Of a stretch of 45,740 nucleotides of DNA, positions 1-45,740 are shown piece after piece. The notes beneath the pieces are model-generated. The model was not told the DNA's origin. It was given only the letters and a program-made list of their open reading frames with translations, and searched no databases. How positions within the stretch are numbered: position 1 is the stretch's first letter; every line of letters starts with the position of its first letter. The stretch comes from an uncultured Candidatus Saccharimonadales bacterium (lineage in GTDB: Bacteria; Patescibacteriota; Saccharimonadia; UBA4664), in contig CAZSRA010000007.1 of assembly GCA_964609585.1 (NCBI GenBank), positions 1 to 45,740 of the forward strand, read 5' to 3'. A program made the position numbers and the translations under genes.

Positions 1-1533
1 TTGCGCAAAGGCGTGGCCAAGAAAAAGCCCGAAGTGCTTGCCAAAATGAAAAAAGACTTCCTGGAAGGAGCCATCACTAAGTCCGGTGCCGACCCTGCGC
101 TCATGGAAGAATTCTGGACCCAGCTCGAAGCCTTTGCCGCCTATTGTTTTCCCAAGGCTCACGCTGCCTGCTACGCCCTCATCGCCTACCAAACCGCCTA
201 CCTCAAAGCTCATTATCCCGCCGCCTTCATGGCGGCCCTGCTCACCAGTGACTATGGCAACATCGACCGCATCGGCATCGAAGTGGCCGAATGTCAGCGC
301 ATGGGCGTCAAAGTGCTGCCGCCCGATGTGAACGAGTCCTTCCACGAATTCGCCGTCGTCAAAGAATCCGGCAACATCCGCTTCGGCCTGTCCGCCATTA
401 AAAATGTGGGAGGCGGTGCCATCGAGGCCGTTATCAAAGCCCGCGAAACCGGCGGTCCCTTTACTACAATCGAAGATTTCGCCAAGCGCGTCAACGCCCG
501 CGAGTGCAATAAAAAGGCCTGGGAATCATTTGCCAAAACCGGCGCGTTTGACGGCATCATTGGCGGCAATCGCGCCGAGCTCCTGTTTAATCTCGACACC
601 ATCACCTCCTACGCTTCCAAGGCGCAAAAAAATGCGCTCTCTGGTCAAATCGACATCTTCGGCTCGCTCGGTGCCGAAGACAGTGCCCCAGCATTGCGTC
701 TCGACCCGCCACCGCAGGTTGCGAGTCCCCGCGACCAATTGGCCTGGGAAAAAGACCTCCTCGGTCTCTATATCTCAAGCCACCCACTCGACGAATACGA
801 AGCCTACCTGGCCGACACCTGCCAACCCATCAGCCTCATCACCCCTGAAACCGATGGTAAACTCGTTCGTCTCGGTGGCCTCGTGACTACCGTGCGCAAA
901 ATTACTACCAAAAATGGTGGCCTTATGGCGTTCGTCGGCGTTGAAGACAAAACTGGCTTCACCGAACTCATTATTTTTCCCAAAGCCTTCGAAAAATCCC
1001 CAGAAGTTTTTGAGGTCGACAACATCATCATGGCTACTGGCAAAATCTCCGCCAAAGACCGTGAAGGCCGCCTTACCGGTGAACCCAAAATGCTCGTCGA
1101 CAGCGCCAAAGTCATTAGCTACGATACGGTAAAGGCTTATAAACCTTCTCCCGGCGCCAAGCCTCCTCCCATGACCGTAGCTCCCACGCCAGCCTGGCAA
1201 ACCAAAAAAGCCCAACCAGCTCCGTCCACGGCGCGACCACAAAAAGTCGCACCAGCGCCCGAACCCGCCATCCCAGCTACAGCCGAAGCCGCTCCTGTCG
1301 CCTCCTCCACTCACCTGGTTCTGCAACTGATCGACCTCTCCGATCAACAAATGCTCCATGCCATCAAAGATGTCCTTGGCGCGCATACCGGTGCCGTCGA
1401 CACTTACATCCTCGTCGGCCAGGATGCCCCTAAAAAAATCCGCCTGCCCTTCAAGGTGGAGATTTCAGATGAGCTGATATCTCAGCTGGGGGCAGTCGTG
1501 GGCGAGACACATGTCACCCACGCTTCTGCTTAA
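1..1533 (+). CDS. dnaE: DNA polymerase III alpha subunit, C-terminal part (gene starts before the window)
   Basis: FAAYCFPKAHAACY, YLKAHYPAAFMAALL, IRFGLSAIKNVG, WEKDLLGLYISSHPL, OB-fold, Pro/Ala-rich linker before the C-terminal domain. Confidence 0.96.
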   Translation: MRKGVAKKKPEVLAKMKKDFLEGAITKSGADPALMEEFWTQLEAFAAYCFPKAHAACYALIAYQTAYLKAHYPAAFMAALLTSDYGNIDRIGIEVAECQRMGVKVLPPDVNESFHEFAVVKESGNIRFGLSAIKNVGGGAIEAVIKARETGGPFTTIEDFAKRVNARECNKKAWESFAKTGAFDGIIGGNRAELLFNLDTITSYASKAQKNALSGQIDIFGSLGAEDSAPALRLDPPPQVASPRDQLAWEKDLLGLYISSHPLDEYEAYLADTCQPISLITPETDGKLVRLGGLVTTVRKITTKNGGLMAFVGVEDKTGFTELIIFPKAFEKSPEVFEVDNIIMATGKISAKDREGRLTGEPKMLVDSAKVISYDTVKAYKPSPGAKPPPMTVAPTPAWQTKKAQPAPSTARPQKVAPAPEPAIPATAEAAPVASSTHLVLQLIDLSDQQMLHAIKDVLGAHTGAVDTYILVGQDAPKKIRLPFKVEISDELISQLGAVVGETHVTHASA

Positions 1534-1699
1534 CCTGAACAAAGAGCGGTACGATGTGGAGGTCGGCCTATATCATCCGGCCACCCAGGTTGATTGGCTA
1601 GCACTTCGGTGGCATCTTTTTCTATGGGATATGTGGTTCTTAGTCTGGGGTATATTGCTTGGAATAGCTACAAGGCAGTTTGCACAGCATACGAAATAG
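1511..1699 (+). pseudogene. Fragment resembling the C-terminus of a small membrane protein (DUF3995-like)
   Basis: VDWLALRWHLFLWDMWFLVWGILLGIAT is a Trp-rich TM segment; no convincing start (ATG lies inside dnaE); family recalled from memory. Confidence 0.35.
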
Positions 1700-1767
1700 A
1701 GGGCGACGCAAAAATGCCGAAGGTACCCCTTGATCACATGTCACAGATATGCTAAAGTACCGGGGTT

Positions 1768-2382
1768 ATGGAACTCACTCAACAGCTCGAAAAGACCTAT
1801 CGCAAGCCCGCACTACCTCAAGTGCAGACCGGCGATACCGTTCGCGTTCACCAGCTCATCAAAGAAGGCGCTAAGCAGCGTATCCAGGTATTTGAGGGTA
1901 TCGTTATTCGAACACACCGCATGAGTGAGCTTACGGCCTGCATTACCGTTCGTCGCATTGCTTCGGGCGTTGGGGTTGAAAAGACCTTCCTGCTTCATTC
2001 ACCCAATGTTTCAAAAGTAGAGATCCTCCGCCGCGCTAAAGTCCGCCGCAAGTTCCTATCTTTCTTGCGTGAACGTCGCGGTAAGTCGGCTCGCCTCAAG
2101 GAAATTAGCTTCGATAAAGTTGCTGCCAACGATGTGATCGCTCCCGAACAGTCTGCGGAACCTGAAGTTATCGACGAAATCGCAAGCGAAGATGCACTCA
2201 ACGATGCTGAGCCTATTTCCGAAGTCGAAAAGAGCGAAAACAAGGCCGCAGCAAACGAAGATGAAGCCACGACCGCATCAGAAGCCGCTGACGCCTCAGA
2301 TACCCAAGTAGCCGAAAATGACGAAGTCCAAATTGGTCTCGACAAGGCCGAGCCTGGCGAAGGCGAAGCTGTCTCCTCGTAA
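1768..2382 (+). CDS. rplS: 50S ribosomal protein L19 with ~90-aa acidic C-terminal extension
   Basis: GDTVRVHQLIKEGAKQRIQVFEGIVI, ITVRRIASGVGVEKTFLLHSP, KVRRKFLSFLRERRGKSARLKE. Confidence 0.97.
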   Translation: MELTQQLEKTYRKPALPQVQTGDTVRVHQLIKEGAKQRIQVFEGIVIRTHRMSELTACITVRRIASGVGVEKTFLLHSPNVSKVEILRRAKVRRKFLSFLRERRGKSARLKEISFDKVAANDVIAPEQSAEPEVIDEIASEDALNDAEPISEVEKSENKAAANEDEATTASEAADASDTQVAENDEVQIGLDKAEPGEGEAVSS

Positions 2383-2388
2383 TCACCC

Positions 2389-3015
2389 GTGAAATTAGTT
2401 ACCATTCGTAAAAACGACCCCAAGCCCGGGGTCGTTTTGCCTTCCATTGCTCCCGGCGAAGTGGTGGTCGGCCTCGACGAAGTTGGCCGCGGCGCCTGGG
2501 CTGGCCCGTTGCTTGTGGCCGCAGTCATTCTCGCGAATGGTGCCCCAGAAGGCACCACCGACAGTAAGCAGTTGAGTCCCGCTCGTCGCCAAGAGCTCGC
2601 CCGCCAGATCAAACAGGCTGCGAGCAGCATCGGCCTTGGCTGGGTAAGTGCGCCCGAGCTCGATCACCTTGGCCTCGGGCCCGCTCTCAAATTAGCCGCT
2701 CGCAAGGCTGTAGCGGCCCTCACTTGTCCGTACGATCTCATCATTATCGACGGCACCATCAATTTTTTGCCCGGTCATCGCGTAGAGACGCTTGCTAAGG
2801 CCGATTTTCTCATTCCCGCTGTTGCTGCAGCTTCCATCGTGGCCAAGGTTGCCAGGGATAGTTACATGCACCAGCTCCACAAGCTCGACCCGCGTTACGG
2901 CTTTGACCAACATGTGGGCTATGGCACGCCCGGCCACATCAGCCAGTTGGCCCTGCATGGCCCGAGCCTGCACCATCGCTATAGCTTTAAACCTATTCGA
3001 GAGCTTGCCTCGTGA
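2389..3015 (+). CDS. rnhB: Ribonuclease HII
   Basis: GLDEVGRGAWAGP, TDSKQL, IIIDG, VAAASIVAKVARD, HVGYGT; usual rplS-rnhB-yraN order. Confidence 0.95.
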   Translation: MKLVTIRKNDPKPGVVLPSIAPGEVVVGLDEVGRGAWAGPLLVAAVILANGAPEGTTDSKQLSPARRQELARQIKQAASSIGLGWVSAPELDHLGLGPALKLAARKAVAALTCPYDLIIIDGTINFLPGHRVETLAKADFLIPAVAAASIVAKVARDSYMHQLHKLDPRYGFDQHVGYGTPGHISQLALHGPSLHHRYSFKPIRELAS

Positions 3016-3365
3016 CGACTGTTGAAATCGGCCGCGCCGCCGAACAGCAGGCAGCAGACTATCTCGCAAACCATGGGTTCAACGTTGTGGGCCGCAATTG
3101 GCGCAATCGCTGGTGTGAGCTCGATATCATTGCCGCGCGCGGCCAGCAGCTACATTTCATTGAGGTGAAATACCGCCGCTCCACGCACTATGGCTATGCC
3201 GCGGAGTACATCTCGCGCGACAAAACTAATCGACTCACCCGTGCAGCCCTCGCCTGGAATCAAGCTCATCACTACGTGGGACCCTACCAGATTGATGTCA
3301 TAACCGTGGAGGGTGCCGCCGCAAACCCCCATATTTCCCATCTTGAAAACGTCATTTCCGCTTAA
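3012..3365 (+). CDS. yraN: YraN/UPF0102 family putative endonuclease
   Basis: GRAAEQQAADYL, NWRNRWCELDIIA, FIEVKYR; GTGA overlap with rnhB. Confidence 0.92.
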   Translation: MTTVEIGRAAEQQAADYLANHGFNVVGRNWRNRWCELDIIAARGQQLHFIEVKYRRSTHYGYAAEYISRDKTNRLTRAALAWNQAHHYVGPYQIDVITVEGAAANPHISHLENVISA

Positions 3366-3392
3366 AAGAACGCGGGCGCTTGCCGACCCTTA

Positions 3393-5942
3393 CTACCTCC
3401 GCTCAGCCAAAAACGCCTCAATCTCAGCCCGGTCGCGCTCGTACCAGTCGGCCTTTAGCTCCACACTTTCAACAGCCTGTGCCGCTGGTCGTTTAGTGCC
3501 GGGATGGGGGTGGCTTTCAAAAAACGTTTTAATCTCCATCGCCATCGTGTGAGTTGCAAAACCCATACCCGCGTAAGCCGGGAAGCGCTCAAGCATGTGC
3601 CCCCCTTCGCCGTACCGGTCCAAAAATAGTTGCCAATGCTCCTTTACAAACGTCCACGTCATCTCGCGCGCCTCGCGACTTCGAAAGCCTGATGCAACCA
3701 CCATAAAGATGTCTTGGGGCCGCACATCGGGCGAAATCCCTAGATCCAAAAACCGTTGGATGAGCTCTGGTTTGCGGAATCTGCCCAGAGCCGCCAGTAA
3801 GCTCATTTTTGCCTGCGGCGTTTCTTCTGCGCGGTAATGCTTCAAAATTTCTTCAAATTCTCGCTCGCCACCGTCCCGAGCAACCGCAAACAATATTGCC
3901 CCCCTCAAATCCGGGTTAAGTTCTTCGCCGAGCAAATAGCCCTCAAATCGCCGCTTTGCCTCAGCCGTCGCTTCCTTGTCTCCAAAGAGCACGGCCTGCA
4001 TCAAGACCACCGGCCTCATTAACGTATCAAATGGTGATTCACTAGCCTTCGGCTCCCAGCCTAGCCGGTCTAGGTTTGGCTTCACCAGCCAATCACCAAA
4101 CCGATCGAGCTCGTCGCGCAGCGGAGCATCCTCAATAATCGCTCGCACCTCAGCCAGTCCGTCGCTAACGGCGCACCACACTACATAGTCGGGTTCTTCG
4201 CGTAGTGAGGCGAGCAACGCGAGTCCCGCCGCCGAGCCCGTGCGTCCCGCTGCGATGTTCGCCCATACATCGCTCACAATCCCGAACCGGTCTCTCACGC
4301 CTAGCTGCTTGTCCTGCAAGGGGCCGCCGAGTGCCTGAATCATGGGTTGCGTATAGAGGGTCCGGAAAAAAGCCGTCTGGCCTGGGTTCGGCTTAAACCA
4401 CGCCGAAGCCATCACTTCCGGATCCACCTCGGTCGGTTCACGAATCAGTTGTGGTGCAGTTTCGACGCTGTCCGGAAGTGCCATTGAAAGGGGAAGCGGC
4501 CACAACTCACTTGCCTTACTGGCTTTTTTAGCCTCTCTGGGCGAGCTATAAAACCGCGCCTGCTTCACAAGTCCATCTTCAAACGACACCAGCGGATAGC
4601 CCGGCTGACCCGTCCAGGCCGACATTACTGCGTCCACCGGCTTGCCCGACACCTCAGCCAGCGCCGTCCATAAATCGTGAGTCACCGTATTGCCGTATTG
4701 GTGCCGCATCAAATACGTGTGCAAGCCTTTACGAAAATCCTCGGCTCCCACATATTGGTGGATCATATTAATAATACTTGCCCCCTTATAATATGAAATC
4801 GCATCAAAGATCTCATCCAAAGACCGCGGGTCGTCCACAGGTACCTGAATCGGATGCGTATTCGCCAGGCCGTCCAAATCCATGGCGTAAGCAAGCGTGC
4901 TACTAGCAAACTCGTCCCAAGCTCCCCACTGCGGAAACAGCTTGTCCATAGCCAAAACTTCTACCCACGTCGCAAATCCTTCATTGAGCCACAGATCTTC
5001 CCACCAGCTGAGCGTTACCAAGTTGCCAAACCATTGATGAGCTAGCTCATGGGCCACCACTTGCACAATGCGCTGTTTATTGGCCAGCGACGTTTTGAAT
5101 TCATCCAGCAACAAATCGGTTTCGCGGTACGTCACCATACCCCAGTTCTCCATTGCCCCCGCCCCAAAATCCGGAATAGCCACCATATCCAACTTCGGCA
5201 AAGGGTAATGAATCCCAAAATAATCATTATAAAAAACCAAAACTTGTACGGCCGTTTCGAGGGCAAAGTTTAGCTGGCCCGCCTTGCCGGGTGTGGCGTA
5301 AGCTCGTACGGTTGTGCCGTCGGTGGTTACGTTCTCCACATATTCAAACTCACCAGCCGCAAACGCGAGCAAATACGTGCTCATTTTCGGCGTTGGGCCA
5401 AACTGTACGGCTTTTCGACCGCCATCTACCGGCACCTCGCTCACTACCTGCGCATTCGATATGGCCGTTAAGCTTTCCGGAATTTGCAGCGTTACTTCAA
5501 AAATAGCCTTAGCTGAAGGCTCGTCGATGCAAATAATTGCCTCGCGCGCATGCACCGCTTCAAACTGAGTCGTCACCAGCCACTTTTCCTGGCCTTCATG
5601 GGTATAGCTACTGCGGTAAAATCCATGCAGTGAGTCTTGGACCTCCCCAGAGTAATCCAAATCCAAAGTGTGCTTACCGGCCGGGATTTCGTCTTCAAAG
5701 CTAAACGTTACGGTCTCGGCTTCTTTGCTAAGCACAATCGTGGCGGCCTTCAGGCGGTCGTCAAGCTTAGCCTTCGCTACCTTCAAGTCCTTGGCATGCA
5801 GCGTCAGCTCACGGCTCGGCTTTGCCAGCACGAACACTATCTCTTCCAGGCAGCGGAACGAAAATTTCTCCACGTCCACATCAAGATTCAATCGGTAATT
5901 TTCCGGAACAATGCGTTCGAGCAGTCGAGCCACTTTTGCCAT
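3393..5942 (-). CDS. pepN: M1 family zinc aminopeptidase (PepN / ERAP1-like C-terminus)
   Basis: TQFEAVHAR, GAMENWG, HELAHQWFGNLVT...WLNEGFA (HEXXH+E), ISYYKGAS. Confidence 0.96.
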   Translation of the reverse strand: MAKVARLLERIVPENYRLNLDVDVEKFSFRCLEEIVFVLAKPSRELTLHAKDLKVAKAKLDDRLKAATIVLSKEAETVTFSFEDEIPAGKHTLDLDYSGEVQDSLHGFYRSSYTHEGQEKWLVTTQFEAVHAREAIICIDEPSAKAIFEVTLQIPESLTAISNAQVVSEVPVDGGRKAVQFGPTPKMSTYLLAFAAGEFEYVENVTTDGTTVRAYATPGKAGQLNFALETAVQVLVFYNDYFGIHYPLPKLDMVAIPDFGAGAMENWGMVTYRETDLLLDEFKTSLANKQRIVQVVAHELAHQWFGNLVTLSWWEDLWLNEGFATWVEVLAMDKLFPQWGAWDEFASSTLAYAMDLDGLANTHPIQVPVDDPRSLDEIFDAISYYKGASIINMIHQYVGAEDFRKGLHTYLMRHQYGNTVTHDLWTALAEVSGKPVDAVMSAWTGQPGYPLVSFEDGLVKQARFYSSPREAKKASKASELWPLPLSMALPDSVETAPQLIREPTEVDPEVMASAWFKPNPGQTAFFRTLYTQPMIQALGGPLQDKQLGVRDRFGIVSDVWANIAAGRTGSAAGLALLASLREEPDYVVWCAVSDGLAEVRAIIEDAPLRDELDRFGDWLVKPNLDRLGWEPKASESPFDTLMRPVVLMQAVLFGDKEATAEAKRRFEGYLLGEELNPDLRGAILFAVARDGGEREFEEILKHYRAEETPQAKMSLLAALGRFRKPELIQRFLDLGISPDVRPQDIFMVVASGFRSREAREMTWTFVKEHWQLFLDRYGEGGHMLERFPAYAGMGFATHTMAMEIKTFFESHPHPGTKRPAAQAVESVELKADWYERDRAEIEAFLAERR

Positions 5943-6028
5943 AGGTACAGTCTCGCAATTAGTTTTGTCTAGTATAACGTATTCCCGTGCATTACCCAGG
6001 TGAACCGGAGTTTAATAAGACACAAAAT

Positions 6029-6057
6029 TTGAAGAAAAGCAATTAAAATAATATAAT
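6029..6057 (+). promoter_or_regulatory. Sigma70-type promoter for the orphan gene at 6120
   Basis: TTGAAG-N17-TATAAT; followed by 5' hairpin CACGCGGC-GGAAT-GTCGCGTG and SD AAGGAG. Confidence 0.6.
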
Positions 6058-6119
6058 GTTCAAGCACGCGGCGGAATGTCGCGTGAGAGTCAGACTTCCA
6101 AGTCAAAAGGAGAGAGTAC

Positions 6120-6530
6120 GTGACCTCAAGATCCGGCGTAACATCGACGGCTGGGGAGCCTGAGCTCCCGGCAAGTGTGCCCCTCATCATCCCCGCATGG
6201 TGCCTCGGCGGGCTGAGGGACAAGAGCTTCAGCCGGCGCTACGAAGAGATCGATACTGCCCTGCGCAGGAAGGAGTCGGTCGAGCTCAACCTCACGGCCC
6301 ACATCCCGGGCTGCTACGCGAAGCTCAACTTCAGCTTCGTCGTCACGAGCCAGAGCAGCTCCGTCTCACCCGCAAGCCCAGATCAGGCCGGCTACGAGGA
6401 GCATGTCTTCTCCGGGCAGATGGTAGCCGACGAGCTCTTCGGCTACACCGCGAGGCTCTTCTTCCGGAACGGCGAGCCCGATCGGCTCGAGGTGACGCCG
6501 CCGCGGAAGGCTGCCTCGAACGCCGGCTAG
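6120..6530 (+). CDS. Hypothetical protein (GC-rich orphan)
   Basis: AAAGGAGAGAGTAC before GTG start, strong G/C third-position bias, downstream hairpin; no family recognised. Confidence 0.65.
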   Translation: MTSRSGVTSTAGEPELPASVPLIIPAWCLGGLRDKSFSRRYEEIDTALRRKESVELNLTAHIPGCYAKLNFSFVVTSQSSSVSPASPDQAGYEEHVFSGQMVADELFGYTARLFFRNGEPDRLEVTPPRKAASNAG

Positions 6531-6573
6531 CCCAAGAGCAGCCTCACACCTCGAGACAGGCGGTACCACAACA

Positions 6574-6599
6574 CCGCCGGGCCCATCCGGGCCCGGCGG
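6574..6599. other. Perfect 11-bp GC hairpin downstream of the orphan gene
   Basis: CCGCCGGGCCC-ATCC-GGGCCCGGCGG, no U-tract. Confidence 0.7.
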
Positions 6600-6650
6600 C
6601 ACGCCATTAGTCGAGATCGCAATATTCAAGTTAAAAATAAGTTCTAAAAA

Positions 6651-6689
6651 CGCAAAAACCCCACCGACCACCCCGGTGGGGTTTTTGCG
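6651..6689. terminator. Bidirectional intrinsic terminator
   Basis: CGCAAAAACCCCACCG-N7-CGGTGGGGTTTTTGCG between convergent genes. Confidence 0.85.
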
Positions 6690-6717
6690 CCCTTCGGTGT
6701 AGTCGGTGGGTGAGTTG

Positions 6718-8565
6718 TCAGGCCGTGGTCGGGTGCAGACGCCGGGCGAGGTCCATTACTGCCTTGAGCTGCTGCTCCATGGACGCGATACTCCGGGCCC
6801 AGAGGTCGGGGCCGAGCGGAATGCCGGCCATTCGGCAGATTTCCTCAACGGTGTCCATGCCACCGGCACCGATCATGAAGTGCAGGACCTTCAATGCGGC
6901 TTCGGGATTGGTCCGGTAGATCTCGAGGCCCGCTGTGGCCACCATCCCCGCGAATGCATATGCGGGGTTGTAGAAGCCGTACAGCAGTTGTGGCCAGGCG
7001 ATCCAGTACAGCTCGGCCAGCTCGTCCATCGCCACCGCGTCTCCGAAGTATAGGCGCATATAGCGGACGAACATCTCCGAAATCTGCTCGGCGGTCAACG
7101 GGCCGTTCTGCTCGTAGGTGTCGTAGAGCTCCTGCTCGAGACACACCGCCACGCTCTGCTGGAGTGCGGTAGAGAGCTGCGTTCTCAGCTGAGCCACCAT
7201 GACCGCAAGCTTTGTCTCATCGTCGAGGGCCAGCTTGTCGTCTAGGGTGACCGCCATGAACAGCTGCCCCATCACGGCAGTAGCCTCGGCGGTTGGGACG
7301 CGCGTGTTGTAACTCAGTCCATGGCGAAGGACCGAGACCTCCTCTGCCGCCGCACAATGTATGGTCTCGTGGCTGCGCTGCATGAACGTGCCCCAGTTGG
7401 CACCGCTCGCATCAACGGCCAACACCGACGGCCGGCCGACAGACCAGTAGCACGCGGTTTTCGAGTCTCGACCAACGCGTGATTCCGCGTCAATGCGCCC
7501 ATGCTTCAGCGCTTCGACGACCGTTGCCAGATCCGACCCCATCCTCTCGAAGCCGACTTCAAGGAGCGACGTTGAAAGGTCCCAGGGCATTTGCGAGATC
7601 GTCCCCCAGTCCATCTGTCGCTCACCGTATGGCAGCTGCTCATGTGGCGCGTAGCCTAGCAGACCAGCCATGAGCCGATAGAACGGATGGAAGAGGTCGA
7701 GGCTACCCATTGCTGCATCGAGCATCCCCTGGACGGTCTCGATGCGGATGGCGTCGGCACCATAACGGATCTCGGCCGGCTTGCCACCTCGAGCGCGTGC
7801 TGCAGCCAGTTTGCTCTCGAACGTGGCGTTGAAGACGTCCGTTGCGAGATCCTTGAGTCCACCGAGGATCTGAACGAGCGCCGCCGCTGCGCTTGCTCGG
7901 ACGCCCTTGTCCGAAGAAGTGGCGAGTGAGCGAATGGCACTGAACGGCAGTGTTTGGACGCCATTTTCGGTCAGAACCTCAGCCGTAACCGAGCCCAAAG
8001 CGGTTTGCAACCTTGCCGCCAAGGGCGTGGCGATGTCATCCGCCGCCTGCGCAGCCGCCAGGAGCTCGCGCGTCGGCGTAAAGCTCGGCAGCATAAACTG
8101 CTGCCGAAGCCACGGCCAGAACTCACTCAGGGCAGAGTCGGCCAGTATCTCCGCTCGCACCTCGTCCGGCAGGCTGTTGATGAACTCCAGGAAGAACTTC
8201 GCTCCGTTGCGCTGACGCTGGTCCCATTCAAGAACCGACTTCAAGCCCACCTGAGCCCAGACGTCGTTCAGGTTAGTGGCATTGAGGAGCATCTGCTCAT
8301 ACACCCGGGCACAGCTGGCGAACTGCTCGTCCCCTGTGTCTTCCACGCGGATGAGCTCCTGTAGTGCCTTAAACTCCTCCAGCGCCATCTTGAAGGTCTG
8401 CCGACTCATGTCCGGGCGCAGTTTGCCCAACCAGCGACGGCGGAAAGCTTTGATCTTGTTCTCGATCAGTCGTCGTTCCCGCTTCCTTTGGGCATCACCC
8501 CCAGGATACAGCAGCGACTCGATCTCCCATGGCCCCGGCAGGGCCTTTTCCACGGGCGCACTCAT
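6718..8565 (-). CDS. Divergent M3B oligoendopeptidase F-like protein
   Basis: ~615 aa, HETIH (HEXXH), downstream TAEAT glutamate, W...PQLLYGFYNPAYAF motif; GC-rich. Confidence 0.75.
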   Translation of the reverse strand: MSAPVEKALPGPWEIESLLYPGGDAQRKRERRLIENKIKAFRRRWLGKLRPDMSRQTFKMALEEFKALQELIRVEDTGDEQFASCARVYEQMLLNATNLNDVWAQVGLKSVLEWDQRQRNGAKFFLEFINSLPDEVRAEILADSALSEFWPWLRQQFMLPSFTPTRELLAAAQAADDIATPLAARLQTALGSVTAEVLTENGVQTLPFSAIRSLATSSDKGVRASAAAALVQILGGLKDLATDVFNATFESKLAAARARGGKPAEIRYGADAIRIETVQGMLDAAMGSLDLFHPFYRLMAGLLGYAPHEQLPYGERQMDWGTISQMPWDLSTSLLEVGFERMGSDLATVVEALKHGRIDAESRVGRDSKTACYWSVGRPSVLAVDASGANWGTFMQRSHETIHCAAAEEVSVLRHGLSYNTRVPTAEATAVMGQLFMAVTLDDKLALDDETKLAVMVAQLRTQLSTALQQSVAVCLEQELYDTYEQNGPLTAEQISEMFVRYMRLYFGDAVAMDELAELYWIAWPQLLYGFYNPAYAFAGMVATAGLEIYRTNPEAALKVLHFMIGAGGMDTVEEICRMAGIPLGPDLWARSIASMEQQLKAVMDLARRLHPTTA

Positions 8566-8645
8566 TCAAAGTACCCTTCGATCGGATGCAATCACCATGA
8601 CTGCTATACATTAATAAAACAAAAATCCAACATAGTCAATAATTC

Positions 8646-8708
8646 TTGCAGCAAACGCAATCCTGAGTTACAATACCTACATTCGTCGGCCCCAGCCGGC
8701 CATTTTTT
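8646..8708 (+). promoter_or_regulatory. nusA promoter plus weak leader terminator
   Basis: TTGCAG-N17-TACAAT (8646-8674); hairpin GTCGGC-CCCA-GCCGGC (8685-8700) then CATTTTTT. Confidence 0.55.
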
Positions 8709-8749
8709 CATACAATTAAATAACAACAGAATAATTAGGACCAACTATT

Positions 8750-9997
8750 ATGCAAACCAATTTCCTCGCTGCGATTAACCTCATTGCGGAAGAGAAAAAT
8801 CTCCCGCGCGATATTATCATTGAAACCGTTCAGGCTGCCCTCGCAGCTGCCTACAAAAAAGACTACTCCGACAAAGATCAAGAAGCCCGTGCTGAGCTCG
8901 ACCAGGAAACCGGTGAAGTTCACATTTTTGTGTCCAAAGCGGTCGTGGCTGATGGTGATGTCGAAAACGAACACCTCCAAATCGGCCTTACCGAAGCCAA
9001 AAAGCTCGATAAAAAAGCTGTTGTACGGGAAATCGACCCTGAAGCCGAAATTGACCCGGAGAACCCAGAAGCCGTCGTTGGACCTTACATGGTCGAAATG
9101 GAGGCTCACCCCGAAGACTTCGGTCGCGTAGCCGCTCAGACCGCTAAACAAGTCATCATTCAGCGCCTCCGCGAAGCTGAGCGCGAAATCGTCTTCACCG
9201 AGTACAAAGACAAAGAGGGCCTCGTCCTAAACGGCAATGTCCAGCGCGTCGAAGGCAATGTAGCCTACGTAGATCTCGGTAAAGCTACCGGTGTGCTGTT
9301 TGCCTCAGAGCAAATCCCTGGTGAGCGTTATTACACCGGCCAGCGCCTCAAAGTCTATGTGGTGCGCGTAGAGCAAACCGCTCGCGGCCCGCAGATTGTA
9401 CTTAGCCGCGCTCACGCTCAAATGGTCCGCCATCTCTTTGAGCTAGAAGTGCCGGAAATTGAGGCTGGCAGCGTTGAAATCGTTGGTATCGCCCGTGAAG
9501 CCGGCGTCCGTTCCAAGGTGGCGGTTAAATCGCACGCCTCGGGCGTGGATGCCGTCGGTACCTTTGTAGGTGGTCGCGGTAGTCGCGTCCAGGCTGTTAT
9601 GAGCGACCTCGGCGAAGAGAAGATCGACATTATCCCCTTTGCCGAAGACCCTGAAACTTATATCGCCAACGCTCTTTCTCCCACCAAGGTTGTTAGTGTT
9701 ACCTTAAATGAGGTTGAAAAGAAAGCCGTCGTCCGCGTTCCCGAAGACCAGCTCTCACTCGCCATTGGCAAGCAAGGGCAAAACGTGCGCCTCGCCGCCA
9801 AACTCACTGGCTGGAATATCGACATCATTTCGGCCGATGAGTCGCGCGTAGAAGCCGCCGCTGCTGCTGCAGATTCCGAGAGTACCTCCAAGGCTGATCT
9901 CGAGAGCTCGCTGATTGATGCGATCAACTCCGGCGCCACTCACGCCGACCCGCTCTCTGGGCAGACACCCAGCGACGATACCCCTCAACCCGAATAA
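8750..9997 (+). CDS. nusA: Transcription termination/antitermination factor NusA
   Basis: FGRVAAQTAKQVIIQRLREAERE, S1 and KH domains, LSLAIGKQGQNVRLAAKLTGWNIDI. Confidence 0.98.
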   Translation: MQTNFLAAINLIAEEKNLPRDIIIETVQAALAAAYKKDYSDKDQEARAELDQETGEVHIFVSKAVVADGDVENEHLQIGLTEAKKLDKKAVVREIDPEAEIDPENPEAVVGPYMVEMEAHPEDFGRVAAQTAKQVIIQRLREAEREIVFTEYKDKEGLVLNGNVQRVEGNVAYVDLGKATGVLFASEQIPGERYYTGQRLKVYVVRVEQTARGPQIVLSRAHAQMVRHLFELEVPEIEAGSVEIVGIAREAGVRSKVAVKSHASGVDAVGTFVGGRGSRVQAVMSDLGEEKIDIIPFAEDPETYIANALSPTKVVSVTLNEVEKKAVVRVPEDQLSLAIGKQGQNVRLAAKLTGWNIDIISADESRVEAAAAAADSESTSKADLESSLIDAINSGATHADPLSGQTPSDDTPQPE

Positions 9998-10010
9998 CAA
10001 ATGCATCAAT

Positions 10011-10037
10011 TTGGCACTCTCTTGCATAGAGTGCCAA
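10011..10037. promoter_or_regulatory. CIRCE element (HrcA operator) overlapping the clpC promoter
   Basis: TTGGCACTC-N9-GAGTGCCAA; extended -10 TGCTATACT just downstream. Confidence 0.88.
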
Positions 10038-10141
10038 CAGTGCTATACTAGGGTCATAATCTCGCAGTCCGGTCGTCGCTCCTTCTTTCCTTGACCATCC
10101 GACGCCAAATGTGGGAGGGTAAGAGAAAGGACACTATAAAA

Positions 10142-12676
10142 GTGGCAGATTTTAGCTCACAATTTGACCGGTTCACCGAGAATGCTAAGCGCAGTCTCGA
10201 AAACGCTGAAGCCATTGCCACCAGCATGGGCTCAAGCTATGTCGGCACCGAACACATTTTGCTCGGCGTGCTCCAGCAGGAGACCTCAATAGGCGCCAAA
10301 ATTCTCGGCAAAGTCGGGGTTACCTTCGAAAAAGCTCAGCTCGTCTTGAGCTTTTCGCAGCAGCTCGCTGGTGGTGGTTACAAAGGCGCTTCCGAAACCG
10401 CCAAACGCACGCTCACCTATAGCCTGCGCGTCGCGAAAGAATTTGGGCAGCCCTACTGCGGCACTGAGCACATCCTGTTTGCCATTATGAGTGAAAAGAG
10501 CGCTCGGGCTATCAGCTTACTCAAAAATGACCTCCAGATCGACCCAGCCATCATTCGTGGCGAGCTCGAAAACTATCTGGGCAATCAGCAATACTTTTAC
10601 GCCGAAGAAGAACGCGGCGCAGGCCGGACCACGAAGGGCGGCGCCAAGTCCAAAACGCCCGCTCTCGACCATTTCGGTATAGACCTCACCGGCAAAGCTC
10701 GCGAACACCAGCTCGATCCTATGGTGGGCCGCGAAGCGCAAATTAGCCGTGTTATTTCCATCCTCGGCCGTCGGTCAAAAAACAATCCTGTGCTCATCGG
10801 TGAACCTGGCGTAGGTAAAACCGCCATCGCTGAAGGCCTCGCCCAGCGCATTGTAGCCGAAGAAGTTCCGGAAATGCTTCTGCGCAAACGCCTGGTAATG
10901 CTTGATCTCGCGTCCGTCATCGCCGGCACCAAATATCGCGGTGAATTCGAAGAGCGCCTCAAAAAGCTCCTCGACGAAGCCAAGGCTACTCCAGAAGTCA
11001 TCCTCTTTATTGATGAGCTTCACACTGTGGTCGGAGCTGGCGCCGCCGAAGGCGCCATCGATGCCGCCAACATTCTAAAACCCGCCCTTTCGCGCGGCGA
11101 GATTCAGGTCATTGGTGCCACCACCTTGGAAGAGTACCGCAAACACATCGAAAAAGATGCTGCTCTCGAGCGTCGTTTCCAGCCCGTCCAAGTGCCCGAA
11201 ACCACGACGGACGAAACCATTGCCGTGTTGCGAGGCTTGCGACCGCGCTATGAAGAGCACCATCACGTGGAAATCACCGACGAGGCCATCACTGCCGCCA
11301 CCAAACTCGCAGCGCGCTACGTTGCTGACCGTTTCTTGCCCGACAAAGCCATCGATCTCGTCGACGAAGCGGCCAGTCTCGCTCGCATCAAACGCGGCGG
11401 TGCTAGTAAGGGCCTGCGCAATCTCCAAAAACAAATCGCAGAAATCCGCGAAGACATCGAAAACGCCGTTTTCGACCAAGACTTCGAGCTCGCCGCTCGC
11501 CTCAAGACCCGCGAATCTGTCATCCAAAACCGCCTCGCTCAGCTCAAACTCAAAGAGGGCGCAGCCGACGCTGCCGTTCGCATTACCGCCGAAGATATTG
11601 CCCAGGTCGTCGCACTCATGACCGGCATCCCCGTCACCCGCCTCATTAAAACTGAGGTCGACAGTCTGCTCAAAATCGGCGAATCCCTGGCCAAACGCGT
11701 CATCGGTCAAGATGAAGCCATCGACGCCATTGCCAAAAGCATTCGCCGTTCGCGCACCGGTATTTCCGACGGCCGCCGTCCCATTGGCAGCTTCATTTTC
11801 CTCGGCCCCACCGGCGTCGGCAAAACCGAGCTCGCCCGCATTCTGTCTGAAGAAATGTTCCACGACCGTGATGCCATGATTAAGATCGACATGTCCGAAT
11901 TCATGGAGCGTCACAATGTCTCCCGGCTCGTCGGTGCTCCCGCTGGCTATGTAGGCTACGACGAAGGGGGACAGCTCACCGAGCAAGTCCGGCGCAAACC
12001 CTACAGTCTCATCCTCTTCGACGAGCTCGAAAAGGCCCACCCCGACGTCTTTAACATGCTGCTACAAATTCTCGAAGATGGCTACGTGACCGATGCCAAA
12101 GGCCGCCGAGTCGATTTCCGCAATACCATCATCATTATGACCTCAAATGTCGGCGCCTCGGACATGAACAAAGAAGTGGAGCTCGGCTTCCGCACCCAAA
12201 CCCCCGGCGAAGAAAAGCAGCTCGAAGCCACTCATACCAAAGTTCGAGCAAAAGTCCTCGAAGACCTCAAAAAACAGTTCCGTCCCGAGTTCCTAAACCG
12301 TATCGACGCTACACTCGTCTTTAAGACCTTGTCGCAAAACGACATCAAGAAAATCCTGGCCCTCCAGCTTTCGGACCTTTCCGGGCGCCTCGAAGAGCAA
12401 GAACTCAAACTCCGTGTTACCCCCTCGGCTCGTGCACTCCTTATGGAAAAAGGCTACGACATGAAGCAAGGCGCCCGTCCCATGCGGCGTGCCATTCAGG
12501 ACCTGCTTGAAGATCCACTGGCCACCGGCGTACTCGATGGTCGGTTTAAACCCGGCGACACCATTACGGCGACCCGCCGCGGCGACCAAATGCACTTTAG
12601 CGCCGAACATCCTCGTCTTCGCGACACTCCAATCGACGAAACCCCCCAATCCGCTCAAGCTCCTACGTCGTCTTAG
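10142..12676 (+). CDS. clpC: ATP-dependent Clp protease ATP-binding subunit ClpC
   Basis: Clp_N repeats, two AAA modules ([16 protein letters not shown]), IDMSEFME; likely GTG start at 10142 after GAAAGGA (ORF track starts at 10091). Confidence 0.96.
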
Positions 12677-12737
12677 GCGTCAAAAGATTCTTACATGGCC
12701 AGTTGCGTGTACGTAATCTGTTCGGTACAATAAAATC

Positions 12738-14084
12738 ATGGCTAAAACGAGTACCAAATTCACCTGTCAAAGCTGTGGCGCTAGCTTTTCTCGCTGGATG
12801 GGTAAATGTGAGCAATGCGGAGCCTGGAATTCGCTCATCGAAGAAGTTGCCACCGTTTCGAGCGGTTTCGGCAAATCAAAACCTTCAGCCGCCCTTAGTC
12901 CCACCACCATCGCCGATGTCGCCGCCGAGCGCCTGCCTCGTATAAAAAGCGGCATCGACGAAGTTGACCAAGTTCTTGGTGGCGGTATCGTACCCGGCTC
13001 GGTAATGCTGCTCTCCGGCGACCCTGGCATCGGCAAAAGCACCCTTGTGCTACAAATTGCAACAGCTCTCGCAAAGAAACAGCCAGTACTCTATGTGAGC
13101 GGCGAAGAAAGCGCGGCTCAAATTCGCCTGCGCGCCGATCGGCTTGGACTGGGGTCAAGTGAGCTCGAACTTCTCGCCGCCACCAATATCGACGCCATTG
13201 CCGCTACCATCGAGCAGCATAAGTATCAGCTCGTCATTATCGACTCCATCCAAACCATGGCGGTAGAGGCGCTCACTGGCTCACCCGGAACGGTCGGTCA
13301 GATTACCGCCAGCGCTCAGGTTTTGCAGGCACTTGCTAAGCGTCACGGCCCCGCGATGCTCATCATTGGGCATGTCACCAAAGAGGGTAATATTGCGGGC
13401 CCCAAGATTCTCGAACATCTTGTTGACGTCGTTTTATACCTGGAAGGGGAGCGTTACGGTGCCTTCAAGGCGCTACGCGGTGTAAAGAACCGCTTTGGTT
13501 CTACGAGCGAAGTCGGCATCTTTGAGATGGTCGAGCAAGGTCTTATGGCCGTGCCAAACCCATCAGAAGCCCTGCTGGCCGAGCGCCGCCCGGGACCCGG
13601 CTCCGTAATACTTGCCACTCTTGAGGGCACGAGGCCGCTTCTCGTAGAAGTCCAGGCTCTCGTTTCGCCTACTTCCTTCGGCTACCCCAAGCGCACAGCC
13701 GTGGGATTCGACCTCAATCGCCTCAATCTCCTCGTGGCCGTCCTTACCAAACGAGCAGGGTTAAATTTGAGCTCTTCCGATATTTATGTTAATGTAGTAG
13801 GCGGATTGCGCGTAACGGAGCCAGCCGCAGATTTAGCAATTATTTTATCCGTTGCTTCGGCTATGCAGGACACGCAGGTACCAATCGGCCTCGTCGCGTT
13901 TGGTGAGGTTGGTCTCAGTGGCGAAATTAGATCAGTCGGCCAAGCGGCTCGGCGCGTAGCTGAGGCCACACGACTTGGTTACAACCTTGCCATTGGCCCA
14001 ACATTTGGCGCCACCACCGGGATGAAAGGCGTTTCCAATGTTGCAGAAGCGGTAAAATTTCTTTCGGCCCGCACAAAAAGATAA
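12738..14084 (+). CDS. radA: DNA repair protein RadA/Sms
   Basis: CQSCG...CEQC Zn finger, GDPGIGKST, KNRFG, Lon-like C-terminus. Confidence 0.98.
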   Translation: MAKTSTKFTCQSCGASFSRWMGKCEQCGAWNSLIEEVATVSSGFGKSKPSAALSPTTIADVAAERLPRIKSGIDEVDQVLGGGIVPGSVMLLSGDPGIGKSTLVLQIATALAKKQPVLYVSGEESAAQIRLRADRLGLGSSELELLAATNIDAIAATIEQHKYQLVIIDSIQTMAVEALTGSPGTVGQITASAQVLQALAKRHGPAMLIIGHVTKEGNIAGPKILEHLVDVVLYLEGERYGAFKALRGVKNRFGSTSEVGIFEMVEQGLMAVPNPSEALLAERRPGPGSVILATLEGTRPLLVEVQALVSPTSFGYPKRTAVGFDLNRLNLLVAVLTKRAGLNLSSSDIYVNVVGGLRVTEPAADLAIILSVASAMQDTQVPIGLVAFGEVGLSGEIRSVGQAARRVAEATRLGYNLAIGPTFGATTGMKGVSNVAEAVKFLSARTKR

Positions 14085-14119
14085 TAATACAAAGATAATC
14101 TCAAGAAAGGATTTATAAA

Positions 14120-15250
14120 ATGACCAATATCATTATTGGCCTTATGGGAGCTACAATTGGTTTACTGCTAGGAGCTTTAGCAAGTGCGCCTTTGAGCAAA
14201 CTACCAGGTACGCCCGGCAGCCTATTGCCGCTCGTTGTTTCCGCAATTCTTACCATCATCATGATGGCGATTGCTCTCGTTCGCCGCTCCGCCCTACTTG
14301 CAATCATGCCATTTCTCGACCCAGCTCCTCGACTTGCCCCGGCTCACGCCGTCGAACCGGTCAACCACACTCAAGGCCCCAGCTCGTCTGTGCTTCCCCA
14401 AATCTTGGTTGACACCTCGGTGATCATCGACGGCCGAATCGCCGACATTGCAACCGCTGGCTTCGTGCCGGGTCGCCTGAGTGTACCCAGGTTTGTCCTT
14501 GCCGAGCTCCAAAACATTGCCGACTCCGATGATGCCATGCGCCGAGGCCGAGGCCGTCGCGGCCTGGATGTGCTCAATACCCTTCGCGAACTCCCCGATG
14601 TAGACGTGACCATCATTGAAGACGATGTACCCGGCATTAAAGAAGTAGATGCCAAGCTTGTAGCCCTAGCTCAACGCTTTAGCTGCAACGTTCTCACCAC
14701 CGACTACAATCTAAACCGTGTCGCCCAAATCCAAGGAGTGCGCGTCCTCAACGTCAACGAACTCTCCAATGCCATTCGCCCCGTCGTATTGCCCGGCGAA
14801 GAGTTGCTTGTACGGGTAGTTCAGCCTGGCAAAGAGCGCAATCAAGGTGTTGGGTACTTAGCTGATGGCACCATGATCGTAGTTGAAAACGGTGACAAAC
14901 TTATGGGCCAAGAAGTTGCCACCGAAGTAACGCGCGTCTTCCAGACTGTGGCTGGCAAAATGATCTTCGCAGCCCCTCGGCCAGGGGTACTGAACCATAA
15001 CAATGCCGTCAGCGCGCCAAATCCCCCCGTCGATCACCCAACTTCCCCGGCACCCGCATCGATTCCCAGCCCCGGGCCAAGCGCTACGGATGCACAGCCC
15101 GCCTCTAGTCCCAACCCCTCTCGGCGCCGTTCAAATCACAACCGCGGCAACGCCAACAAAAAACATCAGGCATCACCAAACAGTGCCGACAATATTGAAG
15201 ACCGCATTGTAGCCGCCGTCAACAAACCTCAAAACCCCCGCTCAAACTAA
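14120..15250 (+). CDS. PIN/TRAM domain membrane protein (YacL family)
   Basis: TM N-terminus, LVDTSVIIDGRI, ELQNIADS..RGRRGLD, TTDYNLNRVA, QGVGYLADGTMIVVE; Pro/Asn-rich tail. Confidence 0.93.
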   Translation: MTNIIIGLMGATIGLLLGALASAPLSKLPGTPGSLLPLVVSAILTIIMMAIALVRRSALLAIMPFLDPAPRLAPAHAVEPVNHTQGPSSSVLPQILVDTSVIIDGRIADIATAGFVPGRLSVPRFVLAELQNIADSDDAMRRGRGRRGLDVLNTLRELPDVDVTIIEDDVPGIKEVDAKLVALAQRFSCNVLTTDYNLNRVAQIQGVRVLNVNELSNAIRPVVLPGEELLVRVVQPGKERNQGVGYLADGTMIVVENGDKLMGQEVATEVTRVFQTVAGKMIFAAPRPGVLNHNNAVSAPNPPVDHPTSPAPASIPSPGPSATDAQPASSPNPSRRRSNHNRGNANKKHQASPNSADNIEDRIVAAVNKPQNPRSN

Positions 15251-15266
15251 TTCTTACAAAAGGCCG

Positions 15267-18212
15267 TTAAGGCCCAACCTTGAACGTCAACGGGCTCGTT
15301 GCATCACCCGTATCGGAGCGTACGAGCCAGGTATGGTTACCTGGACTAAGTCCAACCACCGACTTCGTAGTTGTAGAGGCTGATCCGCGGAAGACATTGT
15401 CCACGTAAAGGCTATATGTAGATGCGCCGGAATCAGCGGTCCAGCTAAAGGCTACCGGGCCAAGTGCTACCTGGCTACCATCACTCGGTGAGCTACCCAC
15501 AAACGCTGAGCCCCCGCCCACATTCGTCACCGTCACCGTTTGCTCGTCGCTCGCTTGATACAGTCCCGCATCCGTCACCACGGCTTTAAAGGCATGACTA
15601 CCCGTTACCGTCGGTGCGTACGTTACCGGATAAGTACCGCTCCCATTAATGACTTGAGTCGACACAATCTGGTCATCGAAATACACCTCTAGTTTATTGG
15701 CGGTAAATGTTCCGGAAGTCACCTGCACGTTAAATGTGTATGGTCCACCTCCTGTCGCTCCCACAATATTAGCCGTCGGCTTCGTGTCGTCGCAATGATG
15801 CTGGTCATCGTTGGTGGTCGGTAGGTCGCCGCCGCTATTCGTAGCATACCCGGCGTTTATGAGGCCGGTCAGCCAGTTCTGATATTGACTCGGGTTTTGC
15901 GCCTGGGTGATCTCTGGCAAAATAGCACTTGAATAGACCGTTTGCTTAGCCAAATCAGGCGTACATTCGGTTGCAAGCTTCCCAGAAATTTTATCAACCT
16001 GCGCACTCTTGCCGCCCACTGAGCTCATTGGCGTATACCAGCTCGGGAATTGGTCCACGGTTGTGTGTTTGGTGCCGGTCGTTACGGCGCGCCCCGTATC
16101 TTTATCGAGTGTTACCGTCTTTATGCCCGGCGCCTTCACGAACGGCGCATTCGGCACGCCGTTATTCATAGCATTCATGAAGTTAATCCAAATCGGTGCC
16201 GCCACATCCGCGGCTTCACTCGTCATTTTCGAATTATCATTGTTGCCAGCCCATACCCCGGCCACAATGTTTGGCGTAAAGCCCATGGTCCAGGCGTCGC
16301 GGAAATCGGTGGTGGTGCCGGTCTTCACACCAATGTGAACACAATTCGTCGCTTGGTTATTGCCGCAGTTATTCCTTACCGCCAAAATGTTGCCAAAAAT
16401 GTATTGCTTGGCATTGTTGTCGCTGAGCATATCGGCCATCAAACTCGCGACCTGAGGGTCAAGTGCTTGCTTGGGTTTGGCCGGCTTTGAGTTATCCTCC
16501 ATCACGTTGCCTTTTTGGTCCCAGAGCTTGAAAATTGGCGTTTGGGTATAATGCAGCCCGCCATTTGCGAACGACTCATAAGCATTAGCCATTTCGCGAA
16601 GCTGTACTCCGCCCGTTCCAAGCACAAGCGACAGGCCGTACTGATCAGCGCTGCCTAAGGTATCGATACCCAGGCTCTGGGCCGTCTGGATCGAATTATC
16701 GATCCCAGCCATTGCCAAAGACTTCACAGCCGGCACGTTCAGCGACCCGGCTATCGCCTGGCGAACGGTAATAATCCCATAATTTCTCAAGCTGTAGTTT
16801 TTAACAATATACGGATTAGCCGTCGTCCCAAAATTCGTCTGCACATCATAAAGCGTGGTCCCGGGGCCGTATGTGGGGCACGAGCGGTCTTTCGCGCAGG
16901 CAGCATTTGCATTCTGGGAAAACAGTGTCGAATAAACAATCGGCTTAAAACTCGAGCCAGGTTGCCGCTCCGATGTGGCCACATTCACCTGCCCATTCGT
17001 TGGGTCATTGAAGTCGTGCGAACCAATCATCGCCAAAATATGACCAGAATTTGGATCCGTAGCAACGAGAGCCGCATTCGAACCGCCATCGGCAATCACT
17101 GTCTTCATGCCTTTTTGCACCGCCGCCGCCGCCGCCATCTGCTTATCATAGTCCATCGTAGTGTAGACCTTTAGCCCACCCTCCGTTACAGCGGTGTCGC
17201 CATACTTTTGCTCCAAATAGTCCTGAGCATAAAGCACAAAGTGAGCCACGTTTGCGTCCAGCCCGGCGTATAGGTTCTGAGACTGCGATAGCTTAGTGCC
17301 ATCCTTCAAATCTGCCACCGACCACTTCGCCGCATCAGCCTGAGCTTTCGTGGCATACTTTTGATCTACCATCAAATCCAAGACCAAATGTTGCCGGTCA
17401 ATCAGCTCCTGTGGATGAGCTCCGTACGGCGAATAATATGACGGCGCATTCAAAATTGCCGCGAGCAGCGCCGATTGACCAAGACTCAAATTCTTCGCAC
17501 AATGCTGATCTTTGTCGGATAGGTCCTTGTCCTGCGGGAAAAACGTCTTACAGGCGCTTTCAAGCCCATAAGCCCGGTTCCCGTAAGGAATCTCATTCAA
17601 ATACAGCGTTAAAATATCGTTCTTTGAATAAAACTGCCCAATTTCAATCGACAAAATGAGCTCTTTAATCTTGCGCGAAAAGCTATGGTCGGTCGGGTCC
17701 AGCAAGGCGTTTTTCACATACTGCTGCGTAATCGTCGATCCACCCTGTGCGGTGCTACGGTGCAAAAGGTCGATCGTGGCCGCCCGCAAATAGCCCAAGA
17801 AACTAAACGCTCCGTGCTGGTAGAAGTTTCTGTCCTCAATAGCAATCGTTGCGTCCTTGGCCACCGCCGGAATCTGATCAAATCCAATAATGCTGCGGTT
17901 TTGATCGCCGTAAAGCTCGTACAAAAGGTGATTACCCGACGAATCATAAAACTTCGTTGTCTGAGCTGTCACGCGGGCATTAATCTTACCGGGTGTTGGC
18001 AAATCTTTGGCAAACCACAAAAACACCAACAGAATAAAGACAAAACCCGCCCCCGCCAACCTCGCCAATCTCCTCAGTCCAGCCCGGCTCAACCAATATT
18101 CTTTAAAATGTGCTGGCGTAAATGACAAGAAAAAATTCTTGAGAATATTACCCTTTCTCTTCGTTAAGTCTTTCGACGGCTTGGCCGGCTTTCGAACTTT
18201 TCGCTTGGGCAT
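15267..18212 (-). CDS. Class A penicillin-binding protein (transglycosylase/transpeptidase) with C-terminal Ig-like domains
   Basis: EDRNFY, QGGSTITQQYVK, SSFK, SLN, KTGT. Confidence 0.95.
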   Translation of the reverse strand: MPKRKVRKPAKPSKDLTKRKGNILKNFFLSFTPAHFKEYWLSRAGLRRLARLAGAGFVFILLVFLWFAKDLPTPGKINARVTAQTTKFYDSSGNHLLYELYGDQNRSIIGFDQIPAVAKDATIAIEDRNFYQHGAFSFLGYLRAATIDLLHRSTAQGGSTITQQYVKNALLDPTDHSFSRKIKELILSIEIGQFYSKNDILTLYLNEIPYGNRAYGLESACKTFFPQDKDLSDKDQHCAKNLSLGQSALLAAILNAPSYYSPYGAHPQELIDRQHLVLDLMVDQKYATKAQADAAKWSVADLKDGTKLSQSQNLYAGLDANVAHFVLYAQDYLEQKYGDTAVTEGGLKVYTTMDYDKQMAAAAAVQKGMKTVIADGGSNAALVATDPNSGHILAMIGSHDFNDPTNGQVNVATSERQPGSSFKPIVYSTLFSQNANAACAKDRSCPTYGPGTTLYDVQTNFGTTANPYIVKNYSLRNYGIITVRQAIAGSLNVPAVKSLAMAGIDNSIQTAQSLGIDTLGSADQYGLSLVLGTGGVQLREMANAYESFANGGLHYTQTPIFKLWDQKGNVMEDNSKPAKPKQALDPQVASLMADMLSDNNAKQYIFGNILAVRNNCGNNQATNCVHIGVKTGTTTDFRDAWTMGFTPNIVAGVWAGNNDNSKMTSEAADVAAPIWINFMNAMNNGVPNAPFVKAPGIKTVTLDKDTGRAVTTGTKHTTVDQFPSWYTPMSSVGGKSAQVDKISGKLATECTPDLAKQTVYSSAILPEITQAQNPSQYQNWLTGLINAGYATNSGGDLPTTNDDQHHCDDTKPTANIVGATGGGPYTFNVQVTSGTFTANKLEVYFDDQIVSTQVINGSGTYPVTYAPTVTGSHAFKAVVTDAGLYQASDEQTVTVTNVGGGSAFVGSSPSDGSQVALGPVAFSWTADSGASTYSLYVDNVFRGSASTTTKSVVGLSPGNHTWLVRSDTGDATSPLTFKVGP

Positions 18213-18279
18213 AATAGTTTGGTCACCTAGTGAATAATTACTCGCTTAATTATATCACCCCTGCGAGTATAATAAGCTC

Positions 18280-18744
18280 ATGCTTTTAACGAATCACACC
18301 CTCACCGGCGTCCTGCTCGGCCTTAGTATTGATAATCCTGCCCTCCTGGCACCGACCGCCGTAGCCTCGCATTTGATACTCGATACCACGCCACACTTCG
18401 GCTACACAACGGCCAAAAATGGCCCCGAAACGCGCGCGCCACTTTTTATCGTCTGGGGCGCGCTCGATTTTACCGCATCTATCGTCGTCACGGCCGCTGC
18501 TTGTTATGCCTGGCCAGCGCGCATTCCCCAAATACTCGTTGGCGTCATAGGTGCCGACCTGCCCGATCTTGTCTATATCCCCATGATTGTCTTTGGACAG
18601 AATATTTACCGAATATTGCCTTTTTACCGACCCATGATCAAATTTCTCGGGCGGATTCAGTGGTACGAAAAGCCACCCGGAATCATCACCGAAATCGTCT
18701 GGGCGACGTTTATGCTCACACTGCTAAAAGCGCGACTTGGCTAA
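18280..18744 (+). CDS. Membrane protein, probable metal-dependent hydrolase family
   Basis: NHTLTG, SHLILDTTPH, DLPD, several TM segments; TATAAT 6 nt upstream of ATG. Confidence 0.6.
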   Translation: MLLTNHTLTGVLLGLSIDNPALLAPTAVASHLILDTTPHFGYTTAKNGPETRAPLFIVWGALDFTASIVVTAAACYAWPARIPQILVGVIGADLPDLVYIPMIVFGQNIYRILPFYRPMIKFLGRIQWYEKPPGIITEIVWATFMLTLLKARLG

Positions 18745-18785
18745 TCCCGTTCCCGTCCCGTCCGGCTCGTGCTAAACTACCAGCC

Positions 18786-19958
18786 ATGGAAGAATTACTC
18801 ACCCGCGGTGTCGATCAAATCATCGGCCAAGAAGAACTCGAAAATGCCCTAGCCGGCAAGCGCAAACTCCGGTTAAAATTTGGTGTTGACCCCACCCGTC
18901 CCGACCTGCACATCGGCCATGCTGTCGTTTTGCGCAAACTCCGGGCTCTCCAAGAGCTCGGCCACACCGTTATCTTTCTCATTGGTGATTACACCACCAA
19001 AATCGGGGACCCATCTGGTAAAAGCAAAACTCGCCCCATGCTCACCGACGATGAAATTGCTGCCAACGTTGAAACGTATCTAGCTCAAGTTGGTCAGATC
19101 CTGGACATCAAAAAAGCCGAGATTCGCTACAACTCTGAGTGGCTGGGGAAGCTCTCCTTCGGTGATATCATCAACCTAGCCTCAAACATTAGTGTGGCTC
19201 AGATCATTGAGCGCGACGATTTCAAAAATCGTTTGGCTTCTGGCCAAGAGCTAGCTTTGCATGAGCTGCTCTACCCGCTCATGCAAGCCTACGACTCAGT
19301 AGCTTTAGAAGCCGATGTTGAGTTTGGTGGCACCGACCAACTCTTTAATCTCATGGCCGGCCGGGCTCTGCAGAAAAAACTCGGTCAAAAACCGCAAATC
19401 GTTTTCACCTGCGAACTTCTCGTTGGCCTCGACGGCGCTAAAAAAATGAGTAAAAGCCTCGACAACTACGTGAGTTTCACCGACACGCCCGTTGATATGT
19501 ATGGCAAAATCATGAGCCTACCAGATTCACTCATCGCACCCTACTACAAGCTGTGCACTGAAATCGCTTTACCCGTCATTGATCAACTTGTAAAAACCCT
19601 CGCGGACGGTGCCAATCCCCGCGACTCCAAGGCTTCGCTCGCCCGCGAAATCGTCCGCCTCTACCATGGTGAAGCCGCCGCCTTAAAGGCCGAAGAAAGC
19701 TGGAATGCCACCTTCCGTGACCGCAAAGGTCCCACGGATGACCAAATCCAGGTCCATCACATTAGTAAAGCCACTTCAATTCTGGAAGTCCTAACCGCCT
19801 CAGGTGCCGCCAGTAGCAATACAGAAGCCCGCCAGCTCCTGTCTCAAAACGGGGTGAAAGTAAACGACACCACCGTCACCGATGAAACCACTCAGGTCAA
19901 ATCGGGTGACCTCATTCAAGTAGGGAAGCGGCGCTTCTTCAAGCTCAAGTCAAAATGA
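18786..19958 (+). CDS. tyrS: Tyrosine--tRNA ligase
   Basis: GVDPTRPDLHIGH, YPLMQAYD, GGTDQLFN, KMSKS, S4 domain; start reassigned to MEELLTRG. Confidence 0.98.
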   Translation: MEELLTRGVDQIIGQEELENALAGKRKLRLKFGVDPTRPDLHIGHAVVLRKLRALQELGHTVIFLIGDYTTKIGDPSGKSKTRPMLTDDEIAANVETYLAQVGQILDIKKAEIRYNSEWLGKLSFGDIINLASNISVAQIIERDDFKNRLASGQELALHELLYPLMQAYDSVALEADVEFGGTDQLFNLMAGRALQKKLGQKPQIVFTCELLVGLDGAKKMSKSLDNYVSFTDTPVDMYGKIMSLPDSLIAPYYKLCTEIALPVIDQLVKTLADGANPRDSKASLAREIVRLYHGEAAALKAEESWNATFRDRKGPTDDQIQVHHISKATSILEVLTASGAASSNTEARQLLSQNGVKVNDTTVTDETTQVKSGDLIQVGKRRFFKLKSK

Positions 19959-22006
19959 GCCACGACCCACTGCAGCGACCCATCGGCTCCATCAAAGGGG
20001 TCGGGGCAGAGATGGAGCGCAAGCTTGCCCGCCTCGGCATCACGACTGCCGCAGATCTCATTCGCCATTTCCCGCGCCGCTACGATGATTTCTCCAAAAT
20101 TATTCCGATTCGTCTTATGCGTGCCGGCAATGTCACCTTCAAAGGCGAAGTGGAGCGCGTCGCCAGCCGCTATGCCCGCGCGCGCAAACTCCACCTCACC
20201 GAAGCTATCATTTCCGACGGCACCGGCACCGTAAAAGCCATTTGGTTCAATCAGCCGTATCTTGCTAAAACCATCCCGACCGGTACTCCCGTGCTCGTCA
20301 GCGGCCAAATAAAATTCAAAAACAACGACCTCGCCCTTCAGTCTCCTGCTATTGAGGCTATCACCGAAGGCAAAACCACCAAAGATACCGCTCGCATTGT
20401 GCCTGTCTATCCCGAAACCGAAGGCCTCTCGAGCAAACAATTGCGTGGCCTCATGCAGCAGGTTTTGCCGCTCGTAGACATCGTCACCGAAACCCTGCCG
20501 GAAGAAGTCATTGCCGCCTCGAAGCTCATGCCACTGGCAAAAGCTCTGCGTGAAATTCATTTTCCTAGCTCGCAGGCTCTCCTTACTAAGGCTCGTCACC
20601 GCCTCGCGTTTGAAGAGCTCTGGTATCTCATCCTCACCAGTCTCGTCATCAAGCATGAAATTAAAACCGAATCAGCACCCGCCGTGCCGTTCGACGTGGA
20701 CGCTGCCAAACAATTCGTTGGCGCGCTCGAGTTTGAACTCACCCCCGCTCAAAAACGGGCCGCCTGGGAGATTTTCCAAGACCTAGCTAAAGACACGCCC
20801 ATGAACCGGCTCCTCGAGGGCGATGTAGGCTCCGGTAAAACCGCTGTTGCCACCATGGCGGCCTATATGGCGATGCAAAACGGCTTTCAAGCTGCGCTCA
20901 TGGTTCCCACCGAAATTCTAGCTCGCCAACATGCCGAAAGCCTAAAGCCCCTCCTCGGGTCGCTCGGCCGTGAAGTGGTCCTCGTGCTGGGCAAACAGCC
21001 TGCCGCCGAGCGTGCTGCAGCCGTCGCATGTATCAATACCGGCGAGCCGCTGCTCGTCATTGGCACTCAGGCCTTGTTGGGGGACACCGTAGTGCTTCCA
21101 AACCTGGGCCTCGTCATTATCGATGAACAGCATCGCTTCGGTGTCGGTCAGCGCACCCAGCTCAAAGCCAAAGCCGGCCGCCTGCCGCATTTGCTCTCCA
21201 TGACCGCCACGCCCATCCCCCGCACGCTCCAACTCACCGTGTACGGCGAACTCGATATATCGCTCATCGAAGGTCTCCCGCCGGGGCGTAAGCCTATCAC
21301 CACGCGTGTCCTCGACGCCAAGCAGCGCGAGCAAGCTTACGGGCTTATCAACGAACAACTCGATGCCGGCCGCCAGGCTTTTATTGTTTGCCCCCTCATC
21401 GACGATTCACCCGAACTCGCCCTTAAAAGTGCCACTACCGAATACGATCGCCTAGCAAAAGGCCCATTCAAACACCGGCGCCTTGGGCTTTTGCACGGGC
21501 GTCTTTCGACCGCCGAAAAACAGGCCACCATGAACGCTTTCGCCAGTGGAGAGCTAGATTTGCTCGTAGCCACCTCTGTGATCGAAGTTGGCATCAACGT
21601 TCCCAATGCCAGCGTCATGCTCGTCGAGGATGCCCAGCGTTTTGGACTCGCCGCCCTTCATCAGCTTCGCGGCCGCATCGGGCGCGGCCCACATCCTTCC
21701 CTGTGCTTCCTCCTTGCCGAAACCAAAGCCGCAGGCACTTTGGAACGCCTGAAAGCTCTCGAAAAATCCCAAGATGGCTTCCGTCTCGCTCAAATTGACC
21801 TTGAGCTGCGTGGGCCCGGCGCTATCTACGGGCGACGCCAACACGGCGCTCTCGACGTCCAGCTCGCCGATATTGCCGACGTCAAACTTCTCGCTAGTGT
21901 TCGTGCCGAGGCCCTAAAATTCCTCTCAGACCCCGCTGCCATGATAAAATATCCTTATGTAGCAACGAAGGTGAACGCGCTCAAGGCCGTTACCTCGCTC
22001 GATTAA
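19955..22006 (+). CDS. recG: ATP-dependent DNA helicase RecG
   Basis: MNRLLEGDVGSGKT, IIDEQHRFGV, MTATPIPRTL, QLRGRIGRG, DLELRGPG. Confidence 0.98.
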   Translation: MSHDPLQRPIGSIKGVGAEMERKLARLGITTAADLIRHFPRRYDDFSKIIPIRLMRAGNVTFKGEVERVASRYARARKLHLTEAIISDGTGTVKAIWFNQPYLAKTIPTGTPVLVSGQIKFKNNDLALQSPAIEAITEGKTTKDTARIVPVYPETEGLSSKQLRGLMQQVLPLVDIVTETLPEEVIAASKLMPLAKALREIHFPSSQALLTKARHRLAFEELWYLILTSLVIKHEIKTESAPAVPFDVDAAKQFVGALEFELTPAQKRAAWEIFQDLAKDTPMNRLLEGDVGSGKTAVATMAAYMAMQNGFQAALMVPTEILARQHAESLKPLLGSLGREVVLVLGKQPAAERAAAVACINTGEPLLVIGTQALLGDTVVLPNLGLVIIDEQHRFGVGQRTQLKAKAGRLPHLLSMTATPIPRTLQLTVYGELDISLIEGLPPGRKPITTRVLDAKQREQAYGLINEQLDAGRQAFIVCPLIDDSPELALKSATTEYDRLAKGPFKHRRLGLLHGRLSTAEKQATMNAFASGELDLLVATSVIEVGINVPNASVMLVEDAQRFGLAALHQLRGRIGRGPHPSLCFLLAETKAAGTLERLKALEKSQDGFRLAQIDLELRGPGAIYGRRQHGALDVQLADIADVKLLASVRAEALKFLSDPAAMIKYPYVATKVNALKAVTSLD

Positions 22007-22022
22007 GGTCTAAAGAGAAACA

Positions 22023-22877
22023 ATGTACGCAGGGTTCATTACTCCAAAACGCGTCGTAAAATCCGCTGGCATCCACCAGCGCCTCGATACCGCTGCCTAC
22101 AAAATGATCGAACGCTACTTGCCGGATGATGCTTTTCCCGCTCTTGCCGACATTCTAAACTTTGAAGGCTACAACGGCCCCGATGGCCTCAACTCCAAAA
22201 TTGGCCTTAGCCCCAAAGGTCTCAAGTCCGAATCCGAAACCGAGCACGACCACAATCCCAGCCATCTTTACGACCCTATCAGCGATACTGGAGAAGTGCC
22301 TACGCATATCCAAAATCACTATGACGGCCTCGTGCGCTGTCTCATTGAAGGTGATATGGTGCGGGGTGCTTTCGAAGCGGCTTGGCTGGCGCATTTCGTC
22401 GGTGATGGTCTCACGCCCGCCCATCATTTTCCCCTCGAAGCCAAAATCGCCGAAGCCGCCGCCAAGGCTGCACCACAATTTGGTGACGGCAACATGAGCA
22501 AATTCACTGCCTTCGTCAAACGCAATTGGGACATTTGGGGCGCCAAAGGACATATGTCCACTCATCAAAATTTTGAGCTTGGCATCGTCTTTGCCCTCCT
22601 CATTTTCCCGATTCGGCCCGAACTCGACGACCAGGAACTCTCTCGTGCCCGCACCCTCGGACCCGTTGAATACTTTAAAGGTGAGGCCAGAGAAGTTGCG
22701 AGTCTCGATCTCTATGATCGGTTCTACAAAGAAGGCTGGAATAACGACATCGCCACCACCATCAAAAAAGTGCTGGCCCCCCAAACAGCATGCACCATTG
22801 GCCTCATTTGGCTACTTGCCTTGCTCGAAGCCGGCCAACGCCTGGCCACCACCGAGATAGAGGCTACTACTCCGTGA
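22023..22877 (+). CDS. Hypothetical protein, possible Zn-dependent phospholipase C / S1-P1 nuclease fold
   Basis: HQRLD, HYDGL, WLAHFVGDGLTPAHH, H..FE pattern of metal ligands. Confidence 0.5.
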   Translation: MYAGFITPKRVVKSAGIHQRLDTAAYKMIERYLPDDAFPALADILNFEGYNGPDGLNSKIGLSPKGLKSESETEHDHNPSHLYDPISDTGEVPTHIQNHYDGLVRCLIEGDMVRGAFEAAWLAHFVGDGLTPAHHFPLEAKIAEAAAKAAPQFGDGNMSKFTAFVKRNWDIWGAKGHMSTHQNFELGIVFALLIFPIRPELDDQELSRARTLGPVEYFKGEAREVASLDLYDRFYKEGWNNDIATTIKKVLAPQTACTIGLIWLLALLEAGQRLATTEIEATTP

Positions 22878-23410
22878 AAGTCCTTTCAGGTAGCCTGCAC
22901 GGCCGGCCCTTTGAACAACCCAAGACCCGCAGCGTCAGACCCTTGTCCGAGAAAGTGCGGGCCGCCCTTTTTGACGTCATCGGTCCCATACAGGGTCTTG
23001 CCGTTCTCGATGCCTACGCTGGCTCTGGCGCCGCCGGTTTTGAGGCGGCCAGCCGTGGGGCTATCCTTGTGGATGCTATTGAAGCGAATGCCCGCGTCGC
23101 TCGCACCATCCAGCAAAATGCTCGCGCCCTAGGCCTTGATTGGGGTTATATCTTGCATACGATGACGATCGAAACCTGGCTTGCCTCACCTCATCAAAAT
23201 CCGCCCACCCCGCGCTACGGCCTCATTATTGCCGACCCGCCATACAATCAATTAAACCCTGACATTATTGAACGTTTGGCGGCCTTCCTCACTCCAGGCG
23301 GCGTGCTCGCGCTTTCTCGCAGTAGCAAGATCCCGCCACCAGTGTTAAAATCAATCGAGCTCGCAGTGGCCAAGACCTATGGCGATACCGCCCTGAGCTT
23401 TTACAAATAA
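22874..23410 (+). CDS. rsmD: RsmD family 16S rRNA methyltransferase
   Basis: RPLSEKVRAALF, VLDAYAGSGAAGFEAASRGA, IIADPPY; GTG start overlapping the upstream stop. Confidence 0.9.
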   Translation: MKVLSGSLHGRPFEQPKTRSVRPLSEKVRAALFDVIGPIQGLAVLDAYAGSGAAGFEAASRGAILVDAIEANARVARTIQQNARALGLDWGYILHTMTIETWLASPHQNPPTPRYGLIIADPPYNQLNPDIIERLAAFLTPGGVLALSRSSKIPPPVLKSIELAVAKTYGDTALSFYK

Positions 23411-23418
23411 ACCCACAT

Positions 23419-23504
23419 GCGGATGTGGTGGAATGGTAGACACGCTAGCCTTAGGAGCTAGTGGGGGTAACCCCGTGAAGGTTCAAGTCCTTTCATCCGC
23501 ACCA
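23419..23504 (+). tRNA. tRNA-Leu(TAG)
   Basis: Acceptor GCGGATG/CATCCGC, D-loop GGAATGGTAGAC, anticodon arm CTAGC-CTTAGGA-GCTAG, long variable arm, GGTTCAAGTCC, encoded CCA. Confidence 0.97.
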
Positions 23505-23518
23505 GATTAGTATCAACC

Positions 23519-23545
23519 AAACCACGACAGAAGTCGTGGTTTTTG
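23519..23545 (+). terminator. Intrinsic terminator after tRNA-Leu (possibly bidirectional)
   Basis: AAACCACGAC-AGAA-GTCGTGGTTT followed by T-rich tail. Confidence 0.8.
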
Positions 23546-23601
23546 TTTTGTCGGAATTTAGTTCCCTCCTCGGCCTTTTCGCACGTCTGGATAAATGAAA
23601 A

Positions 23602-24735
23602 CTATCCCGTCTCTGAATGCTCAAGCGCACGAATAAATAATTCAATATCTTTAGTTTGCAAAACTGGATCTTCAAGGCCTGCATGAAAACGAACGAGTGT
23701 ATTTTTCGGCGCATCAAGCCGACTGCTTAATTCGGTTGGCTGAAATGGCAGAACGAGACTGTGGGTCCCGCCCCATGACTCTCCAATCTTAAATACGGAT
23801 AGTGTAGAAAATAACCTATCAAGCTCAGCGTCTGTATATACTCTATCGAGCTCTACGCTGAATAAACCGTTCGTACCTGTGATGTTGCCTTTCTGACCAT
23901 CTACGAAGTAAATCCTCGGTATCTTTTTGGAATTTTTCATAGAATGCAGTAATCTCCTGGCGTTATTCCCATGTGCAAGTAGTCGTACTTTTAGAGTTTC
24001 CAGTCCACGCTGCACGAGCATAGCTGAAAAGGGTGATACAGTGTAGCCGTGAATCCGGTGGTAATAGCTTAGTTTTTTAAACAGGGTTTCCGACCTTGTG
24101 GTGACTGATCCCATAAATACGTCACTATAGCCAGCCGGATATTTTGTGAGACTGAGAATACTTATATCTACCCCATAATCCAGTGGATGCGACAAAACAC
24201 CGGCTGCCCATGTGTTATCTTCTGATGTTAATATTTCTCGTGATTTAGCTACTTCGACGACTGCATCTATATCAGTTACTTCAAATGTGGCTGATCCTGG
24301 AGATTCAATATGAATGAGCTTGGTTGTGTCGCGAATGGCCCGTTTTAGTGTGGAGAGGTCCTTTACGGAATACATGTCGTATGAGATTCCGAAGCGCTCC
24401 TGTAAATACTGCGCATATCGCCGAACAGGTGCATAGACAATATCCGGAATAAGCCAATGATCGCCCGAAGATAGCAACGCACTAAGCGCAATCAACGCAG
24501 TTAACCCACTGGGAAACAATAGCGTATGGCTACCATGCTCAAGTGCAGAAATAGAATCCTGCAGCTTTTGTAATGTCGGGTTTCCCTGGAGGCCATAGCC
24601 ATTGTCTACCCCGCTCACCACTTGGTTGATAAGCGTTGGTTTTCCGGCGCCTGCCGCTCTGTAGTCATGCAAACTGTCGAAGTACAGGCTAGTGGTTAGT
24701 TGTAATGAACGAGTAGTGTGATCGTTATTTCCCAT
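23602..24735 (-). CDS. metC: Cystathionine beta-lyase-like PLP enzyme (Cys/Met metabolism family)
   Basis: YGLQGNPT, LFPSGLTA, IESPGSATFEV, DNTWAAG, SLTKYPAGYSD (PLP lysine), IGESWGG..SL, VRFHAGLED. Confidence 0.85.
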   Translation of the reverse strand: MGNNDHTTRSLQLTTSLYFDSLHDYRAAGAGKPTLINQVVSGVDNGYGLQGNPTLQKLQDSISALEHGSHTLLFPSGLTALIALSALLSSGDHWLIPDIVYAPVRRYAQYLQERFGISYDMYSVKDLSTLKRAIRDTTKLIHIESPGSATFEVTDIDAVVEVAKSREILTSEDNTWAAGVLSHPLDYGVDISILSLTKYPAGYSDVFMGSVTTRSETLFKKLSYYHRIHGYTVSPFSAMLVQRGLETLKVRLLAHGNNARRLLHSMKNSKKIPRIYFVDGQKGNITGTNGLFSVELDRVYTDAELDRLFSTLSVFKIGESWGGTHSLVLPFQPTELSSRLDAPKNTLVRFHAGLEDPVLQTKDIELFIRALEHSETG

Positions 24736-24738
24736 GAC

Positions 24739-25773
24739 CTACTTCCACTTTCCGAGGAACGCTTTTTCATGCTGTCGCACAACTTTATTCGCCCCGAGAA
24801 TGCCGTGTTGTGTCATGTCGGGCGAGTATCTACTCGCCGGTACGATACGGCCGAGTGCTTCAGCCATTGACCGAACACTATGTGGTGCTCCGCCGCAGCA
24901 GATACCAATGTAGTTAACGCCATACTCCTGCGCTTTAAGTGCGAAATCTGCCATTTCGTTACGCGTGCACAAAAAGTGATCAAGCGACAGCGGGAACGCT
25001 CGTTCGCCTTTGTATTTAAGATATTGAAAGGCCGGGAATTGAGGTGTGGTGCGATACGGAACGGGTTGGGCTGCGATTGGACAAGATACGGCCTTTCGCA
25101 GCTTCTTGAGCAGCGGAAGCATTGTATTGGGGCCGGCTATGCAGTTAAACCCGACTACATCAGCACCTTTTTCTTCAAGGATTCGACAGCCTTCAATCCA
25201 GTCGTATCCATCTTTGCTCTGAGGGTACGTAGTTGCAAAAGTGATAAATGCTGGTAAGTTATATTTCTTGATAACTTCCAGGGCGATCAGCGCCTCTCCA
25301 ACATATTCAATGGTTTCGGCAATAATGAAGTCGACCCCTTCTTCTGCTGCCCATCGTACTTGCTCGTCATACATCTGGCGCACTTCCTCGGAACTTTGTT
25401 CTTTATTGTTGGGGTCATAGACCCAAGTGTTGCAAATATTACCGGCTACAAGCGCATTACCCTCTTCTGCAATTTCCCTTGCAATGCGAACAGCCTGTCT
25501 ATTGAGTCGTTCGAGATCTTTTTCACGGTCGATAACTCGCAATTTATCTCGATGAGCATAATACGTAAACGCTACCATTACTTCACTGCCTGCTCGCAAG
25601 AATTCACGGTGTAACTCGCGGAGTGCATCTGGATAGTCGAGCACGACTTCGGGCACATATGCGCCAGCCTTTAGATAACCCCGGCGTTCAAGTTCAAATA
25701 AATATCCTTCGGCTCCTAGCACAGCACCCTTTTGCAGCCGTTCTAGTATGTTTTGCTTTACTGGTGATGTCAT
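24739..25773 (-). CDS. Homocysteine S-methyltransferase, betaine-homocysteine methyltransferase (BHMT)-like
   Basis: EGYLFELERRGYLKAG, LHREFLRAGS, Zn ligands GFNC and GICCGGAPH; start reassigned to ATG 25773 after GAAAGGA. Confidence 0.92.
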   Translation of the reverse strand: MTSPVKQNILERLQKGAVLGAEGYLFELERRGYLKAGAYVPEVVLDYPDALRELHREFLRAGSEVMVAFTYYAHRDKLRVIDREKDLERLNRQAVRIAREIAEEGNALVAGNICNTWVYDPNNKEQSSEEVRQMYDEQVRWAAEEGVDFIIAETIEYVGEALIALEVIKKYNLPAFITFATTYPQSKDGYDWIEGCRILEEKGADVVGFNCIAGPNTMLPLLKKLRKAVSCPIAAQPVPYRTTPQFPAFQYLKYKGERAFPLSLDHFLCTRNEMADFALKAQEYGVNYIGICCGGAPHSVRSMAEALGRIVPASRYSPDMTQHGILGANKVVRQHEKAFLGKWK

Positions 25774-25802
25774 AGAAATCCTTTCATACGTTATCGAACG
25801 CA

Positions 25803-25830
25803 ATTAAATAAACCGGCCCTAGGCCGGTTT
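25803..25830 (-). terminator. Attenuator terminator upstream of the methyltransferase
   Basis: Minus strand AAACCGGCC-TAG-GGCCGGTTT then ATTTAATT. Confidence 0.75.
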
Positions 25831-25849
25831 GCGTTCAAGTATTTTGGGA

Positions 25850-25924
25850 CTATGAAAGCGGCCTAGGGCGAGACATGGGCATAGGCATCATCACAGTTTG
25901 GGCGTTATGGTGTTTTGTTTGCAT
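25850..25924 (-). CDS. Met-rich leader peptide 1, MQTKHHNAQTVMMPMPMSRPRPLS (24 aa; not in the ORF track)
   Basis: Read directly from the reverse complement; 4 Met in 6 codons; codons 19-22 contain GCCCTAGGCCG, the exact complement of the terminator 5' arm and loop. Confidence 0.8.
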   Translation of the reverse strand: MQTKHHNAQTVMMPMPMSRPRPLS

Positions 25925-25961
25925 GAGTAAATCTCAAGAGCTGTCGATAGTTGTTGTTAGT

Positions 25962-26375
25962 CTACGGGTGCAGCTTTAATCCGTGGACGATTTTGTCGAA
26001 GGTTTTACGATCTGCACGTATGGCTATCCCAACGATAGTAAATGCGCTGTCCCTTAGTGTCTTGACGACTGCTCGATTATCTATATCGTTGTCTGTTTTG
26101 AACATTCCTTCCGCATAAATTGCCGGTTTTACTCCACGATTTAGAGCCCGGTCTTTTGTCCGGATAAGGTGCTCTTGTGGTGCGGCATAGATAAAGACGG
26201 GTTGTACGATCAGTGGCAAATATTTGTGGTTGGTGGCGTCTTCATAGTCCTCTCCTATGCTTTCGGGCGCTGATGCCGCTATTCCAGTTGCCAAGAAGGC
26301 TGTGACATTGAGCTTCTGCCAGTCCAGTAGGTCGTCCCGGATCACGATGCCTACTTTAGTATCATGTGTTGCCAT
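25962..26375 (-). CDS. DUF2000 family protein (peptidyl-tRNA hydrolase II-like fold)
   Basis: KVGIVIRDDLLDWQKLNVTAFLATGI, YEDA...YLPL..QP, ...DKIVHGLKLHP; SD AAAGGAG. Confidence 0.8.
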   Translation of the reverse strand: MATHDTKVGIVIRDDLLDWQKLNVTAFLATGIAASAPESIGEDYEDATNHKYLPLIVQPVFIYAAPQEHLIRTKDRALNRGVKPAIYAEGMFKTDNDIDNRAVVKTLRDSAFTIVGIAIRADRKTFDKIVHGLKLHP

Positions 26376-26393
26376 AGCGAACTCCTTTTACAA

Positions 26394-26421
26394 TAAAAAA
26401 CCTCCGTTTTGCAGCGGAGGT
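26394..26421 (-). terminator. Attenuator terminator upstream of DUF2000
   Basis: Minus strand ACCTCCG-CTGCAAAA-CGGAGGT then TTTTTATT. Confidence 0.85.
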
Positions 26422-26451
26422 AGTTGTCGACTTGATTTATTCTACGACAAA

Positions 26452-26514
26452 CTAAAACTCCGCCTCACGGTGGGGCATCATTGCCATCATCATATTGCGG
26501 GTATTGTTAGTCAT
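26452..26514 (-). CDS. Met-rich leader peptide 2, MTNNTRNMMMAMMPHREAEF (20 aa; alternative in-frame ATG at 26523)
   Basis: 5 Met in 6 codons; 3' end GCGGAGTTTTAGTTTGTCG pairs with CGACAACTACCTCCGC, which includes the terminator 5' arm. Confidence 0.85.
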   Translation of the reverse strand: MTNNTRNMMMAMMPHREAEF

Positions 26515-26521
26515 TGGCTTC

Positions 26522-26550
26522 ATTCTATGTTGCTAGCGGTATTTTATCAA
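26522..26550 (-). promoter_or_regulatory. Promoter of the Met operon, giving a leaderless or near-leaderless leader-peptide mRNA
   Basis: TTGATA-N17-TAGAAT, 7 nt upstream of ATG 26514. Confidence 0.7.
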
Positions 26551-26597
26551 GTGATCGATATCTAAAACCTCAACATCTTCAAGGCCAACTAAAAGTT

Positions 26598-26621
26598 CTG
26601 ACATTGTATATACAATGTCAG
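26598..26621. promoter_or_regulatory. Perfect 24-bp palindrome, probable AbrB/MazE autoregulatory operator
   Basis: CTGACATTGTATATACAATGTCAG directly upstream of the mazE remnant. Confidence 0.7.
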
Positions 26622-26638
26622 TAACCGGAGGACATAAA

Positions 26639-26923
26639 ACGAAAACTACAACCTAAGTAAAAATGTGGGGCAATAGCCTGGCGATCCGCATTCCTTCTCG
26701 GGTAGCCCGAGATCTAGGGCTAACAATCGATAGCCAGATAGAAATCGCCAGCGATGGCAGCACCGCCACCATAAAACGCGAAGAGAACCCCCGCCTATCC
26801 TTAGAAGAAATTAGTCAAACCCCTCGACATACTATCCGACCATTGCAAAAGAGTTCGAATGAAAGCCGTTCAAGGGCACCAAGACACTATTTTTTTATGC
26901 TTCCACTAGACATGAATTGTTGA
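26639..26923 (+). pseudogene. mazE: Decayed AbrB/MazE/SpoVT antitoxin gene; no toxin gene follows
   Basis: GGAGG-N7-ACG AAA ACT ACA ACC TAA GTA AAA ATG TGG GGC AAT AGC (start appears as ACG, in-frame TAA); WGNSLAIRIP..A..LGL motif; similarity lost after LSLEE. Confidence 0.7.
26839..26881 (+). repeat. Direct repeat copy 1 (43 bp)
   Basis: ACCATTGCA-AAAGAGTTCGAATGAAAGCCGTTCAAGGGCACCA; differs from copy 2 by 1 indel and 2 substitutions. Confidence 0.9.
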
Positions 26924-26987
26924 GCCGAACCGACGGTTGCTTCATTTTCTCGAACGAAAGGTCTGGCGGCTTAAGCTGCATCCCGAA

Positions 26988-27329
26988 TTAAAATAGTTTG
27001 CTTCCCAGCGGCACTTCGCGTTCGGGCTGCGACAGAACCACATTGCCATGTGCATCCGCGAAACCAAGCGTAAGGCTTTCTGATATGAACGGACCTATCT
27101 GCTTGGGCGGAAAGTTCACAACTCCCATCACGAGCCGCCCGATCAACTCTTCTTTTGTATAATGTTTGGTTATTTGAGCCGACGAGCGCTTTAAGCCAAT
27201 TTCAGAGCCGAAGTCGATCGTAAGTTTATAGGCTGGTTTTCTTGCTTGAGGAAAATCCTCAGCGGCAATAATTTTCCCGGTTCGAATATCTATTTGCTCA
27301 AAGTCTGCGTAAGTGATGGTATTGTTCAT
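26988..27329 (-). CDS. csaA: tRNA-binding protein CsaA/Trbp111 (homologous to the MetRS C-terminal domain)
   Basis: DFEQIDIRTGKII, KPAYKLTIDFG, SSAQITKHY, VVNFPPKQIGPFISESLTLG. Confidence 0.92.
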   Translation of the reverse strand: MNNTITYADFEQIDIRTGKIIAAEDFPQARKPAYKLTIDFGSEIGLKRSSAQITKHYTKEELIGRLVMGVVNFPPKQIGPFISESLTLGFADAHGNVVLSQPEREVPLGSKLF

Positions 27330-27458
27330 AGGCCAAGTATACTATCCGTGTTCGGAATGACAAGATTTGTCGTCAACATGACGATTAAGTGATATGATAA
27401 ACAACCGCCACATCTGTTATTGTCATTGCGGTATGATGTCGAAAAAAAGGACACCTCT

Positions 27459-28199
27459 ATGAAAATCAATGCCATTCTTCAACAATTAGGTTTTTCCGAT
27501 AACGAGACGGCAGTGTATTTGGCCGCTCTGGAAACCGGGCTATCCTCAGCACAAGCAATAGCAAAAAAGGCTGGAATCAAACGAACCACCACTTACTCAA
27601 TCCTAGAAAAGCTGGTAGCTCGAGGAGTGGTGGGGAAGTCTATTGCACAAGGTGCTGCTCGGTTTATGGTAGAGCCACCCGAGAAGCTCATCGCAATGAT
27701 TACAAATCTACACGAACGGCTCATCGGCGTCTTGCCGGAGCTTGAAGCGGTCTACAACGCTCACGAGTCGAAGCCAAAAATTGTGTTCTATGAAGGCAAA
27801 GAAGCTATCGCAAACGTTCTCGAGGACACACTAAGAGAAAAGCCAACTGAGGTTCTTGAGTGGAACACTGATCTATATTTTGACAAATTCTCTAAGAGTC
27901 ATGATTATATCGATCGTCGAGCTGGACTCGAGATAAAAGCCCGGCGAATGGCAGGCGAGGGCTCAATTTGGCACACCAAACATCGGGCTTACGATAGCTT
28001 GGAAAAGTCTAAAACTCGCATTGTATCAAAAGACTTGTTTTGGCCCGAGATTGAAGTAAACATCTATGGCAATAAAGTGGCGTTTCTCAATTATGCCGAT
28101 GATACCTCCCTCATCATCGAGAATCGAGCCATCGCTTCCGCGATGAGGCAAGCATATGAGCTCAGTTGGATGGGTGCTGGGACTATTGAGGTTCGCTAA
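27459..28199 (+). CDS. TrmB-family transcriptional regulator
   Basis: LGFSDNETAVYLAALETG, KRTTTYSILEKLVARG, KPKIVFYEGKE, EVNIYGNKVA; start reassigned to MKINAIL. Confidence 0.88.
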   Translation: MKINAILQQLGFSDNETAVYLAALETGLSSAQAIAKKAGIKRTTTYSILEKLVARGVVGKSIAQGAARFMVEPPEKLIAMITNLHERLIGVLPELEAVYNAHESKPKIVFYEGKEAIANVLEDTLREKPTEVLEWNTDLYFDKFSKSHDYIDRRAGLEIKARRMAGEGSIWHTKHRAYDSLEKSKTRIVSKDLFWPEIEVNIYGNKVAFLNYADDTSLIIENRAIASAMRQAYELSWMGAGTIEVR

Positions 28200-28227
28200 T
28201 CGGAAATCGAGCTCGCTATTTGGTCTA

Positions 28228-28271
28228 ACCATTGCACAAAGAGTTCGAGTGAAAGCCGTTCAAGGGCGCCA
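28228..28271 (+). repeat. Direct repeat copy 2 (44 bp)
   Basis: ACCATTGCACAAAGAGTTCGAGTGAAAGCCGTTCAAGGGCGCCA. Confidence 0.9.
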
Positions 28272-28292
28272 GTTTGCGAATTAAAATGTATC

Positions 28293-28319
28293 AAAATACC
28301 CCTATAAAAGGGGTATTTT
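28293..28319. terminator. Bidirectional intrinsic terminator
   Basis: AAAATACCCCT-N5-AGGGGTATTTT between convergent trmB and lnt-like genes. Confidence 0.8.
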
Positions 28320-28335
28320 CGTTTGGAAGCGACTT

Positions 28336-29781
28336 CTACTTACGCATTTGCCATCGGCGGATCCTATGGCCAATAACGATGATGGCAAATAGCCCACTTA
28401 CCCATGCAAACACATCGCCAATCTTGCCGTATGGCGTATCGCCATTACCGACAGGCACAGTTGCCACACGAGAGCTAAAGGTGATCGACGAGCTCATGTT
28501 CTGTGCGATTACCCGTCCACGGTTATCGCTGACCGTTTGTTCGCCCTTTCGTGCAGATCGTGCTACCGAAAAGCCATCCTCAACGCCACGCATAACTGCA
28601 ATACGGGCATGCATCCAGTGGTCAATGGTGAAATCCTCGGCCGGTACGTAGACAAGGCCAACATGCTGTCCAGCGACGTCACTACGGATCATGTCCGGAA
28701 AGTCCATATCTTTGCAAATCTCCACTGCTGCGCCATCGCCGAGTAATCCTGGGGTTGAGCCGGGCATCAAGCCACCTTCATCACTACTAGACTCGGCGGT
28801 TAGTAATCGCCGTTTTGCGTAGGTTTTGCTCGTGCCGTCAGGCTCAAACAATATTGCGATATTGTGCCCGCTCGTGTCGGATGTCTCGTCGTCAAATCCC
28901 GCCACAATGCTCAGATGGTCGGTGCGTGCTTCGTTGGCTAGGGGAGCGAGAGCGGCGTCTCGCCACGCGGGCTTAAGGATTGCTAACTTCTCGGGCAATA
29001 CGACCCTCGAAAGCCCCGAATGCGTCACAGCAACCGCATGAATGTCGGCCGCGTAGGTAGTTGTAAGGTTAATCCAAGTTGGTGCGCCGCTCGCCCGTAG
29101 TGAGGAGGTGTCTTTAGCGATCACGGCTACCTGCGTGGTCACCTGACCGGCACTGGTACTAAGTCTGAGGATCCCAAATCCAAGGTTAGCTAGGAACGCA
29201 GTGGCCACGACCATTAAAAGAGGCTTAGCGTACCTTCGATCGCGCAGTGATAATGCAATGCCGTTGGCAAGCAGACAAATGAGGAACGTAATGCTCCATA
29301 TACCAAAAAGGGAGGCACTTTGTATTAATACTGGAGCGCCCACCTGAGTGTAAGCGAATGATCCGACCGTTCCGTTAGGTGAAACTAGTGAAGTTATATA
29401 CTCGGTAGCAGTCCACAATGCAGGGAAGAATAGCAGTGCTGCTACCCAATTTGAGCGTTTATAGACCCATTTGGTGAGAAGCACTGCAATGACGGCCGTT
29501 ACGGCGAGACCCAAAACACCAAATGTGACCCCGATAGTTGCTGCACCCGTTCCGAGAAATGGTCGGATAAATTCGCTATTGCCAATGCCGAAAGCTAGAA
29601 ATGTTGCAAGTCCCACGCGCCATCCAGGTTGCCTGCTGTAGGCCAGCCACAGCAGAGGTAGTGGAGCAATCCATGCCAGAGCCCACAGGGAGCCAAGTCC
29701 CGTTGACGCATAGAAAGCCAGAGCACTCACTGCAGTGCAGCCGATCACTCCGGCCCAGTCTTTTTGTTTGAGGTTATTCAC
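28336..29781 (-). CDS. Apolipoprotein N-acyltransferase-like membrane protein with C-N hydrolase domain
   Basis: TM N-terminus, LAWIAPLPL, triad candidates VLPEK / YAKRRL / EICKD, MRGVEDG, SDNRG; GTG start after AAAGGAG. Confidence 0.8.
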   Translation of the reverse strand: MNNLKQKDWAGVIGCTAVSALAFYASTGLGSLWALAWIAPLPLLWLAYSRQPGWRVGLATFLAFGIGNSEFIRPFLGTGAATIGVTFGVLGLAVTAVIAVLLTKWVYKRSNWVAALLFFPALWTATEYITSLVSPNGTVGSFAYTQVGAPVLIQSASLFGIWSITFLICLLANGIALSLRDRRYAKPLLMVVATAFLANLGFGILRLSTSAGQVTTQVAVIAKDTSSLRASGAPTWINLTTTYAADIHAVAVTHSGLSRVVLPEKLAILKPAWRDAALAPLANEARTDHLSIVAGFDDETSDTSGHNIAILFEPDGTSKTYAKRRLLTAESSSDEGGLMPGSTPGLLGDGAAVEICKDMDFPDMIRSDVAGQHVGLVYVPAEDFTIDHWMHARIAVMRGVEDGFSVARSARKGEQTVSDNRGRVIAQNMSSSITFSSRVATVPVGNGDTPYGKIGDVFAWVSGLFAIIVIGHRIRRWQMRK

Positions 29782-29818
29782 TCTGCGCTCCTTTATCTTA
29801 CCGTATTCATCTGCGATA

Positions 29819-29834
29819 ATGTAACATGTTACAT
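29819..29834. promoter_or_regulatory. Perfect 16-bp palindrome, probable MarR operator
   Basis: ATGTAACATGTTACAT between the divergent lnt-like and marR genes. Confidence 0.65.
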
Positions 29835-29856
29835 ACTTAATGATCAATGGGTCTAA

Positions 29857-30291
29857 ATGGAAAATTTTGAGTTTATCTTCGAGCTAAACCGTGCGGTCAA
29901 TATCTTCAATGCGTACTATGACACTCGGATCGCGCCAGACACGGCGATAAGCCGAGCGCAATTCACGGTGTTGCTACTTATCAATCGTTTTCCTGGCATT
30001 ACGAAAGCAGAACTTGCACGCAAGCTTAGTTGTTCGCATGTCGCTATAGGCAGAGTCGTTAAAATTTTAGTTAGCGCAGGCTATGTGGATGAGTCATTGG
30101 ATCCACAAAACTCGCATCTTGTGCATCTTGAGCCGACCAAGTTAGGCAAAAGTATGGTCGAAAGTGTTACGCGTACGTTTAACCAGGTTTCTGCTTCTTT
30201 GTTTGCAGGCCTGGAGGATAAAGTTAAGCTTAGTCCATTACGTGAACAGCTTGTAGCATTTAGTGAGACGGTCTTAAGGCATAAATCCTGA
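29857..30291 (+). CDS. MarR-family transcriptional regulator
   Basis: ISRAQFTVLLLI, ITKAELARKL, GRVVKILVSAGYV, LEPTKLG. Confidence 0.85.
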   Translation: MENFEFIFELNRAVNIFNAYYDTRIAPDTAISRAQFTVLLLINRFPGITKAELARKLSCSHVAIGRVVKILVSAGYVDESLDPQNSHLVHLEPTKLGKSMVESVTRTFNQVSASLFAGLEDKVKLSPLREQLVAFSETVLRHKS

Positions 30292-30364
30292 TCAATCCAC
30301 CGTTGGTGCCATCAATTCCTACAGTATGCCGTCGAACCTACCGATGTTGTAATAAAATATTTGC

Positions 30365-30387
30365 TATATACCCCTAGGGGGTATATA
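30365..30387. promoter_or_regulatory. CsoR-type operator
   Basis: TATATACCCC-TAG-GGGGTATATA immediately upstream of csoR. Confidence 0.85.
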
Positions 30388-30395
30388 TATGAAAT

Positions 30396-30722
30396 ATGAT
30401 TTCCAACGTTAAAAAGCGTACAATTCACCGCTCCAAGATCATCGAAGGTCAAATAAAGGGCCTGCAAAAGATGATCGACAACGAGGCCTATTGCATGTAT
30501 ATACTCACACAAAGCCTAGCCATTCAAAAGTCGCTTGCATCGCTAGACAAGCTCATCCTAGAGAACCATATACGTACTCACATCGTCGAGATGATGAGTT
30601 CGGGCGACGAGGGAAAGCAAGACAAAGCGCTCGCGGAACTGCTCGAACTGTACAAACTTCATAACATTAAGGGTCGGTCGGCAGATAGTGTTCCCGCGTC
30701 CATCAATAAAATGAATGTGTAG
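30396..30722 (+). CDS. csoR: CsoR/RcnR-family metal-sensing repressor
   Basis: IEGQIKGLQKMIDNEAYC..ILTQ, ILENHIRTH (second Cys position is His). Confidence 0.9.
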   Translation: MISNVKKRTIHRSKIIEGQIKGLQKMIDNEAYCMYILTQSLAIQKSLASLDKLILENHIRTHIVEMMSSGDEGKQDKALAELLELYKLHNIKGRSADSVPASINKMNV

Positions 30723-30748
30723 CTAAAATAGCTAAGGAGGGTAAAATC

Positions 30749-32743
30749 TTGAAACCAGTAAATCACGATGAACACGTCGACCACGATAAACACGCTGGAC
30801 ACGACCCCAACATGTTTAAGCAAAAGTTCTGGCTAAGCCTTGCGCTTACCATTCCCACGCTTTTATTCTCTGATACCGTCCAAGGCTGGTTTGGCTTGCA
30901 CTGGATATTCTCCGGCAGCCGCTATATTCCGGCTGTTTTTGGCACAATTATTTTCTTCTACGGTGGGTTAGTATTTCTAAAAAGCGCCAGAGTCGAGCTA
31001 GAGGCTCGCCTGCCCGGCATGATGACGCTCATCTCGATGGCCATTTCGGTAGCCTTTGGTTACAGTATCGCCGTTACCCTCAAACTCGTGAATGGTATGG
31101 ATTTCTGGTGGGAGCTTGCGACGCTAGTTACGATTATGCTCCTTGGGCATTGGCTCGAAATGGCTTCGGTGCGAAACGCGCAGGGCGCGCTAAAAGAACT
31201 CGCTAAGCTATTACCAGATGAAGTTGAGCTTGTGGTCGCTGGTGGTACAAAAAAAGTAGCGCTAGCCGAATTAAAAATTGGCGACCTGGTGCTCATTCGT
31301 CCCGGCGTCCAAATCCCAGCCGATGGTGAAGTAGTGAAGGGCGACTCAGACGTCAATGAATCAATGCTCACTGGCGAGTCAAAGCCAGTTAAGAAAACGG
31401 CAGAAGCACCAGTCATCGGCGGCACTATCAATGGTAGCGGCTCGTTAACCATCAGAATTACAAAGATCGGTGACGACACAGCCCTAGCTGGCATCATGAA
31501 GCTTGTAGCCCAGGCACAAAGTAGTAAGTCAAAAACACAAATTGTGGCAGATAAGGCCGCCTTCTATCTGACATTCGTAGCGCTTGGCGCAGCGGCGATC
31601 ACATGGGTAGCCTGGGCCGTGGCTGGGCAGACTGCGGGCTTCATCTTGGAGCGGATCGTTACCGTGCTAGTCATCGCTTGCCCGCATGCACTCGGCCTAG
31701 CCGTTCCCCTTGTGACCGCCATTTCCACGACACTCGCCGCCAAAAATGGTTTGCTTATTCGGCAGCGTATGGCGCTTGAAGCTGCCCGTAATATTGATGT
31801 GATACTGTTTGATAAGACAGGTACCCTCACAACCGGAAAGCAAGGGGTCGTAGATATTATTGCGAGTGGTGATAAAAACCAACTACTCGGGCTCGCTGCT
31901 GCCGTAGAGAATGAATCCGAGCACCCGATTGCTACGGCAATCGTGAGTTCTGCAAAAAAGCAGAACATAAAAATTCCACAAGCTACGGGCTTCAGCTCCC
32001 TCGCCGGACGCGGAGCCGGGGCCACCATTGCCGGTAACACCGTGCATGTAGGCAGTCCGCGCCTCATTGAGGAATTGAAAGCCGCAATTTCAGATGATTT
32101 GGCCACAGCATCGGCCCAGGCATCGAAGGAGGGTAAGACCGTGGTGTATGTTGTCCAAGATAAAACAGTCCACGGGGCAATCATGCTAGCCGACGTTATC
32201 CGGGAAGAGTCCAAAGAAGCGGTCTCTATCCTGCATGCTATGGGTAAACGCGTTGCCATGCTTACCGGCGATAGCAAGGGCGTAGCTGCATGGGTGGCGA
32301 AAGAAATTGGGATCGATGAGTATTTTGCTGAAGTATTGCCCGAGAACAAAGCCGATACCGTCAAAAAACTTCAGGCCGACGGCAGCAACGTTGCCATGGT
32401 CGGAGATGGTGTTAACGATGCTCCAGCTCTCACGCAGGCTGATGTCGGTATTGCGATTGGAGCTGGTACGGATGTGGCGATTGAGTCAGCGGGTATCGTA
32501 CTAGCATCGAGTGACCCACGAGGGGTGCCGAAAATCGTCAAACTGTCTAAAGCCACGTACCGTAAGATGATACAAAATCTTGCATGGGCCACTGGCTACA
32601 ATGCCCTGGCTATACCCCTCGCAGCCGGCGCGACAGCTGCGCTTGGTTTCGTCTTGTCACCAGCCTTTGGTGCAGTACTGATGTCGCTTTCAACGATTGT
32701 AGTAGCAATTAACGCCCAATTTTTGCGCAAACTAAAGCTGTAA
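30749..32743 (+). CDS. copB: Copper-translocating P1B-type ATPase (CopB-like, CPH motif)
   Basis: His-rich N-terminus, TGES, ACPHALGLA, DKTGTLT, SEHP, MVGDGVNDAPAL, YN and MSLS TM motifs. Confidence 0.93.
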   Translation: MKPVNHDEHVDHDKHAGHDPNMFKQKFWLSLALTIPTLLFSDTVQGWFGLHWIFSGSRYIPAVFGTIIFFYGGLVFLKSARVELEARLPGMMTLISMAISVAFGYSIAVTLKLVNGMDFWWELATLVTIMLLGHWLEMASVRNAQGALKELAKLLPDEVELVVAGGTKKVALAELKIGDLVLIRPGVQIPADGEVVKGDSDVNESMLTGESKPVKKTAEAPVIGGTINGSGSLTIRITKIGDDTALAGIMKLVAQAQSSKSKTQIVADKAAFYLTFVALGAAAITWVAWAVAGQTAGFILERIVTVLVIACPHALGLAVPLVTAISTTLAAKNGLLIRQRMALEAARNIDVILFDKTGTLTTGKQGVVDIIASGDKNQLLGLAAAVENESEHPIATAIVSSAKKQNIKIPQATGFSSLAGRGAGATIAGNTVHVGSPRLIEELKAAISDDLATASAQASKEGKTVVYVVQDKTVHGAIMLADVIREESKEAVSILHAMGKRVAMLTGDSKGVAAWVAKEIGIDEYFAEVLPENKADTVKKLQADGSNVAMVGDGVNDAPALTQADVGIAIGAGTDVAIESAGIVLASSDPRGVPKIVKLSKATYRKMIQNLAWATGYNALAIPLAAGATAALGFVLSPAFGAVLMSLSTIVVAINAQFLRKLKL

Positions 32744-32755
32744 CAGGGAGCTACT

Positions 32756-34132
32756 TTAAGCCACAAACGACGACAGCAGCGCCACCGCAAACACGCCCAT
32801 CACGACAAACGCAGTCCACAGCCCAAGCTTCGACCACATCCCGCTTTTATGCTCGCCCATAATGTCGCTACGGCTAGAAATTCTTGCAATCAGGTAAATG
32901 AGCGGTACCGCAGCAATGCCGTTAAACACTGCCGTGAGCACCAACGCCTTCATGGGGTCGAGTCCCACAAAATTAAACATGAGGCCCACGAGCGTGCCAA
33001 AAATAATCACAAAGTAGAATCCGCGAGCTTGCTTAAATTTTCGAAACAGCCCCTCGCGCCAGTTAAACGTTTCCGCCACAGCATACGATGACGAACCCGC
33101 GAGCACCGGAATAGCCTGGAGTCCGACACCAATAATCCCCACCGAAAAGATCAGCTTGGCCAAAAATCCCGCATGCGGAAAACTGTGAACCAATGGCTCA
33201 AGCGCCCTGGCAGCATCAGCGGCTGTTGCAATATTTGTAATGCCAGCCTGGTTGAGCACGACCGCACCCACCACGATGATGAACCACGCGCTCACATTAG
33301 AAAACAGCATACCCATGGCCGTGTCGATTCGCAGCCGCCGCAGATATGGCTTCGTGAGTCGTGGAATACCACCTTTTTGAGCCAACCGGTGTTCGGCAAT
33401 TTCATCCTCCACCACATTGCTCGTCTCCCAAAAGAATAGATATGGCGAGATCGTCGTCCCAAAAATGGCCACAATTATGTAGAGAAAACTCTTGCTCCAC
33501 TCAACGTGCGGCACAAATGTGGCTTTTGCTACTGCTCCCCACGGCACCCCAATTAAAAATGCCGTAATGATATACGCAAACAATGCTATAGCTAGCCATT
33601 TCAAAAGCCGAATATAGCTTTTGTAGGATACAAACACTTCAAGCAGCAAAATTATCAGCGAGAATCCGACAGCGAGTACGGCAAACGGTATCCCTGGGAC
33701 CAGTAAGCGCGTACTAGCCGCCATGGCCCCAATGTCTGAGCCGATGTTGAAAGTATTTGCTGCCACCACCAGCGCCACCACCGGGAACAGTATTTTTTTG
33801 GAATAATGCTCGCGCACTGCCGCTGCCAACCCTTTGCCGGTCACCGCGCCTACCCGCATGCAGGCCTCTTGCACTGCCGTCATGAGAGGCAGGGTAAAGA
33901 GCATCGTCCACGGCATGTGGAGGCCAAACTGGGCGCCGGCCTGTGAGTATGTCGCAATACCGGAGGGGTCGTCATCGGCCGCCCCTGTAACGATTCCTGG
34001 GCCAAGAATTCGCAAAAATCGGCCAAAGCTCTTTTGTTTTGCTCGTCGCCGGGCCGCTCGGGTATGCTCCGCCTCGGCTAGGGCTTCATCGGGCAGTTCA
34101 ACATTAATAGGTTCATTAGATGTACTACTCAT
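32756..34132 (-). CDS. NRAMP-like divalent metal cation transporter
   Basis: LGPGIVTGAADDDPSGIATYSQAGA, GTTISPYLFFW, 11-12 TM segments; start reassigned to MSSTSNEP. Confidence 0.9.
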   Translation of the reverse strand: MSSTSNEPINVELPDEALAEAEHTRAARRRAKQKSFGRFLRILGPGIVTGAADDDPSGIATYSQAGAQFGLHMPWTMLFTLPLMTAVQEACMRVGAVTGKGLAAAVREHYSKKILFPVVALVVAANTFNIGSDIGAMAASTRLLVPGIPFAVLAVGFSLIILLLEVFVSYKSYIRLLKWLAIALFAYIITAFLIGVPWGAVAKATFVPHVEWSKSFLYIIVAIFGTTISPYLFFWETSNVVEDEIAEHRLAQKGGIPRLTKPYLRRLRIDTAMGMLFSNVSAWFIIVVGAVVLNQAGITNIATAADAARALEPLVHSFPHAGFLAKLIFSVGIIGVGLQAIPVLAGSSSYAVAETFNWREGLFRKFKQARGFYFVIIFGTLVGLMFNFVGLDPMKALVLTAVFNGIAAVPLIYLIARISSRSDIMGEHKSGMWSKLGLWTAFVVMGVFAVALLSSFVA

Positions 34133-34201
34133 GCACGAAGCATAAGAACAAAAAGGCTTTATGTCCAGATTATAAATAAGATTAGTCTCTAGAGCCCAGC
34201 A

Positions 34202-34217
34202 TGTGACGAAGCTCACA
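34202..34217. promoter_or_regulatory. CRP-type box
   Basis: TGTGA-CGAAGC-TCACA between the divergent NRAMP and GyrI-like genes. Confidence 0.7.
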
Positions 34218-34263
34218 GCCAATCTAGTAGTAAAAGAGGCACCATAAGGGTGGAGGCAGTATC

Positions 34264-34854
34264 ATGAAAACTACCCTTGAAATAGTCGAAGTTCCCCCAC
34301 AAAACTATGCTTGTATCGACGGCACCGGCAACCCGAATGACAATCTGGATTTTCAAGCCGCTATCGAGGCGCTATACGATATAGGCTACGTTCTAAAAGC
34401 GACCCGCAAGAAAGCAGGGCTCGAGTCAGATTACAAAATCGGCCCCCTTGAGGCCTTATGGCTATCAGACCAAGAGGATTTTGATTGGAGCAACGACACA
34501 AAGACTCCTGCCTGGCGCTGGGTGCTTATGATTTCCCAACCAGCTTTTATCGCAAAGTCTGAATTCACAGCAGCCATCTACCAACTTTCCCTCAAAAAGC
34601 CCAACCCGGCTATAGCCAAGCTCTATCTGAAACAGCTCGATGAAGGCACGGTAGTTCAGATTATGCATGTCGGTCCATGCAGTGCGGAGGGCCCGAACAT
34701 TAAGGCCATGCACGCTTATGCCGAGGAGCAGGGCTACCAATTGACTGGTCAGCATCACGAAATCTATCTCAGCGATCCCCGTCGAGCAAAGCCCGAAAAG
34801 CTCCGCACACTCCTGCGCCATCCCGTCCGACCTATCAACAAACACGCAAAGTAG
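34264..34854 (+). CDS. GyrI-like small-molecule-binding domain protein
   Basis: IDGTGNPN, PLEALW, WRWVLMISQP, VQIMHVGP, HHEIYLSDPRR..PEKLRTLLRHP. Confidence 0.88.
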   Translation: MKTTLEIVEVPPQNYACIDGTGNPNDNLDFQAAIEALYDIGYVLKATRKKAGLESDYKIGPLEALWLSDQEDFDWSNDTKTPAWRWVLMISQPAFIAKSEFTAAIYQLSLKKPNPAIAKLYLKQLDEGTVVQIMHVGPCSAEGPNIKAMHAYAEEQGYQLTGQHHEIYLSDPRRAKPEKLRTLLRHPVRPINKHAK

Positions 34855-34899
34855 CGCGAAATGTCCACTGTAGATTCATTCACTCTCTAAGGAGCTGCC

Positions 34900-35241
34900 A
34901 TGATAACTGTAAAAGCCAAAGGCGATTACAAACTCATCGAAACCAAATCGCAGGTCAAAATCCTCTACTTAGACCATCAAGCTTATGCTTGGGTCTGGGC
35001 CGAAAATATTGGCGAAATTCTCGTTACCACCCATCGACCGCACAAAATAGATCATATCCTAGCTGTTGGGCGTTACCGCTTATACAATGTCGAAACAGAG
35101 CCCAAATACACCGATCTGCAGCACTTGGAGCTTCTCGTCGGGAAAGGGGAGTGGCAAGGTTATTTACTACTCACCGGTCTGCCCACGGACCAAAAAATGC
35201 GTAGCCGTATCATCCCAACGGCTGAGCTCCTTACGCGATGA
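34900..35241 (+). CDS. Hypothetical protein
   Basis: SD AAGGAG, compact 113-aa ORF; no family recognised with certainty. Confidence 0.75.
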   Translation: MITVKAKGDYKLIETKSQVKILYLDHQAYAWVWAENIGEILVTTHRPHKIDHILAVGRYRLYNVETEPKYTDLQHLELLVGKGEWQGYLLLTGLPTDQKMRSRIIPTAELLTR

Positions 35242-35243
35242 GC

Positions 35244-35259
35244 TGTGATCCGAGTCACT
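35244..35259. promoter_or_regulatory. CRP-type box
   Basis: TGTGA-TCCGAG-TCACT; centre is 41.5 bp upstream of a start inferred from -10 TTTAAT (35281-35286). Confidence 0.65.
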
Positions 35260-35308
35260 GTTAAAACCGAGGCACAAAGCTTTAATTAGCCTTAAATAGG
35301 GGACAAAA

Positions 35309-35476
35309 ATGATTCGAACTAAACCCAGTCGCAAACACCATCATGGTCTACTGACGGCACAAGAATTCCAAAAATTACTCCGAGCCCAAGCGCCGTCTGC
35401 ACCAAAAGTCATTCTCGAAAACCTAAGATACCGACTTGATCGCACTCATTTCCTGGAGCGCAAGAGATTACCATGA
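35309..35476 (+). CDS. Small basic protein (55 aa; below the ORF-track cutoff)
   Basis: AGGGGA SD; MIRTKPSRKHHHGLLTAQEFQKLLRAQ...RKRLP; stop overlaps the next ATG (ATGA). Confidence 0.6.
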   Translation: MIRTKPSRKHHHGLLTAQEFQKLLRAQAPSAPKVILENLRYRLDRTHFLERKRLP

Positions 35477-35943
35477 AGACCGTACTTCATCGTAGCCCCA
35501 CAGCCTTGGCGCTGCGTATTTTTCTTTTGCTGTTTCTCATTGATACAGCTTATGCGCTGCTCATCATGCTGTTTCTGAGCATAAATCCGTCCCCAAATTA
35601 CTACACCGGCCTCCTGATCCTGCTCTGGGCCACGCACACGGCCAAGTATATTGCCACGACCTTCCTGCTGCTCCGTCTGCTACTTGTGTGGCTCAGTGAG
35701 TTTTATGCCATCGAAAACGGGCATCTAACAATCCATTCGGGCATCTACGCAATATCGGAAAAAGTTTATGATCTCGCTCAGCTAAAACAAGTGAAGGTTC
35801 ACCAAGACTGGTTCGGTCGACGCTTCAATTTCGGCGATCTTGCCCTTCGGATATCGAGCTCAGGCAGCCACGAAACCATCGAACTACACGACATCGTTAA
35901 CCCACAAATCAGCGAGCGGCAGTTTATAGCCGAGTTCAAATGA
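35473..35943 (+). CDS. Membrane protein with bacterial PH domain
   Basis: Two TM helices, then YAIENGHLTIHSGI...IKVHQDWFGRRFNFGDL pattern. Confidence 0.8.
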   Translation: MKTVLHRSPTALALRIFLLLFLIDTAYALLIMLFLSINPSPNYYTGLLILLWATHTAKYIATTFLLLRLLLVWLSEFYAIENGHLTIHSGIYAISEKVYDLAQLKQVKVHQDWFGRRFNFGDLALRISSSGSHETIELHDIVNPQISERQFIAEFK

Positions 35944-35978
35944 CTGCCCTCCACGCTAAGTATTGGTATAGTGAAGAT

Positions 35979-36626
35979 ATGGATCAAGTCGTTTCGCAAA
36001 AAATCGAGGAGTTCTTCGAATCGTACCCCGGCCGCAATTATCGCAAAGGACAGATGCTTGTTCACGCTCACGACGATCCAGCCTATATTTTTCACTTGCT
36101 CGAAGGCAGAGTGAAGCAATATGACATTTCGTATCGAGGTGATGAGATTGTGCTAAACATTTTTAAACCCCCAGCCTTCTTTCCGATGTCATACGCTATG
36201 AACAAAACCCCCAATGTCTACTTCTACGAAGCCGAAACCGACATAGAACTAAAGCAAGCTCCCGTCGAAGACACCATTAATTTTCTACGATCAAACGCCG
36301 ACGTTACCTACGATCTTCTGGGCCGTGTATACAGAGGCACCGACGGTCTGCTGGGCCGGCTAGCTCACCTCATGGCTGGGACGGCCCGCAGCCGCGTGCT
36401 ATATGAACTTCTCATTGAGGTTCGCCGCTTCGGCGTGTCGCGTGGCAAGGGCGTGGCTATTGTGCTTACCGAATCCGATATTGCAGCCCATGCTGGTCTC
36501 GCTCGGGAGACCGTCAGTCGCGAAATCCACAAACTCAAAGATGAAGGACTCATTTCGCTCATCAAAAATGAAATCTGGGTGAACGATATAGAAAAACTGG
36601 CGACTAAAGTTAGTCGTGAGCTTTAG
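35979..36626 (+). CDS. Crp/Fnr-family transcriptional regulator with CRP-type recognition helix
   Basis: cNMP-binding barrel (FHLLEGRVK), LTESDIAAHAGLARETVSREIHKL (RE..SR); start reassigned to MDQVV. Confidence 0.93.
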   Translation: MDQVVSQKIEEFFESYPGRNYRKGQMLVHAHDDPAYIFHLLEGRVKQYDISYRGDEIVLNIFKPPAFFPMSYAMNKTPNVYFYEAETDIELKQAPVEDTINFLRSNADVTYDLLGRVYRGTDGLLGRLAHLMAGTARSRVLYELLIEVRRFGVSRGKGVAIVLTESDIAAHAGLARETVSREIHKLKDEGLISLIKNEIWVNDIEKLATKVSREL

Positions 36627-37050
36627 ATAGTCGCCATACGCATATCGCAAGTATCGTAAACGCCGCTAGACACAAAGTGGCCTGGCTAATAAATCCAAAG
36701 AGATTAAAAAACTTAGTGGTACAAACCACACTTACGCTACAAACTTTCGGCGCAATGTGAATGACATTCCAATGCACCAGCTGCTGGAAAAATGCTACCG
36801 GCAGTCCAATAGATACGAACGGGGTTATATAGCGCCATACCCCATGGTCCCGTGTGACCGCCCCCACACAAAGAATGAGAAAAACCCCAAACATCAGCAT
36901 GCGGTTGAGCCAACACAAACTAGCTGCAGGATGATGCAAAATCTCAATAAAATAAACACTAGCGGCCGAGGCCATAAGGGCGGTGGCCCAAGCTATATAA
37001 AATGATACAGCCAGCGGGCGTTGATATGGTTGAGTGGAGTTTTTAGTCAT
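36610..37050 (-). CDS. DsbB/BdbC-like disulfide bond formation protein (first CxxC cysteine absent)
   Basis: SVYFIEIL..PAASLCWLNRMLMF, SIGLPVAFFQ, CSVSVVC, FISQATLCLAAF. Confidence 0.75.
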   Translation of the reverse strand: MTKNSTQPYQRPLAVSFYIAWATALMASAASVYFIEILHHPAASLCWLNRMLMFGVFLILCVGAVTRDHGVWRYITPFVSIGLPVAFFQQLVHWNVIHIAPKVCSVSVVCTTKFFNLFGFISQATLCLAAFTILAICVWRLSKAHD

Positions 37051-37084
37051 GTCACTAACATAAGCACGGTCCAGAAGCACCGGC

Positions 37085-37100
37085 TGTGAGGCGGATCACA
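37085..37100. promoter_or_regulatory. CRP-type box shared by the divergent dsbB-like and heliorhodopsin promoters
   Basis: Perfect TGTGA-GGCGGA-TCACA; centre 41.5 bp from ATG 37134 and 42.5 bp from ATG 37050. Confidence 0.82.
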
Positions 37101-37133
37101 TAAAACACTTATGCTTATGTTATATTGCTCACT

Positions 37134-37901
37134 ATGAGCAAACCCATATCTACGACAAGTCTTCGCAAACTCAATGCCTTCATGGCGATCCTGCATGCTG
37201 CCCAAGCCATCGCTATTTTGCTTTTAGCAAAAGACTTTAAGCTCCCTCTCACCATTGCGTATTTGCAGTTTAACCCTGCTACCCGCGGTCTAGAGACTCA
37301 CATTCACACGCTGGGCCAAGTACCCCTCGCCGCGCTGATAGTCGCATTCTTTGCCCTCTCGGCTCTAGCGCATCTTTTTGTAGCCACCGTGTATCGTCGT
37401 CGATACGAGGCCGATTTAGCCCGTAGTATCAACTATATTCGCTGGATCGAATATTCTCTGTCGGCAAGCACCATGATGGTCGCGATCGCCATGCTTGTTG
37501 GCGTGTACGACGCGCCGTCTCTGGGTATGATCTTCGTCCTCACTGCCGGCATGAACCACATGGGGCTCATCATGGAAGTGCACAACCAAACTACGAAGCG
37601 CACAAATTGGCTCAGTTTTCGAATTGGAACCGTGCTCGGGGTAATGCCTTGGCTCGTTATCCTGGCCTACTTCCTCTCAAGCGCCGCCTATGGCTCTACG
37701 CCGCCCACCTTCGTCTACTGGATTTTCGTCTCCATTTTCATCTTTTTCAACTGCTTCGCCATCAACATGGTCCTGCAATACAAAAAAGTAGGTCCTTGGC
37801 GCGATTATCTCTACGGCGAGCGGGCTTACATTATCTTAAGTTTGGTTGCCAAATCGCTTCTAGCCTGGCAAGTCTTTGCCGGCACTCTCCGGCCAAATTA
37901 G
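37134..37901 (+). CDS. heR: Heliorhodopsin
   Basis: LHAAQAI, AHLF, NYIRWIEYSLSASTM, YGERAYIILSLVAKSLLAWQVF (retinal-binding Lys), 7 TM. Confidence 0.96.
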   Translation: MSKPISTTSLRKLNAFMAILHAAQAIAILLLAKDFKLPLTIAYLQFNPATRGLETHIHTLGQVPLAALIVAFFALSALAHLFVATVYRRRYEADLARSINYIRWIEYSLSASTMMVAIAMLVGVYDAPSLGMIFVLTAGMNHMGLIMEVHNQTTKRTNWLSFRIGTVLGVMPWLVILAYFLSSAAYGSTPPTFVYWIFVSIFIFFNCFAINMVLQYKKVGPWRDYLYGERAYIILSLVAKSLLAWQVFAGTLRPN

Positions 37902-37909
37902 CTTAAGAG

Positions 37910-38398
37910 CTAATTAGGATCTTTTTTCTCGGCGGGAGACACTCGGTCCATAACTATTGGCGCCAAGTAGTAAGCAGCCGCCCCTCCGGCCACCGCAAAA
38001 ACCAAGCTACCCAATACATCAATCGGTGAATGCACGTGTGCCAAAATACGAGCCACTCCGACCACCGCCGCCAGCGCAAATAGCCCCATCCCTAAGCGCT
38101 TAGACGCAAAGAAAATCGTAACTGCAATCGTTGCCGCAAACACCGTATGGTCCGACGGAAAGCCATTATCAGCCGCATGAGGTAGTAATGGCGTAAGATG
38201 GTGCGTTACAAACGGCCGCGGATCGTAAAACAATGCACCCCCGATCTTCGTCAGGGCAAAGGCCACTATCGCCGTTACCGCCCCTACAACTGCAATTCGG
38301 ATTTTTTGCAATTTCGGTAAGGTTAGCCAATAAACAAGCGCGATCAGGCCGACAAAGAACACCAGATATTTAGCGCAGAGAATAATAAGTAGATTCAT
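37910..38398 (-). CDS. PAP2-family phosphatase (undecaprenyl-pyrophosphate phosphatase BcrC-like)
   Basis: YDPRPF, GFPSDHT, ARILAHVHSPIDVLG; start reassigned to MNLLIILC. Confidence 0.9.
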   Translation of the reverse strand: MNLLIILCAKYLVFFVGLIALVYWLTLPKLQKIRIAVVGAVTAIVAFALTKIGGALFYDPRPFVTHHLTPLLPHAADNGFPSDHTVFAATIAVTIFFASKRLGMGLFALAAVVGVARILAHVHSPIDVLGSLVFAVAGGAAAYYLAPIVMDRVSPAEKKDPN

Positions 38399-38501
38399 TC
38401 CCTTAAGTATAGCATCGCCGCTCATAGTCCTCATAGCAAAAAGCTTATGATCTAGACCCCTCGGATGGTATATTAGTAGCAATTGATTACGAGGCACGAA
38501 T

Positions 38502-39038
38502 ATGGCGGCAGGCGAAGGTGGTCCAAGCGGCCCCGAGAATGACTTAAATACCGGAGAGATCGTAGGCTCTCTAGACGAGGCGCCCTCAGAAGAAAGACAT
38601 AGAGCAGTGGAGGCGGCAGGGCAAATCAGTAGCTCCCCAGAAGCCAGTCAAGCAGCCGCAGCAGATGCCGCTCAAAGAAGGGCTGAAGTTGAGCAGCGAG
38701 CCTCAGATAATGCCGAGGACGCCAGACGTTTGATAACAGAAGCTATACCGAACGCGCAGTCTGACCCAGCAACTCTCCCAGCTCAGCCAGAGTACCCAAA
38801 TCCAACGCGCGAAACTGCACCTATGCCATCGAACCCTGATATGCCACCAGTCGCCGCGAGCAATAGCTCTGACACCTGGCTAACAAGAATGTCCGATAAA
38901 ATAAAAGGTTCATGGATCGCAATGGGAATCAACCGCAAGGCCAGAAAGACGGAGAACCAGCGATACAAAGAAGCTCTATATTCTCGTAATCTCCCGCTCG
39001 CCGACGCTGAGCACCCAAAGGATCTCGTTCAAAAATAA
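38502..39038 (+). CDS. Hypothetical low-complexity protein
   Basis: 178-aa Ala/Glu/Pro-rich ORF, GAGG upstream; no family recognised. Confidence 0.55.
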   Translation: MAAGEGGPSGPENDLNTGEIVGSLDEAPSEERHRAVEAAGQISSSPEASQAAAADAAQRRAEVEQRASDNAEDARRLITEAIPNAQSDPATLPAQPEYPNPTRETAPMPSNPDMPPVAASNSSDTWLTRMSDKIKGSWIAMGINRKARKTENQRYKEALYSRNLPLADAEHPKDLVQK

Positions 39039-39058
39039 CGTTAGTTCAAAATAAGAGC

Positions 39059-39085
39059 AGCCCCCCGCGAACATCGCGGGGGGCT
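39059..39085. terminator. GC-rich hairpin terminator between convergent genes
   Basis: AGCCCCCCGCGA-ACA-TCGCGGGGGGCT. Confidence 0.75.
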
Positions 39086-39151
39086 TTGGGCTGGGGGACT
39101 TGCCACCACATCCGACGACCAGACCGAGGTGGGTCGAAGGCCGAGACGAGG

Positions 39152-39355
39152 TCAGCGACTCAGAAGCTGATCCGAGAAGTCGTGTACTTCGAGAGCCACT
39201 TTGGCCAGGCCGTCGTTGTACTTCTTGCCGTGGTGGGCGCAGAACAGTAGCTCGCCGCCTTCGAGGACGACTCGGATGTAGGCAGAGGCGCCGCACCGGT
39301 CGCAGCGGTCAACGGCCTTCAGGGGCTCGGCCTCGATTTGGGTGGAATTCGTCAC
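39152..39355 (-). CDS. Small Cys/His (probable Zn-binding) protein of an actinobacterial family (DUF7455-like)
   Basis: DRCDRCGASAYIRVVLEGGELLFCAHHGKK; GTG start after GAAGGAGAGTACC; family recalled from memory. Confidence 0.8.
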   Translation of the reverse strand: MTNSTQIEAEPLKAVDRCDRCGASAYIRVVLEGGELLFCAHHGKKYNDGLAKVALEVHDFSDQLLSR

Positions 39356-39417
39356 GGTACTCTCCTTCGGGGCTCGCACGGTAGCTGCAGGCGGCTGCTT
39401 GCAACAAGGTCCTCGGG

Positions 39418-39705
39418 TCAGGCGCCGATGCCGTCAGCCAGCACGGCATCGATCTGCGCTTTCACGCGATCTGCATCCTCGCCGGCTTTCGCCGAACTGG
39501 GGTTTAGCGAGGGGATCTCATCGATCGGCTCAGGCTCTCCACCTCCGCCACTCCGCTGGGCCCGCGGCTGGACGTGTCGTTGCGGTCTGGCGGGCGTTTT
39601 GGGTTGAGCGTGAGCTGCCAGCGTTACCACGATCAATCCCTCCAAAGCTAGTACTCGGACATTCAGGCCGTACGGGGCCAGCCCTTTTTGCAAAAGACTA
39701 GTCAT
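39418..39705 (-). CDS. Hypothetical protein
   Basis: 95-aa ORF with one hydrophobic stretch, co-oriented with the downstream Zn-finger gene. Confidence 0.45.
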   Translation of the reverse strand: MTSLLQKGLAPYGLNVRVLALEGLIVVTLAAHAQPKTPARPQRHVQPRAQRSGGGGEPEPIDEIPSLNPSSAKAGEDADRVKAQIDAVLADGIGA

Positions 39706-39927
39706 CTAGGGCTTAGAACAAAAAATCGACGCACCTATTCACAGCATTACGCTAGGAATAGAGTCGTCGTTCATTCGAACTTGCCCTTTTCTTTCCACAC
39801 AAGACTAAGCCTACAGTCTTTTTAGAAGAACAAGCTTAGTGCTTAATTACAATATAAATCTAATACAGTTGGAAGTCAAACTGTAATATAAGCCAATGAA
39901 TCTCAAAGTATAAACGAATCCGGACGC

Positions 39928-39959
39928 CTCCAAGGGCGGGCGAGTGCCCGTCCTTGGAG
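39928..39959. terminator. Strong 14-bp hairpin downstream of the anti-sigma-like gene
   Basis: CTCCAAGGGCGGGC-GAGT-GCCCGTCCTTGGAG (one G-U); no clear U-tract. Confidence 0.6.
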
Positions 39960-39991
39960 TGAACTCATCGTGCCTATGGCGGGGCACGACT

Positions 39992-40558
39992 TCAGCGTTG
40001 GTCGGTTGGCATCCGTACAGTGCCCTTGACGAATGTCCAGAGCCACCAGCGCCTGATAGAGAAGCTTGTACACAGCGCGTGCGCGATTTCCAGACCACGG
40101 CCGCGCACGGGCAAACTCTCGATCTTCACCTCAACGCCATCGACCTCAACGAACCCAAGCCCTTCGAGCCCCTCAAGGTCAGCGTCGGGGTCTTCGACCG
40201 TAGTCGCACTCGAGTGACTATGTAGGGAGCTGGATGCGTTTCGAACCTTGAAGATAACACTGCGCCCTCGCCGCCGAATGGTCAGTTTCACGGGAGTACC
40301 TCTCCTGTGACGGCCAAGCTTCATAGTGGCGTCAGTGCCGTTGGCTACAACCTCCGAGATGAGCAGAACAAGATCACCTAGCAATCGCTTGGCATCAGCC
40401 GGCGTTCCAAATGGATCTTCGACGTTCCATCCATCTAGTACGCTCTCGGCGCACCCACGCGAGACTCTCGCACTCGCATGCTGAGGGGCCAGCTTGATCA
40501 TGATCTTGCGACTACTCTGGGGGCGGTGCGGGGGTCTCAAGACTGGTCCCTGCATCAT
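39992..40558 (-). CDS. HATPase_c-type ATP-binding protein (RsbW/anti-sigma kinase-like, actinobacterial style)
   Basis: LAPQHASARVSRG, LVLLISEVVANG, VIFKVRN, GRGLEIAHAL; SD GAGGTG. Confidence 0.7.
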   Translation of the reverse strand: MMQGPVLRPPHRPQSSRKIMIKLAPQHASARVSRGCAESVLDGWNVEDPFGTPADAKRLLGDLVLLISEVVANGTDATMKLGRHRRGTPVKLTIRRRGRSVIFKVRNASSSLHSHSSATTVEDPDADLEGLEGLGFVEVDGVEVKIESLPVRGRGLEIAHALCTSFSIRRWWLWTFVKGTVRMPTDQR

Positions 40559-40723
40559 TTCACCTCATCCCTAGGTAAACCGGGTTGCTTGTAGTGTCTT
40601 CACTACACGAGTACACATAATCCCACTTTGGGCAAACAAAGTCAAATTGATCGCCAGTCAAAAAAACACCTTATTCGCGCTAACGCTTTGCCCCAGGCTC
40701 GCTACGTGCTAACCTAGTACTCT

Positions 40724-42004
40724 ATGGAAACGAAGATCACCCAAACCACCGATACCGAAGTTCAGTTCACCGTTACCCTCGATGAAAATGAACTCAAGCA
40801 CATAAAGGCTGAAGTATTTGACCACCTCCGCGGTCGTGTCAAAGCTGCCGGCTTCCGTCCTGGCAAAGCCCCAGACATGATCGTTGAACGCGAGCTCGGC
40901 TCACCGGCCGTCCAAAACGACGTCATCGACCACGCCATCCAACACACCTATACTCAGGCTGTAAAAAAACTGAACCTCCAAATCGTTGCCTCTCCAAAGG
41001 TATCGCTTGAGAAATTCGTCCCCTACACTCAACTTGAGTACAAAGTAGTAGCCGAACTCATGCCCAAAGTAAAGCTTGCCGACTACGCCAAAATGCGCCT
41101 CAAGCGCCCAGATACGAAGGTTGAGGCTGCCGAAATCGATGCCGCTATTGATGATCTCCGTCGACGGGAGGCTACCAAACTCGAGAGCGAGCAGCCCGCG
41201 AAAAATGGCGATGAAGTAACCTTCGACTTTGACGGCACCAAGGACGGTAAAGCCGTTTCCGGCGCTTCGGCCAAAGGCCATGTCCTCACCCTCGGCTCAG
41301 GTCAGTTTATTCCTGGTTTTGAAGATGAAATTGTTGGTCTTACCGCCGGCGACGAAAAAACCTTCGACATCCGTTTCCCCAAAAACTATCACGAAAAAAC
41401 CCTCGCCGACCAAGTTGTTACGTTCAAAATTAAGCTCAACGCCGTAACCGACATCGTCCTCCCGGAGTTAGCGGCTGATTTCGTCGCTAAAGTAAGCCCC
41501 TTTAAGACCGTCAAAGAGCTAAAGGCCGACATTGAAGCTAAGCTTGCTGGCGAAAAAAAGGAAGCCGCCTCGCGTCAGTACGAGCAAGAAGTGCTCGATA
41601 AGCTTCTAAAGGACAGCGAGTTTAAGGTCCCCGAGGCGCTAGTAACCCAGCAGCTTGAACGCATGCGCGGCGAACTCGAGCAAAATCTAGCCTCCAGTGG
41701 TCTCGATCTTCCCAAATACCTTGATCTCGCTGGCCGCACCCAGGAACAAATGGACGCCGAAATGCGGCCCGAAGCCGAGCGCCGTGTTGGTCTTGCCATG
41801 ATTCTCACCGAAGTCGCAACTGCTGAAAAACTCAGTATCACCCCAGACGAGCTCAATGCTGAAATCAATCGTCTCAAGCAAGATTACCCCGATCCCGGGA
41901 CGCAGGCCGAACTGGACAATCCCACAACTCGCGAAGAAATCTACAACCACCTCATGGCCTCGCGTGTCATCGCCAAGCTCGTCGCATACGCCGAAGCCAG
42001 ATAG
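40724..42004 (+). CDS. tig: Trigger factor
   Basis: GFRPGKAP, FKBP domain (VTFDFDG, LGSGQFIPGFEDEIVG, FPKNYH). Confidence 0.97.
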   Translation: METKITQTTDTEVQFTVTLDENELKHIKAEVFDHLRGRVKAAGFRPGKAPDMIVERELGSPAVQNDVIDHAIQHTYTQAVKKLNLQIVASPKVSLEKFVPYTQLEYKVVAELMPKVKLADYAKMRLKRPDTKVEAAEIDAAIDDLRRREATKLESEQPAKNGDEVTFDFDGTKDGKAVSGASAKGHVLTLGSGQFIPGFEDEIVGLTAGDEKTFDIRFPKNYHEKTLADQVVTFKIKLNAVTDIVLPELAADFVAKVSPFKTVKELKADIEAKLAGEKKEAASRQYEQEVLDKLLKDSEFKVPEALVTQQLERMRGELEQNLASSGLDLPKYLDLAGRTQEQMDAEMRPEAERRVGLAMILTEVATAEKLSITPDELNAEINRLKQDYPDPGTQAELDNPTTREEIYNHLMASRVIAKLVAYAEAR

Positions 42005-42010
42005 CTACCG

Positions 42011-42037
42011 CTAGCACTCAAAGCAGGTGAGTGCTAA
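42011..42037. promoter_or_regulatory. CIRCE element (HrcA operator) upstream of clpP
   Basis: CTAGCACTC-N9-GAGTGCTAA; right arm overlaps extended -10 TGCTAAAAT. Confidence 0.9.
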
Positions 42038-42061
42038 AATGCACAAAAAGGAGGCTATTAA

Positions 42062-42658
42062 ATGAAGCCAGTTAATTCATCAATTTTGATCCCCACCGTT
42101 ATCGAAAAAACCTCTGGGGGCGAACGCGCCTACGATATTTATTCGCGCTTGCTCAAAGAACGCATTATCTTTCTTGGTACCGGTATCGATGATACCGTGG
42201 CCAACCTCGTAGTGGCGCAGTTGCTCTTTCTCGAAAGCGACGATGCCACCAAGGACATCAAGCTCTACATCAACTCTCCTGGTGGCCAAGTTTACTCAGG
42301 CCTCGCTATCGTCGATACGATGAATCTCATTAAACCTCACGTGTCTACGATTGTGGTTGGTATGGCTGCTTCAATGGCCGCAATCATTGCCAGCCAGGGC
42401 GAAAAAGGCAAGCGTTTTGCCCTACCAAATGCTAAGATTATGATGCATCAACCGTCATCGGGCTTTGAAGGCACTTCAGCCGATATCGAAATCTCGGCTC
42501 GTGAGGTCCTGAGTCTCCGGCGCCGCATCGACGAAATGCTTGCCGCGGCCACCGGACACAGTGTTGAAAAAATCAATCACGACACCGACCGCGATTACTG
42601 GCTCACTGCCCCCGATGCCGCCAGCTACGGAGTGATCGACAGCGTCATTACGAAGTAA
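42062..42658 (+). CDS. clpP: ATP-dependent Clp protease proteolytic subunit
   Basis: [30 protein letters not shown] (Ser), MMHQP (His), DTDRD. Confidence 0.98.
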
Positions 42659-42678
42659 ACAAAACAAGGAACCCCTGC

Positions 42679-43968
42679 GTGAAGCGGCGCCCCCAGATCC
42701 CACTTGAATTCACCGAAGACGTCTCCATCGTCCGCAACACCGATTTCAACCGGCTCTGGGGTGCGCAGATCCTTTCGCAGATCGCTCAAAACCTCCTAAA
42801 CTTCGCGCTCATCATTCGCGTTTTCCAGCTCGCTCAGGGCACCCGTCTCGCGAACGTTTCGGTGGCGCTCCTCATCTTAAGTTTTGGCATCCCCTCAATT
42901 TTTTTCGCCGCTGCCGCTGGGGTCTATGTAGACCATTGGAACAAAAAACACGTACTCGTAGTGGTAAATTTCCTCCGCGCCGTTCTCGTACTCGGATATC
43001 TGGCGTTCGAGCACAATTTGCTCATGGTCTTACTACTTAGCTTCATTATGAGCTCAGCTACCCAGTTTTTTACACCCGCAGAAGCCGCTAGCATCCCGGC
43101 GCTTGTCTCCAAAAGCCAGCTTCTTCGCGCCAACTCGCTCTTTGTATTCACCCTCTACGCATCATTCATTGTCGGTTATTCATCCTCGGCGCCCGTACTA
43201 GCGGCCTTTGGCGCCGCCGGACCCTACGTGCTCACCGCGCTCATGTTTGCGCTTGCCGGCACGCTCGTTTCGTTCCTACCAAACATCCATGTTCGGCAGT
43301 CCAATGCTATGCCGTTTCGTCGCCTCATACGCTACACCGGGCAGGAAATTTTAGCCAACTGGCGACTCATTCGCACAAATCACAATCTATCTTTTCCCAT
43401 AACTCAGCTCACCATAACCCAGTCGAGCTTAAGTGTGGTGCTGGCGCTCGCTCCAGCGCTATCCATTGCCATCCTGGGGATTCCCATTCAGCATTCGTCG
43501 CACTACCTCATTTTCCCGGCGGGTATCGGCATGATTATAGGTGTGGTATTTATTGACCGCCTCACAAAAAAGATTCCGCGGATTCGACTCATCGCCACTG
43601 GCTTTCTCGTAGGTGCCACATCGTTAATGCTGCTTGGCCTCACCAGTCATCTCCACGGCGACCATGCCAGGAGTGCGGTTGGCCTACTGGTGGCCATCAT
43701 TAGTTTCGTCCTCGGTTTCACAAACGCGGTAGTGTCGGTTGCCGCTCAAACCATCCTCCAGGAGCACACCGACGAATCGAGCCGGGGCAAAGTCTTCGGT
43801 GCTCTTGGGATGATGTCAAACATTGCCGCCACCTTGCCGATCTTTTTCGCTGGCATCTTAGCCGATCTAGCCGGAGTCTCGGTAGTCATTTCGATACTCG
43901 GAGCGCTACTACTCGCGTTTGCGCTTTTTCAATATATGCGGCTCCAGCGCGACGGCAAACTTTCTTAA
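42679..43968 (+). CDS. MFS transporter (H+ antiporter / macrolide-efflux-like)
   Basis: 12 TM, AGVYVDHWNKK motif A, FFTPAEAASIPALV, ILQEHTDESSRGKVFG. Confidence 0.9.
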   Translation: MKRRPQIPLEFTEDVSIVRNTDFNRLWGAQILSQIAQNLLNFALIIRVFQLAQGTRLANVSVALLILSFGIPSIFFAAAAGVYVDHWNKKHVLVVVNFLRAVLVLGYLAFEHNLLMVLLLSFIMSSATQFFTPAEAASIPALVSKSQLLRANSLFVFTLYASFIVGYSSSAPVLAAFGAAGPYVLTALMFALAGTLVSFLPNIHVRQSNAMPFRRLIRYTGQEILANWRLIRTNHNLSFPITQLTITQSSLSVVLALAPALSIAILGIPIQHSSHYLIFPAGIGMIIGVVFIDRLTKKIPRIRLIATGFLVGATSLMLLGLTSHLHGDHARSAVGLLVAIISFVLGFTNAVVSVAAQTILQEHTDESSRGKVFGALGMMSNIAATLPIFFAGILADLAGVSVVISILGALLLAFALFQYMRLQRDGKLS

Positions 43969-44096
43969 GTCATTCGAACTAGTCCATGGGATCGCTGGCT
44001 GGTCCAGTACAACTGATGCTATTGAAACGTAGATAAATGGGCAGAAATCCAAAGAAGTACCTACGGCCTAGGTTAGGGACTCAAGATATTTAGGTG

Positions 44097-44125
44097 TTGA
44101 CTTAATTAAGGGATTACCTTATTAT
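44097..44125 (+). promoter_or_regulatory. arsR promoter with overlapping inverted repeat (probable operator)
   Basis: TTGACT-N17-TATTAT, 6 nt before ATG; TAAGG-N5-CCTTA between the hexamers. Confidence 0.65.
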
Positions 44126-44131
44126 CTCAGT

Positions 44132-44428
44132 ATGGACACATTCGCAGCTCTCGCTGATCCAACTCGCCGTAACATTTTCGAATACATTGTTCGTGGTGAA
44201 ACATCGGTAAGTGAGATCGTGGAGCGGTTTTCATTTAAGGCACCAACGATCTCGCAACACCTCAAGATATTGAAGGAAGTCGGCCTCGTGCAATCGCGCG
44301 CAGATAAACAGAAGCGTTTGTATACCGTACGAGCGGATGGCTTAGCCGAAGTGGAAAGTTGGGTTCAACTACAACAAATGGTTATGTCTGAGCGCTTAGA
44401 CGCCTTAGAGAGACACCTAATAAAGTAA
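44132..44428 (+). CDS. ArsR/SmtB-family regulator
   Basis: FAALADPTRRNI, PTISQHLKILKEVGLV. Confidence 0.93.
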   Translation: MDTFAALADPTRRNIFEYIVRGETSVSEIVERFSFKAPTISQHLKILKEVGLVQSRADKQKRLYTVRADGLAEVESWVQLQQMVMSERLDALERHLIK

Positions 44429-44445
44429 ATAAAGGAGAAGATAGA

Positions 44446-44961
44446 ATGAATCAAGATATGCAAACAGGTACAGTCGAGACAGCAGATGGGCTTGCAACAC
44501 TTACCTTTAAGCGGTTCCTTCCACGTACTACAGATATCGTGTGGCAGGCTTTAACCGATCCAGAGCAATTCGGAAAATGGTATAACGCCGAAGCAAAAAT
44601 TGACCCGAAAATGGGTGGGATATTTACCGTCCACTCAGGTCCCTTTATTTGGCACGGACCAATTACCGTCTGGGACCCACCTAAACAGTTTCAGTATGAG
44701 CACAATCACGAGCCAGTTCCCCAGATGCCAGATGGAGCGCAAACAGTCGTAACCTGGACCTTGGAGCCGAAGGATAACGGCACCGAACTGACATTCACCC
44801 AGAGCGGCTTGACTTCTACTGCCGGTGTTAGTGCTGGCACCCATGTTATTCTTGATCGGTTTGCTGCCTTTATGGAAGGTAAGGCAATGCCTGATTTCGG
44901 TAGCCGGTTCGGTGAAGTAGAACATTTATATCCGCTATGGACGGCTCCAGGTAATAAGTAG
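44446..44961 (+). CDS. SRPBCC/AHSA1 domain protein
   Basis: VWQALTDPEQFGKW, WDPPKQFQYE, VTWTLEPKDNGTELTFTQ. Confidence 0.88.
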   Translation: MNQDMQTGTVETADGLATLTFKRFLPRTTDIVWQALTDPEQFGKWYNAEAKIDPKMGGIFTVHSGPFIWHGPITVWDPPKQFQYEHNHEPVPQMPDGAQTVVTWTLEPKDNGTELTFTQSGLTSTAGVSAGTHVILDRFAAFMEGKAMPDFGSRFGEVEHLYPLWTAPGNK

Positions 44962-44999
44962 AGGCCATAGACGTACAGAAGGTTAAATGAGGATATAAC

Positions 45000-45605
45000 A
45001 TGAGTAAAGTTACGTGCGGAATCGCGATGTCATTGGATGGATTTGTCGCGGGCCCAAACCAGAGTCTGAAAAACCCGATGGGCGATATTCCCGAGAACCT
45101 GTTGCACCATTGGATGTTTGACGAAGACGACGACAACAAGCAGAGGGCCGAGATGCTCGATTATTTGGTCGATGCCAGCGCATTCATCATGGGCAGCAAC
45201 ATGTTTATGCCGAAAGACAAGCGCGACGACCCAGAATGGAAGGGCTGGTGGGGCGATAATCCTCCATACCATGCTCCGGTCTTTGTGCTGTGCAAGGAGC
45301 CGCGAGAATCGATCACCATGGAGGGTGGTACAACATTCCACTTTGTGACTGACGGAATTGAGGCGGCTTTCAAGCAAGCTAGGGCGACGGCAGGAGAAGG
45401 AAAAATAAGCATTGCCGGAGGTGCCGACACGGTTAACCAGTATCTTGCCGCCGGCCTTATTGACGAGCTCTGGTTGCACATTGCGCCCGTTACGATTGGC
45501 AGCGGTGCTCGCTTGTTTGAGGGTGTGCCAAATCTCAAACTTGAACCGCTGAAGGCCAGTGGCACGCGGCTTGCGACTCACATTCGATACAAGGTCTTGA
45601 AGTAA
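45000..45605 (+). CDS. Dihydrofolate reductase / RibD C-terminal domain family protein
   Basis: AMSLDGFVAGPN, IAGGADTVNQYLAAGLIDELWLHIAPVTIGSGARLF. Confidence 0.9.
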   Translation: MSKVTCGIAMSLDGFVAGPNQSLKNPMGDIPENLLHHWMFDEDDDNKQRAEMLDYLVDASAFIMGSNMFMPKDKRDDPEWKGWWGDNPPYHAPVFVLCKEPRESITMEGGTTFHFVTDGIEAAFKQARATAGEGKISIAGGADTVNQYLAAGLIDELWLHIAPVTIGSGARLFEGVPNLKLEPLKASGTRLATHIRYKVLK

Positions 45606-45710
45606 GTAGCGCCGGCGAACTTGAGAGCGGAATAATGGCATCTAGTGCACTCTTGACATATCTCCCAGATTAGAGGAGACTAAATACCAAGAGGATGCTT
45701 AAATCGGACA

Positions 45711-45735
45711 ACTAGGGCCTTTCGCCCCTAGTTTT
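45711..45735 (+). terminator. Hairpin with T-tail at the window end
   Basis: ACTAGGG...CCCTAGT followed by TTT; TTGACA at 45653-45658. Confidence 0.5.
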
Positions 45736-45740
45736 ATGTG

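Follow-up and report, generated by a model that had tools for sequence, protein, structure and literature searches.

Results

Gene organization of the heliorhodopsin locus

The window, by which we mean the entire 45,740-nt stretch of DNA that was analysed, carries on its forward strand a gene (37134..37901) for a heliorhodopsin (HeR) of 255 amino acids with the SxxxK retinal motif. A preliminary description of the locus had named this right-hand ORF a heliorhodopsin, and the assignment was borne out by a match to PF18761 (E 3.5e-95, 318 bits) that spans profile positions 1-242 of 242 and by homologues that align from residue 1. Those with 63-83% identity cover residues 1-255, and S236 and K240 of the Schiff-base motif in TM7 are invariant in an alignment of 46 sequences. 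By its HeR homologues the window belongs to Saccharimonadia, which is part of the CPR. The HeR gene call in the database (P0001, 239 amino acids) begins at an internal ATG at 37182, which makes it 16 codons short.

Divergent from the HeR gene is a reverse-strand gene (36610..37050) for a 146-residue paralogue of the DsbB/BdbC family. Its match to PF02600 (E 0.01, 16.7 bits) falls below the cut-off of 22.1 bits; its orthologue in genome L170, which is 71% identical, scores 26.8 bits and lies above the cut-off, and a dsbB paralogue with a canonical CxxC motif that adjoins crp in L169 scores 40.3 bits. We checked the first extracytoplasmic loop (loop 1) of the dsbB-like protein for the redox-active CxxC motif and found AxxC instead, the first Cys being replaced by Ala. 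Loop 1 contains PAASLCW in the window and PAAPLCW in L170, as opposed to PCNLCW in the canonical L169 paralogue, and the second Cys pair is kept in both the window and L170 proteins. The preliminary description of this product as a membrane redox protein holds as far as its family is concerned, since the gene appears to encode a DsbB-family paralogue, but its redox chemistry is uncertain because AxxC replaces CxxC.

A gene for a Crp/Fnr-family regulator of 228 amino acids (crp; 35940..36626, forward strand) neighbours the dsbB-like gene. Its start overlaps the stop of a bPH_2-domain gene (35473-35943), which forms one operon with crp and, further upstream, orf55; orf55 and the bPH_2 gene together span 35309..35943 (forward strand). 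L172 and L173 share this orf-bPH_2-crp gene order.

The intergenic region between the divergent dsbB-like and HeR genes is 83 nt long and contains TGTGAGGCGGATCACA at 37085..37100, a perfect CRP-type palindrome (0 mismatches) with the half-sites TGTGA (37085-37089) and TCACA (37096-37100). The centre of this box, at 37092.5, is 41.5 nt from the HeR ATG (37134) and 42.5 nt from the dsbB-like ATG (37050). A scan of the intergenic region with the sigma-70 consensus found no -35/-10 pair, as expected from the earlier remark that neither side has a good -35, and the other sequence statements made about the box, its coordinates, its centre and its two spacings also checked out. The count of a single perfect box was too low, as a second one is present at 34202-34217, in addition to a one-mismatch site at 35244-35259.

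Both genes have a -10 element 6-7 nt ahead of the ATG. On the HeR side, the predicted extended -10, TGtTATATT (TGTTATATT; 37118..37126, forward strand), is separated by 20 nt from the box edge and by 7 nt from the ATG, and the mRNA is accordingly predicted to be leaderless or to have a 1-nt leader. On the dsbB-like side, the corresponding gaps of the hexamer TATGTT (37057..37062, reverse strand) are 22 nt to the box edge and 6 nt to the ATG, which again predicts a leaderless mRNA. From one -10 hexamer to the other the distance is 58 nt, the same as in L170. Together with leaderless starts, the predicted -10 elements would put the box centre at about -40.5 to -42.5. Activators of the CRP, FNR and NtcA type are centred at -41.5 in class II promoters. 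Because the 41.5 and 42.5 nt were counted to the ATGs, the term class II applies only if both mRNAs are leaderless.

The adjacent regulator is neither a cAMP-CRP nor an FNR

The regulator matches cNMP_binding (PF00027, E 7.6e-11), HTH_Crp_2 (PF13545, E 9.2e-14) and PF00325 (E 3e-6). In a phmmer search it also matched Crp/Fnr members in the PDB, with NtcA as the best (E 1.6e-12) and E. coli CAP at ~1e-4. The CRP-type helix ascribed to it earlier was found as ARETVSR, and RETV(S/N)R is invariant in the seven Saccharibacterial orthologues that were aligned. In an alignment with E. coli CRP, RETVSR lines up with RETVGR of CRP, giving the shared pattern R-E-x-x-x-R, the residues of which read TGTGA in CRP.

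The cAMP contacts of E. coli CRP (G71/E72, R82/S83 and T127/S128) were not conserved in the regulator, and the segment aligned to the phosphate-binding cassette, F-PMSYAMNKTPNVYFYEA, is without Arg-Ser/Thr-Ala. We therefore rejected a cAMP-sensing CRP, the cAMP-contact residues being absent and the similarity to CAP reaching only ~1e-4. An FNR-type oxygen sensor has four Cys ligands, which in E. coli FNR are an N-terminal cluster plus C122. The 228-residue translation contains no cysteine at all, which rules out an FNR-type [4Fe-4S] cluster, and an FNR oxygen sensor was rejected as well because the four ligands are absent. The earlier designation as a Crp/Fnr sensor is thus right about the family, but by its residues the protein is neither a cAMP-CRP nor an FNR. 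The effector would be something other than cAMP in the explanation that we favour below. This regulator subfamily is widespread in Saccharibacteria and counts over 1,000 homologues with E values of at most 1e-15.

CRP-type boxes are concentrated around the regulator gene

The window contains two perfect boxes where shuffles give an expectation of 0.03; none of 100 shuffles reached two. When up to one mismatch was allowed, four boxes were found against 0.91 expected, and all four fall at 34.2-37.1 kb, beside the regulator gene. We also examined 71 kb around eight Crp orthologues from other Saccharibacteria and derived the expectation from a further 1.08 Mb of Saccharibacterial sequence in which Crp orthologues are absent. 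The orthologue loci contained five perfect boxes against 0.13 expected (P 3e-7) and 13 boxes with at most one mismatch against 1.45 expected (P 5e-9), whereas the 1.08 Mb contained only two perfect boxes. This enrichment is ~38-fold and specific to the surroundings of orthologues of the adjacent regulator. All nine of the distinct perfect boxes that we found are intergenic, in genomes that are ~90% coding. These data exclude a chance origin of the box.

The one-mismatch box at 35244..35259, TGTGATCCGAGTCACT, lies before the orf55-bPH_2-crp operon. At the corresponding place in L172 there is a box (2173-2188) with TACACT at a distance of 21 nt, and a perfect box is found at 6335 in L170 ahead of a pspC-orf113-crp operon. 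Boxes ahead of the regulator's own operon in the window, L172 and L170 point to autoregulation, for which 35244-35259 is the probable site. The second perfect box, TGTGACGAAGCTCACA (34202..34217), was identified by sequence match in the intergenic region between an Nramp metal transporter gene (32756..34132, reverse strand, probable ATG 34132) and a divergent gene (34264..34854, forward strand) that a domain search identified as encoding a GyrI-like small-molecule-binding protein. No TAnnnT was found at 18-24 nt on either side of this box, and it does not have class II geometry. A promoter-like site ahead of Nramp (TGGACA-17-TATGCT-6 nt before the ATG, predicted leaderless) would put the box near -77.5. 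One more site with a single mismatch, at 36853, falls within the coding sequence of the dsbB-like gene and is probably fortuitous.

The genes beside boxes in the window and its relatives include those for Nramp, the GyrI-like protein, a cupin, PspC, a class II RNR, a PNPOx-like protein and a P-type ATPase. This composition suggests a stress, metal and redox theme, which is compatible with the oxidative-stress idea for CPR heliorhodopsins.

The box is conserved upstream of the dsbB-like gene

As relatives we compared contigs with close Crp orthologues (73-79% identity). A box is present upstream of the dsbB-like gene in all four genomes, the window, L170, L171 and L169, and the distance from the dsbB-like ATG to the box centre is 41.5-42.5 nt in each. 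L170 is syntenic with the window (crp, a convergent 146-residue dsbB-like gene, then tig, clpP and an MFS gene), except that a phosphoribosyltransferase gene stands in the place of HeR; its perfect box (8097-8112) is 41.5 nt from the dsbB-like ATG. The box of L171 has one mismatch and the same 41.5-nt distance, with a gene for a KGG protein farther down on the other side. In L169 a one-mismatch box is 42.5 nt from the dsbB-like ATG and the opposite gene encodes a P-type ATPase. The gene across the box from the dsbB-like gene thus differs among the four genomes (HeR, phosphoribosyltransferase, KGG protein or P-type ATPase), and the crp-tig interval is hypervariable among these relatives.

When the four upstream regions were aligned, only the GTGA-N6-TCAC box, a TAnnnT-like -10 and the ATG were conserved. 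TATGTT of the window aligns with TATGCT of L170 and TACGCT of L171, and the rest of the intergenic region is unconserved. This pattern is a classic phylogenetic footprint. It marks the dsbB-like promoter as the conserved target of the box, presumably the ancestral one, and the opposite gene as interchangeable.

Promoter geometry around the boxes

The geometry test comprised 19 boxes with at most one mismatch, and hence 38 flanks, from the window, seven Crp-orthologue loci, and L036 and L053, which were added for their perfect boxes. A TAnnnT hexamer was found 20-22 nt from the box edge in 13 of the 38 flanks, mostly at exactly 21 nt, compared with 4.2% in controls (P 2e-9). With a gap of 21 nt, and if transcription begins 7 nt past the hexamer, the box is centred at -41.5. 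Both flanks of the L170 box carry a hexamer at 21 nt, TATGCT towards the dsbB-like gene and TATAAT towards the phosphoribosyltransferase gene, and the right-hand hexamer suggests that the operator may be used in both directions. The gaps of 20 and 22 nt in the window compare with a modal value of 21. These results support a regulon-wide class II geometry as judged from predicted -10 positions. The class II spacing put forward in the preliminary description therefore stands as a distance to the two ATGs and as the predicted geometry of the regulon.

Predicted leaderless transcription of heliorhodopsin genes

Promoter regions were compared at 105 HeR loci, all non-redundant and at least 56% identical. 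TAnnnT was present 5-8 nt before the HeR ATG in 60 of them, at exactly 6 nt in 53 of these 60, and 41 of the 60 also had a TGn extension, yielding the consensus gCTTATGcTATAaT-N6-ATG (a TRTGnTATAAT extended -10). None of the 60 loci with the hexamer had a Shine-Dalgarno motif. Among control ATGs the hexamer occurred in 7.3% and the extended form in 1.0%. These findings support the view that a leaderless HeR mRNA from an extended -10 promoter is the rule in Saccharibacteria, and the comparisons support predicted leaderless starts at both ATGs of the window. Promoters with a TGn extended -10 usually need no activator. We also observed the arrangement of a hexamer, 6 nt and an ATG at the dsbB-like genes and at Nramp.

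Boxes and crp genes at other heliorhodopsin loci

To the preliminary description belonged the suggestion of a survey of CRP boxes upstream of CPR heliorhodopsins. Our survey covered 80 loci from GTDB species representatives, 80 metagenome loci and seven loci retrieved by exact protein; the loci returned by the metagenome scan included no HeR above 68% identity. No box near -41.5 was found at any of the ~165 other Saccharibacterial/CPR HeR loci surveyed. A box with at most one mismatch within 250 nt upstream was found at a single HeR locus (L012, 137.5 nt) against 0.84 expected, which is chance level. The five closest HeR relatives compared at the DNA level (L081, L166, L163, L164 and L174; 73-79% identity) likewise have no box near -41.5. 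These box-less relatives keep the extended -10, leaderless core promoter, also without a -35. Since the core promoter is the same in relatives that have no box, HeR transcription would generally not need this activator. By the same comparison, the missing -35 is a trait of the family and is no evidence of activator dependence.

Some individual loci bear on a link between HeR and Crp. In L009, crp directly follows HeR, yet no box within two mismatches was found upstream of HeR. In L108, whose HeR and Crp are 59% and 52% identical, respectively, a perfect box is flanked on one side by a PNPOx-like gene, with its ATG 42.5 nt away and crp beyond it, and on the other side by bPH_3 and then HeR. In L053 a perfect box with TATGCT at 21 nt heads a same-strand string consisting of a 45-residue gene, an 86-residue gene and HeR. 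The two closest HeR proteins are P0002 (83%) and P0003 (82%), and the contig of P0003 (6,128 bp, JGI sample 3300071358, also encoding P0130) has crp, a 518-nt gap and HeR, which is the layout of the window. We considered HeR-Crp adjacency as a statistic for such a link and set it aside as unconvincing alone: a Crp orthologue lies within 4-5 kb in 3 of 166 HeR loci, close to the ~1% estimated by chance for one crp per ~1 Mb genome. The HeR-Crp link is sporadic, not general, and cannot alone explain HeR biology. Co-activation of HeR is plausible in the window and would be specific to its lineage.

Discussion

A proposed shared operator for two divergent promoters

The explanation that we favour is that the neighbouring Saccharibacterial Crp/Fnr-family regulator, with its RETVSR helix and a non-cAMP effector, would bind the 16-bp palindrome between the dsbB-like and HeR genes. 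A single bound dimer would cover the -35 position of two divergent promoters, neither of which has a -35, and would activate both in a class II-type manner, giving a leaderless mRNA for the dsbB-like (AxxC) protein leftward and a leaderless HeR mRNA rightward. The small local regulon would also take in the regulator's own operon (box at 35244) and the Nramp/GyrI-like pair (box at 34202). HeR would have come under this control only in the present lineage, and the regulator would modulate an extended -10 promoter that otherwise suffices by itself. The sequence of the box, its enrichment, its conservation and its geometry are observed, and from them we infer that the adjacent regulator binds the box and activates, not represses, and also where transcription starts and how HeR is affected. 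Taken as a whole, with the regulator's operator, two-way class II activation, an ancestral dsbB-like target and a recruited HeR, we regard this explanation as rather probable.

Co-activation of HeR and the dsbB-like gene had already been proposed in the preliminary description. The operator and the two-sided geometry support that proposal in part, but the box is conserved with the dsbB-like gene and the HeR slot is variable. The latter finding speaks for a second explanation, according to which the box is an operator for the dsbB-like promoter only, HeR is constitutive and the 41.5-nt spacing on its side is a by-product of a compact, hypervariable slot. This explanation would account for the four genomes in which box and dsbB-like gene were kept together while the partner gene varied, for the HeR core promoter that is the same in relatives without any box, and for the chance-level result of the upstream survey. 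It fits less well with L170, where a perfect TATAAT stands exactly 21 nt to the right of the box, ahead of an unrelated gene, or with the 58-nt spacing of the hexamers that is identical in the window and L170; a dimer over the -35 position would also be unlikely to have no effect on RNA polymerase there. The mirror-image spacing, the right-side use of the box in L170, the loci L108 and L053 and the layout of the P0003 contig favour real co-regulation of HeR in the window genome. Counting against two-way activation are the box-less HeR loci, the TGn -10 of HeR, L009, the gaps of 20 and 22 nt and the geometry of the 34202 box. We hold control of the dsbB-like promoter alone to be possible but doubtful.

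The position of the box could also be read the other way around, with the regulator repressing one or both promoters through occupancy of the -35 region or acting as a dual regulator like Cmr of Mycobacterium tuberculosis. The extended -10 promoter of HeR should fire alone, a protein at the -35 could hinder it, and dual Crp/Fnr regulation from one site does exist, as is reported for Cmr, a Crp/Fnr member (PMC5499769). Repressor sites usually overlap the -10 or the start site, however, and the regulon-wide 21-nt gap with a centre near -41.5 is the signature of a class II activator, which makes repression an unlikely reading of the locus.

Another Crp/Fnr paralogue or an unrelated protein, encoded elsewhere in the genome, might bind the box in place of the adjacent regulator. 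The window covers 45.7 kb of the genome and TGTGA-N6-TCACA is recognised by many Crp/Fnr members, but the ~38-fold enrichment of boxes specifically around orthologues of the adjacent regulator, including sites at its own operon, renders this highly improbable. A fortuitous palindrome or a small hairpin or terminator, for which the short 5+5 symmetry speaks, is effectively refuted already by the 0.03 boxes expected per window, by conservation of the site in four genomes, by the enrichment around Crp orthologues, by the regulon-wide spacing to the -10 and, for the terminator, by the missing T-run and by divergent flanking genes that leave nothing to terminate.

Relation to known systems

If two-way activation is correct, the arrangement in the window is a further instance of a well-known regulatory design. 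With class II promoters of E. coli CRP it shares the identical TGTGA-N6-TCACA core, the R-E-x-x-x-R helix pattern and a site over the -35, ~41.5 nt from the predicted start, at promoters without a -35. It differs from them in that the regulator is distant (phmmer E ~1e-4) and the cAMP contacts E72, R82, S83, T127 and S128 are not conserved, in that both transcripts are predicted to be leaderless, and in that it is found in a CPR host whose genome is reduced. El-Robh and Busby 2002, as cited in PMC3105977, describe divergent promoters that one CRP dimer activates, and on that account the likeness to the window is one site serving two back-to-back promoters.

The nearest solved structure is that of NtcA, the cyanobacterial 2-oxoglutarate sensor, which belongs to the Crp/Fnr family as the window regulator does. 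Sensing a metabolite that is not cAMP, NtcA typically activates in the class II manner from a site centred at -41.5. It resembles the window regulator weakly (E 1.6e-12) and reads GTA-N8-TAC through an R-V-T-V-T-R helix, whereas the window regulator has RETVSR and a CRP-type box. Actinobacterial Crp/GlxR types occur in monoderm-type hosts, use TGTGA-N6-TCACA boxes, often have leaderless targets and autoregulate. These proteins bind cAMP and keep the phosphate-binding cassette, unlike the window regulator, which is without the cassette.

Genomic context has been used before to approach HeR function. The contexts proposed were a glutamine synthetase operon (PMC9529153) and histidine kinases together with oxidative-stress genes (PMC8612252, PMC9166423). 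Our analysis takes the same approach, and the stress, metal and redox flavour of the local regulon fits the oxidative-stress idea; the difference is that the Crp-operator link of the window is sporadic, not general. The literature that we searched mentions no Crp-type operator or regulator next to HeR, describes no Crp regulon in Saccharibacteria and holds nothing relevant on leaderless genes in CPR. The local regulon of the window and its relatives includes Nramp, P-type ATPase, PNPOx-like, KGG, PspC and DsbB-like proteins.

Implications for heliorhodopsin biology

We put forward tentatively that in some Saccharibacteria HeR may have become part of a compact regulon with a stress, metal and redox theme under a Crp-family regulator that senses a ligand other than cAMP, with entry through a shared bidirectional site as in the window or at the end of box-headed strings as in L108 and L053. 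If so, the identity of the effector would reveal the condition in which the cells need HeR and would open the function of HeR in CPR bacteria to experiment, for which there are few other ways in. Leaderless HeR genes with extended -10 promoters also matter for gene calling, as the database call that is 16 codons short illustrates. To our knowledge, transcriptional regulation in CPR/Patescibacteria is almost unexplored and HeR physiology is largely unsettled. Genetic tools for a Saccharibacterium have been reported (PMC10633639). The locus combines a well-supported cis element and the conserved order of box, 21 nt, -10 and leaderless ATG with a candidate regulator, and is thus a tractable way into gene regulation in CPR bacteria and, in its lineage, into HeR physiology.

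Promoter and start codon of the heliorhodopsin gene

A core promoter of the form gCTTATGcTATAaT-N6-ATG is conserved upstream of Saccharibacterial heliorhodopsin (HeR) genes (37118-37136 in the window; loci L001-L166 from other genomes). This element has a TRTGn extended -10 and is predicted to be leaderless; it was found in 60 of the 105 non-redundant loci. None of these 60 HeR loci has an SD motif. In lineages of the set that are more distant, HeR is mostly preceded by an SD motif rather than by the core promoter. The database entry for the window HeR, P0001 (239 aa), begins at an internal ATG at 37182; homologues support the 255-aa form starting at 37134. Leaderless starts probably mislead RBS-based gene callers in the Saccharibacterial group.

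Genes next to the CRP-type boxes

The conserved target of the CRP-type box is a DsbB-family paralogue in which AxxC replaces CxxC. DsbB-family genes were identified at 36610-37050 on the reverse strand of the window, L170:7623-8063, L171:1453-1884 and L169:4090-4524 and 7712-8134. The two in L169 are the AxxC paralogue and a canonical CxxC DsbB, the latter directly after crp, the Crp/Fnr-family regulator gene. At L048:3035-3050 there is a perfect box with TATACT 21 nt beyond it, and the gene that it precedes encodes a class II (B12-type) ribonucleotide reductase. This box is just downstream of a gene for a homologue of Crp that shares 39% identity with the window regulator and has a RETVNR helix; the homologue's gene is in turn divergent from one for a small membrane protein, after which comes HeR.

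Nramp and the GyrI-like gene (together 32756-34854) are divergently oriented, and the intergenic region separating them contains the window's second perfect CRP-type box (34202-34217), for which no -10 element was found at class II spacing. Upstream of Nramp, TGGACA-17-TATGCT-6-ATG has the appearance of a leaderless start, and this box would then fall near -77.5.

Genomic surroundings and boxes upstream of crp

The crp-tig segment is hypervariable among otherwise syntenic relatives (36626-40724 in the window versus L170:7639-11010 and L167:3516-5476). It contains HeR and PAP2 in the window only; L170 has a phosphoribosyltransferase there, and L167 a cupin.

G+C content is 0.46-0.50 at 24000-32000 of the window, lower than the 0.51-0.61 of the first 24 kb. 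This region carries genes for Cys/Met metabolism, DUF2000, TrmB-family and MarR-family regulators and a P-type ATPase, as well as an Lnt-like gene; a tRNA-Leu lies at 23419-23504.

Small proteins with a bacterial PH domain (bPH_2 or bPH_3), and a conserved protein of 113 aa without a Pfam family, are repeatedly encoded beside members of the window regulator's Crp subfamily in varied arrangements, sometimes accompanied by HeR (L108:3142-5765; L009:4001-6432; window 34900-36626).

Boxes also precede crp-containing operons, arranged as orf55-bPH_2-crp or pspC-orf113-crp (window 35244-35259; L172:2173-2188; L170:6335-6350). Their placement points to putative autoregulation of crp.
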